In this document: piece by piece, positions 1 through 64,000 of the stretch | Layout: each line of letters opens with the position of its first letter | Numbering within the stretch: position 1 is the stretch's first letter | From: Candidatus Latescibacterota bacterium | Lineage (GTDB): Bacteria > Latescibacterota > UBA2968 > UBA8231 | NCBI GenBank assembly: GCA_965208105.1 | Contig: OZ242318.1 | Coordinates: 3,584,001-3,648,000, forward strand | Direction of reading: 5' to 3' | Length of the DNA stretch: 64,000 nt | The notes under the pieces: model-generated | What the model was told of the DNA's origin: nothing | Database searches by the model: none | What the model saw: only the letters and a program-made list of their open reading frames with translations | Program-made: the position numbers and the translations under genes

Positions 1-2476
1 GGAGGGAGGCAAAAAGATCCTTGTACGATCGGTTGGGAGATTCTACTCGATTGAAGAATTGAAGAATATGGTCGTCGATGCACATTACGACCTTCGACTC
101 AAGGATATTGCCGAAATCAGCCTGAAACTGCCTAAACGGAAGTGGGTAAATCGGGTTGACCGCAAGGAATCCATGTGGATTTCCGTTCAACGAACTTCGA
201 CCGGAAATATTGTAGCGGTCTCCGAAGAGGTGCGGGCTACGCTGGAAGAGGTAAAAAAGCGTCCCGATTTCCAGGGGGTGGAAATCGATATCGTCTGGGA
301 TCAAGGCAGGCATATTGTCCGGTCCTTGGACCATTTGAAAAGTTCGGGATGGTGGGGCGGCCTGTTTGCCGCTGCGATCCTGTTCATCTTTCTCAGGATT
401 CTACGGATAACATTAGTCATCACCTCGGCGATTCCGCTTTCGATCCTTACCACCATGATTGCCATCTACTTTATGGGGTGGTCCCTTAACTCTGCTACCA
501 TGCTGGGATTATTGCTGAGTCTGGGGTTGGTGGTAGATAATGCCATCGTGATTGTGGAAAATATCTATCGCAGGCGTCAGGAAGGTACGGACCCTCGCCT
601 GGCATCCATTCGAGGAGCCGGCGAGGTTGAGTTGGCCGTGACCACCGCAACTCTTACCACGATTGTTGTTTTCTTGCCCCTGATATTGATGAGCGAAGAT
701 GAGCACTTTGTTTTCTGGATGATGCGCATTGGGCTACCGGTGGCAATCGGATTGCTTGCCTCCTTGTTTATTGCCTTGATTTTGATCCCCTTGGCGGTAC
801 AGCATTTGGAAGTCTCTCGAAAACGTGGTGATCCGAGATGGATAATGTGGCTGCGCAATGGGTACCTGCGTTGCTTGAGATGGGTCCTCAACCACAGGCT
901 CGATTCGCTTATCGCGGTGTTGGTGATCATGGGCAGTATCTATATCCCATACGAAGGCCTGAAAGATATGGATCGTCCAGAGGGTCGGCGGCGGCATGTT
1001 CATCTGCGATTCAATATGCCAACCGGAAACACGCTCGAGCAGTCCGACAAATTTATGCGCAGCGTGGAAGATACATTGATGAATCACCAGAAGGAATACG
1101 GTTTCGAGCATTTGAGGGTGAGGGCCAGGACCTGGGATGGGCATGTCCGGCTGGTTTTCAAAGAAGAGGAGCAAGTGGCATGGTACAAAGGGGTCTTTGA
1201 TCAATTCATCAGGATGATTGGGTTGCACGAAAAATCGCATATGACTCCTGATGAAATCATAGAGGACATTAAGGAACGTCTCGTAATGCCGGCAGGCGTC
1301 CACCTGGTTTTGAATTGGGGGCGCAGCGGGAGCTCGTTCGAAGCGGCAGATGAACACAACTCGGTCTCGATACATCTCTATGGTGATGATTATGCAAGGT
1401 TGGTGAGGTTGGCCGAAGAAGTCGAGCGGCGGATGGATCAGATTCCGGGGTTTATATCGGTATATACAGATATGGATCGAGGCACACCGGAATTACAGGT
1501 AAACGTCCATGGTGAAAAGTTGAGCCGGTACGGCATTTCGCCCGAAGTGATTTCCAATAGTCTTCTGGGAAGGCTTGCCGGATTCGACGTGGGCGATCTT
1601 CCCCAGGAGGATGGAAGCGAATTGGACATTCGAATCCAGGTGGAGGAAGAGGACCACTATAATCTGCAACAACTCCGCAACCTTCCCTTTTCAACGAATG
1701 AAGGCCTGCTGGTTCCCTTGGAGATATTGGCCTCGTTTCAACCGGAGCGCAGCCTGGGAAAGATTCGCCGCAAGGACCGTAAAACCTTGATCAGAGTGAC
1801 GGCTCTGGCTCCCAGGGACAACGCCAGGGAACTCTTCGGGGAAGTGGATAGAATGATGGAAGATTTCCAGATGCCGCGCGGTTATCGCTGGGATAAAGGC
1901 GCAAGCTTTGTGCGTTTGGAAGAAGCCAATCGGTCCCGGCAATTTGCCCTGATCATGGCGGGGGCATTTGTATTTTTGTTGATGGGTGTGCTCTTCGAGT
2001 CGATTTTGTTGCCCTTTTCGGTGATGATTGCCGTACCGTTCGCCCTGTTGGGGGTGTATTGGATGCTGTATCTAACCCATACTCCCTTTGAGTTCCTGTC
2101 ACAGATTGGCACGGTAATTCTCATCGGGATGGTGGTGAATAACGCCATTGTGCTCATCGACCTGGCCAACCGCCTGCGCAGGGATGGGCTGAATTGCCAT
2201 GATGCTCTGATCGAGGCTGCCAGACACCGGTTCAGACCAATCCTGATGACCACCTTCACCACGATCTGTGGCTTGATTCCCATGACGGTAGGCAATGTTC
2301 AAGTAATTGGCACAGGATATGCCCCTTTGGGACGCGCCATGATGGGTGGGTTGCTGGCCTCCGCGCTGCTCACCTTGTTGATTGTGCCCTTGTGCTATTC
2401 TTTGCTTGAAATCCTTCGGGGCTTGGTAAAAGATTTCGTGGTTTCTGCCTTCGGGAATCACCATGAACCAAGGTAA
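1..2476 (+). CDS. AcrB/AcrD/AcrF-family RND efflux permease, 5' end cut off by the window edge
   Basis: The frame is open from position 2 (EGGKKILVRSVG...). RND motifs: SAIPLSIL, LVVDNAIVIVENI, TTIVVFLP, VVNNAIVLID and RFRPILMTT. Confidence 0.93.
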   Translation, partial: EGGKKILVRSVGRFYSIEELKNMVVDAHYDLRLKDIAEISLKLPKRKWVNRVDRKESMWISVQRTSTGNIVAVSEEVRATLEEVKKRPDFQGVEIDIVWDQGRHIVRSLDHLKSSGWWGGLFAAAILFIFLRILRITLVITSAIPLSILTTMIAIYFMGWSLNSATMLGLLLSLGLVVDNAIVIVENIYRRRQEGTDPRLASIRGAGEVELAVTTATLTTIVVFLPLILMSEDEHFVFWMMRIGLPVAIGLLASLFIALILIPLAVQHLEVSRKRGDPRWIMWLRNGYLRCLRWVLNHRLDSLIAVLVIMGSIYIPYEGLKDMDRPEGRRRHVHLRFNMPTGNTLEQSDKFMRSVEDTLMNHQKEYGFEHLRVRARTWDGHVRLVFKEEEQVAWYKGVFDQFIRMIGLHEKSHMTPDEIIEDIKERLVMPAGVHLVLNWGRSGSSFEAADEHNSVSIHLYGDDYARLVRLAEEVERRMDQIPGFISVYTDMDRGTPELQVNVHGEKLSRYGISPEVISNSLLGRLAGFDVGDLPQEDGSELDIRIQVEEEDHYNLQQLRNLPFSTNEGLLVPLEILASFQPERSLGKIRRKDRKTLIRVTALAPRDNARELFGEVDRMMEDFQMPRGYRWDKGASFVRLEEANRSRQFALIMAGAFVFLLMGVLFESILLPFSVMIAVPFALLGVYWMLYLTHTPFEFLSQIGTVILIGMVVNNAIVLIDLANRLRRDGLNCHDALIEAARHRFRPILMTTFTTICGLIPMTVGNVQVIGTGYAPLGRAMMGGLLASALLTLLIVPLCYSLLEILRGLVKDFVVSAFGNHHEPR

Positions 2477-4283
2477 AGCGCCGGTTCAGCCTGAATGGTT
2501 GCATTGGAAGGCGCTGATCTGGCTGGCCAGGATACTCTGGAAGGCCGCCCCTGCTTCCCTATTCACCCATCTGGGCTCGGCCGTGCTGCAGTCCCTGTTT
2601 CCGGCGCTGCGGCTGCTGATCATCAAGGAGCTGATCGACGAGTCGCACCAGGCATTCGACCAGAAGACCGAAGGATTCGAAAGTGTGATGGTCTGGGTCG
2701 GCCTGTTGGTCGGTTTGCAGGTGGTGGATGCTCTTCTGTGGGGGATCAAGGTACATGCGCGGGGGAGGGTGCGGGAGAAACTGGAATGGAGGCTCGAGGA
2801 CCGCATGCTGCAACGGGCGGGCACCCTGGACTTGGCGCGGTATGAAGACCCGGTGCTGTTCGACCGGTTGAAGCGAGCACAGGAGGCGACAACGTCATGG
2901 GCAATGAACGCCTTCGACTACAGCCGCCTGGCCCTGGAGGGCGTCATCGCCCTTCTGTCCTTCTCCGGGCTGCTCCTCGGTGCCCATATCTCCATTCCAT
3001 TCTTGTTGCTCCTTGGTGTGGTCCCCATGCTGGTCACCCACATCCGCCAGGGCAAGGAGCGCTTCCGGCTTTACCACGAACAAACCCCGCATCAGCGCCG
3101 GGAAGAGTACCTAGTGAAGCTGCTCCTCGACCGGGAGGCTGCCCAGGAGATCAGACTCTTTCGCCTGGGAGAATTTCTCAAGGAGAAGTGGCATCGCTTG
3201 GCCCTGACGCTGAAGCAGGAGCGCTTCCGCCTCATCCTGAAGCAGCAGAAGGCTCAGGTCCTGGCGCGGCTGCCGGGGTTGGTCGTCCTCTTCGCCGCCG
3301 TGTTCATCCTGCTCTGGCAGGCCGTACACGTCATCATCACCCTGGGTGCTTTCTTCGCGTTGATGGAAGCGGCCCGAAGTTTCCAGAACCGTCTGCGCGA
3401 GCTCCTGGTTGACCTGGGTACGGTTCTCGAGAGCATGCTCTACGTGTCGGACCTCTACAGCTTCGTCTCCACGGGGCCGAAACCTCCGGCACGCACCATC
3501 GCCCTGTCCGACCAACCCCTGTCCATCTCCTGCGAGGACGTGTGCTTCGCCTACCCGGGGTTCCCACAGGTTCTGCACGACCTGAACTTCCATCTGCGCG
3601 TCGGCGAGAAGATAGCCCTTGTGGGCGAGAACGGAGCCGGCAAAACTACCCTGATCAAGCTGCTTTTGGGCCTCTACCATCCAACTTCGGGAAGGGTGTT
3701 GATCAATGGAGTGGACACCCGGCAAATCGACGCAGCCTCCCTGCGGGACCGCTGCGCCGCCGTCTTTCAGGATTTCCTGCAGTTCCAGCTTTCCGCCCGG
3801 GAGAATATCGGGTTCGGCCGCATCGAAGCCCTGGAGGACATGGAGCGCATCAGGGAGGCGGCCTCCGCCAGCGGAGCGGCGCCTGTGGTGGAGGATCTGC
3901 CCGGACGATACCGGACCATTCTGGGGCGCTACTTCGAGGGCGGCCGGGAACTGTCCCGGGGTCAATGGCAGAAACTGGCCCTTGCCCGGGCCTACTTTCG
4001 CCGGGCCCAGTTTCTGGTCTTCGACGAGCCCACCGCGGCCCTGGATCCGAGGGCCGAGCTGGAGGTCTTCCAGCAGTTCCGCACCCTGGCCGAGGACAAA
4101 TCCGCCGTCCTCGTCTCCCATCGAATGGCCTCGGCGCGCATCGCCGATCGCATCCTGGTGCTAAAGGAGGGACTCCTGGTGGAGAGCGGTCACCACGAGG
4201 ACCTTATCGCCATCGACGGGGAGTACGCCCGAATGTTCGCGCTGCAGTCCCACTGGTACAAAGAAGTGGCGGGCATGAAGTAA
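2463..4283 (+). CDS. ABC exporter, fused permease + ATPase (half-transporter 1)
   Basis: N-terminal TM helices; Walker A GENGAGKTT; signature LSRGQWQK; Walker B/D-loop FLVFDEPTAALD; H-loop SHR. Overlaps the end of the RND gene. Confidence 0.93.
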   Translation: MNQGKAPVQPEWLHWKALIWLARILWKAAPASLFTHLGSAVLQSLFPALRLLIIKELIDESHQAFDQKTEGFESVMVWVGLLVGLQVVDALLWGIKVHARGRVREKLEWRLEDRMLQRAGTLDLARYEDPVLFDRLKRAQEATTSWAMNAFDYSRLALEGVIALLSFSGLLLGAHISIPFLLLLGVVPMLVTHIRQGKERFRLYHEQTPHQRREEYLVKLLLDREAAQEIRLFRLGEFLKEKWHRLALTLKQERFRLILKQQKAQVLARLPGLVVLFAAVFILLWQAVHVIITLGAFFALMEAARSFQNRLRELLVDLGTVLESMLYVSDLYSFVSTGPKPPARTIALSDQPLSISCEDVCFAYPGFPQVLHDLNFHLRVGEKIALVGENGAGKTTLIKLLLGLYHPTSGRVLINGVDTRQIDAASLRDRCAAVFQDFLQFQLSARENIGFGRIEALEDMERIREAASASGAAPVVEDLPGRYRTILGRYFEGGRELSRGQWQKLALARAYFRRAQFLVFDEPTAALDPRAELEVFQQFRTLAEDKSAVLVSHRMASARIADRILVLKEGLLVESGHHEDLIAIDGEYARMFALQSHWYKEVAGMK

Positions 4284-4284
4284 C

Positions 4285-6105
4285 ATGAGCCAGCTTCCAT
4301 CCATCCACGCCCGGCGCGAGTCGACGGCCCGCCTGTTGCTGCGCCTCTTTTACATTCTGATCACCACCCATTCCTACGGAATGATCGGGTTGGGCCTGGT
4401 CATCCTCCTGGCCGGCCTCCTTCCCGCCGCCGAACTGTGGATTATCGGCAAGTTGCTGGATCGCCTCGTGGAAGTCACCGGCCTGGGACGGGAGGGGTTC
4501 CAGGCGCTCGTGCCCTGGGCCCTGGCTCTGGTGGGGACTCTGGTCTTGGGACCTCTGCTGGACATGGTGCGCGGCATCGTGGAGGTGGACGCCCAGGAGA
4601 GGGTCCGGATTCGACTGCAGCAGCAGGTCATCGAGAAAGTACAGGGAACGGACCTGGTCAACTTCGAGGAGCCCGAATTCTACGATATGCTGCACCGCGC
4701 CAACGAGGACATGGGAAACCGCATCCTCTACCTGTTGCAGCAGGTGATTCAAATTGCCGGTTCGCTGATCGCCCTGGGGGGTATTCTGGGCGTGCTGTTC
4801 ACCGGGCACTGGTCCCTGGCGCCGATCGTGGCCCTGGGAGCCATCCCGGGGATATGGATCAGCAAGAAGGTGCATCGTGTCATCTTCTGGTCACATCTCA
4901 CGCGCACTCCGCAGGCGCGGAAGGCCCAGTACTTGCGGGAGTTGCTCCTCAACCGCGACGAAGCCAAGGAGGTGAAGCTCTTCGCTCTGTTCGACCATCT
5001 GCGCGGCGAATGGAGAGACAACGCCCGCTCCCTGGCGGCGGAGCGCCGCAGGCTGACTGCGAAGAAGGCTTGGCTGGACGCCCTTTCGGGGCTCGTCCGT
5101 TCCTGGGCCTACAGTCTATGTCTTGCTATTCTGGCCTATTTCCTCACCGGAGGGGCACTCACCATCGGGCAATACGGCATGCTTATGCAGGCAGTGCAGC
5201 AGTTCGCCCGGCGCCTGGATACCATCGTATACGCCATTGGGCTGTCCTTCGAGCAGTGCCTGTACCTGGGAGACCTCTTCGAATTCCTGGGCATGGAAAG
5301 ACGAACCAATGGCAGGACGCCTGCCCTGGAAGTAGCCCGTGGCCGGCAACCGGCCAAAGATCTTACCTTGCGTTTGGAGGATGTGAGCTTCCAGTATCCG
5401 GGCACGGAGCGTCCCACCCTGAGAGACCTGAGCCTGGAGATCCGGCCAGGGGAGCGCATCGCCCTGGTGGGGGAGAACGGGGCAGGCAAGACCACCCTGA
5501 TCAAGCTGGTGATGGGGCTCTACCAGGTCTCCTCGGGCCGCATTCTTCTGGGCGGGCGCCTGCTGCAAGAGTGGGACCCCGAGGAGTTGCGACCGCTTTT
5601 CGCCGCGGTCTTTCAGAATTTCGTCAAGTACCAGTTTTCTGTGCGTGACAACATCGCCTTCGGTGCCTTGGAAATTGAGGGTGAAGATCGAATTCGGAAG
5701 GCGGCTGAAATGGCCGGTGCAGCCGAATTCATAGATAAATTTCCGAACCAGTACCATACCCTTCTGGGACGGCCGCTGGGAGGCGTAGATTTGTCCATCG
5801 GGCAATGGCAGAAACTGGCTACCGCCCGTGGTCTTCTGCGGCCCTCGAAATTCATCATTCTGGACGAGCCGACTTCCGCTCTCGACCCCAAGGCAGAAGC
5901 ACAGGTCTTTCGCCGCTTCGCCGAGATGACCCGCGACAAAACCGCTATTCTGATCTCTCACCGCTTGGGATCTGCCCGAATAGCGGACCGCATCCTGGTT
6001 CTCAAAGATGGACGTCTGATCGAGGAGGGAGACCATGAAAGCCTGGTTGCAATGGAGGGTGAGTACGCTCGATTGTTCCGGCTTCAGGCCCGTTGGTATG
6101 CCTAG
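4285..6105 (+). CDS. ABC exporter, fused permease + ATPase (half-transporter 2, probable heterodimer partner)
   Basis: GENGAGKTT, LSIGQWQK, IILDEPTSALD, SHR. Starts 1 nt after the previous stop and is a paralogue of the same length (606 aa). Confidence 0.93.
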   Translation: MSQLPSIHARRESTARLLLRLFYILITTHSYGMIGLGLVILLAGLLPAAELWIIGKLLDRLVEVTGLGREGFQALVPWALALVGTLVLGPLLDMVRGIVEVDAQERVRIRLQQQVIEKVQGTDLVNFEEPEFYDMLHRANEDMGNRILYLLQQVIQIAGSLIALGGILGVLFTGHWSLAPIVALGAIPGIWISKKVHRVIFWSHLTRTPQARKAQYLRELLLNRDEAKEVKLFALFDHLRGEWRDNARSLAAERRRLTAKKAWLDALSGLVRSWAYSLCLAILAYFLTGGALTIGQYGMLMQAVQQFARRLDTIVYAIGLSFEQCLYLGDLFEFLGMERRTNGRTPALEVARGRQPAKDLTLRLEDVSFQYPGTERPTLRDLSLEIRPGERIALVGENGAGKTTLIKLVMGLYQVSSGRILLGGRLLQEWDPEELRPLFAAVFQNFVKYQFSVRDNIAFGALEIEGEDRIRKAAEMAGAAEFIDKFPNQYHTLLGRPLGGVDLSIGQWQKLATARGLLRPSKFIILDEPTSALDPKAEAQVFRRFAEMTRDKTAILISHRLGSARIADRILVLKDGRLIEEGDHESLVAMEGEYARLFRLQARWYA

Positions 6106-6228
6106 CTCCAAACTGTTGCCGATCACCTGATTTCCCCAACCTAGATTAGAGACTGGCACAATTCGCAGGGGAGGTCACTTCGGCAATTCCACGAAAATCT
6201 CGAAATCCAGGATGGGGGATGTAAGCCG

Positions 6229-6654
6229 ATGAATGAAGTAGCTCTCCGAAGAGACCTGCGGGAGGTGGATTGGGAGGCCTTGGCAAATATCTACTGTCGC
6301 GCTCCCCTGGGCACGCCTCATCCCGAGAAACTCCGTCGATCCTACGAAAATTGCGAGGTATGTTGTTTTGCCTTTTCGAATGATGAGCTGGTGGGAGCAG
6401 GAAGAGCAATTTCGGACGGGGAGACCTTTGCAACTGTTTGCGATCTTGTCGTTTCGCCTGACTTTCAACATCAGGGTATCGGTAGAGCCGTCCTGAGATC
6501 CATACTTCAGCAACTCGCTGTTCCCAAGGTGCTGCTTGCATGCATCCAGGGGCAGGAGGAATTTTATAGGAAGGAAGGATTCCTTAAACACAAGTCGGTC
6601 ATGGCGCTATACGAGAACCATGAATGGTTTGTTGCCAATGGCTATCTCGAATAG
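6229..6654 (+). CDS. GNAT-family N-acetyltransferase
   Basis: LVGAGRAISDG; motif A DLVVSPDFQHQGIG; FYRKEGF. GGGGGA RBS-like run upstream. Confidence 0.9.
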   Translation: MNEVALRRDLREVDWEALANIYCRAPLGTPHPEKLRRSYENCEVCCFAFSNDELVGAGRAISDGETFATVCDLVVSPDFQHQGIGRAVLRSILQQLAVPKVLLACIQGQEEFYRKEGFLKHKSVMALYENHEWFVANGYLE

Positions 6655-6824
6655 GGAGGTTTTCCACCAGGTCTTATCGGCTGGTGATTCGGAATTGGTT
6701 TCGTCCACTTCTTATAACCACAGGGTGTTGCGGAAGAGAGGCTACCCCGCCTTGGCTTTCGGCAATCTGCTTTGCGGTTTCGCAAACCGGTAACTCGACA
6801 GGTCGATTGCAGAAGTACCCTCCA

Positions 6825-7199
6825 ATGTCAAACTATTTTCGCATAGTGTCTGGCACGACTGGAATTTTCGAGGCCGTAACCCGGGATTGCCCATCGGATG
6901 ATCCTCGCCGTTCGGAAAAACCCGATGGGGCCTGGTTGCCCAAGGTCGGACTTCGGTTCGAGGGAGCCATTTCTTTCTGGACTGAAGCCGGGTTGAATCG
7001 CTATATGGAGTGCGGTTTGTTTCGTTGGCATGCCTCGGTAGTCCGTGACAGACCAACGGTGCTATGCGCTTCGATCCAGGGTCCAGCTCTATACTCCGAT
7101 CCCTACCAGGTTATATGCCATCCAAGGGCTGCCCACATTTTGTCCGAAACGGACTGGGAAGTTTTCCTCGCCCAGCGCAATGAGAAGCACAACACCTAA
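6825..7199 (+). CDS. hypothetical protein (~124 aa)
   Basis: ATG at 6825 lies in the 6624..7199 ORF. Protein-like composition (GAISFWTEAGL, LYSDPYQVI); no family recognised. Confidence 0.55.
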   Translation: MSNYFRIVSGTTGIFEAVTRDCPSDDPRRSEKPDGAWLPKVGLRFEGAISFWTEAGLNRYMECGLFRWHASVVRDRPTVLCASIQGPALYSDPYQVICHPRAAHILSETDWEVFLAQRNEKHNT

Positions 7200-7282
7200 C
7201 CGAACCGTTGCACGGCGGTGCATTCACAGCAGATTGCGCTTTGGAGTATGAAATCGAGCAACTTTTCCGAATGGACGCGTCA

Positions 7283-7473
7283 ATGATTCGGCGAAAGGCT
7301 GTACGAGCGGTCAATTTGACGCCGGATCACAGGGCATTGCTGATGAAGGTCCAAAAGCCTGTCACAGGATGCCAAGTTTGAATTACGCCCGGTGGAGGTC
7401 TGGAACCCGGAGAGTCTGGCGATGAAGTACTTCGACGCAAAGTCGCCGAAGAGACCGGCGCGGGGAACCTGGA
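7283..7473 (+). pseudogene. Nudix hydrolase remnant (not in the ORF track)
   Basis: Translates MIRRKAVRAVNLTPDHRALLMKVQKPVTGCQV*ITPGGGLEPGESGDEVLRRKVAEETG. This is a Nudix box GX5EX7REUXEEXG with RE changed to RK. TGA at 7379-7381 sits where the Trp of W-x-x-PGG is expected, and the resemblance ends shortly after the box. Confidence 0.8.
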
Positions 7474-7501
7474 CCCGGAAGACGATGAGACGTCTTCCGG
7501 G
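7474..7501. terminator. perfect 11-bp hairpin between convergent genes
   Basis: CCCGGAAGACG-atgaga-CGTCTTCCGGG. There is no U tract, so terminator function is uncertain. Confidence 0.4.
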
Positions 7502-7554
7502 CTCATTCGGCGGACCCGAGGGCAAAAGGATGCGGGGAGTACGGGGCCGGCTGC

Positions 7555-8844
7555 TTACGCAGAAAGCGCGTCCGGCCGGGGGCCGCCGGTGGCCCAGTCC
7601 AGCAGCTCCACCGTGTGCACCACAGGCTGCTCGATGCCGCGGCCGATCTGCTCCATGCAGCCGATATTGCCGGCGGCCACCAGCTGCGGCTCCACCGCGG
7701 CGATATTCTCGGCCTTGCGCTCCTGCAGCTGCGCGGCCATCTCCGGCCTGAGCAGGTTGTAGGTGCCGGCGCTGCCGCAGCACAGGTGGGCATCGGGCAC
7801 CTCGACCACCTCGAAGCCGGCCTGGCGCAGAAGTTCCCGGGGCTGGTCTTTGATTTTCTGGCCGTGCTGCAGGGAACAGGCGTCGTGATAGGCCACCCGC
7901 ATTCCGCCGGGGTTCTGCACTTCTCCCAGCCCCATCTCCGCCACTAACTCGGATACGTCCTTCACCAGGGAGGTGACCGCCCGGGCCCTATCGGCCCACT
8001 CGGGCTCGTTGCGGAAGATGTAGTCGTACTCCTTGACCGCGGTGCCGCAGCCGGAGGTGTTGAGCACGATGGCGTCCAGCCCTCCATCCTCGATCTCCCG
8101 GTGCCAGACTTCGATGTTGTTGCGCATCAGTCCCAGGCTGCGCCGGCGCTCGCCCATGTGGAAGGTGAGGGCGCCGCAGCAGCCCATTTGCGGGGGGACG
8201 ACCACCTCGATCCCCAGCCGGGTGAGCAGGCGCACGGTGGCGTCGTTGATCTGCGGGCCGAGGACCTGCTGGGCGCAGCCGGTGAGCAGGGCCACGCGCG
8301 CCCTGCGCCGTCCCTGCGGCGCGATACTTCCGGGGCGAGCCAGCCGGGCGGGAGGTGGCACCGCGGCGGGGGCCATGTCCAGGACGTGGCGCATGCCGGC
8401 GGGCACCAGGAAGCGGAGGGCACGGCCCGCCGCGGCCAGGCGCATGGCGAGACGGAAGCGCCACGGGTGGGGCATGAGGAGGGTGAGGGCGGCGCGCAGC
8501 AGGCGGTCGAGGAGGGGCCGCCTGTATTCCCCCTCGATTCGGGGACGCGCCTCCTCCAGCAGGTGGGAATAGGTGACGCCGCTGGGGCAGGTGGTCTCGC
8601 AGGCCAGGCAGCCGAGGCAGTTGTCGATGTGCTCGACGGTGTTGTCGGTGACCTCGATGGCCTCTTCGAGAATGTTCTTTATCAGGTAGATGCGCCCCCG
8701 CGGCCCCTCCAGCTCGTTGCCGGTGAGCAGGTAGGTGGGACAGGTGGCGTTGCAGAAGCCGCAGTGGACGCAGGTCCGCAGGATCTGTGCGGAGACTTGG
8801 ACATCGGGGTTCTGCAGCCGTTCGGGTGAAATGGATGTGCGCAT
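7555..8844 (-). CDS. glcF: glycolate oxidase iron-sulfur subunit
   Basis: CVHCGFCNATCPTY and CLGCLACETTCPSGV 4Fe-4S motifs; two CCG domains (GCCGAL, YHDACSLQHGQ...CCGSAGTYN). Confidence 0.93.
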   Translation of the reverse strand: MRTSISPERLQNPDVQVSAQILRTCVHCGFCNATCPTYLLTGNELEGPRGRIYLIKNILEEAIEVTDNTVEHIDNCLGCLACETTCPSGVTYSHLLEEARPRIEGEYRRPLLDRLLRAALTLLMPHPWRFRLAMRLAAAGRALRFLVPAGMRHVLDMAPAAVPPPARLARPGSIAPQGRRRARVALLTGCAQQVLGPQINDATVRLLTRLGIEVVVPPQMGCCGALTFHMGERRRSLGLMRNNIEVWHREIEDGGLDAIVLNTSGCGTAVKEYDYIFRNEPEWADRARAVTSLVKDVSELVAEMGLGEVQNPGGMRVAYHDACSLQHGQKIKDQPRELLRQAGFEVVEVPDAHLCCGSAGTYNLLRPEMAAQLQERKAENIAAVEPQLVAAGNIGCMEQIGRGIEQPVVHTVELLDWATGGPRPDALSA

Positions 8845-8892
8845 GGGCTGAATTGCCGCTTCAGGAGGCGGCGGGGTTCCGGCGCTTCCGCG

Positions 8893-9405
8893 TCAGTTAC
8901 GGGTCGATACCGTTCCAGGCGGCGCTGCCTCCGGGTGAGGGAGCGCTCCACCCAGCCACCGGGCCAGGGCCTTGTGCGGCGAGCGGATCTCTTCCATCGA
9001 GGTGAAATAGTGGTCTTCCCATCCCGCCTCGGGGAGACCGGTGAAGATCATCAGGTTCAGGGGATAGTGCTCGGAGTCGGTGCACCTCCGCAGGTCGTCC
9101 CTGAACAGGAATATCTGCTTCTCGAGGGCGATGGCCATCCCCAGCTCCACCATTACGCCTTCGTCCGGCGGGGTGCCGTTGACGACGGCGAAAATGGCGT
9201 CGCATGCCAGCAGGTCGCGCACATCGTCCTGGCCCACCCTGAAGGCCCAGCCTGCTTCGGTCACGTCTAGGGGGCTGTTGCGCGCGAAGGGTTCCCACAC
9301 CTCGGCGCCCATGTCCTCCAGGATCCGGACGAAGGGGGGAAGAAGGTTCTCCTTCTGCTGGGCCGAGAATCCGTAGGGGCTGGCCAGATATATTCTCTTT
9401 TTCAT
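8893..9405 (-). CDS. nucleoside 2-deoxyribosyltransferase family protein
   Basis: IYLASPYGFS; D-x-G-x3-E-x-G motif (PDEGVMVELGMA); LNLM near the C-terminus. Start set at MKKRIY. Confidence 0.85.
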   Translation of the reverse strand: MKKRIYLASPYGFSAQQKENLLPPFVRILEDMGAEVWEPFARNSPLDVTEAGWAFRVGQDDVRDLLACDAIFAVVNGTPPDEGVMVELGMAIALEKQIFLFRDDLRRCTDSEHYPLNLMIFTGLPEAGWEDHYFTSMEEIRSPHKALARWLGGALPHPEAAPPGTVSTRN

Positions 9406-9489
9406 ATGGCCCGATTTCCGCCATCTTCGGGGTGTATTACCTTCTCCCCTGATTCCAGCAAGCTCGAACGAGCGGGATAATCTAAAGGT

Positions 9490-10613
9490 ATGGTGGGAAA
9501 AAACAAGGCTGCCGGCCCTCCGTCCGCGCCGCCTGCGAACCTCGTCCGGGAGGATGTCCTCCTCGCCCCTCACACCACCCTGGGCGTGGAGGACGGGCCC
9601 GCTATTTCGCCGAGTGCGGCAGCACCGCGGAGGTCCGGGACTGCCTGGCCTGGGCCCGGGAACGGAAGCTGCAGGTGCAGGTAATGGGCGGAGGCAGCAA
9701 CATCCTCTTCGCCGACGAGGGATTCGACGGCCTCGTTCTGAAGGTGGCCCTGAGGGGGGTCGCCTATGCGGATCAGGGAGAGTGGATCCTGATGAGGTCC
9801 GGGGCGGGCGAGGACTGGGACCGCCTGGTGCGGGACTGCATCCGCCGCGGTCTGGGGGGAATCGAATGTCTTTCCGGCATTCCCGGCCTGGTAGGCGCGA
9901 CCCCGGTGCAGAACGTGGGCGCCTATGGCCAGGAGGTGAAGGAAACGGTGGTCAGGGTGGAGGCCATCGAGCGGGAGACTCTTGCGGAAGTGGCCTTCAC
10001 CAATGCGGAGTGCGGCTTCAGCTACCGGCAGAGCCGCTTCAAGAGCGAGGACCGGGACCGCCATATCATCACCATGGTCTCCTTCCGCCTTCGCGCCCGC
10101 GCCCGCGCCTGCTTGCGCTATCCCGAGCTGCAACGGCACGTCGAGGAAAGCGCGGATCTGGAGCACCTGGAGAGCGGGGCGCCGGTGCTCGGCGCCGTCC
10201 GCCGGGCGGTCCTCGAGCTGCGCCGGGGCAAGTCCATGGTGCTGGACCCGGCAGACCCGAACGCCCGCTCCGCCGGTTCATTCTTCCTCAATCCGGTCCT
10301 GAGCCGGGAAGAGTTCGGGCAATTCAAGAAACGCTGCATCGCCGCCGGCTGCGGCGGCGAAGTGCCCGTGTTCGAGACCTCCGAAGGCCTCAAGGTGGCG
10401 GCTGCCTGGCTGGTGGAGCGGGCGGGCTTCCACAAGAGCTATCGCCGCGGCGGGGTGGGAATCTCCTCCAACCACGCCCTGGCCCTGGTCAACAGGGGCG
10501 GGGGAAGCTGCCGCGAGCTGGTCGAACTTTCCGACGATATCCAGCGCCAGGTCTACGAGAAATTCGCCGTCCGCCTCGAGAGAGAGCCGGTGGTGGTCGA
10601 AGCATCCCGGTGA
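9490..10613 (+). CDS. murB: UDP-N-acetylenolpyruvoylglucosamine reductase with a single-base frameshift at ~9586-9590
   Basis: N-terminal LAPHTTLGV (9490 frame) continues as GRARYFAEC...GGGSNIL in the 9675 frame. GIPGLVGATPVQNVGAYG, YRQSRFK, SAGSFFLNP, HALALVN and LEREP are all MurB motifs. Confidence 0.92.
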
Positions 10614-10690
10614 AAGCGATCCCACGCCGGAATCGCCCCCGTCTCCCGCAGGCGGCAAGGGCGCCGGGACAGTGCGTGTTCCGGGCCTGC

Positions 10691-11971
10691 CTACCAGTAC
10701 TTCATCGCATCCTCGAACAGGGCGGACAACTCCTCCTCTCCCGCCTCCCGCGGCGACAGCTTGGTGACCCGGTGCTGGGGCAGAGTTCCCTGCACCAGGG
10801 CGGGAATGTCCTCGGTGCCGTAGCCGATCCCGCCGAGGCCGTTGGGCATGTCCAGGCGCTGCATGAGGGCAATGAGCCGGTCGGCGAGGATGGGACCGGC
10901 GTCGGCGTCGCGGTCACCGGCGATGTCCGCTCCCAGCACGGCCGCGGCTTCGAGGTGGCGCTGGGGGCAGGCGGGGGCGGTGAAGCGGAACACGGCAGGG
11001 GCGTTGAGGATGACGGCGATGCCGTGGGGCACCAGGGGATAGTCCAGCGGGTAGCCCGGCGGCACGAAGCGCGAGACCATGCCGGCCACGGGGTAGGACA
11101 TGCCGTGGGGAAGATGGACCCCGGCGTTGCCGAAGCCCATGCCGGCGAAGGAGGCGGCCAGCAGCATCTGCCCAAGGGCCTCCTCGTCCCCGTCCTCCAC
11201 GGCGCGGGGCAGGAAATCCGCCACCATGGACAGGGCCTCCAGCGACCACAGGTCGCTGATGGGGTTGGAGCCCTGGTAGGACGGCCGCAGGACCGGCCGC
11301 TGCGGCCGCGGGCGGTGGTCGAAGGGCAGGGCGGTATAGGATTCGAGGGCATGGCTGAGCACGTCCAGGCCGGTGGAAGCGGTCACCGCCGCCGGCAGGG
11401 TGCTGACGTTCTCCGGGTCGAGAATGCCCAGGGTGGGCTTGAGGCGGCGGTGGGCGATTCCGGTTTTGGCGTGCATGTCGGCCAGATCGAAGATGGCGAC
11501 GCCGGTGGTCTCGCTTCCGGTCCCGGTGGTGGTGGGCACCGCGATCAGGGGTTTTAGGGGACCTGGAACGGGAAGGCCCTTTCCGATGGGCGCGTTGACG
11601 TAGTCGAGGAAATCCGCCGGGAAGGTGGAGTAGAGGTTAGCGGCCTTGGCCGTGTCCATGGTGGAGCCGCCGCCGACGGCCACGAAGCCGTCGAAGCCGC
11701 CGCTGCGGGCGCAGTCGATGGCCTCCTTGAAGGAGACGTCCGTAGGCTCGACCCGCACCCGGTCGAAGAGGGAGAACGGGACCTTCTCCTCTTCCAGGGC
11801 GGAGAGCACGCGGCTGACGGGTTCCAGTCCGCGCAGCTGCGGGTCGGTCAGCACCATGGCGTTCGTGACCCCAAGGTCCGCCAGGTCCATGCCCACCTCG
11901 CGGGTCGCTCCGCGGCCGAAGCGGATGTTGGAGGTCGCCATCTCGAAGGCGGTGTCGCGCATTGTCTTCAT
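10691..11971 (-). CDS. iron-containing alcohol dehydrogenase, hydroxyacid-oxoacid transhydrogenase (HOT/ADHFE1)-like
   Basis: GGGSTMDTAK, PTTTGTGSETT, DVLSHALESYT, the HOT-type insert RPSYQGSNPISD, GVHLPHGMSYP and PHG. GAGAAAGG RBS before ATG 11971. Confidence 0.9.
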   Translation of the reverse strand: MKTMRDTAFEMATSNIRFGRGATREVGMDLADLGVTNAMVLTDPQLRGLEPVSRVLSALEEEKVPFSLFDRVRVEPTDVSFKEAIDCARSGGFDGFVAVGGGSTMDTAKAANLYSTFPADFLDYVNAPIGKGLPVPGPLKPLIAVPTTTGTGSETTGVAIFDLADMHAKTGIAHRRLKPTLGILDPENVSTLPAAVTASTGLDVLSHALESYTALPFDHRPRPQRPVLRPSYQGSNPISDLWSLEALSMVADFLPRAVEDGDEEALGQMLLAASFAGMGFGNAGVHLPHGMSYPVAGMVSRFVPPGYPLDYPLVPHGIAVILNAPAVFRFTAPACPQRHLEAAAVLGADIAGDRDADAGPILADRLIALMQRLDMPNGLGGIGYGTEDIPALVQGTLPQHRVTKLSPREAGEEELSALFEDAMKYW

Positions 11972-12001
11972 GCCTTTCTCCAATTGGACCGGCTTAAATA
12001 C

Positions 12002-12069
12002 AACATACGGCAATCGGCCTTTGTCAACATCGCCTCCGTCTTGCGCTGCACAATCCGCCTTGCTAAACT
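12002..12069. promoter_or_regulatory. divergent sigma70-like promoters
   Basis: Plus strand: TTGCGC-N17-TAAACT (12041-12069). Minus strand: TTGACA-N14-TATGTT (12027-12002). Confidence 0.4.
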
Positions 12070-12099
12070 TCCCGATATTGTGCGAAAACGGGGAGAGCA

Positions 12100-12873
12100 A
12101 TGAGGCTCGAGGGCAAGGTCATGCTGATCACCGGCGCCGGGAGCGGGATCGGGCGCCAGACCGCCCTGCTCTGCGCCCGCGAGGGCGCGCGCATCGTGGC
12201 CGTGGACGTCGACCCGGAAGGCGGCGAGGAAACCGTGGGCATGATCGCGGCGGAGAACGGGGTAGCTATCTATGCCCGCGCGGACGTCTCGCGGGCGGCG
12301 GACTGCCAGGGCATGATTCAGGCAGCCGAGGACACCTATGGACGTCTCGACGTGCTGTTCAACAACGCCGGCATATCCCATCTCGAGGACGGCGACGCCG
12401 AGTCCACCGAGGAAGGGGTCTGGGACCTGACCATGGGAGTCAACCTCAAGGGGGTTTTCCTTGGCTGCAAGTACGGCATCGCGGCGCTGCGCCGATCCGG
12501 GGGCGGGTCGGTGGTCAATACCGCCTCGTTCGTGGCCCTGATGGGGGCGGCCACGCCCCAGATCGCCTATACCGCCAGCAAGGGCGGAGTCCTCGCCATG
12601 ACCCGCGAGCTGGCCGTGCTCCACGCCCGCGAGAACATTCGCGTCAACGCCCTGTGCCCGGGGCCGCTGCGCACCGAGCTGTTGATGCAGTACCTCGACA
12701 CCGAGGACAAGAGGCGCCGCCGCCTGGTCCACATCCCCATGGGGCGCTTCGGCGAAGCGGCCGAGATCGCCCGCACCGTCCTCTTCCTGGCCTCGGACGA
12801 CTCGTCCTTCGTCACCGGCACCGCCTTCGTGGTGGACGGGGGGATAACCGCGGCCTACGTTACCCCGGAGTAG
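12100..12873 (+). CDS. short-chain dehydrogenase/reductase (NAD-dependent type)
   Basis: TGAGSGIG, an acidic residue after beta2 (VDVD), NNAGI, YTASK, VDGG. Confidence 0.93.
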   Translation: MRLEGKVMLITGAGSGIGRQTALLCAREGARIVAVDVDPEGGEETVGMIAAENGVAIYARADVSRAADCQGMIQAAEDTYGRLDVLFNNAGISHLEDGDAESTEEGVWDLTMGVNLKGVFLGCKYGIAALRRSGGGSVVNTASFVALMGAATPQIAYTASKGGVLAMTRELAVLHARENIRVNALCPGPLRTELLMQYLDTEDKRRRRLVHIPMGRFGEAAEIARTVLFLASDDSSFVTGTAFVVDGGITAAYVTPE

Positions 12874-12880
12874 AGTATTC

Positions 12881-13537
12881 ATGCGCTGCAAAGCCGTGCT
12901 GTTCGACCTCGACGGGACGCTGCTCGATACGCTGGGCGATCTGGCCGATTCCATGAATCAGGTGCTGGCGGACAAGGGCTACCCGCAGCACCGCACCGAG
13001 GACTACAGGTACTTTGTCGGGGACGGAATGGAGATGCTGGTGAGCCGCGCCCTGCCTCCTGAGGCCCGCAAGGGCGATGTCGTGGCGCGGGGACTGGCGG
13101 CGATGGAGGCCGAGTACGGCCGCCGCTGGTCGCGCACGACGCGGCCTTACGACGGGGTCCCGGCCATGCTGGACGAGCTGCAATCGCGGCAGACCCTCAT
13201 GGCCATCCTGTCCAACAAGCCGGAAGACTTCACCCGGCTGACCGTGTCCACCCTGTTGAAGAGCTGGAGCTTCGACGCGGTCTGCGGCGCCCGCCCCGGG
13301 GTGCCCCGAAAGCCGGACCCGGCGGCGGCCTTGGAGATCGCCGCCCGCCTGCAGGTCCGTCCTCCCGAGTGCCTGTACCTGGGGGATACCGCCACCGACA
13401 TGAAGACGGCACGCCGCGCGGGGATGTACGCGGTCGGGGCGCTGTGGGGGTTCCGCGAGGCCGCCGAGCTCGAGGCCGGAGGAGCGCAGGTCCTGGTGCG
13501 GGAACCGGCGGATTTCCTGGAGATCTGCGCCGATTGA
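12881..13537 (+). CDS. HAD-family phosphatase (phosphoglycolate phosphatase-like)
   Basis: FDLDGTLLDT, LSNK, KPDP, GDTATDM. Confidence 0.9.
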   Translation: MRCKAVLFDLDGTLLDTLGDLADSMNQVLADKGYPQHRTEDYRYFVGDGMEMLVSRALPPEARKGDVVARGLAAMEAEYGRRWSRTTRPYDGVPAMLDELQSRQTLMAILSNKPEDFTRLTVSTLLKSWSFDAVCGARPGVPRKPDPAAALEIAARLQVRPPECLYLGDTATDMKTARRAGMYAVGALWGFREAAELEAGGAQVLVREPADFLEICAD

Positions 13538-13618
13538 CCGGTGGGACAGGCCGGCGAAGGCGGCCCCCGAAGCGGTGGACGGGGAATGGATGCTTCACCC
13601 AAAGAAAGGACGCGCGCC

Positions 13619-14929
13619 GTGAAGGAATTCTTTCCAGGCATCGAAAAGATACGCTACGAAGGACCTGATTGCGGCAATTTGCTGGCTTTCAAGCACTACG
13701 ACGAGAACGAGAAAGTCGGCAGAAAGACCATGAAAGAGCACCTGCGCTTCTCGGTGGTCTTCTGGCACACCTTCAAGGGCACGGGGAGCGATCCGTTCGG
13801 CGGTCCGGTCTACGACCGGCCCTGGGACTCGTCCGCAGACCCCATGCAGCGGGCCGAGGATACCATGCGCGCCGCGTTCGAGTTCTTCACCAAGCTGGGG
13901 GCGCCGTTCTACTGCTGGCACGACCGCGACATCGCTCCCGAGGCGGACAGTCTCAAGGAGACCAACGCGCGCCTGGACACCGTGGTCAAACTGGCCAGGA
14001 AGCTGCAGCGCGACACCGGGGTCAGGCTGCTCTGGGGCACCTCGAACTGCTTTTCCCATCCGCGCTTCACCCATGGCGCCGGCACCAATCCCGACGCTCA
14101 CGTCTTCGCCTACGCCGCCTCTCAGATCAAGAAGGCCATGGAGTGCACCAAGGAGCTGGGAGGAACCAACTACGTGTTCTGGGGCGGGCGCGAGGGCTAC
14201 TCCAACCTGCTGAACACGAACCTGGGGCACGAGCAGGAGCAGATGGCCCGCCTCCTGGAAATGGCGGTGGAGCACAAGAGGAACATCGGCTTCAGGGGCA
14301 CCCTGCTGCTCGAGCCCAAGCCCAAGGAGCCCACCAAGCACCAGTACGACTACGATGCCGCCACCGTCCTCGGCTTCCTGCGCAAGTTCGGCCTGCTCGA
14401 CGAGTTCAAGCTCAACATCGAGGCCAATCACGCCACTCTGGCGGGCCACTCCTTCGAGCACGACCTGACGGTGGCCGCCGCCGACGGCAAGCTGGGCAGC
14501 ATCGACGCCAACCGCGGCGATTATCTGCTGGGCTGGGACACCGACAATTTCCCGGCCGATCTCTACAGCGCAGCCTTTGCCATGATGGTGATCCTCAAGC
14601 AGGGAGGGCTGGGAAGCGGCGGCATCAACTTCGACGCCAAGGTGCGGCGCGGCTCCTTCGATCTGGAGGACCTGTTCCACGCCCACGTCGGGGGCATGGA
14701 CAGCTTCGCCCGCGGTCTGAAGATCGCCCACCGGATGCGGGAGGACGGCGTTCTCGCCGGCCTTCTGGCGGCGCGCTACCAGTCCTACAGGCGCGGCATC
14801 GGCCGCAGGATCATGCGCGGGGAGACCGACTTTGCCGAGCTGGAGGAATACGTCCTGAAGCACGGCGAGCCGGAGAAGCGCAGTGGACGGGAGGAAATGC
14901 TTGAGAACATCGTCAACAGCTACCTTTAG
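13619..14929 (+). CDS. xylA: xylose isomerase (class II)
   Basis: FWHTF, WHDRDIAPE, WGGREGY, EPKPKEPTKHQYD, NIEANHA, SIDANRGD, WDTD. GTG start at 13619 with AAAGGA RBS. Confidence 0.96.
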   Translation: MKEFFPGIEKIRYEGPDCGNLLAFKHYDENEKVGRKTMKEHLRFSVVFWHTFKGTGSDPFGGPVYDRPWDSSADPMQRAEDTMRAAFEFFTKLGAPFYCWHDRDIAPEADSLKETNARLDTVVKLARKLQRDTGVRLLWGTSNCFSHPRFTHGAGTNPDAHVFAYAASQIKKAMECTKELGGTNYVFWGGREGYSNLLNTNLGHEQEQMARLLEMAVEHKRNIGFRGTLLLEPKPKEPTKHQYDYDAATVLGFLRKFGLLDEFKLNIEANHATLAGHSFEHDLTVAAADGKLGSIDANRGDYLLGWDTDNFPADLYSAAFAMMVILKQGGLGSGGINFDAKVRRGSFDLEDLFHAHVGGMDSFARGLKIAHRMREDGVLAGLLAARYQSYRRGIGRRIMRGETDFAELEEYVLKHGEPEKRSGREEMLENIVNSYL

Positions 14930-14932
14930 CGG

Positions 14933-16288
14933 ATGAAAATGAACAGGAAAAGAAAAAATGAATCCGGCAGCTCGCAGGAGTCAGGGCTGCCGGTACGGAT
15001 CCTCAAGACCGCAATAGCCATCGCCGTGGTCGCCGCAATCGCTCTGCTGGGCTACAAGCAGTGGGCCCGCAACAAAGCCGAGGAGCACTACGAGCAGGGG
15101 CTCCAATATTCCGCGCAGGGGCGCACCGCCCTGGCCGCCATGGCCTTTCACCGCGCCGTCGGCCAGGACCCGGGGTTCGCCGAGGCGCACCACCAGCTGG
15201 GTCTGATCTACGCGGGACAAAGGCGCTTTGCGGAGGCCGACTCCATTCTGCAGAGAGCCGTTGAGCTGGATCCGGGCCAAGCCGAGTTTCACCTTGCCCT
15301 GGGAAATCTCTACCAGGCCATAGAGGATCTGGACGCGGCTTCGCAGGCGTATGCACGCGGCCTCGAGCTGGACCCGGACGACGCCGCCATGCACAACGAG
15401 CTCGGCCTCGTCCAGGCGATGCAGGGCAAGCTCGAGCAGGCGGAGGAGACCTTTCGGCGGGCCCTGGAGCTGCGCCCCGACTTCGCCCGGGCACACTACA
15501 ACCTGGGCAGGGCCCTGGAGGCGATGGCGAAGAGCACGGAGGCCATCGCCGCCTACCAGCGGGCGGCGGAGATAGATCCGGACATGCTTCAGGCGCACCA
15601 GAGCCTGGGGTCCATTCACGCCTCCCAGGGCCGCAACCAGGAGGCGCTGGCCGCCTATGGAAAGGTGCTCGAGCACCGGCAGGACGACACCTACATCCTC
15701 GTCCAGATGGGGGATTTATACGCTCGGGAGGATCGCCTCGACGAGGCGGTGGAGGCCTACAACAAGGCGCTGGCCATCAATCCGGACCATGCCGGAGCGC
15801 GCTACGGCCTGGGCAGCACTCTCCTGCGCCAGGGAAAGGAGGAGGAGGGACGCGAGGAGATGCGCACCTTCGAGAAACTGCGGGCGCTCGAGAGCGAACT
15901 GAGGGCGACCCAGCAGGCCTTTCAATCCAACCGGGAGAATCCCTCGGCGCACTACGAGAGGGGGTTGACTTACCTGCGCCACGACAGGCCCCGGGAAGCG
16001 CTGCGCTCCTTCGAGGTTGCACTGCGTCTCGACCCCGAGTTCGCCGAGGCCTACTACGGCATGGGGCTGGCCTATGTTGCCCTCGGCCTCTACCCCGAGG
16101 CCGAGCATACCCTCCAGAAGAGCATCGAGCTGCGGCCGGATCACGGGCCGTCATATATGGCCTTAGGGAACATGTACCGGGACAGGGGAAGGATTCAGGA
16201 GGCGATCATGCTCTACAAGGAGGCGAGCAGGTTGGACGTGGGCAGCGTGAACATCGCCAAGGGAACGATGAAGCTGAAGAGGGAGTGA
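14933..16288 (+). CDS. membrane-anchored tetratricopeptide-repeat protein
   Basis: One N-terminal hydrophobic helix followed by about 10 TPR units (e.g. AHYNLGRAL...EAIAAYQRAAEIDP). Confidence 0.9.
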   Translation: MKMNRKRKNESGSSQESGLPVRILKTAIAIAVVAAIALLGYKQWARNKAEEHYEQGLQYSAQGRTALAAMAFHRAVGQDPGFAEAHHQLGLIYAGQRRFAEADSILQRAVELDPGQAEFHLALGNLYQAIEDLDAASQAYARGLELDPDDAAMHNELGLVQAMQGKLEQAEETFRRALELRPDFARAHYNLGRALEAMAKSTEAIAAYQRAAEIDPDMLQAHQSLGSIHASQGRNQEALAAYGKVLEHRQDDTYILVQMGDLYAREDRLDEAVEAYNKALAINPDHAGARYGLGSTLLRQGKEEEGREEMRTFEKLRALESELRATQQAFQSNRENPSAHYERGLTYLRHDRPREALRSFEVALRLDPEFAEAYYGMGLAYVALGLYPEAEHTLQKSIELRPDHGPSYMALGNMYRDRGRIQEAIMLYKEASRLDVGSVNIAKGTMKLKRE

Positions 16289-16387
16289 GAGTGACGTTGT
16301 CTCTATTTTTTAGGGGAAAGGGCTCGGTATTATGCATGTTTTGGTCGATCTATTTATCGCCACCTTTTGCGATAGGCCCCCAGGAGC

Positions 16388-16702
16388 TTGACCGCCCTAA
16401 GGCATGTTCGACCCGAGGACGGGCTGATACTCACCAGGGCCTGTGATCTATTTCAACTGAAAACGGAACTTGCCCCCAAGGCGAACTGGAGAGAGATAAT
16501 CTACCGTACGGGTCTGGGCGGCTCACCAGTAGAAACCCTCGTTACCGCCACTGGCACAGACCGTTCCTTTGGCGCGGAGGTCTCCAGCACCATCAGTGTT
16601 TGGGCTGAAACTGAGGAAGGGGCTCGGGAAGATCTCTGGAAGGAGGTCTACCCCATATACAAAGAACATGGACGGGTATGGAAGGTATTTTGTGACGATT
16701 AG
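16388..16702 (+). CDS. hypothetical protein, start uncertain
   Basis: 104-aa ORF at the point where GC drops; no motif recognised. Confidence 0.3.
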   Translation: MTALRHVRPEDGLILTRACDLFQLKTELAPKANWREIIYRTGLGGSPVETLVTATGTDRSFGAEVSSTISVWAETEEGAREDLWKEVYPIYKEHGRVWKVFCDD

Positions 16703-16859
16703 GACGAGTAATCCATCAATAGCCATCGGCACCTCTTTGTCCTGGAGTAGTAGGGGCTGAGGCGTCTTGATGCCCAGAATATTCAGAACTCGACAAGGTT
16801 GAAGGTATCGCCCGAGACGCTTTGGGTTAGATTCACACAAATGATGGAAGGAAGGAGAC

Positions 16860-17942
16860 ATGCAAAAATTAATCTTGGTCATACTCTTTGCAGCTACGGT
16901 AGCAACTGCCCCACTTTTCGCTCAAAAAATGGAGGATGTCGTTCGCTTGAGAGATGGCAGCGTCGTTGGGGCTGAAAATAACAACCCCGCCCAAGAGGCC
17001 GAATCCGGAGGGGATGCTTACCAAACCGCGGATCCCCAATTATCCCCGGCTACCTGCTTGATTGGAAATCATTTAGGTTTCCAAAAGGCCGACGCTCAGA
17101 CCGCCGCCCTCCTTTTATGCGGCGAGTTGAGAAAGCAGGGCATAACGGTGGGCCAACCCGTTTTCCACGCGCCGGACTCGGGGAGTATTTATCGTGTGGG
17201 CTTACATCCCCTGGGTCAAAAGGTTCTGGTGCGTCTGAGCCATGAAAACCCCATGGGAACGATTCTTATTGAGCGTCAGATTCAGTTGGGAAGCATCGAA
17301 GAAATGGTCTCGGCCGCGCCGCGGCTGGTCGATGCCCTCGTCCACCGGAAGTCCCTCGCTTCCACGGTGGACATGGAAAGCGTTGTCGAACAGGAAGCTC
17401 GCATACACCGGAAGATACCCGGTGAGTCCTTTTGGGACATTGGGCTCCTGGGAACCTTCGCCCTCATCACCGATGCGGACATGATTGCCAAACCCGGCTA
17501 CAGAATAGGTTGGTATCACGAGACGCCATCCTATTCCGTCGGCACCGAGTTCTGGGGTGCCGGAGGCGAGGATAACGAGGGCGACAGCTTTCACTTTATT
17601 TCCTGGGGAATCGGCGGTCGTTACTTCTTCAACAAGGAGAATTTCTCGCCGTATGTGGGCGGTGGATTCTCCCATATCTGGGCAGGATATGAACAATCGG
17701 GATCTAGGTGGGATTCGAGGCGGGAAAGGTGGGACTATGACTGGGAGTCGGAAGAGGGCAATGGCCTTGGAGGCTATGCAATGGGAGGAATTGAGGCACT
17801 GCGTCTCACCAGCGTCCGCCTCAGGGTCGAATTGCGAGTGGATCGTCCCTTTTTTCAGTTGCCGGACCGGGATGTAATGCCGGTAACATTTGGTGTATCC
17901 TTTTCATTTCGCGGAGGCGGGGTCGGGGGAATGTGGTTTTAG
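16860..17942 (+). CDS. secreted protein with probable C-terminal outer-membrane beta-barrel
   Basis: Signal peptide (MQKLILVILFAATVATAPLFA) and GGAG RBS. Alternating beta-strands (GIGGRYFF, FSPYVGGG, LRVELRV, VTFGVSFSF). Confidence 0.7.
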   Translation: MQKLILVILFAATVATAPLFAQKMEDVVRLRDGSVVGAENNNPAQEAESGGDAYQTADPQLSPATCLIGNHLGFQKADAQTAALLLCGELRKQGITVGQPVFHAPDSGSIYRVGLHPLGQKVLVRLSHENPMGTILIERQIQLGSIEEMVSAAPRLVDALVHRKSLASTVDMESVVEQEARIHRKIPGESFWDIGLLGTFALITDADMIAKPGYRIGWYHETPSYSVGTEFWGAGGEDNEGDSFHFISWGIGGRYFFNKENFSPYVGGGFSHIWAGYEQSGSRWDSRRERWDYDWESEEGNGLGGYAMGGIEALRLTSVRLRVELRVDRPFFQLPDRDVMPVTFGVSFSFRGGGVGGMWF

Positions 17943-17972
17943 GGTTGTTTGGTTTTCTCTTAGTTCAGGCAT

Positions 17973-18557
17973 ATGACATTGGTTTTACCATTCGCAATCA
18001 CCCCATTCCTGGTCTGCTTTGTTCTGGCCTGGTCAAAAGTGGGGGAGGCGCAAACCAGTGGTCCGGCATCCCTGGCCTATGACCGGACGTTGCTGCAGGA
18101 GGCGACGCGTTTCGGGCCCCTGAGGTTGGCTTTTCCCAAAGCATGCATCGCCTTGACCGACAGTCTGCGGCAGGTGACGGAGGATCGGGCCAATCAGGCC
18201 AGGCGGCACGGATTTCAATACGAAATCGAACACTTCTGCGGCTTTGCGGAAGGGCACGCGCTCGTTTTCAGTCGTATCGTCGATCAGGAGCCTTCCGACG
18301 ACTTTGCTTACCTGGCCGGGTACGAACCAGTCAAACGCCTGTCGAAAGAGGACATTCTGGAGGTGCGATCCATGTATTCTGGAGCGGTAGCCCTGCGGGA
18401 GTACTCTTTTGAGCGCTCGGGCTTTATGGTCAGGCAGGTCTTCGTCCAGACCCCCGAGGCAGTGTACCAGTTGGACGTTCTCATCAGGGAAGCGTGGACC
18501 GAGGTCATGGAAAAAACCTACGAGTCCGTGCTTTCTTCCATTCACATTATTCTCTGA
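17973..18557 (+). CDS. hypothetical secreted protein
   Basis: Hydrophobic N-terminus with an A-x-A-like cleavage site; co-directional with neighbours, short gaps. Confidence 0.6.
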   Translation: MTLVLPFAITPFLVCFVLAWSKVGEAQTSGPASLAYDRTLLQEATRFGPLRLAFPKACIALTDSLRQVTEDRANQARRHGFQYEIEHFCGFAEGHALVFSRIVDQEPSDDFAYLAGYEPVKRLSKEDILEVRSMYSGAVALREYSFERSGFMVRQVFVQTPEAVYQLDVLIREAWTEVMEKTYESVLSSIHIIL

Positions 18558-18568
18558 GGAGGGATCCC

Positions 18569-18853
18569 ATGCAGAAGAAAGTGATCGCCCTTTTGCTGCT
18601 GGCCGTCTTCGTCCTGCCCGGCTGCGCCGCCCACGTTCACGTGGTAGGCGAAGGGGCACAAGGGACGGAAACAGTGGCCTCACGGCAGTTCTACATCATC
18701 TCCCTGGCACCGCTGAACGAGGTGGATACACGCGCCATGGCCGGGGGTGCCGAGGACTACACGATAAAGACAGCAGCAGGTTTCGTTGACATCCTAATCA
18801 CGACTGTCACTTCGGGCATCATCACGTCGCGCAAGGTAGTCGTAGTCAAATAG
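18569..18853 (+). CDS. Bor/Iss-like small outer-membrane lipoprotein
   Basis: GAGGAGG RBS and lipobox VLPG-C. About 94 aa with a Bor-like pattern (QFYIISLAP...VDT...FVDILITTVTSGIITSRKV). Confidence 0.75.
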   Translation: MQKKVIALLLLAVFVLPGCAAHVHVVGEGAQGTETVASRQFYIISLAPLNEVDTRAMAGGAEDYTIKTAAGFVDILITTVTSGIITSRKVVVVK

Positions 18854-18864
18854 ACGCCCTGAGA

Positions 18865-18909
18865 AACCCCGTCTGGCTGCCCAGGTTGCTCTTGGTAGCC
18901 AGATGGGTT
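18865..18909 (+). terminator. long hairpin directly after the lipoprotein gene
   Basis: CCCGTCTGGCTGCC pairs with GGTAGCCAGATGGG. Both mismatches are G-U wobbles on the + strand transcript. Confidence 0.5.
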
Positions 18910-19149
18910 GCGAAGACAAGATCTGACTGAAACTGCCTGATCCCGCTACCTCGGGAAATTGGCAACGAGAAGGAAATGGGGTTCGCAAAGGGTGGGTAAT
19001 CTTGCTGGCGGGTACCCCAATGACACAACCAATGATCTGCCGTTCCCTCGGGGCTCAGAAGATCGGCAGTCATGCCCGTGTGACCATGGTCGAAAGGGGG
19101 AGTTATCAGTCAAGTCCCCCAGGAACCTGTCAGACTGGGTGAAGGGAGC

Positions 19150-19660
19150 TCACGCGCAGGCGTAATCGACGGCCGTGTACCGATAGCGCCTGATTTGGCC
19201 AGGGAAGGCAAGAAACTTGACTTCGATCTGCACGTGGCGTCCAGGTACTTGCTTTTCCTACCGTTTCACCACCTGCTTGGCCATGCTGGTGCGTTTGTGG
19301 ACAGTACTGGGCAGCCGTTGGAGTCCATTTCGGGAGAGGGTGCCGCGCACGCCTCTTTCGGAGGTCTCCATCCCGTGGCAGCGTTGCAGATACCGAGAAA
19401 TACGCTGGTCTCCCGAGTGATAGGTACGTCGCAGGTGGAGTTTTTTCTCGATCACCGGGGCGATACGCCAGGACGGGTTTCGGGGACCTGGCCTGCGGTT
19501 GATCAGGCTCTTTTCTCCGTACTTTCGGCTCTGCCTCCTACAACAGTAGTATCTCTCTTGGGAGATCTCGAAGTATTGACAGGTCTTGGACACATTGCCC
19601 GTTGAGCAAGCATGCTCCAAGACCCTGAATTTACAACGGATATCCTTCTTCCTGGGTCAT
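19150..19660 (-). mobile_element. IS481-family transposase remnant (pseudogene)
   Basis: GGAG RBS, then ATG 19660 MTQEE, a frameshift, DIRCKFRVLEHACSTGNVSKTCQYFEIS (HTH) and KR*EKQVPGRHVQIEVKFL...YRYTAVD. The stop replaces Tyr, the first catalytic Asp is Glu, and the gene is truncated. Confidence 0.85.
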
Positions 19661-19783
19661 GCTCGACTCCTTGCTCACAGAAATGGTAAATACAAAATCA
19701 GTCAGGAGAAATCGAGCTTGTTTTACTCAGCGCCCAGCGGTAATCAGATGATGGGCGATAAATTTCACCCGACAAGAAGCGCA

Positions 19784-21997
19784 ATGGGTCAACGCAAGGT
19801 GGTCATGAGTATGTTATTTTTTTGTCTCGGATCCACCTGGTTAGGCGCGCTTCCTTCGCTTGCAGCTGAGCGGCCCCGTGTCGCGCTAGTGCTGAGTGGA
19901 GGTGGGGCACGTGGGGGGGCGCATATCGGTGTGCTGCGCGTACTCGAACGCGAAGGTGTCCCTATTGATCTGATCGTGGGGGTGAGTTATGGCGCTTTGG
20001 TGGGTGGATTGTATGCTGCCGGATATTCTGTCGAGGATGTCCAACGCGTTATTGTAGAAACAGACTGGTGGGAAATAACCAGCAACAGCCCGGACCGCCA
20101 GCTGTCAAATATGATCCGAAAACCAATGGTCGATCGTCAGATGCTTGCATTGCACCTTGATGAACTGAAATTGAAATTGCCATATGGGATATTTGCCGGG
20201 CAAAAAATCCATCATTTTCTTAATCAATTGACCCTCGGCGCAACTTATCGGGCACGAAATGATTTTGATCAACTTCCAACCCCTTTTCGCGCAATTGCAA
20301 CAGATATTTTATCCGGTGAACAAGTCGTGATCAATAACGGCTCTCTGGGCGCTGCTATCAGGGCCAGTATTTCCGTTCCAGGAGTTTTTGCGCCCATTAG
20401 TACAGAACATACGCACCTTGTAGATGGCGGCATTGTCAATAATCTGCCTGTGGATGTTGCATTGAACGCCGGCGCTGATTTTGTAATTGCCGTGGATTGC
20501 GCCACGCCCCTGCGCAGTGAAAAACACCAAATTCAGGATATTATCGACGTCATCGATCAAGCGGTCAGTTTCCGAATTGAAGAAAGAAAAATTGCAAACC
20601 GAAAACTCTCCCATGTATTGATATTGCCTGACCTGCACAATTTCGACGCAGGCGATTTCAATCGGTCGTATACCTTGATCCCCATTGGCGAAAGGGCAAC
20701 CGAAAAACATTTGGATTCCATTTGGGGGAAACTACAGACACTTGGAATTCCAAAACGCGTCGGAAAGCCCAGAACATCCAAATTGCCAGTTGAATTTGGC
20801 GTCAGAGCATGGGCGGATATTCCTCCGGATATTGTTGTTGACCGGGTTCGGATAGAAGGTGTAAATCGCTATTCCGAAGCGTTGTTCAGGTTACGGTTGG
20901 AAAGGTTTGTCAACAAGCCTATATCCTTTCAGGAGCTGGAACGCGAGTCCGGGCGGTTGTATGCGACTGGATTGTTTCAAACGGTAGATTACCATGTTAT
21001 CTATCACGAAGGGCAGACCGAGTTGGTTTTTCACGTCTTGGAGAACCCTCCCAGCGAGTTGAAAGTCGGGATTCACTACAACAACGATTACCGAGTATCG
21101 ATATTGGGCGAGTATGCTCATCAAAATACCCTTGGGCGCATATCGGAGCTTTATCTTCGGGGTTTGGTAGGCAATTTGAATTTTGTTGAAATGGTCTTGA
21201 TTTTCCGTTCATTCAAGCGCTTCGGTTTGTTCGGGGAGGTTCAGCGTTGGGATCAAGAGCGGTTCTATTTTCAAAATCGCCAACGTGAGGGCGGGTACGA
21301 GGAAAGACGTGTCCACGCACGGCTTGGATTGCAGGCATTGTTCCACAGTTGGGGTGGTTTAAGGGTTGGGTACCAGGTGGAGCATGCCAGAATCCGCTAT
21401 GCGTTGCGTTCAATAGGCAATGCGTCAGAATATCTGCCCGGTATTTGGTTGTCCGCAGGGATTGACACGCGAGACGATGCGTTCCTGCCGAAGCGAGGCA
21501 TTTATTTTCAATCTTGGGGTAAAATGATTCATCGAACGTTTTCGCATAGGCAATTTCAAACGCAACTCGCCTTCTTCGCCAGTCCCCTTTCGCGATGGAG
21601 TATGGGCATCTGGTCCTACGGAGGGTATATGACCCAGCCTGCACCGATTTTTGAATATTTCCAATTGGGTGGTGCAGGACACTTCAGTGGCGGGGCATTG
21701 CCGGTAGTCGGTCTGAAACAAGATGAACTGAGGGTTTCCCGGTTCGCATCGATCGGCATATCAGTATGGAGACATGTTAAATTTTTTCAATCTCTGCCAC
21801 GGAGTGGTGTCGGGGTTTTCTATCAGGGCGGTCTATACCATATGGATTCTGATCCGGGGCAAGATTATTCCCCTATTCACGGATTCGGAATTGGGGGTTA
21901 CATCAGCACAACTCTATTGGGTCCCATTCGCGTTGATATCGAGAGTACGGAAAAAAAGGATATAAAGATTAATGCCGCTGTCGGATTTGCGCTTTGA
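19784..21997 (+). CDS. patatin-like phospholipase - POTRA - Omp85 barrel (PlpD / type Vd architecture); start approximate
   Basis: Signal peptide; LSGGGARGGAHIG; GVSYG nucleophile elbow; LVDGG; one POTRA-like unit (VRIEGV...RLYATGLFQTV); C-terminal barrel (GIDTRDDAFLPKRG...TLLGPIRVD). The ORF-track start at 19586 lies inside the IS remnant. Confidence 0.88.
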   Translation: MGQRKVVMSMLFFCLGSTWLGALPSLAAERPRVALVLSGGGARGGAHIGVLRVLEREGVPIDLIVGVSYGALVGGLYAAGYSVEDVQRVIVETDWWEITSNSPDRQLSNMIRKPMVDRQMLALHLDELKLKLPYGIFAGQKIHHFLNQLTLGATYRARNDFDQLPTPFRAIATDILSGEQVVINNGSLGAAIRASISVPGVFAPISTEHTHLVDGGIVNNLPVDVALNAGADFVIAVDCATPLRSEKHQIQDIIDVIDQAVSFRIEERKIANRKLSHVLILPDLHNFDAGDFNRSYTLIPIGERATEKHLDSIWGKLQTLGIPKRVGKPRTSKLPVEFGVRAWADIPPDIVVDRVRIEGVNRYSEALFRLRLERFVNKPISFQELERESGRLYATGLFQTVDYHVIYHEGQTELVFHVLENPPSELKVGIHYNNDYRVSILGEYAHQNTLGRISELYLRGLVGNLNFVEMVLIFRSFKRFGLFGEVQRWDQERFYFQNRQREGGYEERRVHARLGLQALFHSWGGLRVGYQVEHARIRYALRSIGNASEYLPGIWLSAGIDTRDDAFLPKRGIYFQSWGKMIHRTFSHRQFQTQLAFFASPLSRWSMGIWSYGGYMTQPAPIFEYFQLGGAGHFSGGALPVVGLKQDELRVSRFASIGISVWRHVKFFQSLPRSGVGVFYQGGLYHMDSDPGQDYSPIHGFGIGGYISTTLLGPIRVDIESTEKKDIKINAAVGFAL

Positions 21998-22087
21998 TGT
22001 CAAGGTTAATTCTTTTTGCGTGGTGGGGTGTTGCCATTCGTGCGGGTTGAGGTTGACCGAATCACCCAGATAGCGAAAAGGACGAGA

Positions 22088-24793
22088 GTGGTATTTTCCA
22101 AGGTGAATCCCCTTTCTTTTCTGCTTGTGCTCGTTTTTTCTTTTCCTGCGACAGGAGAACAGCAGAAAGATTCAGTTCCCCCCGGATGGCGGATTCACCG
22201 CTCCGTCCCTCCCCCAGGCGCCACGACTCACGTTGTGGTTCCGGGGGAAAGGTTTCGCGCCGGCTCCTTCAAACGCTGGTTCTACGGCAGCGACTATCGG
22301 GATCTCTGGACAACTCCCATCGAGGTCGAGGTTATCGACCTCGGCAGCGTCGGAGGCGGCCTGACGCCGCTGCGCACCGGCGGATTCGGGCAGTCCATCT
22401 CCCTTCATTTTACCGGGGAGGACGGTCGCCGCTATACGGTCCGCTCCTTGGACAAGGACCCCACCAAAAAGATATGGGACGTGCTCAAGGGCACGATCGC
22501 CGACGACCTTCTCCAGGATCTGATCGCCGCTCTTCTGCCGGCCGGGGCGCTGGTGACCGATCCGCTGATGGCGGCGGCGGGGATCCTCCATTCCGAACAC
22601 ACCCTCGTCGTCATTCCCGACGATCCCAGGCTGGGGGAGTACCGCCAGGAATTCGCCGGCCTGATCGGGACGCTGCAGGAACACCCTTCCGAAGGGGTGG
22701 ACGATACTCCCGGCTTTGCCAAGTCCCGCAAGATCAGCGGGACGGAGAAGCTGTGGAAACGCCTGGAAAAGAGCCCATGCAACCGGGTCGATGCCCGGGC
22801 CTACCTGAATGCCAGGCTCATGGACTTTCTCATTGGGGACAAGGACCGCCATTTCGGTCAGTGGAGGTGGGCGCGGTTCCCGGACGGGGATCGCCATACA
22901 TGGCTTCCCATACCGGAGGACCGGGACCAGGCTTTCATCGACCTCGACGGGTTTGCCATGGCCGTGGCTCGCAGGGGCCTTCCAAGGCAGATCGAATTTG
23001 GTGTCAGTTATCCGAATGTAGTGGGTTTGTCGATCACGGGCTGGGAGATAGATCGAGAGTTTCTGGTTGAGCTCGACAAGGCAGCGTGGGATTCGGTGGT
23101 GACGGAGTTCCAGGGCTCCCTTCCCGACCCGGTCATCGAGGAGGCGGTGAGAAGGCTCCCGCAGCCGTATTACGAGATGGTCGGGGAAGACTTGGCCAGG
23201 GCGCTGAAGTCGAGGCGGGACGCCTTGCCTGGATTTATCGACCGCTACTACGAGCTGATTACCCGAGAGGTCGAAATCCAGGCCACCGACAAGGACGAGT
23301 ACGCCTGGTGCGAGCATCTTCCGGGCGGCGACCTCGTGGTCCGCATCGGTCTGAGGGAAGGTCCCGGCGGGAGCAGAAAAGACCCCTACTTCCAGCGGAC
23401 CTTTCGTCACCAGGAAACCCGGGAAGTGCGAATATACCTCAGAGGAGGAGCCGATCACGCCGAAGTATTGGGATCGAAAGGACGGATTGAGGTGCGGGTC
23501 GACGGCGGCGGGGGTGATGATACCTTCACGAACTCATCCCGGGCTGGACCCTCGAAGACCAGGTTCTACGATTATCGCGGAAAAAACCGGTTCGACAAGG
23601 GCAGGGGGGCGAAAGTCGACGAGAGCCCCTACAAGCGTCCTCCCCCGACTGTTCTGCGCGCACGCTACGCTTTGGATTGGGGCAGGGAGACCATTTCCTT
23701 CCCGATCTTCATGGTGACCCCGGATCTGGGTGTATTTGTTGGGGGTGTAGCCAGTAGGAAATACTTTGGGTATCGAAAGGATCCCTTCTCTTCAAGTCAC
23801 TCCATAAGGGTCGGGTTTGCCATGAATCGTCTCAAGCCCTCCGTATCCTATACCGGATCTTTCCGCAGGTCGCTGTTCGGCTTCGACGCTGAGGTCAATC
23901 TTATGTACTCCGGGCTCCAAGTGATCCGCTACAACGGACCCGGCAACCAAACCAGGGTCCGGCTTCCGGCATCCTTTTACGAGGTGGAGCAGAATCATTT
24001 CGCCTTGGCGCCATTCCTCCAGTTCAGCGCCAATTCGCATGAAGGGGTCGGATCTCACGGCGGCGTGAAGTCGACCAGGCAGAAGTTGACCTTCGGCCTG
24101 GGGCCCGTCGTCAAGTATTCCAACACGCCTCTGAGTTCGAACGAAGGCAAGTTCATCGTTTCCCAGGGTCACTCGGTATACGGCACCGGTTCCTTCGGCC
24201 AGGCTGGGGCACAAGGAGAAATCTCATACGACGACCGCGACAATTTGGGGTATCCCTCCCGGGGAATCCTGGTCAGGCTCGCCGGAGCGGTCTATCCGGG
24301 GATTTGGGATGTGGAATCGGCCTTCGCCAGCCTAGATGGGGAAACGCGTGCTTATCTCACCGCTCCAGTTCCCTTGAGGCCGACCCTTGCCTTGCGGGTG
24401 GGCGGCAAGAAATTATGGGGGACCTATCCCTACCAGGAGAGCGCCTTTCTGGGTGGTCCGGGCCTGATCGCCGGCGATGCATCGGGGGGCAGCTTGCGTG
24501 GTTTCCGAAAAAACCGGTTCGCAGGAGACATCTCCTTGTACGGAAATTCCGAGCTGCGCCTGGTTTTAGCGAAGATCAGGCTGTTGGTGCCCGGTGAGCT
24601 GGGCTTGTTCGCCGCGGCCGACGCCGGTCGGGTGATTTACTCCGAGGATCCGGACGATGCCGGAGGTTGGCACAGGGGGGTCGGAGGTGGATTGTGGATG
24701 TCTTTCCTCCAGCAGCGGCAGACCTTGAGCGTGGCGGCCGTAAGCGGCGATGACCTGACGGGAGTGTACGTTCGTGCTGGTCTCCCGTTTTAG
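22088..24793 (+). CDS. Omp85/BamA-TamA-type outer-membrane protein with an N-terminal atypical-kinase-like domain
   Basis: Signal peptide from GTG 22088. Kinase-like motifs GGFGQS, YTVRSLDK, DFLIGDKDRHFGQW and PIPEDRDQAF; then DGGGGDDTF. Barrel motifs YDDRDNLGYPSRG, LRGF and FAAADAGRV; terminal Phe. Confidence 0.8.
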   Translation: MVFSKVNPLSFLLVLVFSFPATGEQQKDSVPPGWRIHRSVPPPGATTHVVVPGERFRAGSFKRWFYGSDYRDLWTTPIEVEVIDLGSVGGGLTPLRTGGFGQSISLHFTGEDGRRYTVRSLDKDPTKKIWDVLKGTIADDLLQDLIAALLPAGALVTDPLMAAAGILHSEHTLVVIPDDPRLGEYRQEFAGLIGTLQEHPSEGVDDTPGFAKSRKISGTEKLWKRLEKSPCNRVDARAYLNARLMDFLIGDKDRHFGQWRWARFPDGDRHTWLPIPEDRDQAFIDLDGFAMAVARRGLPRQIEFGVSYPNVVGLSITGWEIDREFLVELDKAAWDSVVTEFQGSLPDPVIEEAVRRLPQPYYEMVGEDLARALKSRRDALPGFIDRYYELITREVEIQATDKDEYAWCEHLPGGDLVVRIGLREGPGGSRKDPYFQRTFRHQETREVRIYLRGGADHAEVLGSKGRIEVRVDGGGGDDTFTNSSRAGPSKTRFYDYRGKNRFDKGRGAKVDESPYKRPPPTVLRARYALDWGRETISFPIFMVTPDLGVFVGGVASRKYFGYRKDPFSSSHSIRVGFAMNRLKPSVSYTGSFRRSLFGFDAEVNLMYSGLQVIRYNGPGNQTRVRLPASFYEVEQNHFALAPFLQFSANSHEGVGSHGGVKSTRQKLTFGLGPVVKYSNTPLSSNEGKFIVSQGHSVYGTGSFGQAGAQGEISYDDRDNLGYPSRGILVRLAGAVYPGIWDVESAFASLDGETRAYLTAPVPLRPTLALRVGGKKLWGTYPYQESAFLGGPGLIAGDASGGSLRGFRKNRFAGDISLYGNSELRLVLAKIRLLVPGELGLFAAADAGRVIYSEDPDDAGGWHRGVGGGLWMSFLQQRQTLSVAAVSGDDLTGVYVRAGLPF

Positions 24794-24804
24794 CAAAAAG
24801 GAGG

Positions 24805-25755
24805 GTGCAATTGCTCCGTAACATTATCGTTCGTCTCGTGATTTACTACGCCGCATGGATGCTGGCTCTAAGCGGGATTTTTCATCTCTTTCCCCAGATC
24901 CTCTATTATGTCGCCCTGGAGCGCGAACGCATCTTCGTCGCCAAAGGCCTGGATCCCGGGACCGACACCGTTCCCTTTCCACTTGGGGATATCCAGGAAG
25001 GAGTTGCCCGGCTCGCCGATCCGGCACACACCATCCCGGTCGTGGTCGCCCTCGTTCTGGCTTTCGGAGTTACTCTCCCGGTCGCCTGGGTATACCGTTG
25101 GACGCGGCCGCGCAAAAAATACAATCAATCCTTTGCGCAGACCCTGCTCGTGGTGCCCGTCTCCATTGCCCTGGTTGTTTTTCTTGTCAAAGGCAGTCTT
25201 GCCCTTGCCTTCAGTCTGGCCGGCATCGTGGCTGCAGTCCGCTTCCGGACTACACTCGACGAGCCGATAGATGCCGTGTACATGTTTATGGCCATCGGCA
25301 TCGGCCTGGCCGCCGGAACTCAGCTTACGACCGTGGCCTACCTCTCATCGTTGTTTTTCGTTGCCATAGCGCTCGGTGTATGGAAGATCAATTTCGGATC
25401 GGAGCCTGCAGAAATATCAGGCTGGAGAATTGTCGAGTTAAAAAAATCGAGCCGGGAATCCGGAGCAGGGGGCCGATTCGCTACCGCTGGGAAACCATAC
25501 AACGCGCAAATTAGGGTGAACACCACTAAGGTGGAGCAGGCTCAAAGAGCAACGACTCTGATTCTGAAATCCAGAGCCAAGCGCTGGGAGGTGGCGGAGG
25601 TGATCAAGAACGCCGACGGAGCGGGCGTCGTTGTCTTTGAGGCCTGGTTGAAAAAGTCGGTCAACCCTCCTTCCTTCATCCGCGAAATCGAGGAAAGCGG
25701 AAAAGGCTATATCAACAACGTGAGACTGAAGAGGTACGAGCCTGCCAAGGCATAA
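24805..25755 (+). CDS. DUF4956-family membrane protein
   Basis: SLALAFSLAGIVAAVRFRT...D..Y.F.AIGIGLAAG is the DUF4956 pattern; soluble C-terminal domain; AGGAGG RBS. Confidence 0.85.
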   Translation: MQLLRNIIVRLVIYYAAWMLALSGIFHLFPQILYYVALERERIFVAKGLDPGTDTVPFPLGDIQEGVARLADPAHTIPVVVALVLAFGVTLPVAWVYRWTRPRKKYNQSFAQTLLVVPVSIALVVFLVKGSLALAFSLAGIVAAVRFRTTLDEPIDAVYMFMAIGIGLAAGTQLTTVAYLSSLFFVAIALGVWKINFGSEPAEISGWRIVELKKSSRESGAGGRFATAGKPYNAQIRVNTTKVEQAQRATTLILKSRAKRWEVAEVIKNADGAGVVVFEAWLKKSVNPPSFIREIEESGKGYINNVRLKRYEPAKA

Positions 25756-25761
25756 TCGAAA

Positions 25762-26733
25762 ATGCGGAATAGAGGAGATAAATTTCTGCTGGCCTTCCTT
25801 GGTGCCGGCGTTTTGGTTTACCTGATTTCCTTAGGCGTTGAAGAGGATTCGTCGGCAGGTTTGGATGAGGATTTGACAACTCCGGATCCGGAATCTTCAA
25901 TGGTCCGCGCCTGGGCCGATAGCAAGACGGAATCACAAAGGGAGATTTCCCTCCAAGGTTACAGCCTGCAGGCAGAGACCGCAACCCACTGGAAGCTGCC
26001 CGGGCGTCTAGTGGAAATTTCCGGTCTGGCAATGACCGTGAACAATCGACTTCTCGCACACAATGATGAAAGAGGGATAATTTACGAGATTGACTATCGG
26101 AATAAGTCCATTGTCAAGGCGTTCCAACTGGCGGATACGGAGAACCCGGTTGCAGATGATTTTGAGGGTATTGCGACCGCCGACGGTCAGGTCTACCTGG
26201 TCACAAGTTTGGGGCGGCTGTACGAATGCAGAGAGGGAACCGGTGGCGAGTCGGTCCTCTACAACATCTATACTACCGGAGTCGGGAGAGAATGCGAAAT
26301 AGAGGGCTTGGCCTACGACCAAAGCCAGCGTGCGCTTTTGCTGATGTGCAAGGGACCCAGGAGTGCAGACCTGGAAGGACAGCTAGTTGTATATCATTGG
26401 TCGATTGACGACAAACAACTACTGAATGACGCACGCACCATCATACCTATGATTGAATTCTCCCGGCATCTCGGGGAAAGGAAGTTCCATCCTTCCGGAA
26501 TCGAACGCCACCCTGGGTCAGGAAATTACTATGTCGTTGCTGCCCGTCAGGGAGCCATTGCGGAGATTGAGTCGGGTGGTCAAGTGGTCTCGGTCAGGCG
26601 GTTCACTGCACCGTGGCATCGTCAGGTTGAAGGCATTACCTTCGCTGCAGACAACACATTGATCGTTGCTGACGAAGGCGCCGGGGGAAAGGCGAGACTG
26701 ACTCTTTACCCGGTGTCGGTCCGGGGGCAGTAG
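25762..26733 (+). CDS. SdiA-regulated (YjiK-like) beta-propeller protein
   Basis: N-terminal anchor; repeated blade motifs EISGLA, HNDERG, DFEGIA, EIEGLAY, HPSGIE and QVEGITF...VADEG. Confidence 0.8.
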   Translation: MRNRGDKFLLAFLGAGVLVYLISLGVEEDSSAGLDEDLTTPDPESSMVRAWADSKTESQREISLQGYSLQAETATHWKLPGRLVEISGLAMTVNNRLLAHNDERGIIYEIDYRNKSIVKAFQLADTENPVADDFEGIATADGQVYLVTSLGRLYECREGTGGESVLYNIYTTGVGRECEIEGLAYDQSQRALLLMCKGPRSADLEGQLVVYHWSIDDKQLLNDARTIIPMIEFSRHLGERKFHPSGIERHPGSGNYYVVAARQGAIAEIESGGQVVSVRRFTAPWHRQVEGITFAADNTLIVADEGAGGKARLTLYPVSVRGQ

Positions 26734-26770
26734 CGGCAACTTCTCATAAGCGATCCCCCAATTTACATCC

Positions 26771-27661
26771 CTAGGTCAGCCCGTAGATGCGCACGGCATT
26801 GTCGTGCAGCAGCTTTCTGCGCTCTTCCTCGCTGCGGTCGGCGATGATCTCCACAAGCGCCGCGACCCATTCGCGATAGGAGGCTCCCAGGGTGCAGACG
26901 GGCCAGTCGCCGCCGAAGACGACGCGGTCGGGGCCGAAGCAGTCGAGGCAGTGGTCGACGCTGGGAGCCAGGTCCGCGGCGGTCCACCCTTCTCGGGCGC
27001 GGGCGACGATCCCGGAGATCTTGCAGGTCAGGTTCTCCCTTTTGCCCAGTTCCTCGATATCGCTCATCCACTGCCCGCGCGAGTGCAGGTAGGTGCCGTC
27101 GCCGGGCTCGGGGTCGCGGCCGGCCACTATGTTGGGATCGGCGTTGCCGCAGTGATCGAGAATGAACCGGGTGCCGGGACACTGGTCGACGAGGGCGCCC
27201 GCGTCGCTCAACTCGGCCGGGCGCAGGCACAGGTCGAAGAGCAGGCCGGATTCTCCCAGGTAGCGGACGTCCTCGACGAACGCCGGTTCGAGACAGATTC
27301 CCGGCGGATGTTCCGGGGCGTGGAGTACCTGCCGCACCCCTTTGAAGCTCGAGTTCCCCCTGAAACGGTCGATATAGTCCCGGAAACCCTCCCTGGCAGG
27401 GAAGCCGGAGAGGACGGCGCCGCAGGTGGGGTTGTCGTCGCGGCCGCACAGGTCGAGGACGTAGTCGGCTTCGGCGGCCTTCAGCGCGGGCAGGGCGTCC
27501 ACCTCCATGTATACGGCTTTTACCACGTTCAGGTCCCTGGTGGCCTCGAGGTAGTCGGCGGTCACGTAGCTCCTGTTCAAGGTCCCCGAGCCCGCGGTCC
27601 AGGCCATCGAGATCCTGTCCAGGTCCCAGAGATGCTGGTGGGTGTCGACGATGGGAAGCAT
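26771..27661 (-). CDS. amidohydrolase_2 family (sugar-lactonase / L-fuconolactonase-like)
   Basis: IVDTHQHLWD, KGVR, ILDHCG, KISG, FGGDWPVC. AGGAGG RBS. Confidence 0.88.
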   Translation of the reverse strand: MLPIVDTHQHLWDLDRISMAWTAGSGTLNRSYVTADYLEATRDLNVVKAVYMEVDALPALKAAEADYVLDLCGRDDNPTCGAVLSGFPAREGFRDYIDRFRGNSSFKGVRQVLHAPEHPPGICLEPAFVEDVRYLGESGLLFDLCLRPAELSDAGALVDQCPGTRFILDHCGNADPNIVAGRDPEPGDGTYLHSRGQWMSDIEELGKRENLTCKISGIVARAREGWTAADLAPSVDHCLDCFGPDRVVFGGDWPVCTLGASYREWVAALVEIIADRSEEERRKLLHDNAVRIYGLT

Positions 27662-27677
27662 GTCTCTTTTTCCTCCT

Positions 27678-30428
27678 TCAGACGCGGTATTCAACGGCTA
27701 CTTCCGATACCCGGGGGGTGCCGCAGCTGTTGAAGGCCCCCAGGGCCAGTCTGTACTGAATCCACCTTCCGTTCCGCCCGTCCTCGCATGCCTCCTGGCC
27801 GTTGTCATACCAGGTCGTTCCGCCGGCCGGGCCTCTCCACTCCGCCCGGTCCAGCAGGGAGCGGGTGGTGCCGAAGCGCAGCTGCGCCTTCACCCAGGTA
27901 TTGGCCGCGGTCTCCGCCTGCCAGCGGACGCGCTCCACGCGGCTCTCCGCCGGCAGCTCGAAGGGCGCTGAAAAGTAGAACTCCTGGTGCCCCCGGTCCA
28001 TGATGCTGCCCGGATCGACGCAGAGCATGCCGTGCGGTCCGGAGGTGGGCAGCCTGGTCTGGCGGCTGTCGGAGAATCCCTCCGGGCCGTTCCACCAAAC
28101 CGCGGACCAGCCCACGTGGTCGCCCTCCACCTTGTGGTTGGCCACGGCCAGGTCGATCCAGCCGTCCTCGTTGAAGTCGGCCGCGACGCAGCCGGAGGCG
28201 GAGTGGGTGAAGAGGCGGGTGTGGTCCGCGGCCGAGAAGCCGCGTCCGGGCCGGTTCCAGTAGATGTAGGACTCGAGATCGCGCGACCTGCTGTCCGTGT
28301 AGGACGGCACGAAGAGGTCGAGCAGGCCGTCGTTGTCGAAGTCGGCGACGGCCACGGAGAGGACGTCGTTTGCCGGCAGCAGGGTACGGCAATCCTCGCG
28401 GATTCCCCGGGGGCCGTTCCAGTAGATGTAGACGAAGGAATCGTGGGGCTCCGCCAGAGCCGGGGGGCCGCCGCCGACGATCAGGTCGAGATAGCCGTTG
28501 CCGCTGAGATCGGCGGCGCGGGCGGATACGGCCTGCCACACCGAGAGCATCTGGCAGCGCTCCATGCCGAAGCCCTGCGGTCCGCCCCAGAGGATGAGAC
28601 TGCGGTCCTCCCTGCTCTGGGGCACGACGAGGTCCAGCCAGCCGTCGTTGTCGAGGTCGGCCAGGTAAATCCACAGCGGATTCCTGTAGACAGTGCCCTG
28701 GTGCTCCATGTGGATGCGCTCGGGGTTTTCCAGGTCGATGCCCCCGGCCCTGCCGTAGAAGACGAGGATTTCGGGGCTGGTGTGCCCGGCGAAGACCAGG
28801 TCCAGGTAGCCGTCGCGGTTTATGTCCGCGCAGCAGGCGCCGTGGGCGAGGTCGGTGGGCAGCTTCCAGGTGGGCTCCGGGGGGAATCCCTTCCTGCCGT
28901 TGAGGAAGACGTAGGACCCGGGATCGCGCGACGGGGTGTTGTGGGAGGAATTCACCAGCGCCAGGTCGGCGCGCCCGTCGTCGTCGAAGTCGCAGCAGAG
29001 GGCGCTGACCGCCCCCCACCCGGGCAGGTCCCGGCGGCGTTCGGCGGAAAAGCCCCCGGGACCGCCGGCGTAGATGGAGACGGCCAGTTCCTCGGTCTTG
29101 TTGCGCGCCCGGGTATTGACGAACACGACGTCGGGGAGGCCTTTCCCCCTGGGACGCGCCAGGAAGACGCGGCGGCCGTCGTGGGTCGCCAGCCTGAGAG
29201 AGTCCTCGAAATTCCTGTGCCGCGAGCCGCGGTAGACCAGGGAGTTGAAGGTGAAGGAGTCGGGGGTGTGTCCCTGGCACAGGACGATGTCGTCGCAGCC
29301 GTCGCCGTCGAGGTCGCCTAGGGCCACGTCGCAGGCGCGGTAGGTAGGGATCGGGGTCTTGTCCGACTCGCGGAACCCGCGGCCGCCGCCCCAGTAGATC
29401 CACGAACGCTCCTGTCCGCCGGAAGGCTGCCGGCAGGCGAAGACGATGTCGTCGCAGCCGTCGCCGTCCACGTCGCCTGCCGCCACCGCAAGGGCCCTTG
29501 GGCATTCGAAGACGAGGGGCGTACCGCAGCGGCGGTCCGGGTGGACGGGGACCAGGAAGGCGCGGCGGGAGCGGGCGACGAAGAGGTGGGGCACCTCCTC
29601 CAGGAGGATCACCTGCACCAGGGGCCTGGCGTCCTGAACGTACTCGGCCGTGGCCTTGTCCGCCGCGGAGACGCCGTCGTCGTTGGCGTCGTCCACCTCG
29701 ACGGGGACGGCCGTGCGGCGGTTCAGGTCGATCCCCTCCTCGGAGCCCCAGTAGATGGTGACCTCGCCGGCCTCGGAGCGCACGATCAGCTCGGCGCAGC
29801 CGTCCCCGTCCAGGTCGCCGCTTCCCAGTTGGTCGCCGTCCAGGTCCAGGTCATGGCGGCGCCTGGGCTCGAATCCCAGCTCGGTCTGGTAGAAGAGGCG
29901 GACCAGGTTGGCGCCCTGACGCACGGCGCCCTTGCTGAGGAAGGCCAGGTCCGGGCGTCCGTCTCCGTTGAAGTCGCCCGCGGCCACCGAGGTGCAGACC
30001 GGCGCCGGCAGGCGCTGGTGGCGGCGCTCGCTCCAGCCCTCGGGGGACCCGTAGTAGATGAAGGCGTTCATGTAGAGGCCCACCCCGTTGTACCAGTTGC
30101 CCAGCACCAGGTCGTCGCAGCCGTCGCCGTTGAGGTCGAGGACGGCCCCGGACCAGGCCCCGTCGGCCGGAAGATCGACGCATTGGCAGCGACCCAGCGG
30201 GTCCTGGTATACGCCGGCGGGAGCGTTCTCCAGATGGCTCTGGCTGTTGCAGAACACCAGGTCCATGTAGCCGTCGCCGCTGAAGTCGTACTGGTGTATG
30301 CGCTGCAGGACCCCGGCCCGGGAGACATAGAGATTGTGGCCGCCGTTTCCCATGGTGCCGCGGCTGAATCCGTCGAATCCGCGCGTCAGCCAGGTGTTTG
30401 TCGATCTCTTTTCAGCAGCAGATGGCAT
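27678..30428 (-). CDS. FG-GAP/VCBS-repeat protein (~916 aa)
   Basis: 12 D-x-[DNS]-x-[DN]-G motifs (e.g. DLNGDGCDD, DFNEDGWID) plus one degenerate copy, followed by IYWG/YWNG strands. The upstream part of the 1345-aa ORF overlaps the sulfatase gene. Confidence 0.88.
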   Translation of the reverse strand: MPSAAEKRSTNTWLTRGFDGFSRGTMGNGGHNLYVSRAGVLQRIHQYDFSGDGYMDLVFCNSQSHLENAPAGVYQDPLGRCQCVDLPADGAWSGAVLDLNGDGCDDLVLGNWYNGVGLYMNAFIYYGSPEGWSERRHQRLPAPVCTSVAAGDFNGDGRPDLAFLSKGAVRQGANLVRLFYQTELGFEPRRRHDLDLDGDQLGSGDLDGDGCAELIVRSEAGEVTIYWGSEEGIDLNRRTAVPVEVDDANDDGVSAADKATAEYVQDARPLVQVILLEEVPHLFVARSRRAFLVPVHPDRRCGTPLVFECPRALAVAAGDVDGDGCDDIVFACRQPSGGQERSWIYWGGGRGFRESDKTPIPTYRACDVALGDLDGDGCDDIVLCQGHTPDSFTFNSLVYRGSRHRNFEDSLRLATHDGRRVFLARPRGKGLPDVVFVNTRARNKTEELAVSIYAGGPGGFSAERRRDLPGWGAVSALCCDFDDDGRADLALVNSSHNTPSRDPGSYVFLNGRKGFPPEPTWKLPTDLAHGACCADINRDGYLDLVFAGHTSPEILVFYGRAGGIDLENPERIHMEHQGTVYRNPLWIYLADLDNDGWLDLVVPQSREDRSLILWGGPQGFGMERCQMLSVWQAVSARAADLSGNGYLDLIVGGGPPALAEPHDSFVYIYWNGPRGIREDCRTLLPANDVLSVAVADFDNDGLLDLFVPSYTDSRSRDLESYIYWNRPGRGFSAADHTRLFTHSASGCVAADFNEDGWIDLAVANHKVEGDHVGWSAVWWNGPEGFSDSRQTRLPTSGPHGMLCVDPGSIMDRGHQEFYFSAPFELPAESRVERVRWQAETAANTWVKAQLRFGTTRSLLDRAEWRGPAGGTTWYDNGQEACEDGRNGRWIQYRLALGAFNSCGTPRVSEVAVEYRV

Positions 30429-30529
30429 GTCGTTGCGGCCGGCTGTAGTTCCAGTTATCCGGTCCGTCCGGGGTGAATCGCCCTCCCCGCGCCGGCGCGG
30501 CCGGGGAGCGGGATTCGGACCCTCCGGCT

Positions 30530-32008
30530 CTAGGCAGGCATCGCCCGCGGTGGGCCCGGGGGATGGCTGTAGACGGTGGCGTCGAAGCTCCTGCGCATCA
30601 GCTCCCACCTGGTCTCCCGGTGGTCGGGATCGGAGGACAGGTCGCGGTGCTCCCAGGGGTCGTTGTCCAGGTCGTAGAGCTCGCACAGGTCCTTGCGGTG
30701 GTAGTGGATGAACTTCCACCTGCGGTCGCGGTACATGGTGGCGTGGGTCTGGTCGGGGAAATCGATGGCCCCGTAGAACTCGCAGCGGGCGAAGTCGCGG
30801 TGGTGGTGCGGCGGCGCCTTTCGGGTGAGCAGGGGGAGGAGCGACCGGCCCTGCACGAAGGAAGGAATCTCCATGCCCAGGGCGTCGTAGAGAGTGGGCA
30901 CGAGGTCGAGGAGCTCCACCAGGGCGTCGCTGACCAGGCCGCGCGCGAAGTGACCGGGCCAGGAGATCATCAGCGGCACGCGCACCGATCCCTCGTAGAA
31001 GCGGCAGCCCTTGCACACCATACCGTGGTCGCCCAGGGCCTCGCCGTGGTCGCTGGTGAAGATGACGATGGTGTTGCCGCGCTGGCCCGAGGCCTCGAGG
31101 TGGTCGAGCAGGCGGCCGAACTCGTGGTCTATGAGCTCGATGGAGGCGTAGTAGGAGGCCTGCATCCTCCTGTTGCCCAGCTCTTCCGGGTGCCTGGGCT
31201 GCGCCTGGAAGTCGATTCCGGCGCCGGCCAGGCGCTCCTGGTGCACCAGGTCGCCGTCCTCGAAGTGGGCGCCCGGAAGGGACTCGGGGTCGTAGCGGCG
31301 GTAGTATTCCCAGGGGGCGTCGAAGGGAGGGTGAGGGTCGAAGGGGTTGACGCTGAGCAGCCAGGGCTGGCCCCCGCGCCGGTTCTTCTGGATGAACTCG
31401 ATGGATTTTTCGGTGCACCAGAAGGTCTGGTGCAGGTGGGGCGGAATGTTGTCGTTTGCGGAGGAAGGCTCGAGGACTCCCGCGAAGTTCAGGTCGCCAG
31501 CCCCCTGCCGGTAGATCGTCGAGTTGTCGATTTCCGACCCCATCAGCTCGTCGGGGTCGGCGCCCTGCAGCCGCAGCCACTCGGCGTAGTCGTGGCCGAA
31601 GGAGCGCGGCCCTTTGTGCGAGTGGCTGTACTGGAAGTAGCGGTAGCCGTCGTCGACCCGGCGCTCGCGGCCTCTGGTCGACCCGGCCAGGTGAAGCTTG
31701 CCCACCAGGCCGCAATCGAAGCCGCTGCGCGCCAGGACGTGGGAGACGAGCCGCCCTTCATGGTGGCGCGGAAAGTAGGCGTTTCCGTTGGCGTTGACCC
31801 CGAGGGCGCTGGGATACATGCCGGTGAGGAAACTGGCGCGGCTCGGGGTGCAGATGGGCGACTGGCAGTAGGCGTGGGTGAAGGTGGCGGCCTCGGCCAT
31901 GAACCGGTCCAGGCGCGGGGTGTGAATGTGGGGATTGCCCAGGGCCGCGATGGTGTCGAAGCGTTGCTGATCGGAGCAGTACCAGAGGATATTCGGTCGG
32001 TCAGGCAT
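30530..32008 (-). CDS. formylglycine-type sulfatase (Cys type)
   Basis: RPNIL..SDQ, CTPSRASFLTG, GKLH, PHPPF, FTSDHG, RVPL. No signal peptide. Confidence 0.93.
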   Translation of the reverse strand: MPDRPNILWYCSDQQRFDTIAALGNPHIHTPRLDRFMAEAATFTHAYCQSPICTPSRASFLTGMYPSALGVNANGNAYFPRHHEGRLVSHVLARSGFDCGLVGKLHLAGSTRGRERRVDDGYRYFQYSHSHKGPRSFGHDYAEWLRLQGADPDELMGSEIDNSTIYRQGAGDLNFAGVLEPSSANDNIPPHLHQTFWCTEKSIEFIQKNRRGGQPWLLSVNPFDPHPPFDAPWEYYRRYDPESLPGAHFEDGDLVHQERLAGAGIDFQAQPRHPEELGNRRMQASYYASIELIDHEFGRLLDHLEASGQRGNTIVIFTSDHGEALGDHGMVCKGCRFYEGSVRVPLMISWPGHFARGLVSDALVELLDLVPTLYDALGMEIPSFVQGRSLLPLLTRKAPPHHHRDFARCEFYGAIDFPDQTHATMYRDRRWKFIHYHRKDLCELYDLDNDPWEHRDLSSDPDHRETRWELMRRSFDATVYSHPPGPPRAMPA

Positions 32009-32343
32009 GCAGGCCTTCTGCCGTAGTCCGGGGAAGCGGTGCCGCGAGTGCCTCCAGGCCGGGCGCAGCTTGGCGGAAATTTCAGCGGGAAAGATATGCC
32101 GGGCGGGCCCATCTGTCCAGGCGCCGCCGCCCGTTGAAACTTGAGCGCCGCGGGCGGGTTTCATATTATCTTGCGCTGTGCTCCGGAAACTCCACGGGGC
32201 CCGGCGCGGAAGCAGTGGCGCTACGGGCGGGGTTGGAAACCGGCTGTATCGCAGAGGATAGGGCCGGTTTCGTCCGTTATGCCCCGCAGCTGTTCCCGCC
32301 CCGGTCAGGTCTCCGCGAATTGCAGGAGCAGGGGAAAGCGGAT

Positions 32344-33513
32344 ATGGAGAGAGTGACGGTAATTGTCCTCGCCGCCATTGCGTTGGGGGCGGGCGGCATC
32401 GCAGGTGGAGCGGAGGAGCCGGTCAAGCTGGGGGCCCTGTATCCTCTCACCGGCACCGGAGCCGTCTACGGCTCGCCGGCCCTGCTTGGTCACGAGATGG
32501 CGGTGGACGAGATCAACGCCGCCGGCGGCATCAACGGGCGCAGGGTGGTGGCGGTGGCGCGGGACACCAGGCTGAAGCCCGCGGCGGCGGCGGCCGCGGC
32601 CAGGGAACTGATCACCAGGGAAGGGGTGGACGTTCTCCTCGGCGGCCTCAGCTCGGCGGTGGGCCTGGCCGTCTCCGAAGTGGCGCGCCAGGAAAAGGTG
32701 ATATACATCGCCACCATACCGAAGACGACCCAGCTGACCACCACCAGGCTGCACAAGTACGTCTTCAGGACCGCGGCCAACACGGACGGCGAGGGCCGGG
32801 GCATAGCCCGGGTTCTGGGCCAGATAGGGGCCAGGAAGGTCTGCCAGATTCAGTTCGACTACGCCTATGGCCACGACCTGGCCGCCGGTATCGCCAGGGC
32901 GCTGCCCCAGGAGGCGCCGGAGGCCGAGATCGTCCTGGACCTCAAGGTCAAGCTGGGCGCCGCCGACTTCAATCCCTACATCGCGCGGATCATGGCCGCC
33001 GAATGCGAGACCGTGGCCAGCGGCCTGTGGGGAGCGGCCTTCATCAGCCTGGCGCGCCAGGGGAAGCCGTTCGGCCTGTTCGACCGGGTCAGGTACGTAT
33101 CGGGCGGGGAGATCGCCTCGCACGAGATCGCCGGACAGTTGAAGGGGGATTTCCCCGACAATGTTTGGAGCAACGCCTACGAGCTGTGGTACCATGCCCA
33201 CTCGCCGCTGCACGGACCCTTCCAGAAGGAGCTGGCGAGGCGCCAGGGCGCCAGGGAGACCTCCAGCTGGCCGCTGCTGGCCTACGTCGGCGTGAAGTTC
33301 GTCGAGGCCGCCGCGGCGAAGGCGGGGTCCATGGAAGCCGACGCGCTGGTCGCCGCCCTCGAAGGGCTCAGCATTGAGACACCCGTGGGCCTGCGCACCA
33401 TGGACGCGGAAACCCATGAGACCGACACGGGCCAGTTCTGGGGGCCGATGATCAAATCGGAAGAGTACGCCTTCAGGATCATGGATCCCGTCACCTACAT
33501 CGCCCCAGACTGA
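32344..33513 (+). CDS. branched-chain amino acid-type ABC substrate-binding protein
   Basis: Signal peptide; KLGALYPLTG, EINAAGGINGR, DYAYG, LEGLSIETPVG. Confidence 0.9.
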   Translation: MERVTVIVLAAIALGAGGIAGGAEEPVKLGALYPLTGTGAVYGSPALLGHEMAVDEINAAGGINGRRVVAVARDTRLKPAAAAAAARELITREGVDVLLGGLSSAVGLAVSEVARQEKVIYIATIPKTTQLTTTRLHKYVFRTAANTDGEGRGIARVLGQIGARKVCQIQFDYAYGHDLAAGIARALPQEAPEAEIVLDLKVKLGAADFNPYIARIMAAECETVASGLWGAAFISLARQGKPFGLFDRVRYVSGGEIASHEIAGQLKGDFPDNVWSNAYELWYHAHSPLHGPFQKELARRQGARETSSWPLLAYVGVKFVEAAAAKAGSMEADALVAALEGLSIETPVGLRTMDAETHETDTGQFWGPMIKSEEYAFRIMDPVTYIAPD

Positions 33514-33677
33514 TGTCCCGCCGCAGAGATATGTCGCCATTCTTCCGCCCGTCCATCCCGGCTCGCGGCGTTGCCTTCACTCGCCGTACACCACCGCTAC
33601 GACCCGCTCAGGCGACTGGTGGGCCGGGCGCCTCGGCGGCCCGATCTGGTCACCCTGTCTCTGCTACGGGACGCTAG

Positions 33678-34568
33678 ATGCTCGGCCAGCCCACCTTCGT
33701 TCTCATCCAGGTGCTGAACTCCATCTCCCTGGGTATGAATCTCTTCATCATCGCCGCCGGCCTGACCCTGATCTTCGGGGTGCTGCGGGTGATCAACTTC
33801 GCCCACGGCGCATTCTACATGATCGGCGCATACGCGTGCTATGCGGCGCTGGCGGCTACGGGCAGCTTCTGGGCGGGTGTCCTGGGGGCGGCCCTTGCCC
33901 TGGGGGCGCTGGCCTTCCTGGTGGAGCGCTTCCTGCTCAGGCATCTCTACGGCCGCGAGCACCTGATGCAGCTTCTCTTCACCTTCGCCCTTGTGCTGAT
34001 TCTCGGCGACGCTGCCAAGCTGGTCTGGGGCACGGGCCAGTACAGCGTCCCCTACCCGGCCGGCCTCGACGGCGCCGCCGAGCTAGGTCCGGCTCACTTC
34101 CCCCAGTACCTCCTCTTCCTCTGCTTCCTGGGTCCGCTGGTGGCCGCCTCCATGTGGCTGGTCCTGGAAAAGACGCGCTGGGGGCGATTGGTGCGGGCGG
34201 CGACCCAGGACCGGGAGATGCTGGCTGCTCTGGGAGTGAACGTGCCCCTGGTCTACACCTGCGTATTCGTCGCCGGCTCTGTTCTGGCCGGTGTTGGGGG
34301 CGCCCTTGCCGCGCCGCGCACGGCCCTGACCCCGGGGATGGATGCCACCATCATCGTCGAGTGTTTCATCGTGGTCATCATCGGCGGCCTGGGAAGTCTG
34401 TGGGGCAGTTTTCTCGGGGCCCTGACCCTGGGATTCGTCACCGTATTCGGCGCGGTGCTGGCGCCGGAGGTTGAGATCGTCCTGCCCTACCTGCTCATGC
34501 TGGCGCTGCTGCTGTGGCGCCCCCGGGGCCTGCTCGGCCGCACCGCAGCGGAGGAGCGCGGCAGATGA
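33678..34568 (+). CDS. livH: Liv-type ABC permease
   Basis: GLTLIFGVLRVINFAHG, TRWGRLVRA, VVIIGGLGS. Confidence 0.92.
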   Translation: MLGQPTFVLIQVLNSISLGMNLFIIAAGLTLIFGVLRVINFAHGAFYMIGAYACYAALAATGSFWAGVLGAALALGALAFLVERFLLRHLYGREHLMQLLFTFALVLILGDAAKLVWGTGQYSVPYPAGLDGAAELGPAHFPQYLLFLCFLGPLVAASMWLVLEKTRWGRLVRAATQDREMLAALGVNVPLVYTCVFVAGSVLAGVGGALAAPRTALTPGMDATIIVECFIVVIIGGLGSLWGSFLGALTLGFVTVFGAVLAPEVEIVLPYLLMLALLLWRPRGLLGRTAAEERGR

Positions 34569-35512
34569 AGATCCTCCGTGGACCCTGTCTGCTCGCCTTG
34601 CTCCCCGCCCTGGCGGCGCTGGTTCCGCTTTCGGGTTCGCGCTACCTGATCGACCTGTCCACCGAGGTCCTGATCTACGCCCTGTTCGCCCTCAGCCTCA
34701 ACCTGCTGATCGGCTACGCCGGCAACGTTTCCTTCGGCCACGCCGCCTATTTCGCCATCGGTGGCTACTCGTGCGCCATTCTCGTGACGACCTGCGAATG
34801 GCCCCTGGCCTGCGGCTTCCTGGCGGCGGTGGCGCTCAGCGGGGCCGCCGCTCTCGGCATCGGCTTCTTCTGCGTGCGCCTGAGCGACATCTACTTCGCC
34901 ATGCTGACTCTTGCCTTCGCCATGCTCGTGTGGTCGGTGGCCTTCAAGTGGCGGGCGCTCACCGGCGGCGACGACGGCTTCGTCGGAGTCCGGCTGCCCG
35001 CCATGCTGGAAAGCCGGGTGGTTTTTTTCTACTTCGCCCTCGCCGTGGTCTCCGTCTCGACGGCGCTCTTGTGGGTCGTCTGCCATTCGGCCTTCGGCCG
35101 CACCCTGGTGGCGGTGCGCGAGAACCCCGTCCGCGCCGCCTTCGTCGGGGTGGACACCCGGCGGATGCGCCTGGCGGCCTTCGTCATCGCGGGGACCTTC
35201 GCCGGCGCCGCCGGCGCTCTCTTCGCCCTCTACAACAGGGGTATCTACACCGAATCGGCCTTCTGGACCGAGTCCGCCCAGGTCCTGATCATGGTCCTCC
35301 TGGGCGGCATCCACTCCTTCTTCGGACCCGCCCTCGGGGCGCTCGTCCTCTACCTGCTGGAGGTCACCATCAACCAGTATACCCAGTACTGGCCGGCGGT
35401 CCTGGGGGGCATCCTGCTGGCCATCGTGATGTTCTTCCCCGAGGGCCTGGCGGGCCTGGCGCGGCGGTCGTGGCGGCGGCGGGCGCCGATGGTGCCGGGA
35501 GGGAGGGCGTGA
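34565..35512 (+). CDS. livM: Liv-type ABC permease
   Basis: LNLLIGYAGNVSFGH, YFAMLTLAF, TGGDDG, SAFGRTLVAVREN. ATGA overlap with livH. Confidence 0.92.
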   Translation: MKILRGPCLLALLPALAALVPLSGSRYLIDLSTEVLIYALFALSLNLLIGYAGNVSFGHAAYFAIGGYSCAILVTTCEWPLACGFLAAVALSGAAALGIGFFCVRLSDIYFAMLTLAFAMLVWSVAFKWRALTGGDDGFVGVRLPAMLESRVVFFYFALAVVSVSTALLWVVCHSAFGRTLVAVRENPVRAAFVGVDTRRMRLAAFVIAGTFAGAAGALFALYNRGIYTESAFWTESAQVLIMVLLGGIHSFFGPALGALVLYLLEVTINQYTQYWPAVLGGILLAIVMFFPEGLAGLARRSWRRRAPMVPGGRA

Positions 35513-35659
35513 TCACGGGAGTGGACCGGGGCGCTCCCCGGGTGCCGCGGCCACGGGGTCAACTTTCCAGGCCGGATCGGGGCAATGGCCGCGGCCGGTC
35601 GCGGCCAGGGCGGACCGGGGAACACATGGCGGGAACCTGGTGAGGCGGAGCGCCGGGAC

Positions 35660-36403
35660 ATGCTTCAGGTCGAGCGCATTTCCAAGAGCTTCGACGGTCT
35701 GAGGGCCGTCCGCGAGGTGGACTTCACCCTGGAGGAAGGGGAGATCCACGCCATTATCGGGCCGAACGGGGCCGGGAAGACCACTTTCTTCGACCTCATC
35801 ACCGGCCATTTGACTCCCGACGGCGGCACCGTGGTTTTCGCCGGGGAGCCGATCAGCCATCTTGCTCCGCACCGGATCGCCAGGAGGGGAATCGCGCGCT
35901 CCTTTCAGCGGGTCAATGTGTTTCCGCGCATGACCGTGCGCGAAAACGTCCAGGTGGCCCTGATAGCGCGCGCCGGCCGGCATTTCAACATGGTGGCCGC
36001 GGGCCATCGCCTGCACCTGGAGGAAGCGGCCGAACTGCTCGGGCTGGTGGGACTGGAAGAAGAGGGATCGAAAGCGGCGGGCATGCTGGCATACGGAGGC
36101 CAGAAGCAACTCGAGCTCGCCATCGCCCTGGCATCCGGCCCCAGGCTTCTCATGCTCGACGAGCCCACCGCGGGGATGTCGCCGCGGGAGACCTCCGAGA
36201 CCATCGCCCTGGTGGAGCGCATCGTCTCCGACCGCGCCCTCGCCCTCCTGTTCACCGAACACGACATGGACGTGGTCTTCGGCATCGCCAGGCGGATTTC
36301 GGTCTTCCACCAGGGCGAGGTCGTCTCCAGCGGCACGGCTGCCGAGGTGCGCCGGGACCCCCTGGTCAAACGGATCTACCTGGGGGGGAACGACGGTGCT
36401 TGA
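35660..36403 (+). CDS. livG: Liv-type ABC ATPase
   Basis: GPNGAGKTT, GIARSFQ, LAYG, LDEPTAGM, EHDM. Confidence 0.93.
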   Translation: MLQVERISKSFDGLRAVREVDFTLEEGEIHAIIGPNGAGKTTFFDLITGHLTPDGGTVVFAGEPISHLAPHRIARRGIARSFQRVNVFPRMTVRENVQVALIARAGRHFNMVAAGHRLHLEEAAELLGLVGLEEEGSKAAGMLAYGGQKQLELAIALASGPRLLMLDEPTAGMSPRETSETIALVERIVSDRALALLFTEHDMDVVFGIARRISVFHQGEVVSSGTAAEVRRDPLVKRIYLGGNDGA

Positions 36404-37094
36404 GGTCCTGGACATTCACACCAGCTACGGGTTGAGCCAGGTCCTGTTCGGGGTTTCTCTCCAGGCCGGCCCCGGCGAGGTGGTGGCCCTGGTGGGGCGC
36501 AACGGGGTGGGCAAGACAACGACCCTGCGCAGTATCGCCGGGCTGCAGCCGCCGCGCCGCGGCCAGGTGAACTGGAGGGGACGGGACCTCGCGGGCCTGC
36601 CTGCCCATCGCATTGCCCGGCTGGGGATCGCCTACGTCCCCGAGGAGCGCCGCATCTTCGCGGACCTGACGGTCTGGGAGAACCTGGACATTGCCCGCCG
36701 GCCCGCTGCCGCAGGGGCCGCCTGGAGCGAGAGGCAGGTCTACGAGCTGTTCCCCGAGCTGGAGGAGATGGCGGACAGGCCGGGGGGCGTGCTCAGCGGC
36801 GGACAGCAGCAGATGCTGGCCATCGCGCGGGGCCTGATGGGCAATCCCGGGCTGCTGCTGCTCGACGAGCCTTCCGAGGGCCTGGCTCCGCGCGTGGTGG
36901 CGGCGCTGGCAGAACAGGTGGCCCGGTTGAAGGAGATGGGTCTGGCCATCCTCGTGGCCGAGCAGAATCTCCCCTTCGTCCTTGGTCTGAGCGACAGGGT
37001 GCACGTTCTCGAAAAGGGCGAGATAAGATTCTCCGGCACGCCGGAACAGTTGCGCAGGAATGATGACGTGCTGCTGAGGTACCTGGCGGTCTGA
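36396..37094 (+). CDS. livF: Liv-type ABC ATPase
   Basis: GRNGVGKTT, YVPEERRIF, LSGGQQQML, LDEPSEGLAP, EQN. Confidence 0.93.
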   Translation: MLEVLDIHTSYGLSQVLFGVSLQAGPGEVVALVGRNGVGKTTTLRSIAGLQPPRRGQVNWRGRDLAGLPAHRIARLGIAYVPEERRIFADLTVWENLDIARRPAAAGAAWSERQVYELFPELEEMADRPGGVLSGGQQQMLAIARGLMGNPGLLLLDEPSEGLAPRVVAALAEQVARLKEMGLAILVAEQNLPFVLGLSDRVHVLEKGEIRFSGTPEQLRRNDDVLLRYLAV

Positions 37095-37280
37095 GGGCCC
37101 TGTGTTGCTGAAGCATGCGCGCCCCGCCGGCTGCGAGCTGGTTCGGTCGAGGCCGGGAGATAGCCTGCGGGCCGCCCCGGCGGGCAGGTGGTGTCCCGGC
37201 CCACGTCGGCAGGGAGTCTGCGGTCCGCCCCGGCGATGCTGAGGTGCCCCGCTCAAGCCGGCAGGGTTTCCGCGGGCAGT

Positions 37281-37865
37281 CTATCGCGGCATCTCGCGGC
37301 CGGCCAAGCGCAGGAGCTGTGCGGCGAAGCGGTAGGTGATCCCCCACAGCACGGGTCTTCCGGGCCCCAGGAGATCGACGGCGGGATGCAGCCGGGAAGT
37401 GCCTCCCTGGTGAAACCGGTAGTGCACGTGGCGCTCCGGGTCGGTCAGATGGTCGATGGGGACCCAGAAGGCCTCTTCGATTTCGCGGTTGAGCTCGAAG
37501 GGACCGGGATTCTCCATGGAGTATACGAACCCCGAGACCAGGACCGGGAGAATGGTGCCCGCCAGGTCGTCGAGGCGTCCGAGGTACTCCTCCAAACCCA
37601 GGTCGATTCCGATTTCTTCGCGGGTTTCACGCTCCGCCGCCGAGCGGGCGCAGCGGTCGGAGGGGTCGATATTTCCCCCCGGGAAGGCGATGTGCCCGGA
37701 CCAGGGATCTCCCTCGCGCTCGGCGCGCTCTACGAAGAGCAGGCCGAGTCCCGCGGGGCCTTGGTTGAGGATGAGAGCGACCGCGGCGCGGCGGCGCTGC
37801 TCTGCGGCCAGAAGCCTCGGGGTGCGGCCGGCCAGCAAGCGGCGGATGCCGGCGATGGAGGTCAT
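37281..37865 (-). CDS. CoA pyrophosphatase-like Nudix hydrolase
   Basis: AAV, WSGHIAFPGG, AERETREEIG, VLWGIT. Confidence 0.9.
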   Translation of the reverse strand: MTSIAGIRRLLAGRTPRLLAAEQRRRAAVALILNQGPAGLGLLFVERAEREGDPWSGHIAFPGGNIDPSDRCARSAAERETREEIGIDLGLEEYLGRLDDLAGTILPVLVSGFVYSMENPGPFELNREIEEAFWVPIDHLTDPERHVHYRFHQGGTSRLHPAVDLLGPGRPVLWGITYRFAAQLLRLAGREMPR

Positions 37866-37975
37866 CCGGAGCGCGCGGTGCTGCGGGCGGGAGAGAGGAA
37901 CCGGGCGCGGGTGCCGCCCGCATGGACGGGAGGGCGGCCGCCGGGTTCCTGCACGGGAGGCTCCGGGCCCACGGG

Positions 37976-38746
37976 CTATCCCCCCCTGAAGAGCCTCAGG
38001 CCGCCGTCCACTCTGAGGACCGCCCCGGTGACGTAGTCCGCCGCGTCCGAGCAGAGAAAGGCGGCGGCGCGCCCGATGTCCTCGATGCTGCCCAGGCGGC
38101 CCCAGGGCAGCCCGCTGCTCTGCTCCTGGATCTGCTCTTCGCTGGCGTACTTGCGTTCGCCGGGAGTGTCTATCCAGCCAGGCTCGATGACGTTGGACCG
38201 GATGCGGTGTTCGGCCAACTCCACCGCGATGGTGGCGGACATGTGGTTCATCCCGGCCTTGGCGGCGTTGTAGGCCAGGGAGGTGGCCACGGGCATGGTG
38301 GCGTGGATGGAGCTGATGAAGAGGATGCTGCCGCCCCGGCCGCGCTCGACCATGCGGCGGGCGCTTGCCTGGGCAGCGTGAAACGCCCCCCACAGGGTGA
38401 CGTCGAGAGTGCGCTGCATGCCCTCCACCGACATCTCCAGAAAAGGTTCCCGCTGGCTGAAGGCGGCGTTGCAGACGACGGTGTCGATGCCTCCGAAGTG
38501 CTGCACCGCGGCCCCCACCATGTCCTCGACCGAGGCCCTGTCGGACACGTCGGCTTTGAGCACCAGGGCCCGCCGCCCCAGGGCGCGGATCTCCCCGGCG
38601 ACCTCCTCCGCCTCCTGCGGGTGGCTACGGTAGTTTACCGCGATGTCCGCACCGGCGCGCGCCATTTCCATCGCGCAGCCGCGGCCGATGCCGAGCGAGG
38701 ATCCGGTCACGAGTGCCGTCTTTCCGGCGAGATCAGCAGAGGCCAA
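37976..38746 (-). CDS. short-chain dehydrogenase/reductase (glucose 1-dehydrogenase-like)
   Basis: TGSSLGIG, NYRS, ISSIH, YNAAK, PGWIDT, VDGG. Confidence 0.92.
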   Translation of the reverse strand: MASADLAGKTALVTGSSLGIGRGCAMEMARAGADIAVNYRSHPQEAEEVAGEIRALGRRALVLKADVSDRASVEDMVGAAVQHFGGIDTVVCNAAFSQREPFLEMSVEGMQRTLDVTLWGAFHAAQASARRMVERGRGGSILFISSIHATMPVATSLAYNAAKAGMNHMSATIAVELAEHRIRSNVIEPGWIDTPGERKYASEEQIQEQSSGLPWGRLGSIEDIGRAAAFLCSDAADYVTGAVLRVDGGLRLFRGG

Positions 38747-38841
38747 GATGGGACCGCCTTTCTTTCTCCATTCGGTTTTTCCTCCCGGGCCTCCGGCGCA
38801 TGGCCCAGCGGGCAGCTGACTTCACGGTTGCCGGGCTTGAG

Positions 38842-39903
38842 TCATTCAGCCGAAAACGAGAAGACCACGGTGTGCTCGTAGGTAGCGCCCGGCCGCAGGA
38901 TGATCGAGGGCCAGCCCGGCAGACCCTCCTTGTTGATGGCGTCGGGGAAGTCCTGGGTCTCCAGGCAGAATCCCGCGTGCCTGCCGTAGGCCGCGCCGCC
39001 CTTGCCGACGACCGAGCCGTCCAGGTAGTTGCCGGTGTAGAACTGGACCCCAGGGCTGGTCGTGCTGACCTCCAGGACGCGGCCCGATTCGGGGTCCCTC
39101 GCCCACGCCGCCGGTCTCAGCTCGCCCGCCTCGCCGTCAAGCACCAGGTTGATATCGTAGCCTCCGGCGCCCTCCGATCCTCCGCCCAGGCGTCCGATAT
39201 CGGCGCCTATGGCCTTGGTCCGGGTGAAGTCGAACGGAGTGCCGGCCACGGCGGCGATTTCGCCCGTGGGCAGGGAGTCCGCGTCGGTAGGGGTGTAGTT
39301 CCGGGCGTTGAGGTTCAGCTCGTGATCGAGAATGTCCCCGGCGTCGTGTCCGGCCAGGTTCCAGTAGGCGTGATGGGCGAGATTGACGATGGTGGGCGCG
39401 TCGGTGACGGCCTCCATTTCCACTTTGAGGGCATTGCCGGCGGCCAGGGTGTAGGTCACCGAGGCGGTCAGGTTTCCGGGATAGCCTTCTTCCCCATCGG
39501 CGCTGGCATAGGTCATGGTCAGGGAAGCAGCGTCGCCGCCGCGGGTCTCGTCGACCACGTCCCAGAGCTTCTTGTTGAATCCCTCCACTCCACCGTGCAC
39601 GTGGTTGGGAGCCATATTGGTGGCCAGGGCGTATTCCCTGCCGTCGAGGACGAAACGGGCCCTGCCGATCCTGTTGGCGACGCGGCCGACGATGCAGCCG
39701 ATGTAGGGAGGGTTGCTCGTGTAGCCCTCGAGGCGGTCGAAGCCAAGGGTGACGTCGGCGGACCGTCCAAGGCGGTCAGGCACCTGCACCTGGGTGAGGA
39801 TTGCGCCGAAGTTGGTAATTCCGATTTCCATGCCGTCCGGGGTGCTCATCCTGTAGTGGACAGCGGTTCTTCCCGATGCATGCCCCCACTCGGTCTTTTC
39901 CAT
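38842..39903 (-). CDS. galM: aldose 1-epimerase (galactose mutarotase)
   Basis: GRVANRI, HVHGG, GYPGNL, NLAHHAYWNL, YTGN, FCLETQ. Confidence 0.94.
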   Translation of the reverse strand: MEKTEWGHASGRTAVHYRMSTPDGMEIGITNFGAILTQVQVPDRLGRSADVTLGFDRLEGYTSNPPYIGCIVGRVANRIGRARFVLDGREYALATNMAPNHVHGGVEGFNKKLWDVVDETRGGDAASLTMTYASADGEEGYPGNLTASVTYTLAAGNALKVEMEAVTDAPTIVNLAHHAYWNLAGHDAGDILDHELNLNARNYTPTDADSLPTGEIAAVAGTPFDFTRTKAIGADIGRLGGGSEGAGGYDINLVLDGEAGELRPAAWARDPESGRVLEVSTTSPGVQFYTGNYLDGSVVGKGGAAYGRHAGFCLETQDFPDAINKEGLPGWPSIILRPGATYEHTVVFSFSAE

Positions 39904-39908
39904 GGTGA

Positions 39909-40607
39909 TCATCGTCTGTCTCCCCTCTTCTCCGCAAGTGCCTGGGCAGGTGATTCGATCCGCCCGATCAATTCCTTCAGGGGCAGTTCTTCCAGGGAGG
40001 TCAATTTCATATCGGCCGCCTCGATATCCAGCTGCCCCGTCAACTCGTTGGGCACGGCCACGCAGAAAATGCCCGCCCGCCTGGCCGCCAGGGCTCCGTT
40101 GGGTGAGTCTTCCAGGGCGACGGCTTCACCGGGAGCCACCCCCAGGTCCTCGAGGGCCCGCCGGTACAGGGCAGGGTGCGGCTTCGTCATCTCGACATCG
40201 TCCCGGGTCCTGATGACCTCGAAATAGTGCCGCAACCCCAGGCGCGAAAGCTGGGGTTCGACCCAGTCGAGGCGGGAGCTGGAGGCCAACCCGATTCCCA
40301 GGCCGAGCCCTTGCGCTGCATCGAGGTAGTCCCTTACGCCCGGAAGGGCTTCCCGCCGCTCGACCAACTGCATTTTGCGCTCGTGATGCCTCTCCAGAAT
40401 GCGCCCTCGACTGACGGACCTGCCCAGTTGGTCCTCGAGATATTCATGGGGGTCGAAGCCACTGAATGAAGTGCCGATGCACACCGACCAGACGGGCACG
40501 GGCAGGTCGCATCCGTAGCCCTGAAATATCTCCTGCCACGACTGGTACTCGGGTAATTCCGTGTCGATGATGAGCCCGTCGAAATCGAAGATTACCGCCT
40601 TTATCAT
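39909..40607 (-). CDS. HAD-family phosphatase (beta-PGM/CbbY-like)
   Basis: IFDFDGLIIDTE, ASSS, KPHP, EDSPNG. Confidence 0.9.
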   Translation of the reverse strand: MIKAVIFDFDGLIIDTELPEYQSWQEIFQGYGCDLPVPVWSVCIGTSFSGFDPHEYLEDQLGRSVSRGRILERHHERKMQLVERREALPGVRDYLDAAQGLGLGIGLASSSRLDWVEPQLSRLGLRHYFEVIRTRDDVEMTKPHPALYRRALEDLGVAPGEAVALEDSPNGALAARRAGIFCVAVPNELTGQLDIEAADMKLTSLEELPLKELIGRIESPAQALAEKRGDRR

Positions 40608-40760
40608 TGCAGTTCGGAAGGGTCCGCCGGAAGATGCCGTGGCTGAAAAGTGGTCGAGGTGCGCGAGGTTCAAGGATACCCAGGGGACCGGACCCGGTCA
40701 AGGAAAGAGAGATGCCGCTGACTGCTCGGAAAAGGCTTCGCCCGTAGACGGCTCCGAATG

Positions 40761-40794
40761 CATGAACACTCGCAATGGAAACCGAATGTTCATG
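40761..40794. promoter_or_regulatory. inverted repeat in a divergent intergenic region (candidate operator)
   Basis: CATGAACACTCG-N10-CGAATGTTCATG, 11/12 matching arms. Confidence 0.4.
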
Positions 40795-40878
40795 GTAAAA
40801 GGGTCCCGTGGTCTCTCCTCCAGTCCCGGGGCCTCGGAAAGGGTGCGCAAAAGTGTAATTCTACCTATCTTTGGCAGC

Positions 40879-41187
40879 ATGGATTCCGGTCCGGGAAGCG
40901 AAAATCCCCCCTCTGCCGCGCCGCGCCAGCGCCTGCTCTATCTCCACGGACGCACGCCGAACGTGTTCTCCGACGTGATCGCCATGACCCTCATCGAGCC
41001 GGTGCGGGGATACGCGTCCGAGATCAGCGCCGGGGAGCAGGACTGGCCATACTCCACCGTTCACGACGCGGTGGTCGACGGCTGGCAGATCGTGCAGTTC
41101 CCGCATCAGCAGGCACCAATCAACGACCGCGACCTCGACGTGGTCGGCTATGAATTCATTCTGCAGAAAATGGAGGTAATACCATGA
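40879..41187 (+). CDS. small hypothetical protein coupled to the dioxygenase
   Basis: About 102 aa (RQRLLYLH...WPYSTVHDAVVDGWQIVQFP...EFILQK). Its stop overlaps the next start (ATGA). Confidence 0.75.
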   Translation: MDSGPGSENPPSAAPRQRLLYLHGRTPNVFSDVIAMTLIEPVRGYASEISAGEQDWPYSTVHDAVVDGWQIVQFPHQQAPINDRDLDVVGYEFILQKMEVIP

Positions 41188-41969
41188 CCGCCGCCAACCA
41201 CCTGCTCTCCGACGCCGACGTCGCCCGCTTCATCGTCAACGGCTACCACCTTGTGAAGCTGGATTTCGCGGATGGCCTCAACGAGCGCATCGGCGCAAGG
41301 CTGGACGAGCTCACCGAGAACCCCGGGGACGCCGTCACCGAGACCGTTCCCGAGTTGTGGCAGGTGTTGGAGCATCCCGCCCTCGAGGGCGCCCTGGTCA
41401 GCCTGCTCGGATCCGGCTACACCCTGAACTCGCACCGCCACTGGCACTGCAAGAAGCCCGGCACCGCCTACATGCACTGGCACCAGGACGGCGCCAACCG
41501 CCGCGATGTCCGCATAGACAGCTTTCTGGGCCTCTACTATCCCCGCAGGGTCACCTCCGACATGGGCCCCACCGTCATCGTTCCGGGCACCCAGTTCCGC
41601 AACGCGCCCACCGATCGCATGGCCACCTACTTCAACATCCGCGGGCAGCTCGCCATGGTGGTGGAGGCCGGCACCATGGCCCTCGTCCACTCGGCTATCT
41701 GGCACGGCACCGCGCCCAACACCTCCAGGGCCAAGCGCCACATGGTCAAGTTCGGCTTCCGGCGCAGCCGCGAAAATACCGAGCCGACCTGGAACCACGA
41801 TCCCACTGCGCTGGACCATGCCCTCGACTGGGACCACCGCGGCGAGGCGGAGGACGTCGAGAACATTCTCACCTTTTCCAACCCGCTCAACGTCGCCCAG
41901 AGCGACCACTACAAGGAGCGCGCCATCCGCCAGCGGTGCTGGGACCGGCTGATGGGAGCGGCGGCATAG
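41184..41969 (+). CDS. phytanoyl-CoA dioxygenase (PhyH)-family Fe(II)/2-oxoglutarate enzyme
   Basis: FIVNGY, WHQD (HxD), GPTVIVPGTQ, IWHG...N...R. GGAGG RBS. Confidence 0.88.
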   Translation: MTAANHLLSDADVARFIVNGYHLVKLDFADGLNERIGARLDELTENPGDAVTETVPELWQVLEHPALEGALVSLLGSGYTLNSHRHWHCKKPGTAYMHWHQDGANRRDVRIDSFLGLYYPRRVTSDMGPTVIVPGTQFRNAPTDRMATYFNIRGQLAMVVEAGTMALVHSAIWHGTAPNTSRAKRHMVKFGFRRSRENTEPTWNHDPTALDHALDWDHRGEAEDVENILTFSNPLNVAQSDHYKERAIRQRCWDRLMGAAA

Positions 41970-42003
41970 CGCCTGCCCCCAATCCCGGGTGGATTCACCG
42001 GCA

Positions 42004-42089
42004 GCCGCATCCCACCTAGCGGTGTGGGCCTCGGACCCCCACCCGCCCCCGTACAACCCGCCGCATCCCTTCTCGCGGTGTGGGCCTCG
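42004..42089. repeat. two 30-bp direct repeats with an internal palindrome (REP-like)
   Basis: 42004-42033 gccgcatcccacctagcggtgtgggcctcg and 42060-42089 gccgcatcccttctcgcggtgtgggcctcg: 27/30 identical, 26-nt spacer. Confidence 0.75.
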
Positions 42090-42134
42090 CTACTCCTTAC
42101 TCCTGGTGCGGTTCGTCCGGGAGCCGCCGGGGGT

Positions 42135-43508
42135 TCACTTGAAAAACAGCGGGTAGGGACCGCCCTCCGCTTCCCTCTTCAGCAGCAGCACCAGCTCCAT
42201 GGCGTGGTAGTCGCCCCACATGGAGGACTCGCCGCACGGGATACGGCGTTTTGGAGGAATGTAGTCCCATCCGCGCGGCAGGTGGTAGATGGAGTGCAGA
42301 ATGAGGCCCTGGTGCGCGGGGTCGGCGGACAGGTAGGGCTCTTTCAAAAGAGCGCGGGCAATGGTGCAGGCGGCGGCCCTGTAGCGCTGCCCTTTCTTTT
42401 TACGACCAGTGGACAACAGATAATTGCCCAGGCGCAGGTAGCCCTGGGCGGAGATGGCAGCCGCCGAGCTGTCCAGGGCGGTGACGTCGTTGCAGGGGTC
42501 GGATTTCTTGTTGGTGATTTTTCCGAAGGAGCCGACGCCCGGCGCTCCGGTGTCCCAGAAGGGGACCCCGTCGGCAAAGCTGTTCTCGATGTGGAACTCG
42601 GCGGTGGTCAGGGCCGCCCTCTCCATGGTCTTCACGATCTGGGCCTTGCGCCCGAAGGGTTCCACGTCGCTGTTCTTCAGAACGGCGAAGTACTCCAGTT
42701 GCTCGGCGTATCCACAGAGTATCCAGGCAAGCCCGCGGGTCCAGGTGGAGAAGGGGGAGTATCCTTGCTGGGTGCTGGGGCAGCGATAGTTGCCGTCGGT
42801 GGTGTTGAAGATCGATTCGTGCGCCACCCGGCCCGGGAGGTCATAGGCGTCGCGTCCTTCGCCGTAGTAGACGTTGAAGCGGGCGGTGGTTTCGGCGTGT
42901 TCCACCAGGCGGCCCAGGAGACTGATGGGCCGGTCTCCTTCGCCCATGAGCACGTGCCCCAGCTCGTGGCCCAGCCCCAGGATGCGCAGGGAGCGCATGG
43001 TGTCGGAGAACAGCGAGTGGGGACCGTTGAACGAATGGATGAAGCCGCTGCCCGTGGCCGTGGGGGTCCAGCGCGCCGCCTGGACCGCGCCCGAGAGCTT
43101 CAGCGCCAACTCGTAGAATTGCAGCTCTCCGGCGTCGAAGGGAATCCTGTCTTCCAGCATCAGGCGGCGCAGGTTGCCGTAGGTCGACAGGTTGTTGAAG
43201 CCGTGGTCGTGCACGCCGGTGTGCGACACGTGCGGTGCCATCTTCTCGACGGTCCGGCGCCGGCCGATCTCCAGAAAGCGCGGCTCCGCGGTCATGTCGT
43301 ACTGCAGAATGGCGCAGCCGTACTGGAAGCCCTGGGTCCACTCGGTCCAGCCCCGGGTGGTGTAGCGGCCGCGCCGGGTGAACACCGGAGTGCCGCGGGC
43401 GGGGTTCCATTTCCTGTCGAGGTCGAGGATTTTCCCGCCGCTGAGATCGAGGAACCGGTTCAGCGCGGGGAGCAATTTTTGCGGTGTCAGGCCGTGGTTG
43501 ATCTTCAC
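42135..43508 (-). CDS. glycoside hydrolase family 88 (unsaturated glucuronyl hydrolase-like)
   Basis: WTQGF, HDHGF, DTM, QQGYSPFSTWTRGLAW, PFWD, DSSAAAI, WGDYH. GTG start inferred. Confidence 0.85.
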   Translation of the reverse strand: MKINHGLTPQKLLPALNRFLDLSGGKILDLDRKWNPARGTPVFTRRGRYTTRGWTEWTQGFQYGCAILQYDMTAEPRFLEIGRRRTVEKMAPHVSHTGVHDHGFNNLSTYGNLRRLMLEDRIPFDAGELQFYELALKLSGAVQAARWTPTATGSGFIHSFNGPHSLFSDTMRSLRILGLGHELGHVLMGEGDRPISLLGRLVEHAETTARFNVYYGEGRDAYDLPGRVAHESIFNTTDGNYRCPSTQQGYSPFSTWTRGLAWILCGYAEQLEYFAVLKNSDVEPFGRKAQIVKTMERAALTTAEFHIENSFADGVPFWDTGAPGVGSFGKITNKKSDPCNDVTALDSSAAAISAQGYLRLGNYLLSTGRKKKGQRYRAAACTIARALLKEPYLSADPAHQGLILHSIYHLPRGWDYIPPKRRIPCGESSMWGDYHAMELVLLLKREAEGGPYPLFFK

Positions 43509-43783
43509 CCGAATTCCCTTCTGGAAGAATTGGTGACCGGTGCGGTCGGATTTTCCCGAATATAGCCAACGGGGCAGGGAGCGTCGACCGATGCGGACGG
43601 CTGCAGGGCCGGGCTGGTCGCGCTTGCCCGCAGCCTCGAGCGGCCTGGCCCTCACCAGCTTTTGGGCATGATGCCGGCTGGTGGGAATCCTCGCCACTAG
43701 GTCCGGCATGGGTTATTATTGGGGAGCCGCGGCGCGGGTGCAGCGGCTGCGGCCAAGGCGGACTTCATCGAGGAGAAGGCGGT

Positions 43784-44431
43784 ATGGCGGACCGGAGCTA
43801 TGCGGACCTTGAGGCCTACAGGATGAGCCTCTTCGTCCGGGAGGACGAGGTGCTCAGGGGAGTGATGCCGGCGGCGGTGAAGGAGGGCGTGCCGCCGATT
43901 TCGGTAAACGCCGACTCGGGAATGACTCTCCATCTTCTGGCCAGGAGCATCGGGGCGCAGAAGATCCTGGAGTTCGGCAGTCTGGCCGGATACTCGGGTA
44001 TATGGCTGGCGCGCGCCCTTCCCCCTCAAGGCCGGCTGATTTCCCTGGAGGTGGACCCTCTCCACGTCGAGATCGCCCGCGCCAACTACGCCAGGGCCGG
44101 GGTGTCTGACCGGGCGGAGGTGCGGCTGGGCGCCGCCCTGGACCTTTTGCCCGAGGTGGCTCCCGAGGGTCCCTTCGACCTTGCCTTCATCGACGCCGAC
44201 AAGGAGAACTACCCGCGTTACCTGGACTTTTCCCTGGAGCACGTGCGGGCGGGTGGGCTGATCATCGCCGACAACGCCGACGGCCACGGCCACGCCCACG
44301 AGGTCCTGGAAGAGGGAGACGGCCGCCGCGGAATCCAGATCTACAACCGGCGGGTCGCCCGGGATCGGCGCCTTGTTTCCCACATCCTGCCCGTGGGCGG
44401 GTGGTTGGCCGTGTCCGTCAAGGTGGGTTAG
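43784..44431 (+). CDS. SAM-dependent O-methyltransferase (CCoAOMT/COMT-like)
   Basis: ILEFGSLAGYS, FDLAFIDADK, GGLIIADN. Confidence 0.92.
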   Translation: MADRSYADLEAYRMSLFVREDEVLRGVMPAAVKEGVPPISVNADSGMTLHLLARSIGAQKILEFGSLAGYSGIWLARALPPQGRLISLEVDPLHVEIARANYARAGVSDRAEVRLGAALDLLPEVAPEGPFDLAFIDADKENYPRYLDFSLEHVRAGGLIIADNADGHGHAHEVLEEGDGRRGIQIYNRRVARDRRLVSHILPVGGWLAVSVKVG

Positions 44432-44491
44432 GCGGCGTTGGGGCGGGCAGCCGGGCGCACGGACCGTTAAACTTCACCCGGAGGTTGGATC

Positions 44492-44926
44492 ATGCTGGTT
44501 GGCATATCCCCCTTGATGAGCCCGCGGTTGCTGGCGGTGCTCTACCGCATGGGCCACGGCGACGAGATAGTGCTGGCCGACACCCACTTTCCCGGCGAGT
44601 CGTGCAACGACCGGGTGGTCCGTGCCGATGGCCTGCGGGTCGCCGACCTGCTGGAGGCCATCCTGCCCCTGTTCGCCCTGGACACCTACGTGAAGAGCCC
44701 GGTGTTCACCATGGCGCCGGTTCCCGGCGACAACCTGGATCCGGCCGTCGAGGCCTCCTACCGCGAGGTCATCGACAGGTACTGGCCTGATACTCCCCCG
44801 TTCGAGCGCGTCGAACGCTTCGCCTTCTACGAGCAGGCACGGCGCGCCTTCGCCGTGGTAATGAGCGGGGAGACGGCCAAGTACGGCAACATAATCCTCA
44901 AGAAAGGGGTGACCCCGGCGGGTTGA
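44492..44926 (+). CDS. fucU: RbsD/FucU-family sugar mutarotase
   Basis: [31 protein letters not shown]. Confidence 0.88.
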
Positions 44927-44945
44927 GCATGGGAAGGAACCGGCA

Positions 44946-46136
44946 GTGAAGATCGTCGAGGTGGAGACCTTCGTGGTCGACGCGGGCTGGCGCCCCTGGA
45001 TCTTCGTCAAGGTGGAGACCGACGCCGGGATTACCGGGTACGGGGAGTGCAGCGACGGCAGGAACCCCTGGGGAGTGGCGGGCGCGGTGGAGGATATGAA
45101 GCCCCTCCTCCTGGGACAGGATCCCCGGCCTTACGAGATGCGGTTCTGGGACATGGTGCGGGGGTCGCGCCAGAGTCCCGGGGGGATCGCCGCCAAGGCC
45201 ATAGCCGGCATCGAGCTGGCCCTGGTCGACCTCAAGGCCAAGGCCCTGAGGGTCTCGGTGGTCGAGCTGTTCGGAGGGCCGACCCGCGACCAGGTGCGGG
45301 TCTACTGGTCCCACTGCGGCACCAGCCGCGCCGCCCACGCGGAATTCCTGGACGGCACCGCTCCCATCCGCGGCATGGAGGATATTGCCGCACTGGGCCG
45401 CGAGGTGGTGGAGCGCGGCTTCACGGCGCTGAAGACCAACATCGTAATTCCCGGCGATCCCGCCGAGGTCTACTCCCCCGGCTTCGGCCGGGGACCCGGC
45501 ACCACGGACCAGACCGTCACGCCGCAGCTGCTGCGCCACATCGAGACTCTGGTGGGCACCTTCAAAGATGCGGTGGGCGCGGACGTCGACATCAGCCTCG
45601 ACCTCAACTTCAACTTCAAGCCCGAGGCCTGCATGCGCATTGCGAGGGTCCTTGAGCCCTTCGACCTGATGTGGCTGGAGATCGACCTCTACGAGCCGGA
45701 TGCCCTGGCCCAGATCAAGGACTCCACCTCCACCAGGATCTGCAGCGGAGAAAATTTGTTCTACATGCGCGAGTTCATTCCCTACTTCCAGCGCCGCGCC
45801 GCCGACGTGTTCATGGTGGACGTGCCCTGGAACGGGTTTGCCCAGTCAAAGAAGATCGGAGATCTGGCCGAGGCCTATCAGCTCAACGTCGCGCCCCACA
45901 ACTACTACAGCCATCTCTCCACCTTCATCAGCGCCAGCCTGTGCGCGGTCCTGCCCAACGTGCGCATAATGGAGACCGACGTCGACGACGTGCCCTGGAA
46001 GGACGAGCTCGTCACCAGGCTTCCCCTGATCGCTGCCGGCCACATGCAGATTCCCCAGGGTCCGGGCTGGGGCACCGATCTGGTCGAGGAGGAGTTGAAG
46101 AGGCATCCGTGGGGCGGCAAGAAATCGAGCTGGTAG
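44946..46136 (+). CDS. mandelate racemase / enolase-superfamily sugar-acid dehydratase
   Basis: WIFVKVETDAGITGYGE; metal ligands D (SLDLN), E (WLE) and E (SGEN); PHNY; IMETD; PGWG. Confidence 0.9.
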   Translation: MKIVEVETFVVDAGWRPWIFVKVETDAGITGYGECSDGRNPWGVAGAVEDMKPLLLGQDPRPYEMRFWDMVRGSRQSPGGIAAKAIAGIELALVDLKAKALRVSVVELFGGPTRDQVRVYWSHCGTSRAAHAEFLDGTAPIRGMEDIAALGREVVERGFTALKTNIVIPGDPAEVYSPGFGRGPGTTDQTVTPQLLRHIETLVGTFKDAVGADVDISLDLNFNFKPEACMRIARVLEPFDLMWLEIDLYEPDALAQIKDSTSTRICSGENLFYMREFIPYFQRRAADVFMVDVPWNGFAQSKKIGDLAEAYQLNVAPHNYYSHLSTFISASLCAVLPNVRIMETDVDDVPWKDELVTRLPLIAAGHMQIPQGPGWGTDLVEEELKRHPWGGKKSSW

Positions 46137-46236
46137 GCGCCGCCGGATGTTGACACCGCCAAGATGTTCTATATTTCCTTCCAGGCGATTTTCAAGCTTC
46201 CCGATACCGCAAACCTTCCAATCCCGAGGTGTGAAC

Positions 46237-48795
46237 ATGTCCACAGTAACGCCCGCTGGTGCTGGCCTTGGCTCTTTCTCGACGAAGAAGAACTTCGAAC
46301 CGCTGCAGGTGGACCTGCCGGAGTTCGAGCGCGAATTCATGGAAGACGTGGGGTTCATGAACGCCATGACCCTGATCACCCTGGGCAACTACGCCCAGAC
46401 CGGTCATTTCGGCGGCCCCCTGGCCTACACCCCCTACAACGTCGCCATTCACCTCGGCGGTCCGGAGCTTGGCGGGCTGCGCTACGACATCCGCGAACCC
46501 AAGCATCCATACGCCGATAAGTTCATGCTGGCCGGCGGCCACTGCATACCCACCTGCTACGCCCTGTGGATGATCCTCTACCAAGCCCTGCTGAACCACC
46601 ACGAGGACACCGGCGACGACAAGTTCGGGTTCGATCCCCGGGTCGCGGTGCTGCCCATCGACGGGCTCGGCTTCCGGCGTTCGGCGGGGGTATGCGCGAC
46701 AATGCTGCAGGACAACGGCCTCGCCGATCATCCTCTCTTCGCCCAGGCCGGGCTGCGCGGCATCCGCGCCCTGGCCGGGCACTCCGAGACCACCGACGCC
46801 ACCAACGACGTGAACGGCGGGCCCTCCGGGGTCGGCATCTCCACGTCAGCCGGCAAGGCCATGTTCTGGGATGCGGTGGGCGCAGACCACAAGCTCAAGA
46901 TCCTCGCCTTCGAGGGAGAGTTCGCCTTCACCGAAGGCCACGCCCAGGAGCTCAAGACCGCGGCATTGGCGCAGCAGGTGGGCAAGCGCCTGAGGATTCT
47001 CTTTTCCATGAACAACTCCGGCATCGACGACCTTCTCCTCGGAGGCGTTGTGCGCGACACCTACGACTACGATCTGCCCAGCCAGTGGTCGTCGTACGGC
47101 TGGAACGTGTTCACGCTCGAGAACGGCAACGACTACACCCAGATTTTCGCGGCCCTGAAGAACATGGAGGACTGGGATGGCGCCGACCGCCGTCCCATGG
47201 TGGTCATCGGCCGCACCGTCAAGGGCTGGTGGCCGGCGGCGCAGAACGGGGAGATCCCCGGCTACGGCGAGCAGATCGTGGACTACGCCAGCCATCCCTA
47301 CAGCTTCAAGATGAACTGCGAGTACTTCCAGGCCCTGGCCTCTACCTTCGAAAAGCGCTACGGCGTCGAGTTCCAGGGGCTGGAGGCCGGTCCCACCGCC
47401 AGCGAGCCCGAGCGCCTGATCCAGTTCAAGACCAACATGGACGTCATCATGTCCGTCCTGGAGAAGAAGAAAGGGCTGCGCCAATGGATCGCCGAGCAAC
47501 TGCTGGACAGCGCCGCGAAACTCGACCGCGGCATGGCGGTATCCATCCCCACCGATGTCAATCCCTTCGGCGACCGGCGCCTGAAAGTGGAGAACCTGCC
47601 CGTCGATCCCATTGATGCCACGTGCAGGAATTTCCACACCGGGGAGGAAATGTCCCGCGAGGTGAATCTCTTCCTGAAACCCGGCGAGAAGAAAGGCACG
47701 CGGGCGGCGCTTTCCGAAATCGGAGCCTATCTCAACCACGTCACCGGCAACCGGCTCTACACCGTGGCCGCGGACCTCTCCAACTCGATCAACGTCGAAA
47801 AAGCCAACTTCTGGGGCCACTACGATCCGGTGCACAATCCCGGGGGCACCCGCGCCAAGTCGGGTATCAACGAGGCGGTGAACGCGGCCACCATCTGCGG
47901 CCTCGCCGGCCAGAGCGTGTCCACCGACCCGGACCTCCACGCCGGGGTCTGGGGCTGGAGCGGCACCTACGGCGCCTTCACCCCCCTGATGTACCTGCCG
48001 GTGCGCATCCACAGCCAGCAGAACCAGGACAGCCCGTTCGAGCTGGGTGTGGTCACCGTCATAGCCGGTCACTCCGGGCCCGAGACCGCCGCCGACGCGC
48101 GCAGCCACTTCGGCGTGTTCGCGCCCCAGGTCTGGACCCTCTTTCCCAGGGGGCAGGTGTGCAACCTCTATTTCTGGGACTACAACGACGTGGCGCCGGG
48201 TTACTTCGCCGCGGTGGACGCCGCGGTGAGCAGAAAGGAGCTCGGGGTCATCGTCATCCACGTGGCCCGGCCCGACTTCTACGTGGCCGACCGCAGCGGC
48301 TGGGCCGACCCCGACCTCAAGTCCTCGGCCAGGGGCTGCTATCTCATCCGCGACTGGAATGCGGCCCAACCTCCCTGCGGAACGGTCCTGGTGCAGGGCT
48401 CCAGCGCCTCGAACAACCTGGTGTCCATCATGGACCGCCTCGACGACGAAGGCCTCAACGTGAGGATCGTGGCGGTCATCAGCGAGGATCTCTTCAACCT
48501 GCAGACGGAGGAATACCGCCGGTCCATCCTCCCCGACGCGCAGCGCTACGACTGCATGGTGGTGACCACCATGACCCGTAGGGTGATGCCCATCGCCAAC
48601 CTGGGACCTCTCACCGACGAGTACACCCTGGCGTCGGACCACGACGACCGCTGGCGCACCGGGGGCATGGAAGAGGACGTCATCGCCGAGGCCAAGCTCG
48701 ATCCCGAGTCCATATACCGGGGGATCAAGCGCTTCGTCGACGAGCGCGAAAATCGGCTCGGGCGGCAGAAGGAGGCCTTCGCCTCACTGGGATAG
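46237..48795 (+). CDS. divergent transketolase-like thiamine diphosphate enzyme (~852 aa)
   Basis: GHFGG, AGGH, GHSE, GPSGVG, GEF-x25-NN, GINE and ADARSH match the transketolase motifs GHPG, SxGH, GHPE, GPLGQG, GDG..N, GIRE and EDGPTH. Confidence 0.8.
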   Translation: MSTVTPAGAGLGSFSTKKNFEPLQVDLPEFEREFMEDVGFMNAMTLITLGNYAQTGHFGGPLAYTPYNVAIHLGGPELGGLRYDIREPKHPYADKFMLAGGHCIPTCYALWMILYQALLNHHEDTGDDKFGFDPRVAVLPIDGLGFRRSAGVCATMLQDNGLADHPLFAQAGLRGIRALAGHSETTDATNDVNGGPSGVGISTSAGKAMFWDAVGADHKLKILAFEGEFAFTEGHAQELKTAALAQQVGKRLRILFSMNNSGIDDLLLGGVVRDTYDYDLPSQWSSYGWNVFTLENGNDYTQIFAALKNMEDWDGADRRPMVVIGRTVKGWWPAAQNGEIPGYGEQIVDYASHPYSFKMNCEYFQALASTFEKRYGVEFQGLEAGPTASEPERLIQFKTNMDVIMSVLEKKKGLRQWIAEQLLDSAAKLDRGMAVSIPTDVNPFGDRRLKVENLPVDPIDATCRNFHTGEEMSREVNLFLKPGEKKGTRAALSEIGAYLNHVTGNRLYTVAADLSNSINVEKANFWGHYDPVHNPGGTRAKSGINEAVNAATICGLAGQSVSTDPDLHAGVWGWSGTYGAFTPLMYLPVRIHSQQNQDSPFELGVVTVIAGHSGPETAADARSHFGVFAPQVWTLFPRGQVCNLYFWDYNDVAPGYFAAVDAAVSRKELGVIVIHVARPDFYVADRSGWADPDLKSSARGCYLIRDWNAAQPPCGTVLVQGSSASNNLVSIMDRLDDEGLNVRIVAVISEDLFNLQTEEYRRSILPDAQRYDCMVVTTMTRRVMPIANLGPLTDEYTLASDHDDRWRTGGMEEDVIAEAKLDPESIYRGIKRFVDERENRLGRQKEAFASLG

Positions 48796-48805
48796 GTGCT
48801 GGAGG

Positions 48806-48838
48806 GGTCTGTCCGGTGGAATTTTCGGCGGACGGACC
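48806..48838. terminator. hairpin downstream of the transketolase-like gene, between convergent genes
   Basis: GGTCTGTCCG...CGGACGGACC, a 10-bp stem with one U-G pair. Confidence 0.35.
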
Positions 48839-48962
48839 TGGCGCCCGCCGCCGGCAGCGGCGCCGGGACGACCTCCCTGGCCCAGGTGCCGACTGGCCCA
48901 CCTGCTTCCGGGACCGCCGGCGCAGGTAGCCGGTGAGGGAAATCCCGGCGAGGGCCTGCTAC

Positions 48963-49850
48963 CTAGTAGAGGGCGCGGTGAAGCCGCTGGGGGTAGTCGC
49001 CGACGCTTTCGTGGCGGCGTCCAAGGTGGAAGAAGAGAGAGATCATGGCCTCCCTGGCTGCGCCGTCGCGGAAGTCCTTCTTGCGCTCGACGATGGTCAG
49101 CCATTCCTTCAGCGCCGCGGCGAAGTCCCCTTCCGCTGCGGCGCAGCAGCCGAGCTCGTAGCGGGCGTTCAGATCGTCGGGATCGGCCTGCAGCCTGCGG
49201 GAGCATGCCTCGGAGCCGCCGGCTTCCCCGCAGGTGCGGGCCATGTCGATGAGATGCAGCAGGGCCTGCGCCGGCTTGTACTCCGAGCTGCCATCCTTCA
49301 CCCTTCCCACCACGGCCTCCACCGCCTCGTGTTCGCCCTGCCGCTGCCGCACACGGGCCAGGCCGAGAAGGGCCCCGCCGTCCTCGGGGTGGTCGCTCAG
49401 AAACTCGTCGTAAAGGCGGGCGGCTCCGTCCAGGTCTCCCGTCTCGGCCAGGCTTGCCGCATGTTCCAGGGGATCGTCCCCGAGTTCCGCATCGGCGGCG
49501 GATTCAGGCACCAGGGGCCGCAGTATTTCCTCGATCTGCTCCCTGGGCAGGGCTCCGGTGAACTCCTTCACGAGCTGGCCGTTCTTGACGATCTTGACCG
49601 CGGGGATGCCCTGGACTCCGAAGGCCATGGCCAGTTGCTGGTTGTCGTCCACGTTGACCTTGGCCAGGACCGCCCCGTCCCCCAGGGAGGCGACGACCTC
49701 GGTGAGGATGGGCCCCAGGGTGCGGCAGGGCCCGCACCAGGGAGCCCAGAAGTCCACGACCACCAGGTGGTCCTGTGAGCCCTGGATTACCACTTCCTCG
49801 AAGTTGGAGGCGTCGACGTCGACGGCCTGCGGACCTGTCTGCATTTCCAT
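48963..49850 (-). CDS. cnoX: thioredoxin-TPR chaperedoxin (CnoX/YbbN)
   Basis: VDFWAPWCGPC and GIP, followed by TPR helices and a YbbN-like C-terminus. Confidence 0.88.
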   Translation of the reverse strand: MEMQTGPQAVDVDASNFEEVVIQGSQDHLVVVDFWAPWCGPCRTLGPILTEVVASLGDGAVLAKVNVDDNQQLAMAFGVQGIPAVKIVKNGQLVKEFTGALPREQIEEILRPLVPESAADAELGDDPLEHAASLAETGDLDGAARLYDEFLSDHPEDGGALLGLARVRQRQGEHEAVEAVVGRVKDGSSEYKPAQALLHLIDMARTCGEAGGSEACSRRLQADPDDLNARYELGCCAAAEGDFAAALKEWLTIVERKKDFRDGAAREAMISLFFHLGRRHESVGDYPQRLHRALY

Positions 49851-50086
49851 TGAGCCCATTCCCGGGTTGGTGGGACCAGCCCTGATTGTATGGTTCCGGG
49901 GAGGTGTGACGCAACCCCTGGTCTATGCGCCCGTTGAAAAAGTCCATCCGGGCTGCGGCCGGCCCTGGCGGTCGAATACGGCGTTGCGCTCCCTCCCCGA
50001 ATCCCCTCGATTCGCCTCGGTCGCACGCCTTGCCTTCGACCGCCATGCCTCGGCCTCGCCTGCAGAGCAACTTTATCAACGGGCTG

Positions 50087-51136
50087 CTAGCGCCCGCGGC
50101 CGCGCCCGGCGATCTCCCAGGTGTCCACCACCTCGCCCTTGCGCACCGCGTGGAGGCGGTCGTGCAGATTGGTGGTCATGCCGCCGTGCAGGGGTATGAA
50201 GGAGAGGACTTCCCCAACCGCGAAGCTGTGGTTGGAGCGGCTGACGTTGACCTCCGAGTGCTCCACGAACATGACATCGATCCAGATCTCGGGGTGCTCC
50301 AGGCAGTAGCCGTAGGGCAGGGGCGGAAAGTTGTTGAAGGCCTTCTGGCCGGCGTCCACGATGACGGCGCCGGGCCGGTTCGCGCTGACCACGGTAACCG
50401 CCAGGCGCAGGGAGCAGCGGTCCGGGTGCAGGTCATCGCGTTCGCGTATGCGGGTCATGCCCTCGTAGGCGTAGGATCCGATGCGGGCTTCGGTGCATCC
50501 CAGGGACTTGGAGACCTCCTCGTCGCCGGTGCCTCCGCCGCTGACCACGGCTAGGGGCAGCCCGGCGCGGGAGGTCAAATCGCGGACCTCGTCCAGGAAG
50601 GGACGGGCCTCCTCCTTGCTGGGATAGAGCATGACGCCGCCGAACTCGAGGCCGGGCAGACCGTCGATGAGCCGGGCGAGCTCCAGGGTTTCCCGGGGCG
50701 ACTGGGTGCCGCAGCGCCCCAGCCCGGTGTCCATCTCGACGATGGTGCGGATGGTGCAGCCGTCCCTGGCGGCCTGGCGCGACAGGCCCTCCGCCACCGC
50801 GGCTGAATCGGCCGCCACGGCGATGGCCGCCTGGTCCCTTCTGATCAGGCGGGTGAGGCGCTCCAGCTTGGAGGGGCCGATGATGTTGTAGAGGATGAAC
50901 ACGTCCTCGAGGCCGCCATCGACCATGACCTCGGCCTCGCCCAGCTTCTGGCAGCAGATGCCTTTGGCGCCGGCGCCGATCTGCATGCGGGCGATCTCGG
51001 GAGTCTTGTGGGTCTTGGTGTGGACCCGGAGGTCTATGCCGAGGCGGTCGCAGCGCTGCTGCAGGGTGGAGATGTTGTTCTCCAGGATGTCGAGGTCGAC
51101 CCACAGGGCCGGAGTGTCAATGTCGCCGAGGTGCAT
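50087..51136 (-). CDS. D-threonine aldolase / DSD1-type PLP enzyme (alanine racemase fold)
   Basis: TPAL.VDL, HTKTHK (PLP lysine), RCG, SGGGT, DAGQKA, EH. Confidence 0.88.
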   Translation of the reverse strand: MHLGDIDTPALWVDLDILENNISTLQQRCDRLGIDLRVHTKTHKTPEIARMQIGAGAKGICCQKLGEAEVMVDGGLEDVFILYNIIGPSKLERLTRLIRRDQAAIAVAADSAAVAEGLSRQAARDGCTIRTIVEMDTGLGRCGTQSPRETLELARLIDGLPGLEFGGVMLYPSKEEARPFLDEVRDLTSRAGLPLAVVSGGGTGDEEVSKSLGCTEARIGSYAYEGMTRIRERDDLHPDRCSLRLAVTVVSANRPGAVIVDAGQKAFNNFPPLPYGYCLEHPEIWIDVMFVEHSEVNVSRSNHSFAVGEVLSFIPLHGGMTTNLHDRLHAVRKGEVVDTWEIAGRGRGR

Positions 51137-51140
51137 GGAA

Positions 51141-52235
51141 TCACTTTCTTCCTTCGAGAAGGTCCAGGTACTGTGCCGCGGTTTTTTCCCAGGAGTACTC
51201 GCGCCGGACGTAGCCGCGGGCTTCGGCGCGCTTGGCTTCCCTTTCGCGCTCGGGCAGGGCGTAGTAGCGGTGGATCTCGCCGACAAAGCTCGGATAATCG
51301 TTGGGTTCTATCAAGTAGCCGCCTTCGCGCACGCTCTCGACCAGGGCGTCCACCGCGAAAGCCACCACGGGGGTGCCGGTGTACATGCTCTCCAACTGGG
51401 TCATGCCGAAGCCTTCCGCGTCGTTGGGAGTCGGAACGTTGGGAAAGATGAAGAGGTCGGCGCTCTGGCGCAGCATGGCGATGGTTTCGTCGGAGGGGGA
51501 CTCGAGGAGAACGACGCGGTCCTGCAGCTCCGGCTTCCCGCTCAGGGCGCGGATGCGTCCCAGGTCGGGGCCGGCGCCGCCGATGACGAGGCGGATGTCG
51601 GGATCGAGCAGGGGCATGCCCTTCTCCAGGAATGCGGCCACTCCCTTGCGCGGGACCAGGCGGCCGAAGTTGAGCAGGATGCGGTCCCGGCCGAAGCGCA
51701 GCCCGTGGGTCCGCTCGAATCGCTCCCGTATGAGGCCGCACTGCTCGTCGGCAAGGACCAGCGCCTCCACCCCCAGGTAGACGATGGTGATTTTCTCCGC
51801 GGAGATGCCTGCCCGCACCGAGATCTCGCGGGAGTGGCGGCTGATGAGGACGACGTGGTCGCAGGCCTGGGCGCCGCGGCGCATGAGGCCGCGGGCGAGC
51901 CGGTTGCCGTAGGCCATTTCCAGGCCGTAGATCGTGACCACGAAGCGGGCGCGGGCAATGGGCCGCAGGAGAGGTGCCAGCGCCCCGACCACCCCGTCGC
52001 CGAAGTAGACCGCGTCCACCCGCCTCAGCAGCAGGTCGAAGAAAGCCCGGACGAAGGCCCAGGGCAGAAACCAGAGCAGGTGAATCTTCCACTGGCGGCC
52101 CAGCGCCACCAGCCGCACCGGGCGCCGGGCGCTCAGCCGGGTGTAGAGGTTGTGGCAGTGGACCTGGATGCCCCCGACGGAAGGGGGGTAGCGGCGGGTG
52201 ATGAACAGGATACGGGTGCCGGGGCTGGATGACAT
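51141..52235 (-). CDS. glycosyltransferase family 4 (GT-B)
   Basis: YPPSVGGI, GRLVPRKG, EGFG...LES (EX7E), GTPVV. Confidence 0.92.
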   Translation of the reverse strand: MSSSPGTRILFITRRYPPSVGGIQVHCHNLYTRLSARRPVRLVALGRQWKIHLLWFLPWAFVRAFFDLLLRRVDAVYFGDGVVGALAPLLRPIARARFVVTIYGLEMAYGNRLARGLMRRGAQACDHVVLISRHSREISVRAGISAEKITIVYLGVEALVLADEQCGLIRERFERTHGLRFGRDRILLNFGRLVPRKGVAAFLEKGMPLLDPDIRLVIGGAGPDLGRIRALSGKPELQDRVVLLESPSDETIAMLRQSADLFIFPNVPTPNDAEGFGMTQLESMYTGTPVVAFAVDALVESVREGGYLIEPNDYPSFVGEIHRYYALPEREREAKRAEARGYVRREYSWEKTAAQYLDLLEGRK

Positions 52236-52316
52236 GAAAGGGAATTTCTGAAATTGGCCCCTCGGACTCAAGGGCAACACCCGAAAGGAATTGCCGCGGA
52301 AGCCGTGCCGCCGGGG

Positions 52317-53186
52317 CTAGTGCCCCCCGTGGGACTCCATCCCGTGCTCGTGATGGACGGCGCTGGATTCCACGTAGTAGAGCACGTAGGCCAGGGCGAT
52401 TCCCAAAAGGAGGGATATGATGAGCTTGCCGCGGTCGTGGCCGTGGAATTGGATCTCGGGCAGCAGGTCGCTCAGGGCGATGCAGAGGAAGGCTCCGGCG
52501 GCAAAGGACAGCACGTAGCCGACTATCGCTCCATGTTCCGGACCCAGCAGCTCCACCCCCGTGAAACTAGCCAGGGCTACCAGGGGACAGAGCATGGCGA
52601 AGCCGACGTTGGCCGCGGTGCGGGACCGGGGGCTGTGTCCGGCGGACTTCATCATGCCGATGATGGAGTAGGCGTCGAGGGGCTTGTGCAGCAGTATGGC
52701 GAGGAATACCCCCAGCCCGACCAGCACCACTTCGTCGGAATGGGGCGGGCCAATCTGCATGCTGGTACCCAGGGCGATCCCTTCGGTCACGGTATGCACC
52801 CCGAGGCCGAGGACGACGCCTACCAGGCTGCGCGAATGGACGACGGAACCGCCGTGGTCGCGCCGGTCGTAGAGATCCTTGGCCTCGGCGCTGAAGTCGT
52901 GCTGGTGGTACTGAAAGATGCGCAGCAGAAAAATCATGAGGACCATGCCGAACACCATCCATCCAACCACTTTCTCTATGATTGCAGGTCCGGTAAGGCG
53001 ATCGATGCTGTGGGGCAGAAGGTGAAACATGGCGATGCCGAGGATGAAACCGGCCACGAGGCTCATGACCACCTGGGTGCGGGTGTGGGTCATGTTGCCC
53101 ATGGCCGCCAGTTTGCCGCCGCCGATGGAGACGGCGAAGATGGCGGCGCAATAGGCGAGCAAGACCAGAAAAGTATGTATGTCCAT
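52317..53186 (-). CDS. ZIP-family metal transporter
   Basis: FHLLPH, His loop YHQHD, VHTVTEGIALG, LLHKPLD, AAGAFL..ALSDLLPE; His-rich tail HHEHGMESHGGH. Confidence 0.92.
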   Translation of the reverse strand: MDIHTFLVLLAYCAAIFAVSIGGGKLAAMGNMTHTRTQVVMSLVAGFILGIAMFHLLPHSIDRLTGPAIIEKVVGWMVFGMVLMIFLLRIFQYHQHDFSAEAKDLYDRRDHGGSVVHSRSLVGVVLGLGVHTVTEGIALGTSMQIGPPHSDEVVLVGLGVFLAILLHKPLDAYSIIGMMKSAGHSPRSRTAANVGFAMLCPLVALASFTGVELLGPEHGAIVGYVLSFAAGAFLCIALSDLLPEIQFHGHDRGKLIISLLLGIALAYVLYYVESSAVHHEHGMESHGGH

Positions 53187-53292
53187 GATGGCCGTGATCA
53201 AAAACTACGTGGGATAGCGGTCGTCCCCCGGATGGGAGGGAAGGAAGAGCGCGCCAGGAGCGAAGAAGCTGGTCTCGGCAAGGGATTTCCGC

Positions 53293-53781
53293 TCAGAAGA
53301 ACAGCATCAACAGCACGATGCTGCTCAGCCCGCCGAGCATGAACCCCGCGGTGCTGACGACGCCCGAGGCCATGGAGAAGTCGGCGATGCGGAAGGTCTG
53401 GGGCCCGATGGTGAACATCACCTGGGAGCGGTCGATCTCCCCCTCGACGAATCCCTTCAGGCCCTCCTCGGCGCTGTGAGCCTCCTTGACAGAGACCAGG
53501 GCTACGAGAATCATGGTCATGGCCGAGGCCAGGGTCCCGATCGCGAACATGAGCAGCGTAGCCAGGGCGAACCAGTGGTAGGCGGCGTCCTCGTTCCCCG
53601 ACGAGGAGCTCATGAACCCGATGATCAACGCCGCACCGCCCGCATTGCCGAGCAGCAGCAACCGGGCGGACTCGGTGATCAGCCTGAACATGGTGCCGCG
53701 GCGCATGGCGACGACTTTGTAGAGCTCTCGCAGCCACTCTTCACCGGTTTCTTCGCCGGAAAATTCATCCACCTTTTTCAA
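53293..53781 (-). CDS. small membrane protein of unknown function (three hydrophobic helices)
   Basis: TTG start 3 nt after the upstream stop, with GGAGG RBS; LLLGNAGGAAL motif. Confidence 0.75.
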   Translation of the reverse strand: MKKVDEFSGEETGEEWLRELYKVVAMRRGTMFRLITESARLLLLGNAGGAALIIGFMSSSSGNEDAAYHWFALATLLMFAIGTLASAMTMILVALVSVKEAHSAEEGLKGFVEGEIDRSQVMFTIGPQTFRIADFSMASGVVSTAGFMLGGLSSIVLLMLFF

Positions 53782-53784
53782 TGG

Positions 53785-54900
53785 CTAATTTCCTCCGAGA
53801 TCGGTCAGCCTGATGTAGCTCGAACCCGTATTGGTGCCGGGCTCGAATTCGAGAGTCCAATCGTCGATCGCCACCGGCCCGGACGCCAGGGCCTGATCCA
53901 TGAAATTCTGGCGCGTCAGCTGGTCGCCCATGCGCTCCAGCACGGCTATGACGAAGCGGCCCAGAATGTAACCTTCGAGGGACACCTCGTTGATGGTGTA
54001 ATCCGCCGTCTCCGTCCCCGCCGCCGCGGACTCGAGAGCTCGTTGGAAACTCCGCACAACCGGCCTGCTGGTGTCGTCGGCGTCGGGCATCACCTCGGTG
54101 ACCAGGATCCGGTCGTTGGGCTCTGTGACCTCCTTCTTGAGCTCGTAGGACAGGACGAAGGACAGGTTGGCGATTATGTACTGGTGGCCAAGGGAATGCG
54201 CCAGGTTGATGATCTCCGCGTTGGCGGCGTAGGCTCCGACGATGAGGATGGCGTCCAGGTCGGCCTTGGCCAGGGCGAAGAGGCTCGCCTGGACGGCGTG
54301 GGTGTTGCGCGAGAAGGCGGTCTTCGCCAGAATGGGGACGCCGTGTCCGTCGAGAACCGTCTTGTAGTTTCTCAGGACGGAACGGCCGAAGGCGTCGTCC
54401 TGGTAGATGATCCCGAAGCGGTTCTTGCCGCGCTCCTGCAGGATGTGCTCCACCAGCAACCGGGTCTCGTCGAAATAGCCCGCCCTCAGGTTGATGACGT
54501 TGGGGAAGCGCTTGGTGTTGCGCAGGAAATCGGCGCCGGTGAAGGGTCCGACGAAAGGAATCCCCGCCGTCCTCAGCACGGGGGCGATGCGCTTGGCGGT
54601 CGGCGTCCCCACCCCGCCGATGACGGCCAGCACCTCGTTCTCGGCGGCGAAGCGTTCGGCGTTGGCCGCGGCCTGCTCGGGCTCGTAGGCGTCGTCGAGG
54701 GATACCAGCTCCAGCGGCCTGCCGTTCACCCCGCCGCGCGCGTTGCACTCGCGGAAGGCCGCCTCGATCCCCGCCCGGTAGTTGAACCCCAGGCGCTCGT
54801 TCGGCCCGGAGAAACAGGCACTCTGGCCGAACACCACGGCCTCCGCGGCGGCCGTGGAGACCGCGGCCGAGAGCACGAGGAGGAAGGAGGCCAGCAGCAT
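53785..54900 (-). CDS. type 1 periplasmic binding protein (LivK-like fold) with no adjacent ABC genes
   Basis: Signal peptide; FGQSACFSGP, GGVNGR, LDDAYEP, VGTPT, NLRAGY..E, YQDDAFG, SLEGY. ATG 1 nt after the previous stop. Confidence 0.88.
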   Translation of the reverse strand: MLLASFLLVLSAAVSTAAAEAVVFGQSACFSGPNERLGFNYRAGIEAAFRECNARGGVNGRPLELVSLDDAYEPEQAAANAERFAAENEVLAVIGGVGTPTAKRIAPVLRTAGIPFVGPFTGADFLRNTKRFPNVINLRAGYFDETRLLVEHILQERGKNRFGIIYQDDAFGRSVLRNYKTVLDGHGVPILAKTAFSRNTHAVQASLFALAKADLDAILIVGAYAANAEIINLAHSLGHQYIIANLSFVLSYELKKEVTEPNDRILVTEVMPDADDTSRPVVRSFQRALESAAAGTETADYTINEVSLEGYILGRFVIAVLERMGDQLTRQNFMDQALASGPVAIDDWTLEFEPGTNTGSSYIRLTDLGGN

Positions 54901-54901
54901 G

Positions 54902-56245
54902 CTAATTACCCTTGCCACCGGCTTTCGCTTTCTTTTCGGCGCCAACTGTTTTCTCCTTCTTCGCGCCGCCGCCTTCCTTCTTTTTCTTCTCCCCGGTTGC
55001 CAGGTTCTCGATCATCGGCTTTTCGTCGGCCTCCTGGCCCACGGGCTTGCCGCTCACGTGGCGGTGGGAGAAGATGGACGGGGTGTCGAAGATGAGCGAC
55101 CGCGGGTTGGCGATGCTCATGTGGTCCCGTTCGGCGCGGGTCTGATGGAACTGGCCGTCGAGCAGGAGCTTGTCGGCATGGATGCTTTCGATGGCGTGCA
55201 CGTTCTGCATGGTGGCCGTCGAGAGCAGGGGCCTGTCTTCGATTTTTTCACTGGTGGGAGGTGCTTCCAGCGCCATGTGCGCCGGGGTGAACCCGCCCGC
55301 TCCGTCGATCATGTTGATGTCGATGGCCGACTGGTTGCCCGGATTGACCGCCGCCAGGCTGGCCTCCGCAAAGATCTTGCGCATCCGGTCCCAGTAGCGC
55401 GTGATTCCCACGTGGGCGGGCTGTTTGCGGTATTCGGCCAAAAGCGCCGAGAAGGCTCCGGCGGTGCTCTTCGCCTGTACCACGCGCTCCCTGGCCTTGG
55501 CCTTGGCGTTGATCACCATGGCCTTGGCCTGTCCACGGCTGTGGGCGATGAGCTGCTCCCTTTTGCGGTTGGCGTCGCTCACCGCCTTGACGCGGTCGGC
55601 GAAGGCGTCGCTCACGTCCCGGAAGGCGGCGATGGTTTCCTCGATGGGGCGCACGTCGAGGATGTCGAGGGAGACCAGCTCAATCCCGATGTCGCGGGAG
55701 GCGAGGCGCTCGGTGATCCGCTCGAACAGTTTGCTTTGAATGATGTTTCGATTCGAGGTGAGGATCAGGTCGATGAAGTTCTGCCCCAGGATATTGACCA
55801 GCTCCTCCCTGGAGATCATGGTCACCATGGCGAGGGGGTCGGAGGTGACGAACAGGTAGTTCCTCAGGTTGTCGACCTTGTACTGGAGGGCCACGTCCAC
55901 TTCGAGCAGGTTCACGTCTCCCGAAAGGATGGTGAAGTTGACGGAATCGCCCTCCTTGCTGGAAACCTGGTGGCGGATGATGCGCTTGACCTTGTGGACG
56001 TAGGTCTTCTCGATGACGGGAATGCAGTAGTGGATGCCGGGCCCGATGTTGGCGTCCACCACCCGGCCGAAGCGGGTGCGAACGCCCTGCTCCTCTTTCT
56101 TGACGACGTAGAACCCGCTGGCCAAAAACCCGGCGACGACGGCTGCGGTGACCGATTGCAGGATGCGCCGGTGGTGCTTGCCGAGGAAGTCGAATGCGGC
56201 GTAGATGACCCGCGTGCTGGGCGGCAATGACTGTCGTTCGCTCAT
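54902..56245 (-). CDS. HflK-like SPFH (band 7) protein with a long C-terminal extension
   Basis: One TM helix; SGFYVV..EEQGVRTRFG, PGIHY, LSGDVN, AFRDV; coiled coil; YWD.M. About 130 extra C-terminal residues. Confidence 0.88.
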   Translation of the reverse strand: MSERQSLPPSTRVIYAAFDFLGKHHRRILQSVTAAVVAGFLASGFYVVKKEEQGVRTRFGRVVDANIGPGIHYCIPVIEKTYVHKVKRIIRHQVSSKEGDSVNFTILSGDVNLLEVDVALQYKVDNLRNYLFVTSDPLAMVTMISREELVNILGQNFIDLILTSNRNIIQSKLFERITERLASRDIGIELVSLDILDVRPIEETIAAFRDVSDAFADRVKAVSDANRKREQLIAHSRGQAKAMVINAKAKARERVVQAKSTAGAFSALLAEYRKQPAHVGITRYWDRMRKIFAEASLAAVNPGNQSAIDINMIDGAGGFTPAHMALEAPPTSEKIEDRPLLSTATMQNVHAIESIHADKLLLDGQFHQTRAERDHMSIANPRSLIFDTPSIFSHRHVSGKPVGQEADEKPMIENLATGEKKKKEGGGAKKEKTVGAEKKAKAGGKGN

Positions 56246-56266
56246 TTCAGGCGGACTCCCCAATTG

Positions 56267-57154
56267 TCAGGGCCTTGCCTTGGTGTCGAGATACTTGAAA
56301 AGCTCGTTGTCGGCCGGCAGCATGAGGGTGGTGTTGCGATCGATTATGAGGTCGTAGCTGTCGAGGGCGCGGACGAACTTGTAGAACTCCGGATCCTTGC
56401 GGTAGGCCTTGCCCAGCAGGGCCATGGCCTCGGCCTCGGCCTCGCCCAGAATGGCGGTGGCCTCGGCGTGGGCGTCGGCGATCAGCTTCTCGTGCTCGTT
56501 GATGGCCAGGGCCTCGATGCGCAGGGCCATCTCCTCGCCCTCGCTGCGATAGCGGGCGGCGATGCGCGCGCGCTCGGCGATCATGCGGCGGATGACGCTG
56601 GGCCGGTTCTCCACCGGCAGGGTGTACTCGACGATCCCCGCCTCCATTACCTCGATCCCGTAGCTCTCCCTGGCGACGGGGGCGATTCTGGCGAGAATCG
56701 CCCGGGAGGCCTCGTTGAGGTCCTCGTGCTCCAGCCCCAGTCCGATGAAGGCGTCGAGGGACTTGTTGCTGATGATGATTCCGCTGCTGGAAAGGTAGAG
56801 GTCCTGCAGCCGCTCCACCGCGCTCTGGCCGGTGCGGATCGCCTCGACGAAGAGAATGGGGTCCACGGTGCGCCAGAGCAGGTAGCCGTCGACGAGGATG
56901 CTCTTCTGGTCTTCGGTGATCAGCTCGTGGGGGATTCCGGTCAGGGTGTGAATGCGGCGGTCGACCTTGTAGATCTTCGAAATGGGGCGCGGCCACTTCA
57001 GGTGAAACCCGGGCTGCCGCACGGGGGGAGAAATCTTGCCGAAGTGAGTCAACACCCCCTGCTGGGTCTCGTTGACGATGTAAAAACTGTCGTAGGCGAT
57101 GGCGGCGGCGATGGCGATGATGGCCGCGGTGATCGTCTTTCTCTTCAGCTTCAT
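56267..57154 (-). CDS. HflC-like SPFH (band 7) protein
   Basis: FYIVNETQQGVLTHFG, PGFHLK.P, RMIAERAR.A...RSEG, G.AEA, DPEFYKF.R.L..Y. Confidence 0.92.
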   Translation of the reverse strand: MKLKRKTITAAIIAIAAAIAYDSFYIVNETQQGVLTHFGKISPPVRQPGFHLKWPRPISKIYKVDRRIHTLTGIPHELITEDQKSILVDGYLLWRTVDPILFVEAIRTGQSAVERLQDLYLSSSGIIISNKSLDAFIGLGLEHEDLNEASRAILARIAPVARESYGIEVMEAGIVEYTLPVENRPSVIRRMIAERARIAARYRSEGEEMALRIEALAINEHEKLIADAHAEATAILGEAEAEAMALLGKAYRKDPEFYKFVRALDSYDLIIDRNTTLMLPADNELFKYLDTKARP

Positions 57155-59445
57155 TGCCCTTTACTCCCGTGGTGTCGGTCCCCGCCGGCCGCCCGGGCAT
57201 TGCTCTTCTTCCACAGGGCGACCTTCTCGAGGCTCTTCTTGTTGGGCACGATGATCTTGGGGTTGCCGGCCAGGGCGGTCTCCAGCTTCTCCCGCCACAG
57301 CATGTTGCGCAGGACCCCGGGGGCGCTGCGCACGGCGTCGGACACGAGGGAGATGGCCTCGGCCTCGGCCGCCGAGGTCTTCACCTTCCGGTAGGCCTCG
57401 CCCTCCGCCTGCTCCACCTCCCACTCGGCGTTGCCGTGCGCCTGGGGGATCAGGGCTACCAGGAAGCGCTGGGCGTTGACGATGATCCGCTCGCGGTCCT
57501 CCTGGGCGCTCGATACGTCCCGGAAGGCGCTGACCGTCTCGGCCACCGGCTTGATTTCCAGCAGGTTCACCTTGACCAGGTCCACGGTCCTGAGCACCGG
57601 GTTCTCCAGGTGGATGTCGGAGGCGAAGGACTCGGTGATGTGCTCTTCCAGGGTTACGCGATGGACGTTGAGCAGTTGTTCCAGATCCCGGGCGGACACG
57701 AAGGAACGCAGGTGGGCCTTGACCACGTCCGTTATGATCTTCTCCGGGCTGGTGGTGCGGTAATGATACTCGTAGGGGTCCTCGACCCGGTACTGCACGT
57801 TGACGGTGAGGGTGAGGAGGTTGAGGTCTCCGGACACGTAGTCGTGGGGGGCGTCGCTCATTATGGACTTCACCTCCCGCACCGGCCACTTGTCCACCTG
57901 GACGAAGGGCCGGGGGGCGAGGTAGTGCAGGCCGGGCTGCAGGTCGCGCCAGTGGACCTTGCCGAAGAGCAGGCCATAGCCCACCGATCCGGGAGGCACG
58001 GTGGTGAAGCCGCTACCCAGAAACAGGACCAGGGCCAGGGCCCAGAGGATCAGCCCCAAGGGCGCGGCGGGAGAGACGACGCCCCAGGCCGAACGGCTGC
58101 GGGTCAGACGGCGCCAGGTCCGGCGCCAGGGCCGGGACAGAGGCCGGAGATTGAGCAACAGGTCCTCCCAGCCGCTGCGCATGGCCCCGGCGCGGAAGCG
58201 CCAGACGATAAGGGCGATGAGGACAAAGGCGCCTCCCCATTGCATGAACTGCAGGGTGGGCGAGTCCGAGGCGACGAGATTCACCGAGATGCTCAGGCCG
58301 GCGGCGAGGAGCAGAATGTCGATCAGGATGCCGAGGGCGGCGGTGACCGCGATGACCGCGGTGACGTAGATGGAAGCGAAGCGGGCGCCGAACTGGCTGA
58401 CGATGATGGCGATGGTTCCCGTGTTGGTGGCCGGACCGGTCATGAGAAAGATCAGCGCCGCGCCCGGGCTGACCCCCTTGGCCACCAGGGCGGCGGCGAT
58501 GGGGGTGCTGGCGGATGCGCAGATGTAGAGCGGAATGCCGATGAGCACCATGACGGGATAGGCCAGCCAGCGGGCGTACTCGTGGGCCATCAGGTCGCCG
58601 GGGATGACCAGGAAGAGCACTCCTCCCAGGGCCACTCCCACCAGCAGGGCGAAGAGGATGTCGTCGGCAATCTCGACGAAACCGTAGCGGAAGATGTGCT
58701 TGACGACCCGCCTGAAGTCCAGCTCCGGGTGGTCGGCCGGGGCGGCGGAGGAATCGTCCGCTGCGCCCTGCGCGGCAAGGGACTCGCGGTAGAAGTCCGG
58801 CTTCACCCAGGATGTGGTCTTCCAGCGGCCGGCCGCCAATGCGACTGCCTTCAACCAGTGAACGGTGAGCCTCTTCAGCATCGAGGGGCTGACGTAGCAG
58901 TCGTCACTGTCGGCGATGAGAGCCTCATGGCCGTGGTCGTGATTGTGGTCGTGATCATGGTCGTGTTCGTCATGCTCATGGCCGTGATCGTCATGGCCGG
59001 CCTCTGATTCGTCCCCTTTTCTGATGAGGCCGATGCAGAAGATGCCGGCGACGACCGCGGTGATGAAGCTGATCACGGGCCGCACGATGGCGACGACCCA
59101 TCCGAAGAAGGCGTTGGTGACCAGGATGGAGTCGGCCCCTGTTTCAGGGGCGGTTATGAGAAAGGACATGCAGGAGGAACGGGAGGCGCCCTTGCGGCGC
59201 ATCTCGGCAACCACCGGAACCACGGAGCAGCTGCACAGGGGCACCGGTACGCCGATGGCCGAGCTCATGCTGACCGACTTCAGGCTGTCTTCGCGGAGCC
59301 AGCGCAGAATGGCCTGGCGGGATATGAATACATGGATCAGGCCGGAGAGGAACAGCCCCAGAAGCAGCATGGGGGCCAGCAGCAGGAAGGACGACCAGAG
59401 GAAATCGAAGAACCTGGTGAATATGTCAAGGAAGCTCAGGGCCAA
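57151..59445 (-). CDS. DUF318/ArsP-type (SO_0444-like) metal permease with a His-rich loop, fused to a C-terminal HflK-like SPFH domain
   Basis: Permease motifs PLCSCSVVP, FLITAPETG, PLYICASASTPIA and GPATN; 11 His in 23 residues (58927-58995). Then a TM helix and HflK motifs SGFTTV, PGLHY, SGDLN and AFRDV.SA.ED.ER. Single uninterrupted ORF; GGAGG RBS before the TTG start. Confidence 0.9.
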   Translation of the reverse strand: MALSFLDIFTRFFDFLWSSFLLLAPMLLLGLFLSGLIHVFISRQAILRWLREDSLKSVSMSSAIGVPVPLCSCSVVPVVAEMRRKGASRSSCMSFLITAPETGADSILVTNAFFGWVVAIVRPVISFITAVVAGIFCIGLIRKGDESEAGHDDHGHEHDEHDHDHDHNHDHGHEALIADSDDCYVSPSMLKRLTVHWLKAVALAAGRWKTTSWVKPDFYRESLAAQGAADDSSAAPADHPELDFRRVVKHIFRYGFVEIADDILFALLVGVALGGVLFLVIPGDLMAHEYARWLAYPVMVLIGIPLYICASASTPIAAALVAKGVSPGAALIFLMTGPATNTGTIAIIVSQFGARFASIYVTAVIAVTAALGILIDILLLAAGLSISVNLVASDSPTLQFMQWGGAFVLIALIVWRFRAGAMRSGWEDLLLNLRPLSRPWRRTWRRLTRSRSAWGVVSPAAPLGLILWALALVLFLGSGFTTVPPGSVGYGLLFGKVHWRDLQPGLHYLAPRPFVQVDKWPVREVKSIMSDAPHDYVSGDLNLLTLTVNVQYRVEDPYEYHYRTTSPEKIITDVVKAHLRSFVSARDLEQLLNVHRVTLEEHITESFASDIHLENPVLRTVDLVKVNLLEIKPVAETVSAFRDVSSAQEDRERIIVNAQRFLVALIPQAHGNAEWEVEQAEGEAYRKVKTSAAEAEAISLVSDAVRSAPGVLRNMLWREKLETALAGNPKIIVPNKKSLEKVALWKKSNARAAGGDRHHGSKGQ

Positions 59446-59499
59446 TCAGCGACCTCCAGTTAAAAAAGCCAATCGAAGCTGCAACTGACTGTTGGGCAA

Positions 59500-59590
59500 C
59501 CAAATGAATTCCAATGTTACAGAAGTATTAGAGACCAGTTAATATAGTTAACTATTGTTGTTTATACCGTCTTTTTTTCGTGAAGAAATT
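59500..59590 (-). promoter_or_regulatory. AT-rich promoter region with a 12-bp perfect palindrome (candidate metalloregulator site)
   Basis: ATAGTTAACTAT at 59544-59555, overlapping the direct repeat AGTTAA-tat-AGTTAA (59537-59551). Strongly AT-rich against GC-rich flanks. Confidence 0.5.
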
Positions 59591-59611
59591 ACAAGTCGAT
59601 GGCGCCGGAGC

Positions 59612-62600
59612 CTATGGCGCCGCGTCCCGGTCCACCTCCACCGCAAACCACTTGTAGAGCGCCGGCAGCACCAGCAAGGTCAGCACGGTGGAGCTGACCA
59701 GGCCGCCGACCACCACCGTCGCCAGAGGCCGTTGCACCTCGCTGCCGGTGCCGGTGGAGAACAGCAGGGGGATCAGCCCCAGGGCGGTAGTCAGGGCGGT
59801 CATGAGCACCGGCCTCACCCGCAGGCACGCCCCCCGGACCGAGACTTCGTCCAAGTCCACCCCCTCGCGGACGAGCTGGTTGAAGTAGGTCACCATCACC
59901 ATGCTGTTCCCCAGGGCGATGCCGAACAGGGCGATGAAACCCACTGAGGACGGCACCGAGAGGTTCTGCCCGGTCAGCCACAGGGCAACCACACCGCCCA
60001 CCAGCGCCAGGGGAATGTTGAGCAGGATCAGCACCGCGTTCTTGAGCGAATTGAAGCTGGAGAACAGCAGCAGGAAGAGGGCGAACAGGGTGATGGGAAC
60101 GACGATGGCGAGGCGCCTGTTGGCCTCCTGCTGCAGGCGGAACTGGCCGCCCCAGGTCACCAGGTAGCCCGGCGGCAGCGCCACCTGTCCGGCGATGGCC
60201 TCCCGGGCCTCGCGGACGAAGGATCCCATGTCGCGGCCGCTGACGTTGCACTGGACGGTGATGAAGCGCTGGCTCTTCTCGCGGGTGATCTGGCGGGGGC
60301 CCACCACCTCCTCGATGCGGGCTAGTTGAGCCAGGGGGATCTGGAGGCCCATGGGGGACTGGACCAGGATCTGGGCGATGGCCTCGGGGCTGCTGCGGAA
60401 CCGGGGGGCGAAGCGCACCAGGATATCGAAGCGCCGGGTCCCTTCGAACACCTGACCCACCAGCTCGCCGCCGACCGCCGCCTGCACCACCTCCTGGACG
60501 TCGGCCACGTTGATGCCGTAGCGGGCGATGGCCTGGCGGTCGACCCCGATGAGCAGCTGGGGGGTGCCGCTGATCTGGTCCACCTGGACGTCGGCCGCTC
60601 CGGCTACCCCGCCGACCACCTGGGCGATTTCGTCGGCCTTGAGCTTGAGCACGTCGAGGTCGTCCCCGAAGAGCTTGACGGCCAGCTCGGCCCGCACTCC
60701 TTCCAAAAGCTCGTCCACGGTCATGGCGATGGGCTGGGTGAAGTTGGTCAGCACCCCGGGTATGTCCCCGAGCTCGGCGCGGACGAACTCGCGCAGCTCT
60801 TCCTGGCTGCCGGCGTTGCGCCACCGGTCCCTGGGCTCGAGCAGGAGAAACATCTCGGCGCTGTTGATGGGGTCGGTGTGGGCGCCCACTTCGCCGCGGC
60901 CGATGCGCGATACCGCGCCGGAAATTTCGGGGATCCGCAGCAGTCGCCGTTCCACCAGCATGGTGATCCGGGTGCTCTCCTCCAGGGATATGGAAGGGGC
61001 CATGGTCAGGCGCAGGACCATGGTGCCCTCCTGCAGGGCGGGCGTGAACTCCGACCCCAGGCGCGGGAAGATCACCATCCCGATAAGAAGGAGGATCCCC
61101 GCCGATCCCAGGGCCCAGAAGCGGTGGGCCACGAAGCGGGCGACCAGGGGCCGGTATGCGGCCACCAGCCGCCGCGTCATCCAGCTTTCCCCGGGGGGTG
61201 TGCCGTCATTGCCTGGCTTTGGCGGGCGCAGCACCAGGTTCGACAGTACCGGGGCCAGAAAGAGGGCGAAAACCAGGGAGCCCAGCATGGCCATGGCCAC
61301 GGTGTAGGCCAGGGGGCGGAAGGTCTTGCCCTCGACTCCCTGGAGAGTGAACAGGGGCAGGAACACGAGAATGATGATGAGGATGGCGAATACGATTGGA
61401 CGTCCCACCTCCACGCAGGCGCGGGCAACGGCCCTGCCGCGCTCCTCCTCCGCCTGCGGCTGGCGCAGCGCGCGGTCCACGTTCTCCACCACGACGATGG
61501 TGCCGTCCACCATCATGCCGATGGCGATGGCCAGGCCGCCGAGGGACATGAGGTTGGCCGAGAGGCCGAAGTAGTTCATCCCCAGGGTGGCGAACAACAC
61601 GGAAAAGGGAATGGACAGGGCGACCACAAGGCTGGGGCGGACGCTGCCCATGAAGAGGATGAGCACCAGGGTGACCAGGACGATGCCCTGCACCAGGGCA
61701 TCGGTGACGGTCTTGACGCAGGCGGCCACCAGGGTCTTCTGCTCGTAGTATGGCACCAGCCGCACCCCCTCGGGCAGGATGCTGTTGATCTCCTCCATCC
61801 TGGCCTCGACCCGCTCGATGACGGTGGAGGAGTTGGTGCCGAAGAGCTTTATCACCATGCCCGCCACCACCTCCTCCACTCCGTTGCGGGTCTGCACCCC
61901 GCGGCGGATGGCTCCGCCGATGCCCACCCGGGCAACCTGGTCGAGGAAGACGGGGGTCCCGTCGACGGCCTTGATCACGATGTTCTCGATGTCCTCCACG
62001 GTGGAGGCCAGGCCCACGGAGCGCACCACGTATTCCTCGGCGTCCTTCTCGATGAACTGGGCGCCGACGTTGAGATTGTTGGCCTCGATCTGGGCGATGA
62101 CGTCGCGCAGGGTCACCCCGTAGCGCAGCAGGGCATGGGGGTCCACCACCACCTGGAACTGCTTCTCGTGGCCGCCGATGCCGAGGATTTCAGTGACTCC
62201 GGGAACGGTCTGCAGATGGAACTTGACCAGCCAGTCCTGGATGGTGCGCAGCTCTTCGAGGGAGTAGTTGCCGGAGCTGTCCTCCAGGTAGTAGAAGAGG
62301 ACCAGGCCCATGCCCGTGGAAATAGGTCCCAGCGCCGGCTCGCCGAAGCCTTCGGGTATCTGTTCCCAGGCCTCGTGGAGGCGTTCGCTCACCAGTTGGC
62401 GGGCGAAGTAGATGTCCACCTCGTCGGCGAAGTAGATGTTGACCACCGAGAGGCCGAAGTTGGAGACGGAGCGGATGTTCTCGATGCCCGGCAGGCCGTT
62501 CATCACCGTCTCGATGGGGTAGGTGACGTAGGTTTCGATCTCTTCGGGAGCCAGACCTTCGGTGACGGTGAATACCTGGACCAGGTTGGGCGAGACGTCG

Positions 62601-62719
62601 GGGAAGGCGTCCACCGGAAGCTGGCGGTAGCTGAAATAGCCGCTGGCCACCACCACCGCTCCCAGGACCAGCATGAGCATGCGGTTGCGCAGGGCCAGGT
62701 GAACGACGCGCTCGATCAT
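59612..62719 (-). CDS. czcA: CzcA/CusA-family heavy-metal RND efflux permease
   Basis: LPVDAFPDVS, ARQLV.ERL, ANLMSLGG, EGKTFRPLA, RVRPVLMTA, GSEVQRPLATVVVGG. Confidence 0.93.
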   Translation of the reverse strand: MIERVVHLALRNRMLMLVLGAVVVASGYFSYRQLPVDAFPDVSPNLVQVFTVTEGLAPEEIETYVTYPIETVMNGLPGIENIRSVSNFGLSVVNIYFADEVDIYFARQLVSERLHEAWEQIPEGFGEPALGPISTGMGLVLFYYLEDSSGNYSLEELRTIQDWLVKFHLQTVPGVTEILGIGGHEKQFQVVVDPHALLRYGVTLRDVIAQIEANNLNVGAQFIEKDAEEYVVRSVGLASTVEDIENIVIKAVDGTPVFLDQVARVGIGGAIRRGVQTRNGVEEVVAGMVIKLFGTNSSTVIERVEARMEEINSILPEGVRLVPYYEQKTLVAACVKTVTDALVQGIVLVTLVLILFMGSVRPSLVVALSIPFSVLFATLGMNYFGLSANLMSLGGLAIAIGMMVDGTIVVVENVDRALRQPQAEEERGRAVARACVEVGRPIVFAILIIILVFLPLFTLQGVEGKTFRPLAYTVAMAMLGSLVFALFLAPVLSNLVLRPPKPGNDGTPPGESWMTRRLVAAYRPLVARFVAHRFWALGSAGILLLIGMVIFPRLGSEFTPALQEGTMVLRLTMAPSISLEESTRITMLVERRLLRIPEISGAVSRIGRGEVGAHTDPINSAEMFLLLEPRDRWRNAGSQEELREFVRAELGDIPGVLTNFTQPIAMTVDELLEGVRAELAVKLFGDDLDVLKLKADEIAQVVGGVAGAADVQVDQISGTPQLLIGVDRQAIARYGINVADVQEVVQAAVGGELVGQVFEGTRRFDILVRFAPRFRSSPEAIAQILVQSPMGLQIPLAQLARIEEVVGPRQITREKSQRFITVQCNVSGRDMGSFVREAREAIAGQVALPPGYLVTWGGQFRLQQEANRRLAIVVPITLFALFLLLFSSFNSLKNAVLILLNIPLALVGGVVALWLTGQNLSVPSSVGFIALFGIALGNSMVMVTYFNQLVREGVDLDEVSVRGACLRVRPVLMTALTTALGLIPLLFSTGTGSEVQRPLATVVVGGLVSSTVLTLLVLPALYKWFAVEVDRDAAP

Positions 62720-62740
62720 GGGTCTGTTCCCCTCCGCACC

Positions 62741-63970
62741 TCAGTGCGAGTGGCCGTCTCCGAAAGCCCCTTTGGCCAACTGGGATTTGAGGATGAAGGC
62801 GCCGCGGGCGACGTAGGACTGCCCCGGCTCCAGACCGGCGACAATCTCGGAGTGGGTGGAGTTGCTGCGGCCGACGCGGACGGGGTGGGGAACGAATCCT
62901 TCGCCGGTTTCGACGAAGACCACGGCATGATCATCGATGGTCTGAACGGCCGATCCCGGCACCAGGACGGGCACCTGGACCGCATCCCCCGAGATGGTCG
63001 CGGTGACGAAGGAACCTGGACGCCAGCGGCCCTCCGGGTTGCGCAGCTCGATGCGCACCGGGGCGGTGCGGGTGGCCTCGTCCACGATGGGGCTGATGTA
63101 GTCCACCGAAGCCGTGGTCGACGGGCCACCCTGCCCGGCCTCGATGTGCACGGTCTGGCCGACGCGCAGGAAGGGCAGGTCCTTCTGGTAGGCGGTCAAC
63201 ATCACCCACACCGAGCGCAGGTCGGCCACCACGAAGGCCTCTGAGTCTTCCTGCAGGACCTCGCCCCGGACGATGTGCTTGCTGATGACGGTGCCTGAAA
63301 GGGGAGCCGTCATCGGGTAGCGGGTGAAGCGCTCGCCGTCTTCGAAGGACAGCCCGGCCAGGTAGTCGCCGGAAAATCCCAGGGACTGCAGCTTCTGCTC
63401 GGCCGCCTGCAGCTCGATGAGAGCCTCGGCCAGTCCGTTCCTGGCCTCCTGGAACTGCCGCTCCGAGGAGATGGACTGGTCCCAAAGCGATTTCTCCCGC
63501 TCGAAGGTGGCTCGCGCAAGCTCCAGCCGCTCCCGGGAAACAAGGTAGGCCGATTTCAGCTCCGACAGCTCGGGGCTGTCGAGCACCGCCAGGACCTGGC
63601 CTCGCTGCACCGGGTCGCCGATATTGGCGTGGATATCCCGGGCAACCCCCCCAATCCGGGGAACGATGTGGGCCACCAGATCGGGATTGACCTGCACCTC
63701 GCCGGGGGTATGAATCTGAACCGCCAGGCGGCCGGCGGCGGCCTCTGCGACCTCGATGCCGAACTCGGTCCGTTCCGCGGCGCTCAGGCGAATTCCCTCC
63801 TCGGGGTCCTTCCCTCCTTCTCCGGCGTGACCTTCCTCCTCGTGGTGGCCCCCCTCCTCCGCCCAGGCCGGACCTTCCAGGAAAGAAACGGCAGCACGCT
63901 CTCCCGGGGCCGAAAGAGCCGTCTGCAATGCGATGAATCCCAGGACCGCGATGTGGACTCGCATTCTCAT
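62741..63970 (-). CDS. czcB: CzcB-family periplasmic adaptor (membrane fusion protein)
   Basis: His/Glu-rich N-terminus (GHHEEEGH), IVPRIGG, APLSGTV, VADL..VWV, VDEATRT; C-terminus GDGHSH. Confidence 0.9.
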   Translation of the reverse strand: MRMRVHIAVLGFIALQTALSAPGERAAVSFLEGPAWAEEGGHHEEEGHAGEGGKDPEEGIRLSAAERTEFGIEVAEAAAGRLAVQIHTPGEVQVNPDLVAHIVPRIGGVARDIHANIGDPVQRGQVLAVLDSPELSELKSAYLVSRERLELARATFEREKSLWDQSISSERQFQEARNGLAEALIELQAAEQKLQSLGFSGDYLAGLSFEDGERFTRYPMTAPLSGTVISKHIVRGEVLQEDSEAFVVADLRSVWVMLTAYQKDLPFLRVGQTVHIEAGQGGPSTTASVDYISPIVDEATRTAPVRIELRNPEGRWRPGSFVTATISGDAVQVPVLVPGSAVQTIDDHAVVFVETGEGFVPHPVRVGRSNSTHSEIVAGLEPGQSYVARGAFILKSQLAKGAFGDGHSH

Positions 63971-64000
63971 TCTCCTTGGGGATGGGTGGGCGGGGGAGCG

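Follow-up and report, generated by a model that had tools for sequence, protein, structure and literature searches.

A widespread gene cassette that joins a metal permease to an HflK-type SPFH domain, with a proposed role in zinc export

The only well-established biochemical role of HflK and HflC is to bind and modulate FtsH. What, then, might a set of their relatives be doing among metal transporters, with one of them fused to a permease? The question is raised by a 64-kb window (the whole stretch of DNA analysed; genome positions 3584001-3648000) from a Candidatus Latescibacterota bacterium whose genome is a single 4.85-Mb contig. A first-pass annotation of the window had suggested a paralogous periplasmic cage that organises or encloses transporters of Zn, Co or Ni and so creates a compartment where the metal would be concentrated, buffered or passed on. 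Open reading frame and profile searches recovered every gene that it named, in place and on the minus strand, as two units: czcCBA and, after a 166-nt AT-rich gap that is presumed to hold its own promoter, a six-gene operon made up of a five-gene cassette plus a ZIP gene. The order within the operon is permease-SPFH fusion, HflC-type, HflK-type, Peripla_BP_6 protein, 162-aa membrane protein, ZIP. The features, in the direction of reading, are as follows.

63967..64000 (-), 3' end of czcC, outer-membrane factor, continuing past the window end (OEP PF02321, E 3.4e-43)
62741..63970 (-), czcB, RND periplasmic adaptor (HlyD_D23, E 4e-47)
59612..62719 (-), czcA, heavy-metal RND pump (TIGR00914, 1110.7 bits, cut-off 701.45; ACR_tran, 974.5 bits)
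59446..59611 (-), AT-rich intergenic gap with 39.8% G+C (locus: 64.5%), presumed promoter/leader of the cassette
57151-59445 (-), permease-SPFH fusion, 764 aa in one open frame (PF03773, NF033936 and Band_7)
58126..59445 (-), permease part of the fusion, residues 1 to ~440, SO_0444 family
58024..58080 (-), extra transmembrane helix of the fusion predicted from hydropathy, residues 456-474, linking permease to SPFH domain
57151..58023 (-), HflK-type SPFH domain and coiled coil of the fusion, residues 475-764 plus stop
56267..57154 (-), HflC-type SPFH protein, 295 aa (TIGR01932, 154 bits, cut-off 134.4)
54902..56263 (-), free HflK-type SPFH protein (TIGR01933, 144.5 bits, below the equivalog cut-off of 159.4)
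53785..54945 (-), type-I periplasmic binding protein, Peripla_BP_6 (PF13458, 168.4 bits)
53293..53781 (-), small membrane protein, 162 aa, three predicted helices
52317..53201 (-), ZIP-family metal transporter with a His-rich C-terminus (PF02535, 67.5 bits, cut-off 35.1)

The upstream unit is an ordinary heavy-metal efflux operon, separate from the cassette. Its czcC lies in an extended piece (L011:968-2611(-), in which position p is window position 62999+p), and 4 nt are shared by the czcC stop and the czcB start, making the operon czcCBA. CzcB passes TIGR01730 (138.8 bits, cut-off 94.9) and falls below TIGR00999 (226.5 bits, cut-off 319.3). It is His-rich in an N-terminal stretch and at the C-terminus; such stretches are visible in the translations of CzcB, the permease loop and ZIP alike, as first described. 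The czc genes had also been counted as part of the system, a grouping that did not survive comparison between genomes: CzcA (>40% identity) accompanies 11 of 40 loci found from the fusion and 20 of 79 found from the small membrane protein.

Within the cassette, genes are tightly packed. The fusion stop and the HflC-type start share ATGA, and 3 nt separate binding protein from small membrane protein, both as previously reported. Two other spacings depend on the start chosen. The 21 nt said to separate the HflC-type stop from the HflK-type start hold for an ATG at 56245 (447 aa), and shrink to 3 nt for an alternative TTG (453 aa); the 1-nt gap before the binding protein holds for its ATG at 54900, and an upstream TTG at 54945 would give a 44-nt overlap. 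ZIP follows the small membrane protein after 91 nt.

The fusion itself carries PF03773 (ArsP_1, called DUF318 in the first-pass annotation) over residues 10-376 with 153.5 bits, and passes NF033936, the SO_0444 Cu/Zn efflux family (324.5 bits, cut-off 300); its public annotation label is that of a plain SO_0444 family transporter. Cysteines C71, C73 and C309 form invariant motifs (alignment A1, 26 sequences), and a His/Asp-rich loop spans residues 147-176 (window 58918-59007). The C-terminal half carries Band_7 (residues 482-659, 57.4 bits), scores 139 bits with TIGR01933, below the equivalog cut-off of 159.4, and aligns over residues 468-738 to E. coli HflK 85-348 (7vhp_E, E 4.2e-21). Between the halves, the linker preceding the extra helix (382-455) holds 11 K+R against 3 D+E, which by the positive-inside rule would place the SPFH domain on the periplasmic side. 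The AlphaFold model of the whole fusion is poor (mean pLDDT 56.8, pTM 0.35), so hydropathy and charge counts are the sole basis for this topology.

The two free SPFH proteins are similarly close to their E. coli counterparts. Residues 8-26 of the HflC-type protein form its N-terminal anchor helix, and the protein can be aligned with E. coli HflC (7vhp_G, E 1.1e-34) as far as residue 329 of 334; the free HflK-type protein matches HflK (7vhp_E, E 3.5e-29) with residues 33-328 on 79-366, its N-terminal motif and a C-terminal extension (residues ~373-400) being conserved. The HflK-type scores below the TIGR01933 equivalog cut-off count against a ring. All these genes form a paralogous set, as proposed at the outset, and are not the genome's only hflKC. 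Among five Band_7 genes in the genome is a separate canonical pair (C1:434007-435727), in which hflK scores 278.6 bits, over the cut-off, and is adjoined by an hflC-like gene; it lies beside clpP and clpX, 3.2 Mb from the cassette, and its HflC is 36% identical to the cassette HflC-type protein. The window lacks ftsH and hflX, as already noted, with two full-length ftsH genes and hflX located at genome positions 350547, 1388502 and 2599562. In genus g19, a separate frame of ~328 aa, 31-33% identical to the SPFH part of the fusion, occurs in genomes with and without the cassette and is presumably the housekeeping hflK.

Is the arrangement peculiar to this genome? Two sets of loci were compared, 40 found from the fusion and 79 found from the small membrane protein. 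The order fusion, HflC-like, HflK-like, binding protein, small membrane protein is kept in 35 of the 40, including 34/34 with at least 5.2 kb downstream (the 5 others end at a contig edge), and the full set is present in 66 of the 69 small-membrane-protein loci with at least 6.6 kb upstream; the exceptions are L134, which has no HflC-like gene, L095, without the upstream genes, and L149, discussed below. The first five genes are a fixed cassette, its junctions being overlaps or gaps of a few bases and its records spanning ten named phyla. By synteny, SPFH genes are conserved beside a metal transporter in every informative locus, in line with the first-pass proposal. With the fusion as query, 116 of the best 120 database clusters carry both Pfam domains. 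Relatives have either the permease alone or the permease plus ZIP, and two remnants are recognisable: permease, residues 86-162 of the small membrane protein and ZIP in a same-genus genome; and permease, SPFH residues 1-89, binding-protein residues 229-312 and ZIP in genome G040. The cassette thus appears to be gained and lost as a unit, with the remnants best read as deletions. Metatranscriptome contigs from three libraries and two studies (90-99% likeness) include portions of all six genes and span four of the gene junctions, a weak sign of cassette expression, with DNA carry-over possible. The arrangement is widespread, and a search for a published description found none; we regard it as undescribed.

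The binding protein and small membrane protein, listed without comment in the first-pass annotation, proved obligate members of the cassette. The former has a signal-peptide-like N-terminus and its best solved relative is 4kv7 (E 1.2e-44); no ABC permease or ATPase gene adjoins it at the locus. It stands immediately upstream of the small membrane protein in 78/79 loci and, in loci found from that protein, never occurs without a preceding HflK-like gene. The small membrane protein is 162-164 aa long in most loci, with a highly conserved acidic N-terminal segment; it matched nothing in Pfam or NCBIfam, and its Atlas clusters are all labelled 'hypothetical'.

Members of the SO_0444 family export Zn(II)/Cu from cytoplasm to periplasm. 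Cells stressed with ZnSO4 or CuCl2 are reported to need SO_0444 itself to grow, and its gene adjoins that of a ZntR-like regulator (PMC3219624, in the part available); a DUF318 gene of S. loihica is described as important under zinc stress in the available part of bioRxiv 10.1101/072470. The metals first suggested can accordingly be narrowed, with zinc and perhaps copper indicated by the permease family and its neighbours and nothing specific pointing to cobalt or nickel. Direction of transport is addressed by sister fusions, sampled as 60 representatives with at least ~200 residues ahead of a similar SPFH domain. Those residues are ArsP_1 in 37, Cation_efflux in 16 and P-type ATPase hydrolase in 6; NCBIfam names examples among them as CDF transporters and heavy-metal P1B-ATPases (TIGR01525, 560 and 535 bits), and in each of the 3 full-length CDF::HflK loci found, the fusion gene is succeeded by HflC-type and HflK-type genes, in that order. 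On sequence grounds, these fusions to CDF and P1B-ATPase exporters would favour export by the permease as well.

We infer, as a fairly probable explanation, that the cassette encodes a dedicated HflK/C-type ring holding zinc exporters, a reading that takes in the ring, the outward direction, the zinc substrate and the periplasmic orientation together. The extra membrane helix would connect an SO_0444-type exporter to an HflK-type SPFH/coiled-coil domain in the periplasm, and the fusion, HflC-type and free HflK-type proteins would assemble in the inner membrane as an alternating HflK/HflC-like ring. A permease would be attached at some of the K positions of that ring, so that a set of zinc exporters would be confined to one delimited patch of membrane beneath an SPFH wall on the periplasmic side. 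As guesses, the binding protein may sense a ligand or metal in the periplasm, and the small membrane protein may act as a membrane adaptor. The cassette would then serve as the export arm of zinc homeostasis beside an importer (ZIP here, ZnuABC elsewhere), and CzcCBA, adjoining in the source genome, could move periplasmic metal across the outer membrane. If the scaffold reading is true, the cassette could show what SPFH scaffolds do to the transporters that they hold.

The neighbours also invite the reverse reading, in which the cassette is a zinc-scarcity or uptake device induced when zinc is short, either with the permease working inward and the binding and small membrane proteins playing the parts that the solute-binding and small subunits have in TRAP/TTT systems, whose gene logic the trio with its large permease resembles, or with the cassette supplying periplasmic proteins with zinc and ZIP or ZnuABC doing the scavenging. 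An importer adjoins most loci. ZIP, present here as first annotated, turned out to be a facultative sixth gene (13/40 fusion loci, 53/79 small-membrane-protein loci), with znuABC in its stead in other genomes (ZnuA in 17/40, Znu genes in 14/79; identities of neighbouring ZnuA/B/C Pfam-confirmed); in both sets the two never occur together beside the cassette, as though interchangeable. Eight loci have ZnuA immediately upstream in the same orientation, a FUR-family gene is present in 6, and a TonB-dependent receptor in 4. In several loci ZIP begins only 12-18 nt downstream, so exporter and importer would be co-expressed, a difficulty for an explanation by efflux alone. Importers (ZIP, ZnuABC) make up most of the neighbours and czc is found in a minority of loci, an observation that likewise goes against efflux.

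Regulatory sequence bears on the same question. Within the AT-rich gap lie the palindrome ATAGTTAACTAT, a weak terminator-like hairpin (59490-59467) and the stretch GTAACATTGGAATTCATT, part of which also occurs in the same-genus genome. The gap is indeed AT-rich, as first stated; its promoter role is presumed. A sigma-70 consensus search on the operon strand gave no match, and no Rfam family matched it. A metal-responsive regulator or recognisable operator for the cassette was not found, and gene clusters common to related loci include no regulator besides the FUR-family gene. In a Gemmatimonadetes locus (L067), two AT-rich palindromes immediately upstream of the fusion would suit induction by zinc shortage. 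However, even with up to 3 mismatches allowed, the window contains no match to the Fur-type box that the genome has in its own promoter of znuCBA-zur, and in Nitrospinota-type loci the fusion is preceded by a promoter-like site of its own and not by a second copy of the AT-rich box of znuA. Uptake is further opposed by the efflux phenotype of the permease family (PMC3219624, available part) and by the exporter identity of the sister fusions. In L149, moreover, which keeps permease, small membrane protein and ZIP and has no SPFH genes, the binding protein is lost, so it tracks the scaffold and not the permease; in profile searches, the binding and small membrane proteins belong to no TRAP or TTT family. 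Taken together, an uptake role is unlikely.

A paralogous ring might instead recruit FtsH, so that regulated proteolysis, and not scaffolding as such, would control exporter levels. The established role of HflK and HflC speaks for this, as do the HflK-/HflC-like sequence that three cassette proteins retain over SPFH and coiled coil and the two full-length ftsH genes of the genome. Against it stand the lack of ftsH in the window, the canonical hflKC pair already available for FtsH, and the finding of no ftsH-like cluster among those shared by 4 or more of 36 loci (17 clusters listed, 10 of them Pfam-checked), which together make proteolytic control a distinctly doubtful account. That the genes have no joint function, as chance or island neighbours with a fusion born of gene calling or assembly, is scarcely credible: the assembly is metagenome-type with an estimated contamination of 8%, and czc and ZIP are truly variable neighbours, but the one-contig genome, the overlapping junctions, both domains on 116/120 best clusters and the same frame and order in 34/34 and 66/69 informative loci across ten named phyla already contradict it.

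How, finally, does the proposed zinc-exporter scaffold compare with known systems? The likeness to TRAP/TTT is one of gene logic only (secreted binding protein, small multi-helix membrane protein, large secondary permease, no ABC ATPase); none of the three cassette proteins is in the DctP/Q/M or TctC/B/A families, and the binding protein follows the SPFH genes rather than the permease. Compared by description only, the PaFlo5-PaFlo6-PaFlo7 operon of Pseudomonas aeruginosa likewise has three SPFH paralogues, with a patchy distribution attributed to horizontal transfer and no clear phenotype; as described in the available part of PMC13086221 it involves no transporter fusion, and term counts in the main text give no mention of HmtA and one of zinc. 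In common with the family of SO_0444 of Shewanella oneidensis (NF033936; PF03773), the N-terminal 440 residues of the fusion have the two Cys-containing motifs and the His-rich loop, and they pass the family cut-off, whereas SO_0444, as presented in PMC3219624 (available part), is an unfused membrane protein whose operon includes a ZntR-like regulator and the cassette permease is fused to SPFH.

The E. coli HflK/HflC-FtsH complex (PDB 7VHP, 7WI3, 9CZ1/9CZ2, 9PAW) shares with the cassette the N-terminal helix, SPFH domain and coiled coil of each protein, chain alignments at E 1e-21 to 1e-34, and adjacent, translationally coupled K and C genes. The cassette differs in having three subunits rather than two (one HflC-type, two HflK-type), one K subunit being the C-terminal half of a metal permease; in HflK-type parts that lie below the hflK equivalog cut-off and outside any ftsH/hflX context; and in its obligate binding and small membrane proteins, with canonical hflKC kept separately. 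The 'metal efflux platforms' of PacL1/CtpC in Mycobacterium tuberculosis differ in build: according to the available part of PMC9374683, PacL, the scaffold, lies on the cytoplasmic side and belongs to DUF1490 rather than SPFH, flotillin is not required, and the pump is a P1B-ATPase that is not fused to the scaffold; a Pfam search gave no DUF1490 match on the locus proteins. As an idea of working only, these platforms nonetheless resemble the cassette: the gene of a zinc exporter has that of a dedicated membrane scaffold as its neighbour and, as reported there for PacL1/CtpC, high-molecular-weight complexes stabilise the pump.

All eight open reading frames proposed in the first-pass annotation are real and lie on the minus strand:

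62741-63970, minus strand: CzcB, matching HlyD_D23 (E 4e-47) and TIGR01730 (138.8 bits against a cut-off of 94.9)
59612-62719, minus strand: CzcA, matching TIGR00914 (1110.7 bits against a cut-off of 701)
57151-59445, minus strand: fusion protein of 764 aa, with a permease in its ~440 N-terminal residues and a Band_7/SPFH domain at residues 482-659
56267-57154, minus strand: HflC-like protein, TIGR01932 at 154 bits, over the 134.4 cut-off
54902-56263, minus strand: HflK-like protein, the second K-type protein, TIGR01933 at 144.5 bits, under the 159.4 cut-off
53785-54945, minus strand: binding protein, Peripla_BP_6
53293-53781, minus strand: small membrane protein of 162 aa, without a family
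52317-53201, minus strand: ZIP transporter, PF02535 at 67.5 bits against a Pfam gathering score of 35.1

The permease part of the fusion matches NF033936 over profile positions 2-349 of 351 (324.5 bits, cut-off 300) as well as PF03773 in searches of NCBIfam and Pfam, and its SPFH part is of the HflK type, with a TIGR01933 score of 139 bits, under the 159.4 cut-off. Pfam places Band_7 in all three of the fusion, HflC-like and HflK-like proteins. The ZIP transporter reaches its Pfam family and no NCBIfam subfamily, and the small membrane protein has no family in Pfam, NCBIfam or Atlas. The fusion and HflC-like genes share an ATGA overlap, followed by a gap of 3 or 21 nt to the HflK-like gene and then by a 1-nt gap or a 44-nt overlap with the binding-protein gene, each depending on the start codon chosen; the binding-protein and small-membrane-protein genes are 3 nt apart, and ZIP follows after 91 nt. 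With this choice of start allowed for, the junctions agree with those first described. The 166 nt between czcA and the fusion contain 39.8% G+C, against 64.5% for the locus. Just past the window end begins czcC (OEP, E 3.4e-43), and because it overlaps the start of czcB, the efflux operon is czcCBA, with the RND pump, membrane-fusion adaptor and outer-membrane factor of that family contiguous at overlaps or gaps of 4 to 21 nt. Upstream of czcC, also just past the window end, an 838-aa open frame without a Pfam match (L011:2448-4964 in a fetched locus, minus strand) overlaps the long czcC frame in its 5' part; it could be either an unknown gene or a shadow frame.

The five genes from the fusion to the small membrane protein recur as a cassette, with ZIP as a facultative sixth. 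Both Pfam domains of the fusion are found in 116 of the 120 best database clusters (62-92% identity); the few of these with public names are called solely 'SO_0444 family Cu/Zn efflux transporter', so that public annotation hides the feature. A fusion-based scan with one genome per species returned 57 loci, 36 of them with the fusion, which together with three relatives and the window make 40. The other four cassette genes lie downstream in the same order in 35 of the 40, including every one of the 34 whose sequence extends 5.2 kb or more downstream; the other five are cut short by contig ends. A second scan, based on the best 80 of 140 relatives of the small membrane protein (identity 62% or higher), yielded 79 new loci in a set that partly overlaps the first; of the 69 that extend 6.6 kb or more upstream, 66 carry the full cassette. 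The three exceptions are an Anaerolineae locus (L095) with only the HflK-like and binding-protein genes upstream and nothing recognisable before the HflK-like gene, an Opitutales locus (L134) that lacks only the HflC-like gene, and a Pseudomonadales locus (L149) that retains the permease, a full-length small membrane protein and ZIP, without the SPFH genes or the binding protein.

Once duplicate and incomplete genes are set aside, the fusion is represented by 72 distinct proteins, whose record labels span ten phyla: Pseudomonadota (29), Latescibacterota (13), Gemmatimonadota (6), Acidobacteriota (4), Verrucomicrobiota (3), Nitrospinota (2), Binatota (2) and three other phyla with one each, 10 proteins being unlabelled. 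In a FastTree phylogeny the phylum labels cluster, requiring 14 changes against a possible minimum of 9 and against 30.7 with shuffled labels, and starred branches force at least 4 changes for Latescibacterota and four for Pseudomonadota. The starred clade that holds the window comprises 12 rows, 8 Latescibacterota and 3 Gemmatimonadota among them. Binning errors in metagenome genomes are a possible source of this cross-phylum pattern. The fusion is 55-92% identical to the window protein across these records, and from this identity and the tree we infer horizontal spread of the cassette. Two Binatia genomes (those of L060 and L085) additionally carry, at L158:10018-16262 and L162, a second, divergent cassette on the opposite strand, in which the permease is 45% identical, the SPFH part 30%, the HflC-type protein 38% and the HflK-type protein 25%; znuA, znuC and znuB follow in line, and the binding protein and small membrane protein are absent.

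Comparison of 41 related genomes indicates that gain and loss affect the cassette as a whole. The full fusion is present in five, including the window's own genome, and the permease part only or a cut form in nine (seven have open frames 401-469 aa long, and forms broken by a stop occur in G001, a genome of the same genus, and in G040, a related genome), the remaining genomes giving weak matches only. Three genomes of another family carry the same six genes in the same order beside a different czcBA (CzcA 46% identical). Deletion scars are preserved in both stop-broken cases: G001 (L029:8577-11101) retains czcCBA, permease, residues 86-162 of the small membrane protein and ZIP, and G040 (L028:8849-11733) retains permease, SPFH residues 1-89, binding-protein residues 229-312 and ZIP. 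Permease and ZIP are adjacent in several fetched regions of related genomes, and because ZIP is also present in 11 of the 21 fusion-less loci of the fusion-based scan, these two are an older pairing, into or from which the block of SPFH, binding-protein and small-membrane-protein genes was inserted or deleted. A 796-aa database protein (P0018; 77% of the query covered) holds ArsP_1, Band_7 and Zip in one chain, perhaps because a further deletion has linked the fusion with ZIP.

The SPFH genes of the cassette are paralogues of a canonical pair. The genome, a single 4.85-Mb contig, contains five Band_7 genes, the three in the window and a pair at C1:434007-435727 that adjoins clpP and clpX and whose hflK, at 278.6 bits, clears the cut-off by a wide margin; hflX and two full-length ftsH genes lie far from the window. 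The first-pass annotation had suggested confirming such a separate hflKC, and had named two observations that would count against its proposal, namely that the window held the genome's only pair and this bound FtsH, or that the SPFH genes were not conserved next to metal transporters. Neither is the case: the genome has another pair, and the synteny comparison finds the SPFH genes kept beside the metal transporter in all of the informative fusion-scan loci and nearly all of those from the second scan. Within the genome, the SPFH part of the fusion shares 32% identity with the free HflK-like protein and 26% with canonical HflK, and identity between the HflC-like protein and canonical HflC is 36%. 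Among solved structures, the K-type parts match E. coli HflK (7vhp_E; E 3.5e-29 for the HflK-like protein and 4.2e-21 for the fusion) and the HflC-like protein matches E. coli HflC (7vhp_G; E 1.1e-34), in each case across SPFH and coiled coil. Measured against HflK/HflC, the closest family, the C-type protein scores over its equivalog cut-off and both K-type parts score below theirs. Hydropathy places an anchor helix at residues 8-26 of the HflC-like protein and an extra one at residues 456-474 of the fusion, ahead of the SPFH domain, each preceded by a K/R-rich stretch; the N-terminal helix of the HflK-like protein falls below threshold. The linker before the fusion's extra helix contains 11 K+R against 3 D+E, a charge that suggests a periplasmic SPFH part, as in HflK. 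An AlphaFold2 model of the whole fusion (26-row alignment; mean pLDDT 56.8, pTM 0.35) is too poor for topology or a fold search.

The permease is one of several metal pumps joined to an HflK-type domain. A search with the SPFH part of the fusion against 1.84 billion representatives found 3634 relatives at E <=0.001, of which 150 were listed; 60 of these, with at least 485 aa and a match starting after about residue 200, were taken and the other 90 left out. In these 60, Pfam finds Band_7 in 59, ArsP_1 in 37, Cation_efflux in 16, the P-type ATPase hydrolase domain in 6 and E1-E2_ATPase in 4. NCBIfam identifies examples as CDF transporters and heavy-metal P1B-ATPases (TIGR01525, 560 and 535 bits), all with a C-terminal part of the HflK type. 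When one CDF::HflK protein was used to scan genomes, three full-length loci were recovered, in Planctomycetota and Victivallaceae, the other 77 loci matching the HflK part only. In all three an HflC-type gene (37-38% identical to that of the window) follows, and then an HflK-type gene; the binding protein, small membrane protein, ZIP and Znu genes are absent from these three loci. The same join has arisen with three unrelated metal-exporter families. The Victivallaceae trio of CDF::HflK, HflC and HflK (L175) is flanked by two PPIC-type peptidyl-prolyl isomerase genes (coordinates noted for this locus, L175:3904-5976 and L175:10668-11183).

The conserved theme of the cassette neighbourhood is zinc, not czc. 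The small membrane protein is followed by ZIP in 13 of the 40 loci of the fusion set and in 53 of the 79 of the small-membrane-protein set. Znu genes occur in the 40 fusion loci as ZnuA in 17, ZnuC in 16 and ZnuB in 15 (examples confirmed by Pfam), with ZnuA directly upstream on the same strand in 8, and at least one Znu gene is present in 14 of the 79; ZIP and Znu genes occur together at no locus of either set. Other recurring neighbours are a FUR-family gene (6 loci), a TonB-dependent receptor (4) and an OEP (6). CzcA at more than 40% identity is found in 11 of 40 and 20 of 79 loci, which makes czcCBA an occasional neighbour. The interpretation first offered is partly supported: the link between SPFH proteins and a transporter is real, conserved and related to zinc, and the inclusion of czcBA in the system has to be dropped.

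With regard to transport direction, export is preferred over import, mainly because the three fused pump families all move metal out of the cytoplasm. A passage in PMC3219624 reports that SO_0444 is needed for growth under ZnSO4 or CuCl2 stress and adjoins a ZntR-like regulator, and part of a preprint (bioRxiv 10.1101/072470) highlights a DUF318 gene of S. loihica under zinc stress; the Zn/Cu tolerance (efflux) phenotype of the SO_0444 family is known only for Shewanella genes. Simple efflux fits the usual neighbours less well, since these are importers, not exporters. In several loci, moreover, 12-18 nt separate the small membrane protein from the start of ZIP, which is there probably co-transcribed with the cassette, a further point against simple efflux.

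The binding protein is of the LivJ type (best solved relative 4kv7, E 1.2e-44). It tracks the HflK-like gene: in 78 of 79 loci the small membrane protein comes directly after the binding protein, and the Pseudomonadales exception has lost the latter along with the SPFH genes. The small membrane protein is kept in that locus and for this reason may belong with the permease or ZIP. A complex prediction of HflK-like residues 56-453 with the mature binding protein (residues 36-386) gave no answer (0.00 against a mark of 0.32) and speaks neither for nor against binding.

Control of the cassette by Zur/Fur through the genome's own znu box was considered and finds no support. The zinc-uptake operon at G000:C1:2845115-2850200 (L094:2115-7200) encodes znuC, znuB, znuA, a 145-aa ORF without a family and a FUR-family regulator, and a 20-nt Fur-type palindrome overlaps its promoter. 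This box has no match in the window at up to 3 mismatches; genome-wide it has three sites at up to 2 mismatches, all near 2.85-2.87 Mb, two of them at 2 mismatches and 15-16 kb off. A sigma-70 scan of the minus strand of the czcA-fusion gap found no site, Rfam at E <=1 on 52000-64000 returned just two chance-level matches, and a 12-nt palindrome of the gap is not kept in the same-genus genome. The 7-mer TTTCATT occurs in 16 of 71 de-replicated upstream regions, the window included, against 2.5 expected with relatedness partly remaining, and in three genomes its longer form TTGAAACATTTTCATTG recurs elsewhere no more than a reversed-pattern control does; the enrichment is unconvincing, and the motif is not put forward as an operator. 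A weak terminator-like hairpin at 59467-59490 (minus strand; 9 pairs, 3 of them G-C, then a T run) stands just before the ribosome-binding site of the fusion and may act as an attenuator or have formed by chance. The AT-rich box of znuA in Nitrospinota-type loci does not recur before the fusion, which has its own promoter-like site and a ~100-nt conserved leader. The site, conserved in five fetched loci (L051, L052, L053, L055 and L091), reads TTGACA, 17 nt, TAACTT at ~230 nt upstream of the fusion, and the leader after it contains a hairpin and also a segment with the potential to base-pair with the ribosome-binding site. Two AT-rich palindromes precede the fusion in one Gemmatimonadetes locus.

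Two studies provide three metatranscriptome libraries whose contigs, at 90-99% likeness, cover part of each of the six genes, with depth in 24, 20 and 24 of 30 bins, and bridge the junctions of ZIP with the small membrane protein, small membrane protein with binding protein, binding protein with HflK-like gene, and HflC-like gene with fusion. Part of this signal comes from relatives, because 36 of the 58 contigs in one set (X18) are only 90-95% alike to the window. Sponge-metagenome runs from four studies contain 0.34 to 0.62 of the window's sampled words, and RNA runs 0.09-0.13. The RNA contigs are a weak sign of expression, since DNA carry-over is possible and many contigs derive from relatives.

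The cassette can be described as a putative HflK/C-type assembly with a covalently attached, non-protease client. By homology to HflK/HflC, the fusion, HflC-like and free HflK-like proteins would form an alternating ring in which either the fusion or the free protein fills the K positions, a choice through which the number of tethered exporters per ring could be tuned. The cage and compartment of the first-pass annotation are hypotheses. The most developed form, which we regard as unlikely, has the three SPFH proteins form an HflK/C-like dome over the inner membrane, in which up to a dozen covalently tethered exporters would discharge Zn(II) into an enclosed, protein-walled periplasmic compartment with the binding protein inside. 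Exported zinc would there be shielded from other periplasmic proteins and handed to CzcCBA or back to ZIP/ZnuA as needed, and the same would hold for the CDF and P1B-ATPase fusions. If true, the dome design would extend to these pumps as a general bacterial means of compartmentalising metal export. Abstracts on the subject describe the clients and functions of most bacterial SPFH scaffolds as unclear, FtsH with HflK/C apart. In the putative assembly the client is written into the gene, with the transporter covalently joined to one ring subunit, which would offer a direct experimental handle on whether an SPFH ring stabilises, clusters, gates or encloses the membrane protein it holds. In many uncultured bacteria from the sea and from sponges, the cassette may also constitute an unrecognised layer of zinc homeostasis.

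Searches of openly accessible main texts found neither a transporter-SPFH fusion nor the cassette described, and a term look-up in the 2009 SPFH survey (PMC2636767) returned no occurrence of permease, transporter or zinc. The triple-SPFH operon of P. aeruginosa is described, in the relevant part of PMC13086221, without a link to metals. TRAP and TTT systems are defined by DctPQM and TctCBA, whereas the present locus encodes a Peripla_BP_6 protein, a small protein without a family and an ArsP_1 permease. The DUF1490 scaffold (PF07371) of PacL-type platforms has no match on the eight proteins scanned. In concept, the closest system is the PacL1/CtpC metal efflux platform of mycobacteria, in which, as outlined in PMC9374683, the PacL scaffold is unrelated to SPFH proteins and is not fused to the pump.

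Follow-up and report, generated by a model that had tools for sequence, protein, structure and literature searches.

To our knowledge, the roles and clients of SPFH cages are largely open outside the HflK/C-FtsH and prohibitin-protease pairs. SPFH operons of the QmcA type encode NfeD-type partners. The TRAP and TTT gene sets encode a periplasmic binding protein, a small membrane protein and a large permease. Growth of Shewanella oneidensis during stress by ZnSO4 or CuCl2 is described as depending on its permease SO_0444 (PMC3219624), and Cys-Ser-Cys is given as the most conserved motif of its family (10.1101/2022.07.06.499078). Members of the SO_0444 family are normally stand-alone, since the family model has 351 positions.

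We analysed a window of 64,000 nucleotides, the whole stretch from position 3,584,001 to 3,648,000 of contig OZ242318.1 of a Candidatus Latescibacterota bacterium, in which an SO_0444-type permease is fused to an HflK-like SPFH domain. All features for which window coordinates are given below are encoded on the negative strand. A literature search for ArsP_1-SPFH/HflK fusions gave no paper describing such a fusion, and PMC2636767 does not mention permeases, transporters or fused forms. The fusion appears to be a natural, unstudied tether of a transporter to what would be its own ring.

The fusion gene and its linker

The fusion gene (57151..59445) encodes a protein of 764 aa. It starts with TTG, and a GGAGG is found 7 nt upstream. 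In brief, it encodes an SO_0444-type permease, a linker, a TM helix and an HflK-like SPFH/coiled-coil part. The permease domain, residues 10-376 (58318..59418), matches ArsP_1 (PF03773) with a Pfam E-value of 9e-45 and is the sole ArsP_1 gene of the genome. The fusion passes the cut-off of NCBIfam model NF033936, SO_0444 Cu/Zn efflux, with 324.5 bits against 300, residues 17-415 covering profile positions 2-349 of 351. Two motifs, C71-S72-C73 (59227..59235) and Y307-I308-C309 in the second permease half (58519..58527), do not vary among 65 fused homologues. The central loop, residues 145-253 (14 His), contains a His/Asp-rich run, H151-H173 (58927..58995), that differs in length among strains; H169, H171 and H173 are invariant in the same homologues. 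The fused genes are currently annotated as 'SO_0444 family Cu/Zn efflux transporter' only, which hides the other half of the protein.

The permease is followed by a conserved, Arg/Trp-rich linker that is predicted to be helical (residues 419-455, 58081..58191). In and next to it W415, R416, G420, A421, G425, D428 and N432 are invariant across the 65 fused homologues. We take the linker to be cytoplasmic because it has 11 K+R against 2 D+E, and this fits the N-in/C-out topology predicted for the HflK-type part, whose TM helix (residues 456-474, 58024..58080) comes next. The SPFH/Band_7 domain (PF01145, Pfam E 2.6e-15) comprises residues 482-659 (57469..58002), and the HflK-like coiled-coil and C-terminal region comprises residues 660-738 (57232..57468), as placed by the NCBIfam HflK profile, the AlphaFold2 layout and the alignment to 7vhp_E. 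In that alignment, residues 468-738 match E. coli HflK 85-348 with an E-value of 4e-21; the match of the SPFH part to QmcA (8z5g) is weaker, at 6.5e-9. Compared with other SPFH proteins of the genome, the SPFH part scored 105 bits with the second HflK-like protein of the module, HflK2, 91.7 bits with the canonical HflK and 33-39 bits with the HflCs. On the HflK model TIGR01933 the fusion scored 139 bits over residues 487-738, below the cut-off of 159.4. By these matches we class the SPFH part as HflK-type, though as HflK-like and not as a TIGR01933 equivalog. An AlphaFold2 model of the whole fusion, built with 65 homologues, was poor (pLDDT 56.3, pTM 0.42), and only its secondary-structure layout was used.

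A preliminary description of this DNA had divided the gene into two permease halves, a linker, a TM helix and an SPFH domain with coiled coil. Pfam, NCBIfam and the alignment to 7vhp_E confirm this anatomy. It had also treated the fusion as real and informative, and this view holds: neither a stop nor an indel is present in the linker in contigs of three DNA runs, which span it without any gap (nt 58008-58203), and both domains are present in 116 of the 120 best matches, so that homologues are not invariably split into two genes. The contigs that cross the linker lie at 57865-58405 (run X1, possibly the source sample), 56900-58182 (X8) and 58069-58414 (X5). The sole indels or joints listed in the DNA contigs fall in the variable His-loop region, 58809-59045. 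These contigs and homologues rule out a sequencing artefact or a read-through of two genes. An RNA-library run (X18) gave contigs at 56937-57646 and 58206-58834 and none at 57683-58204; DNA carry-over is possible for this run.

The five-gene module and the proposed ring

The fusion is the first gene of a tightly packed operon, here called the module, and is followed, in this order, by an HflC-like gene, a second HflK-like gene, a gene for a periplasmic binding protein and a gene for a small membrane protein, here called mem162. The start of the HflC-like gene, HflC2 (56267..57154, 295 aa), overlaps the stop of the fusion by 4 nt, and overlaps of -4/-1 nt predominate at the gene junctions of 36 modules. 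HflC2 passes the TIGR01932 cut-off (154 bits against 134.4) and matches the canonical HflC of the genome with 173 bits and 36% identity. HflK2 (54902..56263, 453 aa) scored 144.5 bits on TIGR01933, below the cut-off of 159.4, and has a C-terminal extension that is partly conserved (at about residues 310-400) and ends in a Lys-rich tail that is not.

The binding protein (53785..54945) is LivJ-like and has an N-terminal signal-like hydrophobic segment. Its family matches are Peripla_BP_6, ANF_receptor and Peripla_BP_5 only. It has no conserved Cys and a single conserved His, and resembles binders of small molecules rather than of metals. The mem162 gene (53293..53781) encodes a 162-aa membrane protein with three long helices and no named family. 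A search against Pfam with E-values up to 10 gave a chance-level match to KCH alone and none to NfeD, matches in the Atlas were to unnamed clusters only, and a Foldseek search with its model (pLDDT 82) found no PDB entry at E <= 0.001. A complex prediction for fusion residues 1-480 with mem162 gave an ipSAE of 0.00 twice, which weighs neither for nor against binding.

Of 88 distinct fused loci, 81 have all four partners in order; six of the others are cut by contig ends and one is without HflC2. A search anchored on mem162 gave 80 loci, with 68 whole modules (one with HflC2 in two pieces), nine cut and three decayed, and no mem162 outside the module. With its fixed set of partners, the module is a well-defined target of five proteins for cryo-EM and genetics.

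We suggest that the module encodes a dedicated HflK/C-type ring with a covalently tethered metal exporter, a reading of the genes, including its assembly and function, that we hold to be somewhat on the probable side. In brief, the fusion would be a Cu/Zn-type export permease, with zinc as the most likely metal, where both metal and direction are putative. After the permease, the chain would pass through the cytoplasmic linker and a single TM helix and continue in the periplasm as an HflK-type SPFH/coiled-coil subunit. This subunit and the HflC-like and HflK2 proteins, whose genes are presumably co-transcribed with the fusion, would build a ring or dome at the inner membrane, on its periplasmic side, distinct from that of the housekeeping HflK/C pair, and the exporter would be permanently held at the ring wall. 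The permease would thus be a structural part of the cage, as the preliminary description had proposed; we infer this from the homology to HflK/C and from the strict co-inheritance with the HflC-like and HflK-like genes. The binding protein and mem162 would belong to the same unit, and the five genes would serve zinc homeostasis. Likely roles of the ring are to confine the exported metal, to allow its hand-off in the periplasm or to control the lateral environment of the pump. This predicts a directly testable link between SPFH scaffolds and the trafficking of metal, here zinc.

The SPFH part could alternatively be a local appendage that regulates the permease or targets it to lipid microdomains, as stomatin does with channels, with no closed hetero-oligomeric cage. 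SPFH proteins are reported as transporter modulators and microdomain organisers in PMC13724742. However, the fusion is strictly co-inherited and translationally coupled with an HflC-type gene and a further HflK-type gene, and its full coiled-coil region can be aligned to HflK up to residue 348. We regard such an appendage as very unlikely.

The genome has a separate HflK/HflC pair besides the module, and two ftsH genes at 0.35 and 1.39 Mb. We did not find ftsH in the module flanks examined. The ring might recruit FtsH as E. coli HflK/C does, and the fusion would then put the exporter in a protease cage where its abundance could be quickly tuned. The presence of two ftsH genes fits this, the nearest solved relative is the HflK of the HflK/C-FtsH complex, and the SPFH part of the CDF- and P1B-fused forms described below passes the HflK equivalog cut-off. 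Yet the module, at 3.64 Mb, is over 2 Mb away from either ftsH gene, the separate HflK/HflC pair is kept, the HflK-type SPFH proteins of the module are below the HflK cut-off, and the binding protein and mem162 are left without a role. We consider proteolytic control unlikely.

Genomic neighbourhood, gain and loss

A gene for a ZIP-family transporter (52317..53201) is a frequent sixth gene, which comes after the other five in 49 of the 79 modules that are strictly complete. Upstream of the fusion and on the same strand, the window encodes a CzcA-type RND pump (59612..62719) and a CusB/CzcB-type membrane-fusion protein (62741..63970). An OEP gene is located past the latter, just outside the window (L081:968-2611). 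The intergenic region that separates czcA from the fusion (59446..59611) is AT-rich and contains the palindrome ATAGTTAACTAT as well as a weak hairpin with a T-run. The 400 nt upstream of fusion genes, 82 distinct regions in all, were searched for a shared operator, and no 6-mer-armed palindrome was present in more than three of them. A scan for sigma-70 promoters and terminators was at chance level.

In 35 loci, the neighbours include genes for ZnuC-like (13), ZnuA (12), ZnuB-like (9), ZIP (12), RND (8), OEP (8) and FUR-family (4) proteins. The module neighbourhood is thus one of zinc genes, namely ZIP, ZnuABC, Zur and CzcCBA. The importers ZnuABC and ZIP and the Zur-like regulators that occur beside the exporters speak against the exporter ring, and the physiological setting may be metal excess or shortage. 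These genes are, together with the constant presence of a binding protein and a small membrane protein in the module, what speaks for a binding-protein-dependent importer. In such a system, laid out like TRAP or TTT, the binding protein, mem162 and the permease would take up zinc or a zinc chelate and be expressed in zinc shortage, and the SPFH ring would be a scaffold or keep the binding protein near. Several observations point the other way. The SO_0444 phenotype described in PMC3219624 is sensitivity to Zn and Cu and indicates export, the HflK fusion is also found on CDF and P1B-ATPase proteins, which are exporter families, and CzcCBA is directly upstream in the window. Moreover, the binding protein is not of the DctP/TctC type and has no conserved metal ligands, and the permease-only loci examined are without binding protein and mem162. 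We therefore regard import as improbable.

Loci with the fused module carry at least nine different phylum labels. In a quick tree of 69 rows the fused permeases interleave with the unfused ones, which needs at least 6-7 changes. Deletion scars were found in which the SPFH part is gone together with the partners (G001, G040 and L137), and none of the permease-only loci examined has an adjacent SPFH gene. The module is mobile. It is gained and lost as a single block, and unfused relatives arise when the module is deleted as a whole. The interleaving and the scars, which show loss, rule out that the fusion arose only once and that every unfused form is ancestral.

Other exporter-HflK fusions and comparison with known systems

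Parallel fusions were sought among the 150 best matches to the SPFH part of the fusion, 58 of which are 500 aa or longer. The domains found among these 58 include ArsP_1 (35), Cation_efflux (16) and HAD/P-type ATPase (6). The CDF cut-off was passed by 4/4 scanned CDF fusions and the heavy-metal P1B cut-off by 3/3 scanned ATPase fusions. The CDF-HflK (P0157, P0162, P0194 and P0252) and P1B-ATPase-HflK proteins (P0199, P0206 and P0235) likewise have an N-terminal exporter and a C-terminal HflK-like SPFH part, whereas their transporter folds are unrelated to ArsP_1. A client has thus been labelled by evolution, through fusion to a cage subunit, in three unrelated metal-exporter families. A scan of genome contigs with P0235 matched only ordinary ATPases over residues 1 to about 680 and gave no fused locus.

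In all three CDF-HflK loci (L162-L164), an HflC-like and a second HflK-like gene come next. These loci carry a gene with a PPIase domain upstream and lack both the binding protein and mem162. The preliminary description had also proposed that the free HflK could determine how many permeases each ring has, and this gains some weight because the trio of exporter-HflK fusion, HflC and free HflK recurs in 3/3 CDF loci. More speculatively, bacteria may repeatedly wire ArsP-type, CDF and P1B-ATPase exporters covalently into a three-paralogue HflK/HflC ring that forms a walled chamber of membrane and periplasm. Zinc would be pumped in and, rather than diffusing off, be handed to the enclosed binding protein and mem162; the number of pumps per ring would follow from dilution of the fused HflK by the free one. 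We think it unlikely that this full scheme is correct.

The module resembles TRAP and TTT systems in its gene set, but its binding protein is Peripla_BP_6 and not DctP/TctC, its permease is ArsP_1, and no homology was found. Its membrane parts are not of the DctQM/TctAB type, as the permease matches ArsP_1 and mem162 matches no family. QmcA-type stomatin operons (8z5g) share with the module an SPFH protein encoded beside a small membrane partner. The permease half is closest to SO_0444 in that it passes the family cut-off (NF033936), has the invariant CSC and lies in a similar zinc/copper gene setting; stand-alone permeases of this family have about 350 aa, whereas the fusion has 764 aa with its SPFH extension. 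With E. coli HflK/HflC-FtsH (PDB 7vhp, 7wi3, 9cz1 and 9cz2) the module has in common the HflK-type TM helix, SPFH domain and coiled coil, a predicted N-in/C-out topology and an adjacent HflC partner over the TIGR01932 cut-off. In contrast to the E. coli system, the cytoplasmic N-terminal tail of HflK is replaced by a whole metal permease, and the module has two HflK-type genes and one HflC-type gene with no ftsH nearby, to which it adds a binding protein and a small membrane protein.

Structure and reality of the fusion gene

The 764-aa fusion is encoded by a single ORF on the minus strand (57151..59445), with a TTG start codon and GGAGG 7 nt before it. Residues 10-376 match ArsP_1 (Pfam, E 9e-45), and residues 17-415 score 324.5 bits against the SO_0444 Cu/Zn efflux family (NCBIfam, cut-off 300); a comparison against solved structures gave no matching chain for this permease part. 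The Band_7/SPFH domain is found at residues 482-659 (Pfam, E 2.6e-15). The HflK model of NCBIfam covers residues 487-738 with 139 bits, under its cut-off of 159.4, and residues 468-738 align with residues 85-348 of E. coli HflK (7vhp_E, E 4e-21). The motifs named in the preliminary description were all recovered in the fusion; C71-S72-C73 and Y307-I308-C309 do not vary across 65 aligned fused homologues. The His/Asp run corresponds to H151-H173. The fusion is the sole ArsP_1 gene of the genome.

The preliminary description read the gene as an in-frame fusion, and this reading held when contigs from public sequencing runs were mapped onto 56900-59500: no stop or indel was found in the linker (nt 58008-58203). 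A contig from run X1, which may be the source sample, spans the linker without differences (57865-58405). Contigs from runs X8 (56900-58182) and X5 (58069-58414) carry 29 and 8 substitutions, respectively, and no gaps. Over the whole mapped interval, listed indels and joints are confined to the variable His-rich loop, 58809-59045. Contigs of the RNA library X18 cover parts of the gene, none of them on 57683-58204.

A homologue search in which 8000 candidates were scored gave 2188 proteins at E <= 1e-3. Among the best 120 of these (62-92% identity, 728-892 aa), precomputed Pfam annotation assigns PF03773 together with PF01145 to 116; the remaining four list PF03773 alone, yet span 97-99% of the query. 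This makes the fusion a conserved gene, and assembly error as its source is ruled out by the gap-free linker contigs together with the two-domain homologues.

A conserved five-gene module

Five genes lie downstream of the fusion on the same, minus, strand. In brief, these encode an HflC-like protein (HflC2, 56267-57154; TIGR01932, 154 bits, cut-off 134.4), another HflK-like protein (HflK2, 54902-56263; 144.5 bits, cut-off 159.4), a Peripla_BP_6 binding protein (53785-54945), a 162-aa membrane protein assigned to no family (mem162, 53293-53781) and a ZIP transporter (52317-53201). The fusion and the first four form the module. Upstream of the fusion are genes of the CzcA and CzcB types, and an OEP gene lies just beyond the window edge. 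The intergenic region 59446-59611 is AT-rich within a genome of about 65% GC; it contains a perfect palindrome, ATAGTTAACTAT, as well as a weak hairpin and T-run immediately 5' of the ribosome-binding site of the fusion. These may be an operator or attenuator; the element is not common to the other loci.

Of the genome's five Band_7 genes, three belong to the module and the others form a separate pair (332 and 285 aa) at 0.43 Mb. In blastP comparisons the fused SPFH part matches HflK2 (32% identity, 105 bits) and the other HflK of the genome (26%, 91.7 bits), and either HflC with 33-39 bits; HflC2 is nearest to the other HflC (36%, 173 bits). By these scores the fused SPFH part is HflK-type, and the module thus combines two K-type subunits with a single C-type one. 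HflK2 extends past the HflK core at its C-terminus (residues ~310-453, window 54902-55400). This extension has conserved His and Arg, its conserved positions including H356, H372 and the motif RSLIFD, and terminates in a Lys-rich tail that lacks conservation; homology would place the extension at the top of an HflK/C-type dome. The binding protein resembles LivJ-type proteins (4kv7_A, E 1e-44) and looks like a small-molecule binder, since it has no conserved Cys and a single conserved His. The predicted model of mem162 is confident (pLDDT 82.1) and consists of three long helices; neither a fold match at E <= 0.001 nor named relatives were found.

We searched the fetched loci with the module proteins by tblastn. 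HflC2, HflK2, the binding protein and mem162 occur in the same order and strand in 31 of 36 fusion-bearing loci from a scan of genome contigs, and the remaining five stop at a contig edge. In 36 modules, the junctions between genes are mostly overlaps of -4 or -1 nt. A second scan, anchored on mem162, turned up 140 relatives, and we inspected the 80 best loci. The core is contiguous in 67 of these and also present in locus L109, where HflC2 is split into two pieces; nine are cut by contig ends and three have decayed (L083, L122 and L137). No mem162 was seen outside the module in these best 80 loci. The union of both scans comprises 88 distinct fused genes, 81 of them with all four partners; six loci are cut (L036, L045, L052, L053, L054 and L101), and L122 is the one fused locus without HflC2. 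In L122, titled Opitutales (4562-6806), 47 nt separate the fusion (SPFH residues 2-301) from the HflK2 gene downstream, and no HflC-like gene intervenes. ZIP comes after 49 of 79 strictly complete modules. Among loci L083-L161, two have a second fusion-HflC-HflK copy past mem162 in convergent orientation, and ten have another Peripla_BP_6 gene, a divergent paralogue encoded downstream on the other strand (~40% identity in L109).

Loss and spread of the module

Comparing 41 related genomes, including that of the window (G000), we found the full fusion in five (G000, G031, G034, G036 and G037) and only a close permease in nine (G016, G025, G029, G032, G033, G035, G039, G001 and G040). The permease of G001, from the same genus, is 84-87% identical (84% over tblastn residues 1-440) and directly abuts mem162 residues 86-162, with ZIP next (L011, 8552-10101). 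In G040 (L019, 8943-10733), the permease and first 89 SPFH residues run directly into binding-protein residues 229-312, and L137 (6409-8486) has a similar scar. In these three scars the permease abuts a fragment of mem162, the binding protein or HflK2; each shows the SPFH module being lost in a single step. The SPFH part is thus deleted together with its four partners, as a single block. Several Latescibacterota-titled genomes (L062-L066) have two unfused permease copies lying within ~6 kb on opposite strands, with ZIP genes near.

In a quick tree of the permease domain (69 rows, 40 fused and 29 unfused) the two forms interleave, requiring at least 6-7 changes, and the unfused G001 permease is sister to the window's protein (SH-aLRT 98). 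The branching departs from organism labels, with a Bryobacterales row beside a Pseudomonadales row (support 99). Complete modules are labelled Pseudomonadota (28), Latescibacterota (17), Gemmatimonadota (6), Acidobacteriota (5), Verrucomicrobiota (4), Binatota (2), and Spirochaetota, Nitrospinota and Myxococcota (1 each), besides unlabelled bins. Mis-binning is ruled out as the cause of this spread because several of the assemblies are single-chromosome. It is likely that the cassette spread by horizontal transfer. Among the mapped runs, those with near-identical sequence bear the label of a sponge or a marine metagenome.

Metal, related fusions and a proposed ring

According to passages of PMC3219624, an SO_0444 mutant fails under ZnSO4 or CuCl2 stress and SO_0444 adjoins a ZntR-like regulator gene, hence its annotation as a Cu/Zn efflux protein. 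Within 4.5 kb around the module in 35 other loci, we counted ZnuC-like ABC ATPases (13 loci), ZnuA (12), ABC-3/ZnuB (9), ZIP (12), RND pumps (8), OEP (8), membrane-fusion proteins (6) and FUR-family regulators (4). Based on the recurrent zinc-gene neighbours and the SO_0444 phenotype, our best guess is that the metal is zinc. The neighbours include both importers and exporters, so the module may serve under zinc excess or under shortage. That it works as a binding-protein-dependent importer seems improbable.

Searching 1.84 billion cluster representatives with the fused SPFH part alone (310 aa) gave 3620 matches at E <= 1e-3. Of the best 150, 58 are at least 500 aa long and match at their C-terminal end; the Pfam scan covered these 58, the other 92 being shorter. 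It found Band_7 in 57, ArsP_1 in 35, Cation_efflux in 16, HAD hydrolase in 6 and E1-E2_ATPase in 4. All three ATPases scanned (P0199, P0206 and P0235, 1011-1027 aa) score 535-611 bits on the heavy-metal P1B model, above its cut-off of 346, all four CDF proteins scanned pass the CDF cut-off, and in both kinds of fusion the SPFH part is over the HflK cut-off. HflK-type domains are thus joined to three unrelated metal-exporter families, ArsP-type, CDF and P1B-ATPase. No genomic locus was recovered for the P1B-ATPase form. In all three CDF-HflK loci (L162-L164, ~3000-9700 each; titled Planctomycetota and Victivallaceae MAGs) a CDF transmembrane domain is joined to a bona fide HflK; HflC-like and second HflK-like genes follow, and the gene before the fusion encodes a protein of 662-690 aa that has two PPIase (rotamase) domains. 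The trio of exporter-HflK, HflC and free HflK is therefore a recurrent design.

The linker is conserved too, with W415, R416, G420, A421, G425, D428 and N432 invariant in the 65 fused homologues. Residues 396-452 contain 11 K+R and 2 D+E, and a hydrophobic helix follows (456-474). By the positive-inside rule we infer a cytoplasmic linker and a periplasmic SPFH part.

We lean towards a dedicated HflK/C-type ring, which the SPFH parts of the fusion, HflC2 and HflK2 would build on the periplasmic side of the inner membrane. The exporter would be held at the ring wall via a ~37-residue cytoplasmic helix and the HflK TM. Such a ring might confine exported metal, pass it to periplasmic partners, or control the lipid and protein surroundings of the pump. 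FtsH-linked control of exporter turnover would also employ HflK/C-type proteins; we consider it unlikely, and the two ftsH genes of the genome both lie more than 2 Mb from the module. Most doubtful of the readings considered is an SPFH part that acts as a local regulatory appendage, with no cage.

ArsP_1-type permeases and SPFH domains are each already known, and their two-domain architecture is displayed automatically in databases. Neither the fusion nor its operon is described in the literature searched, including the searched text of a review of prokaryotic SPFH evolution (PMC2636767). The topology of its SPFH part would match that of HflK, and the fusion stands as an SPFH scaffold carrying a covalently attached client.
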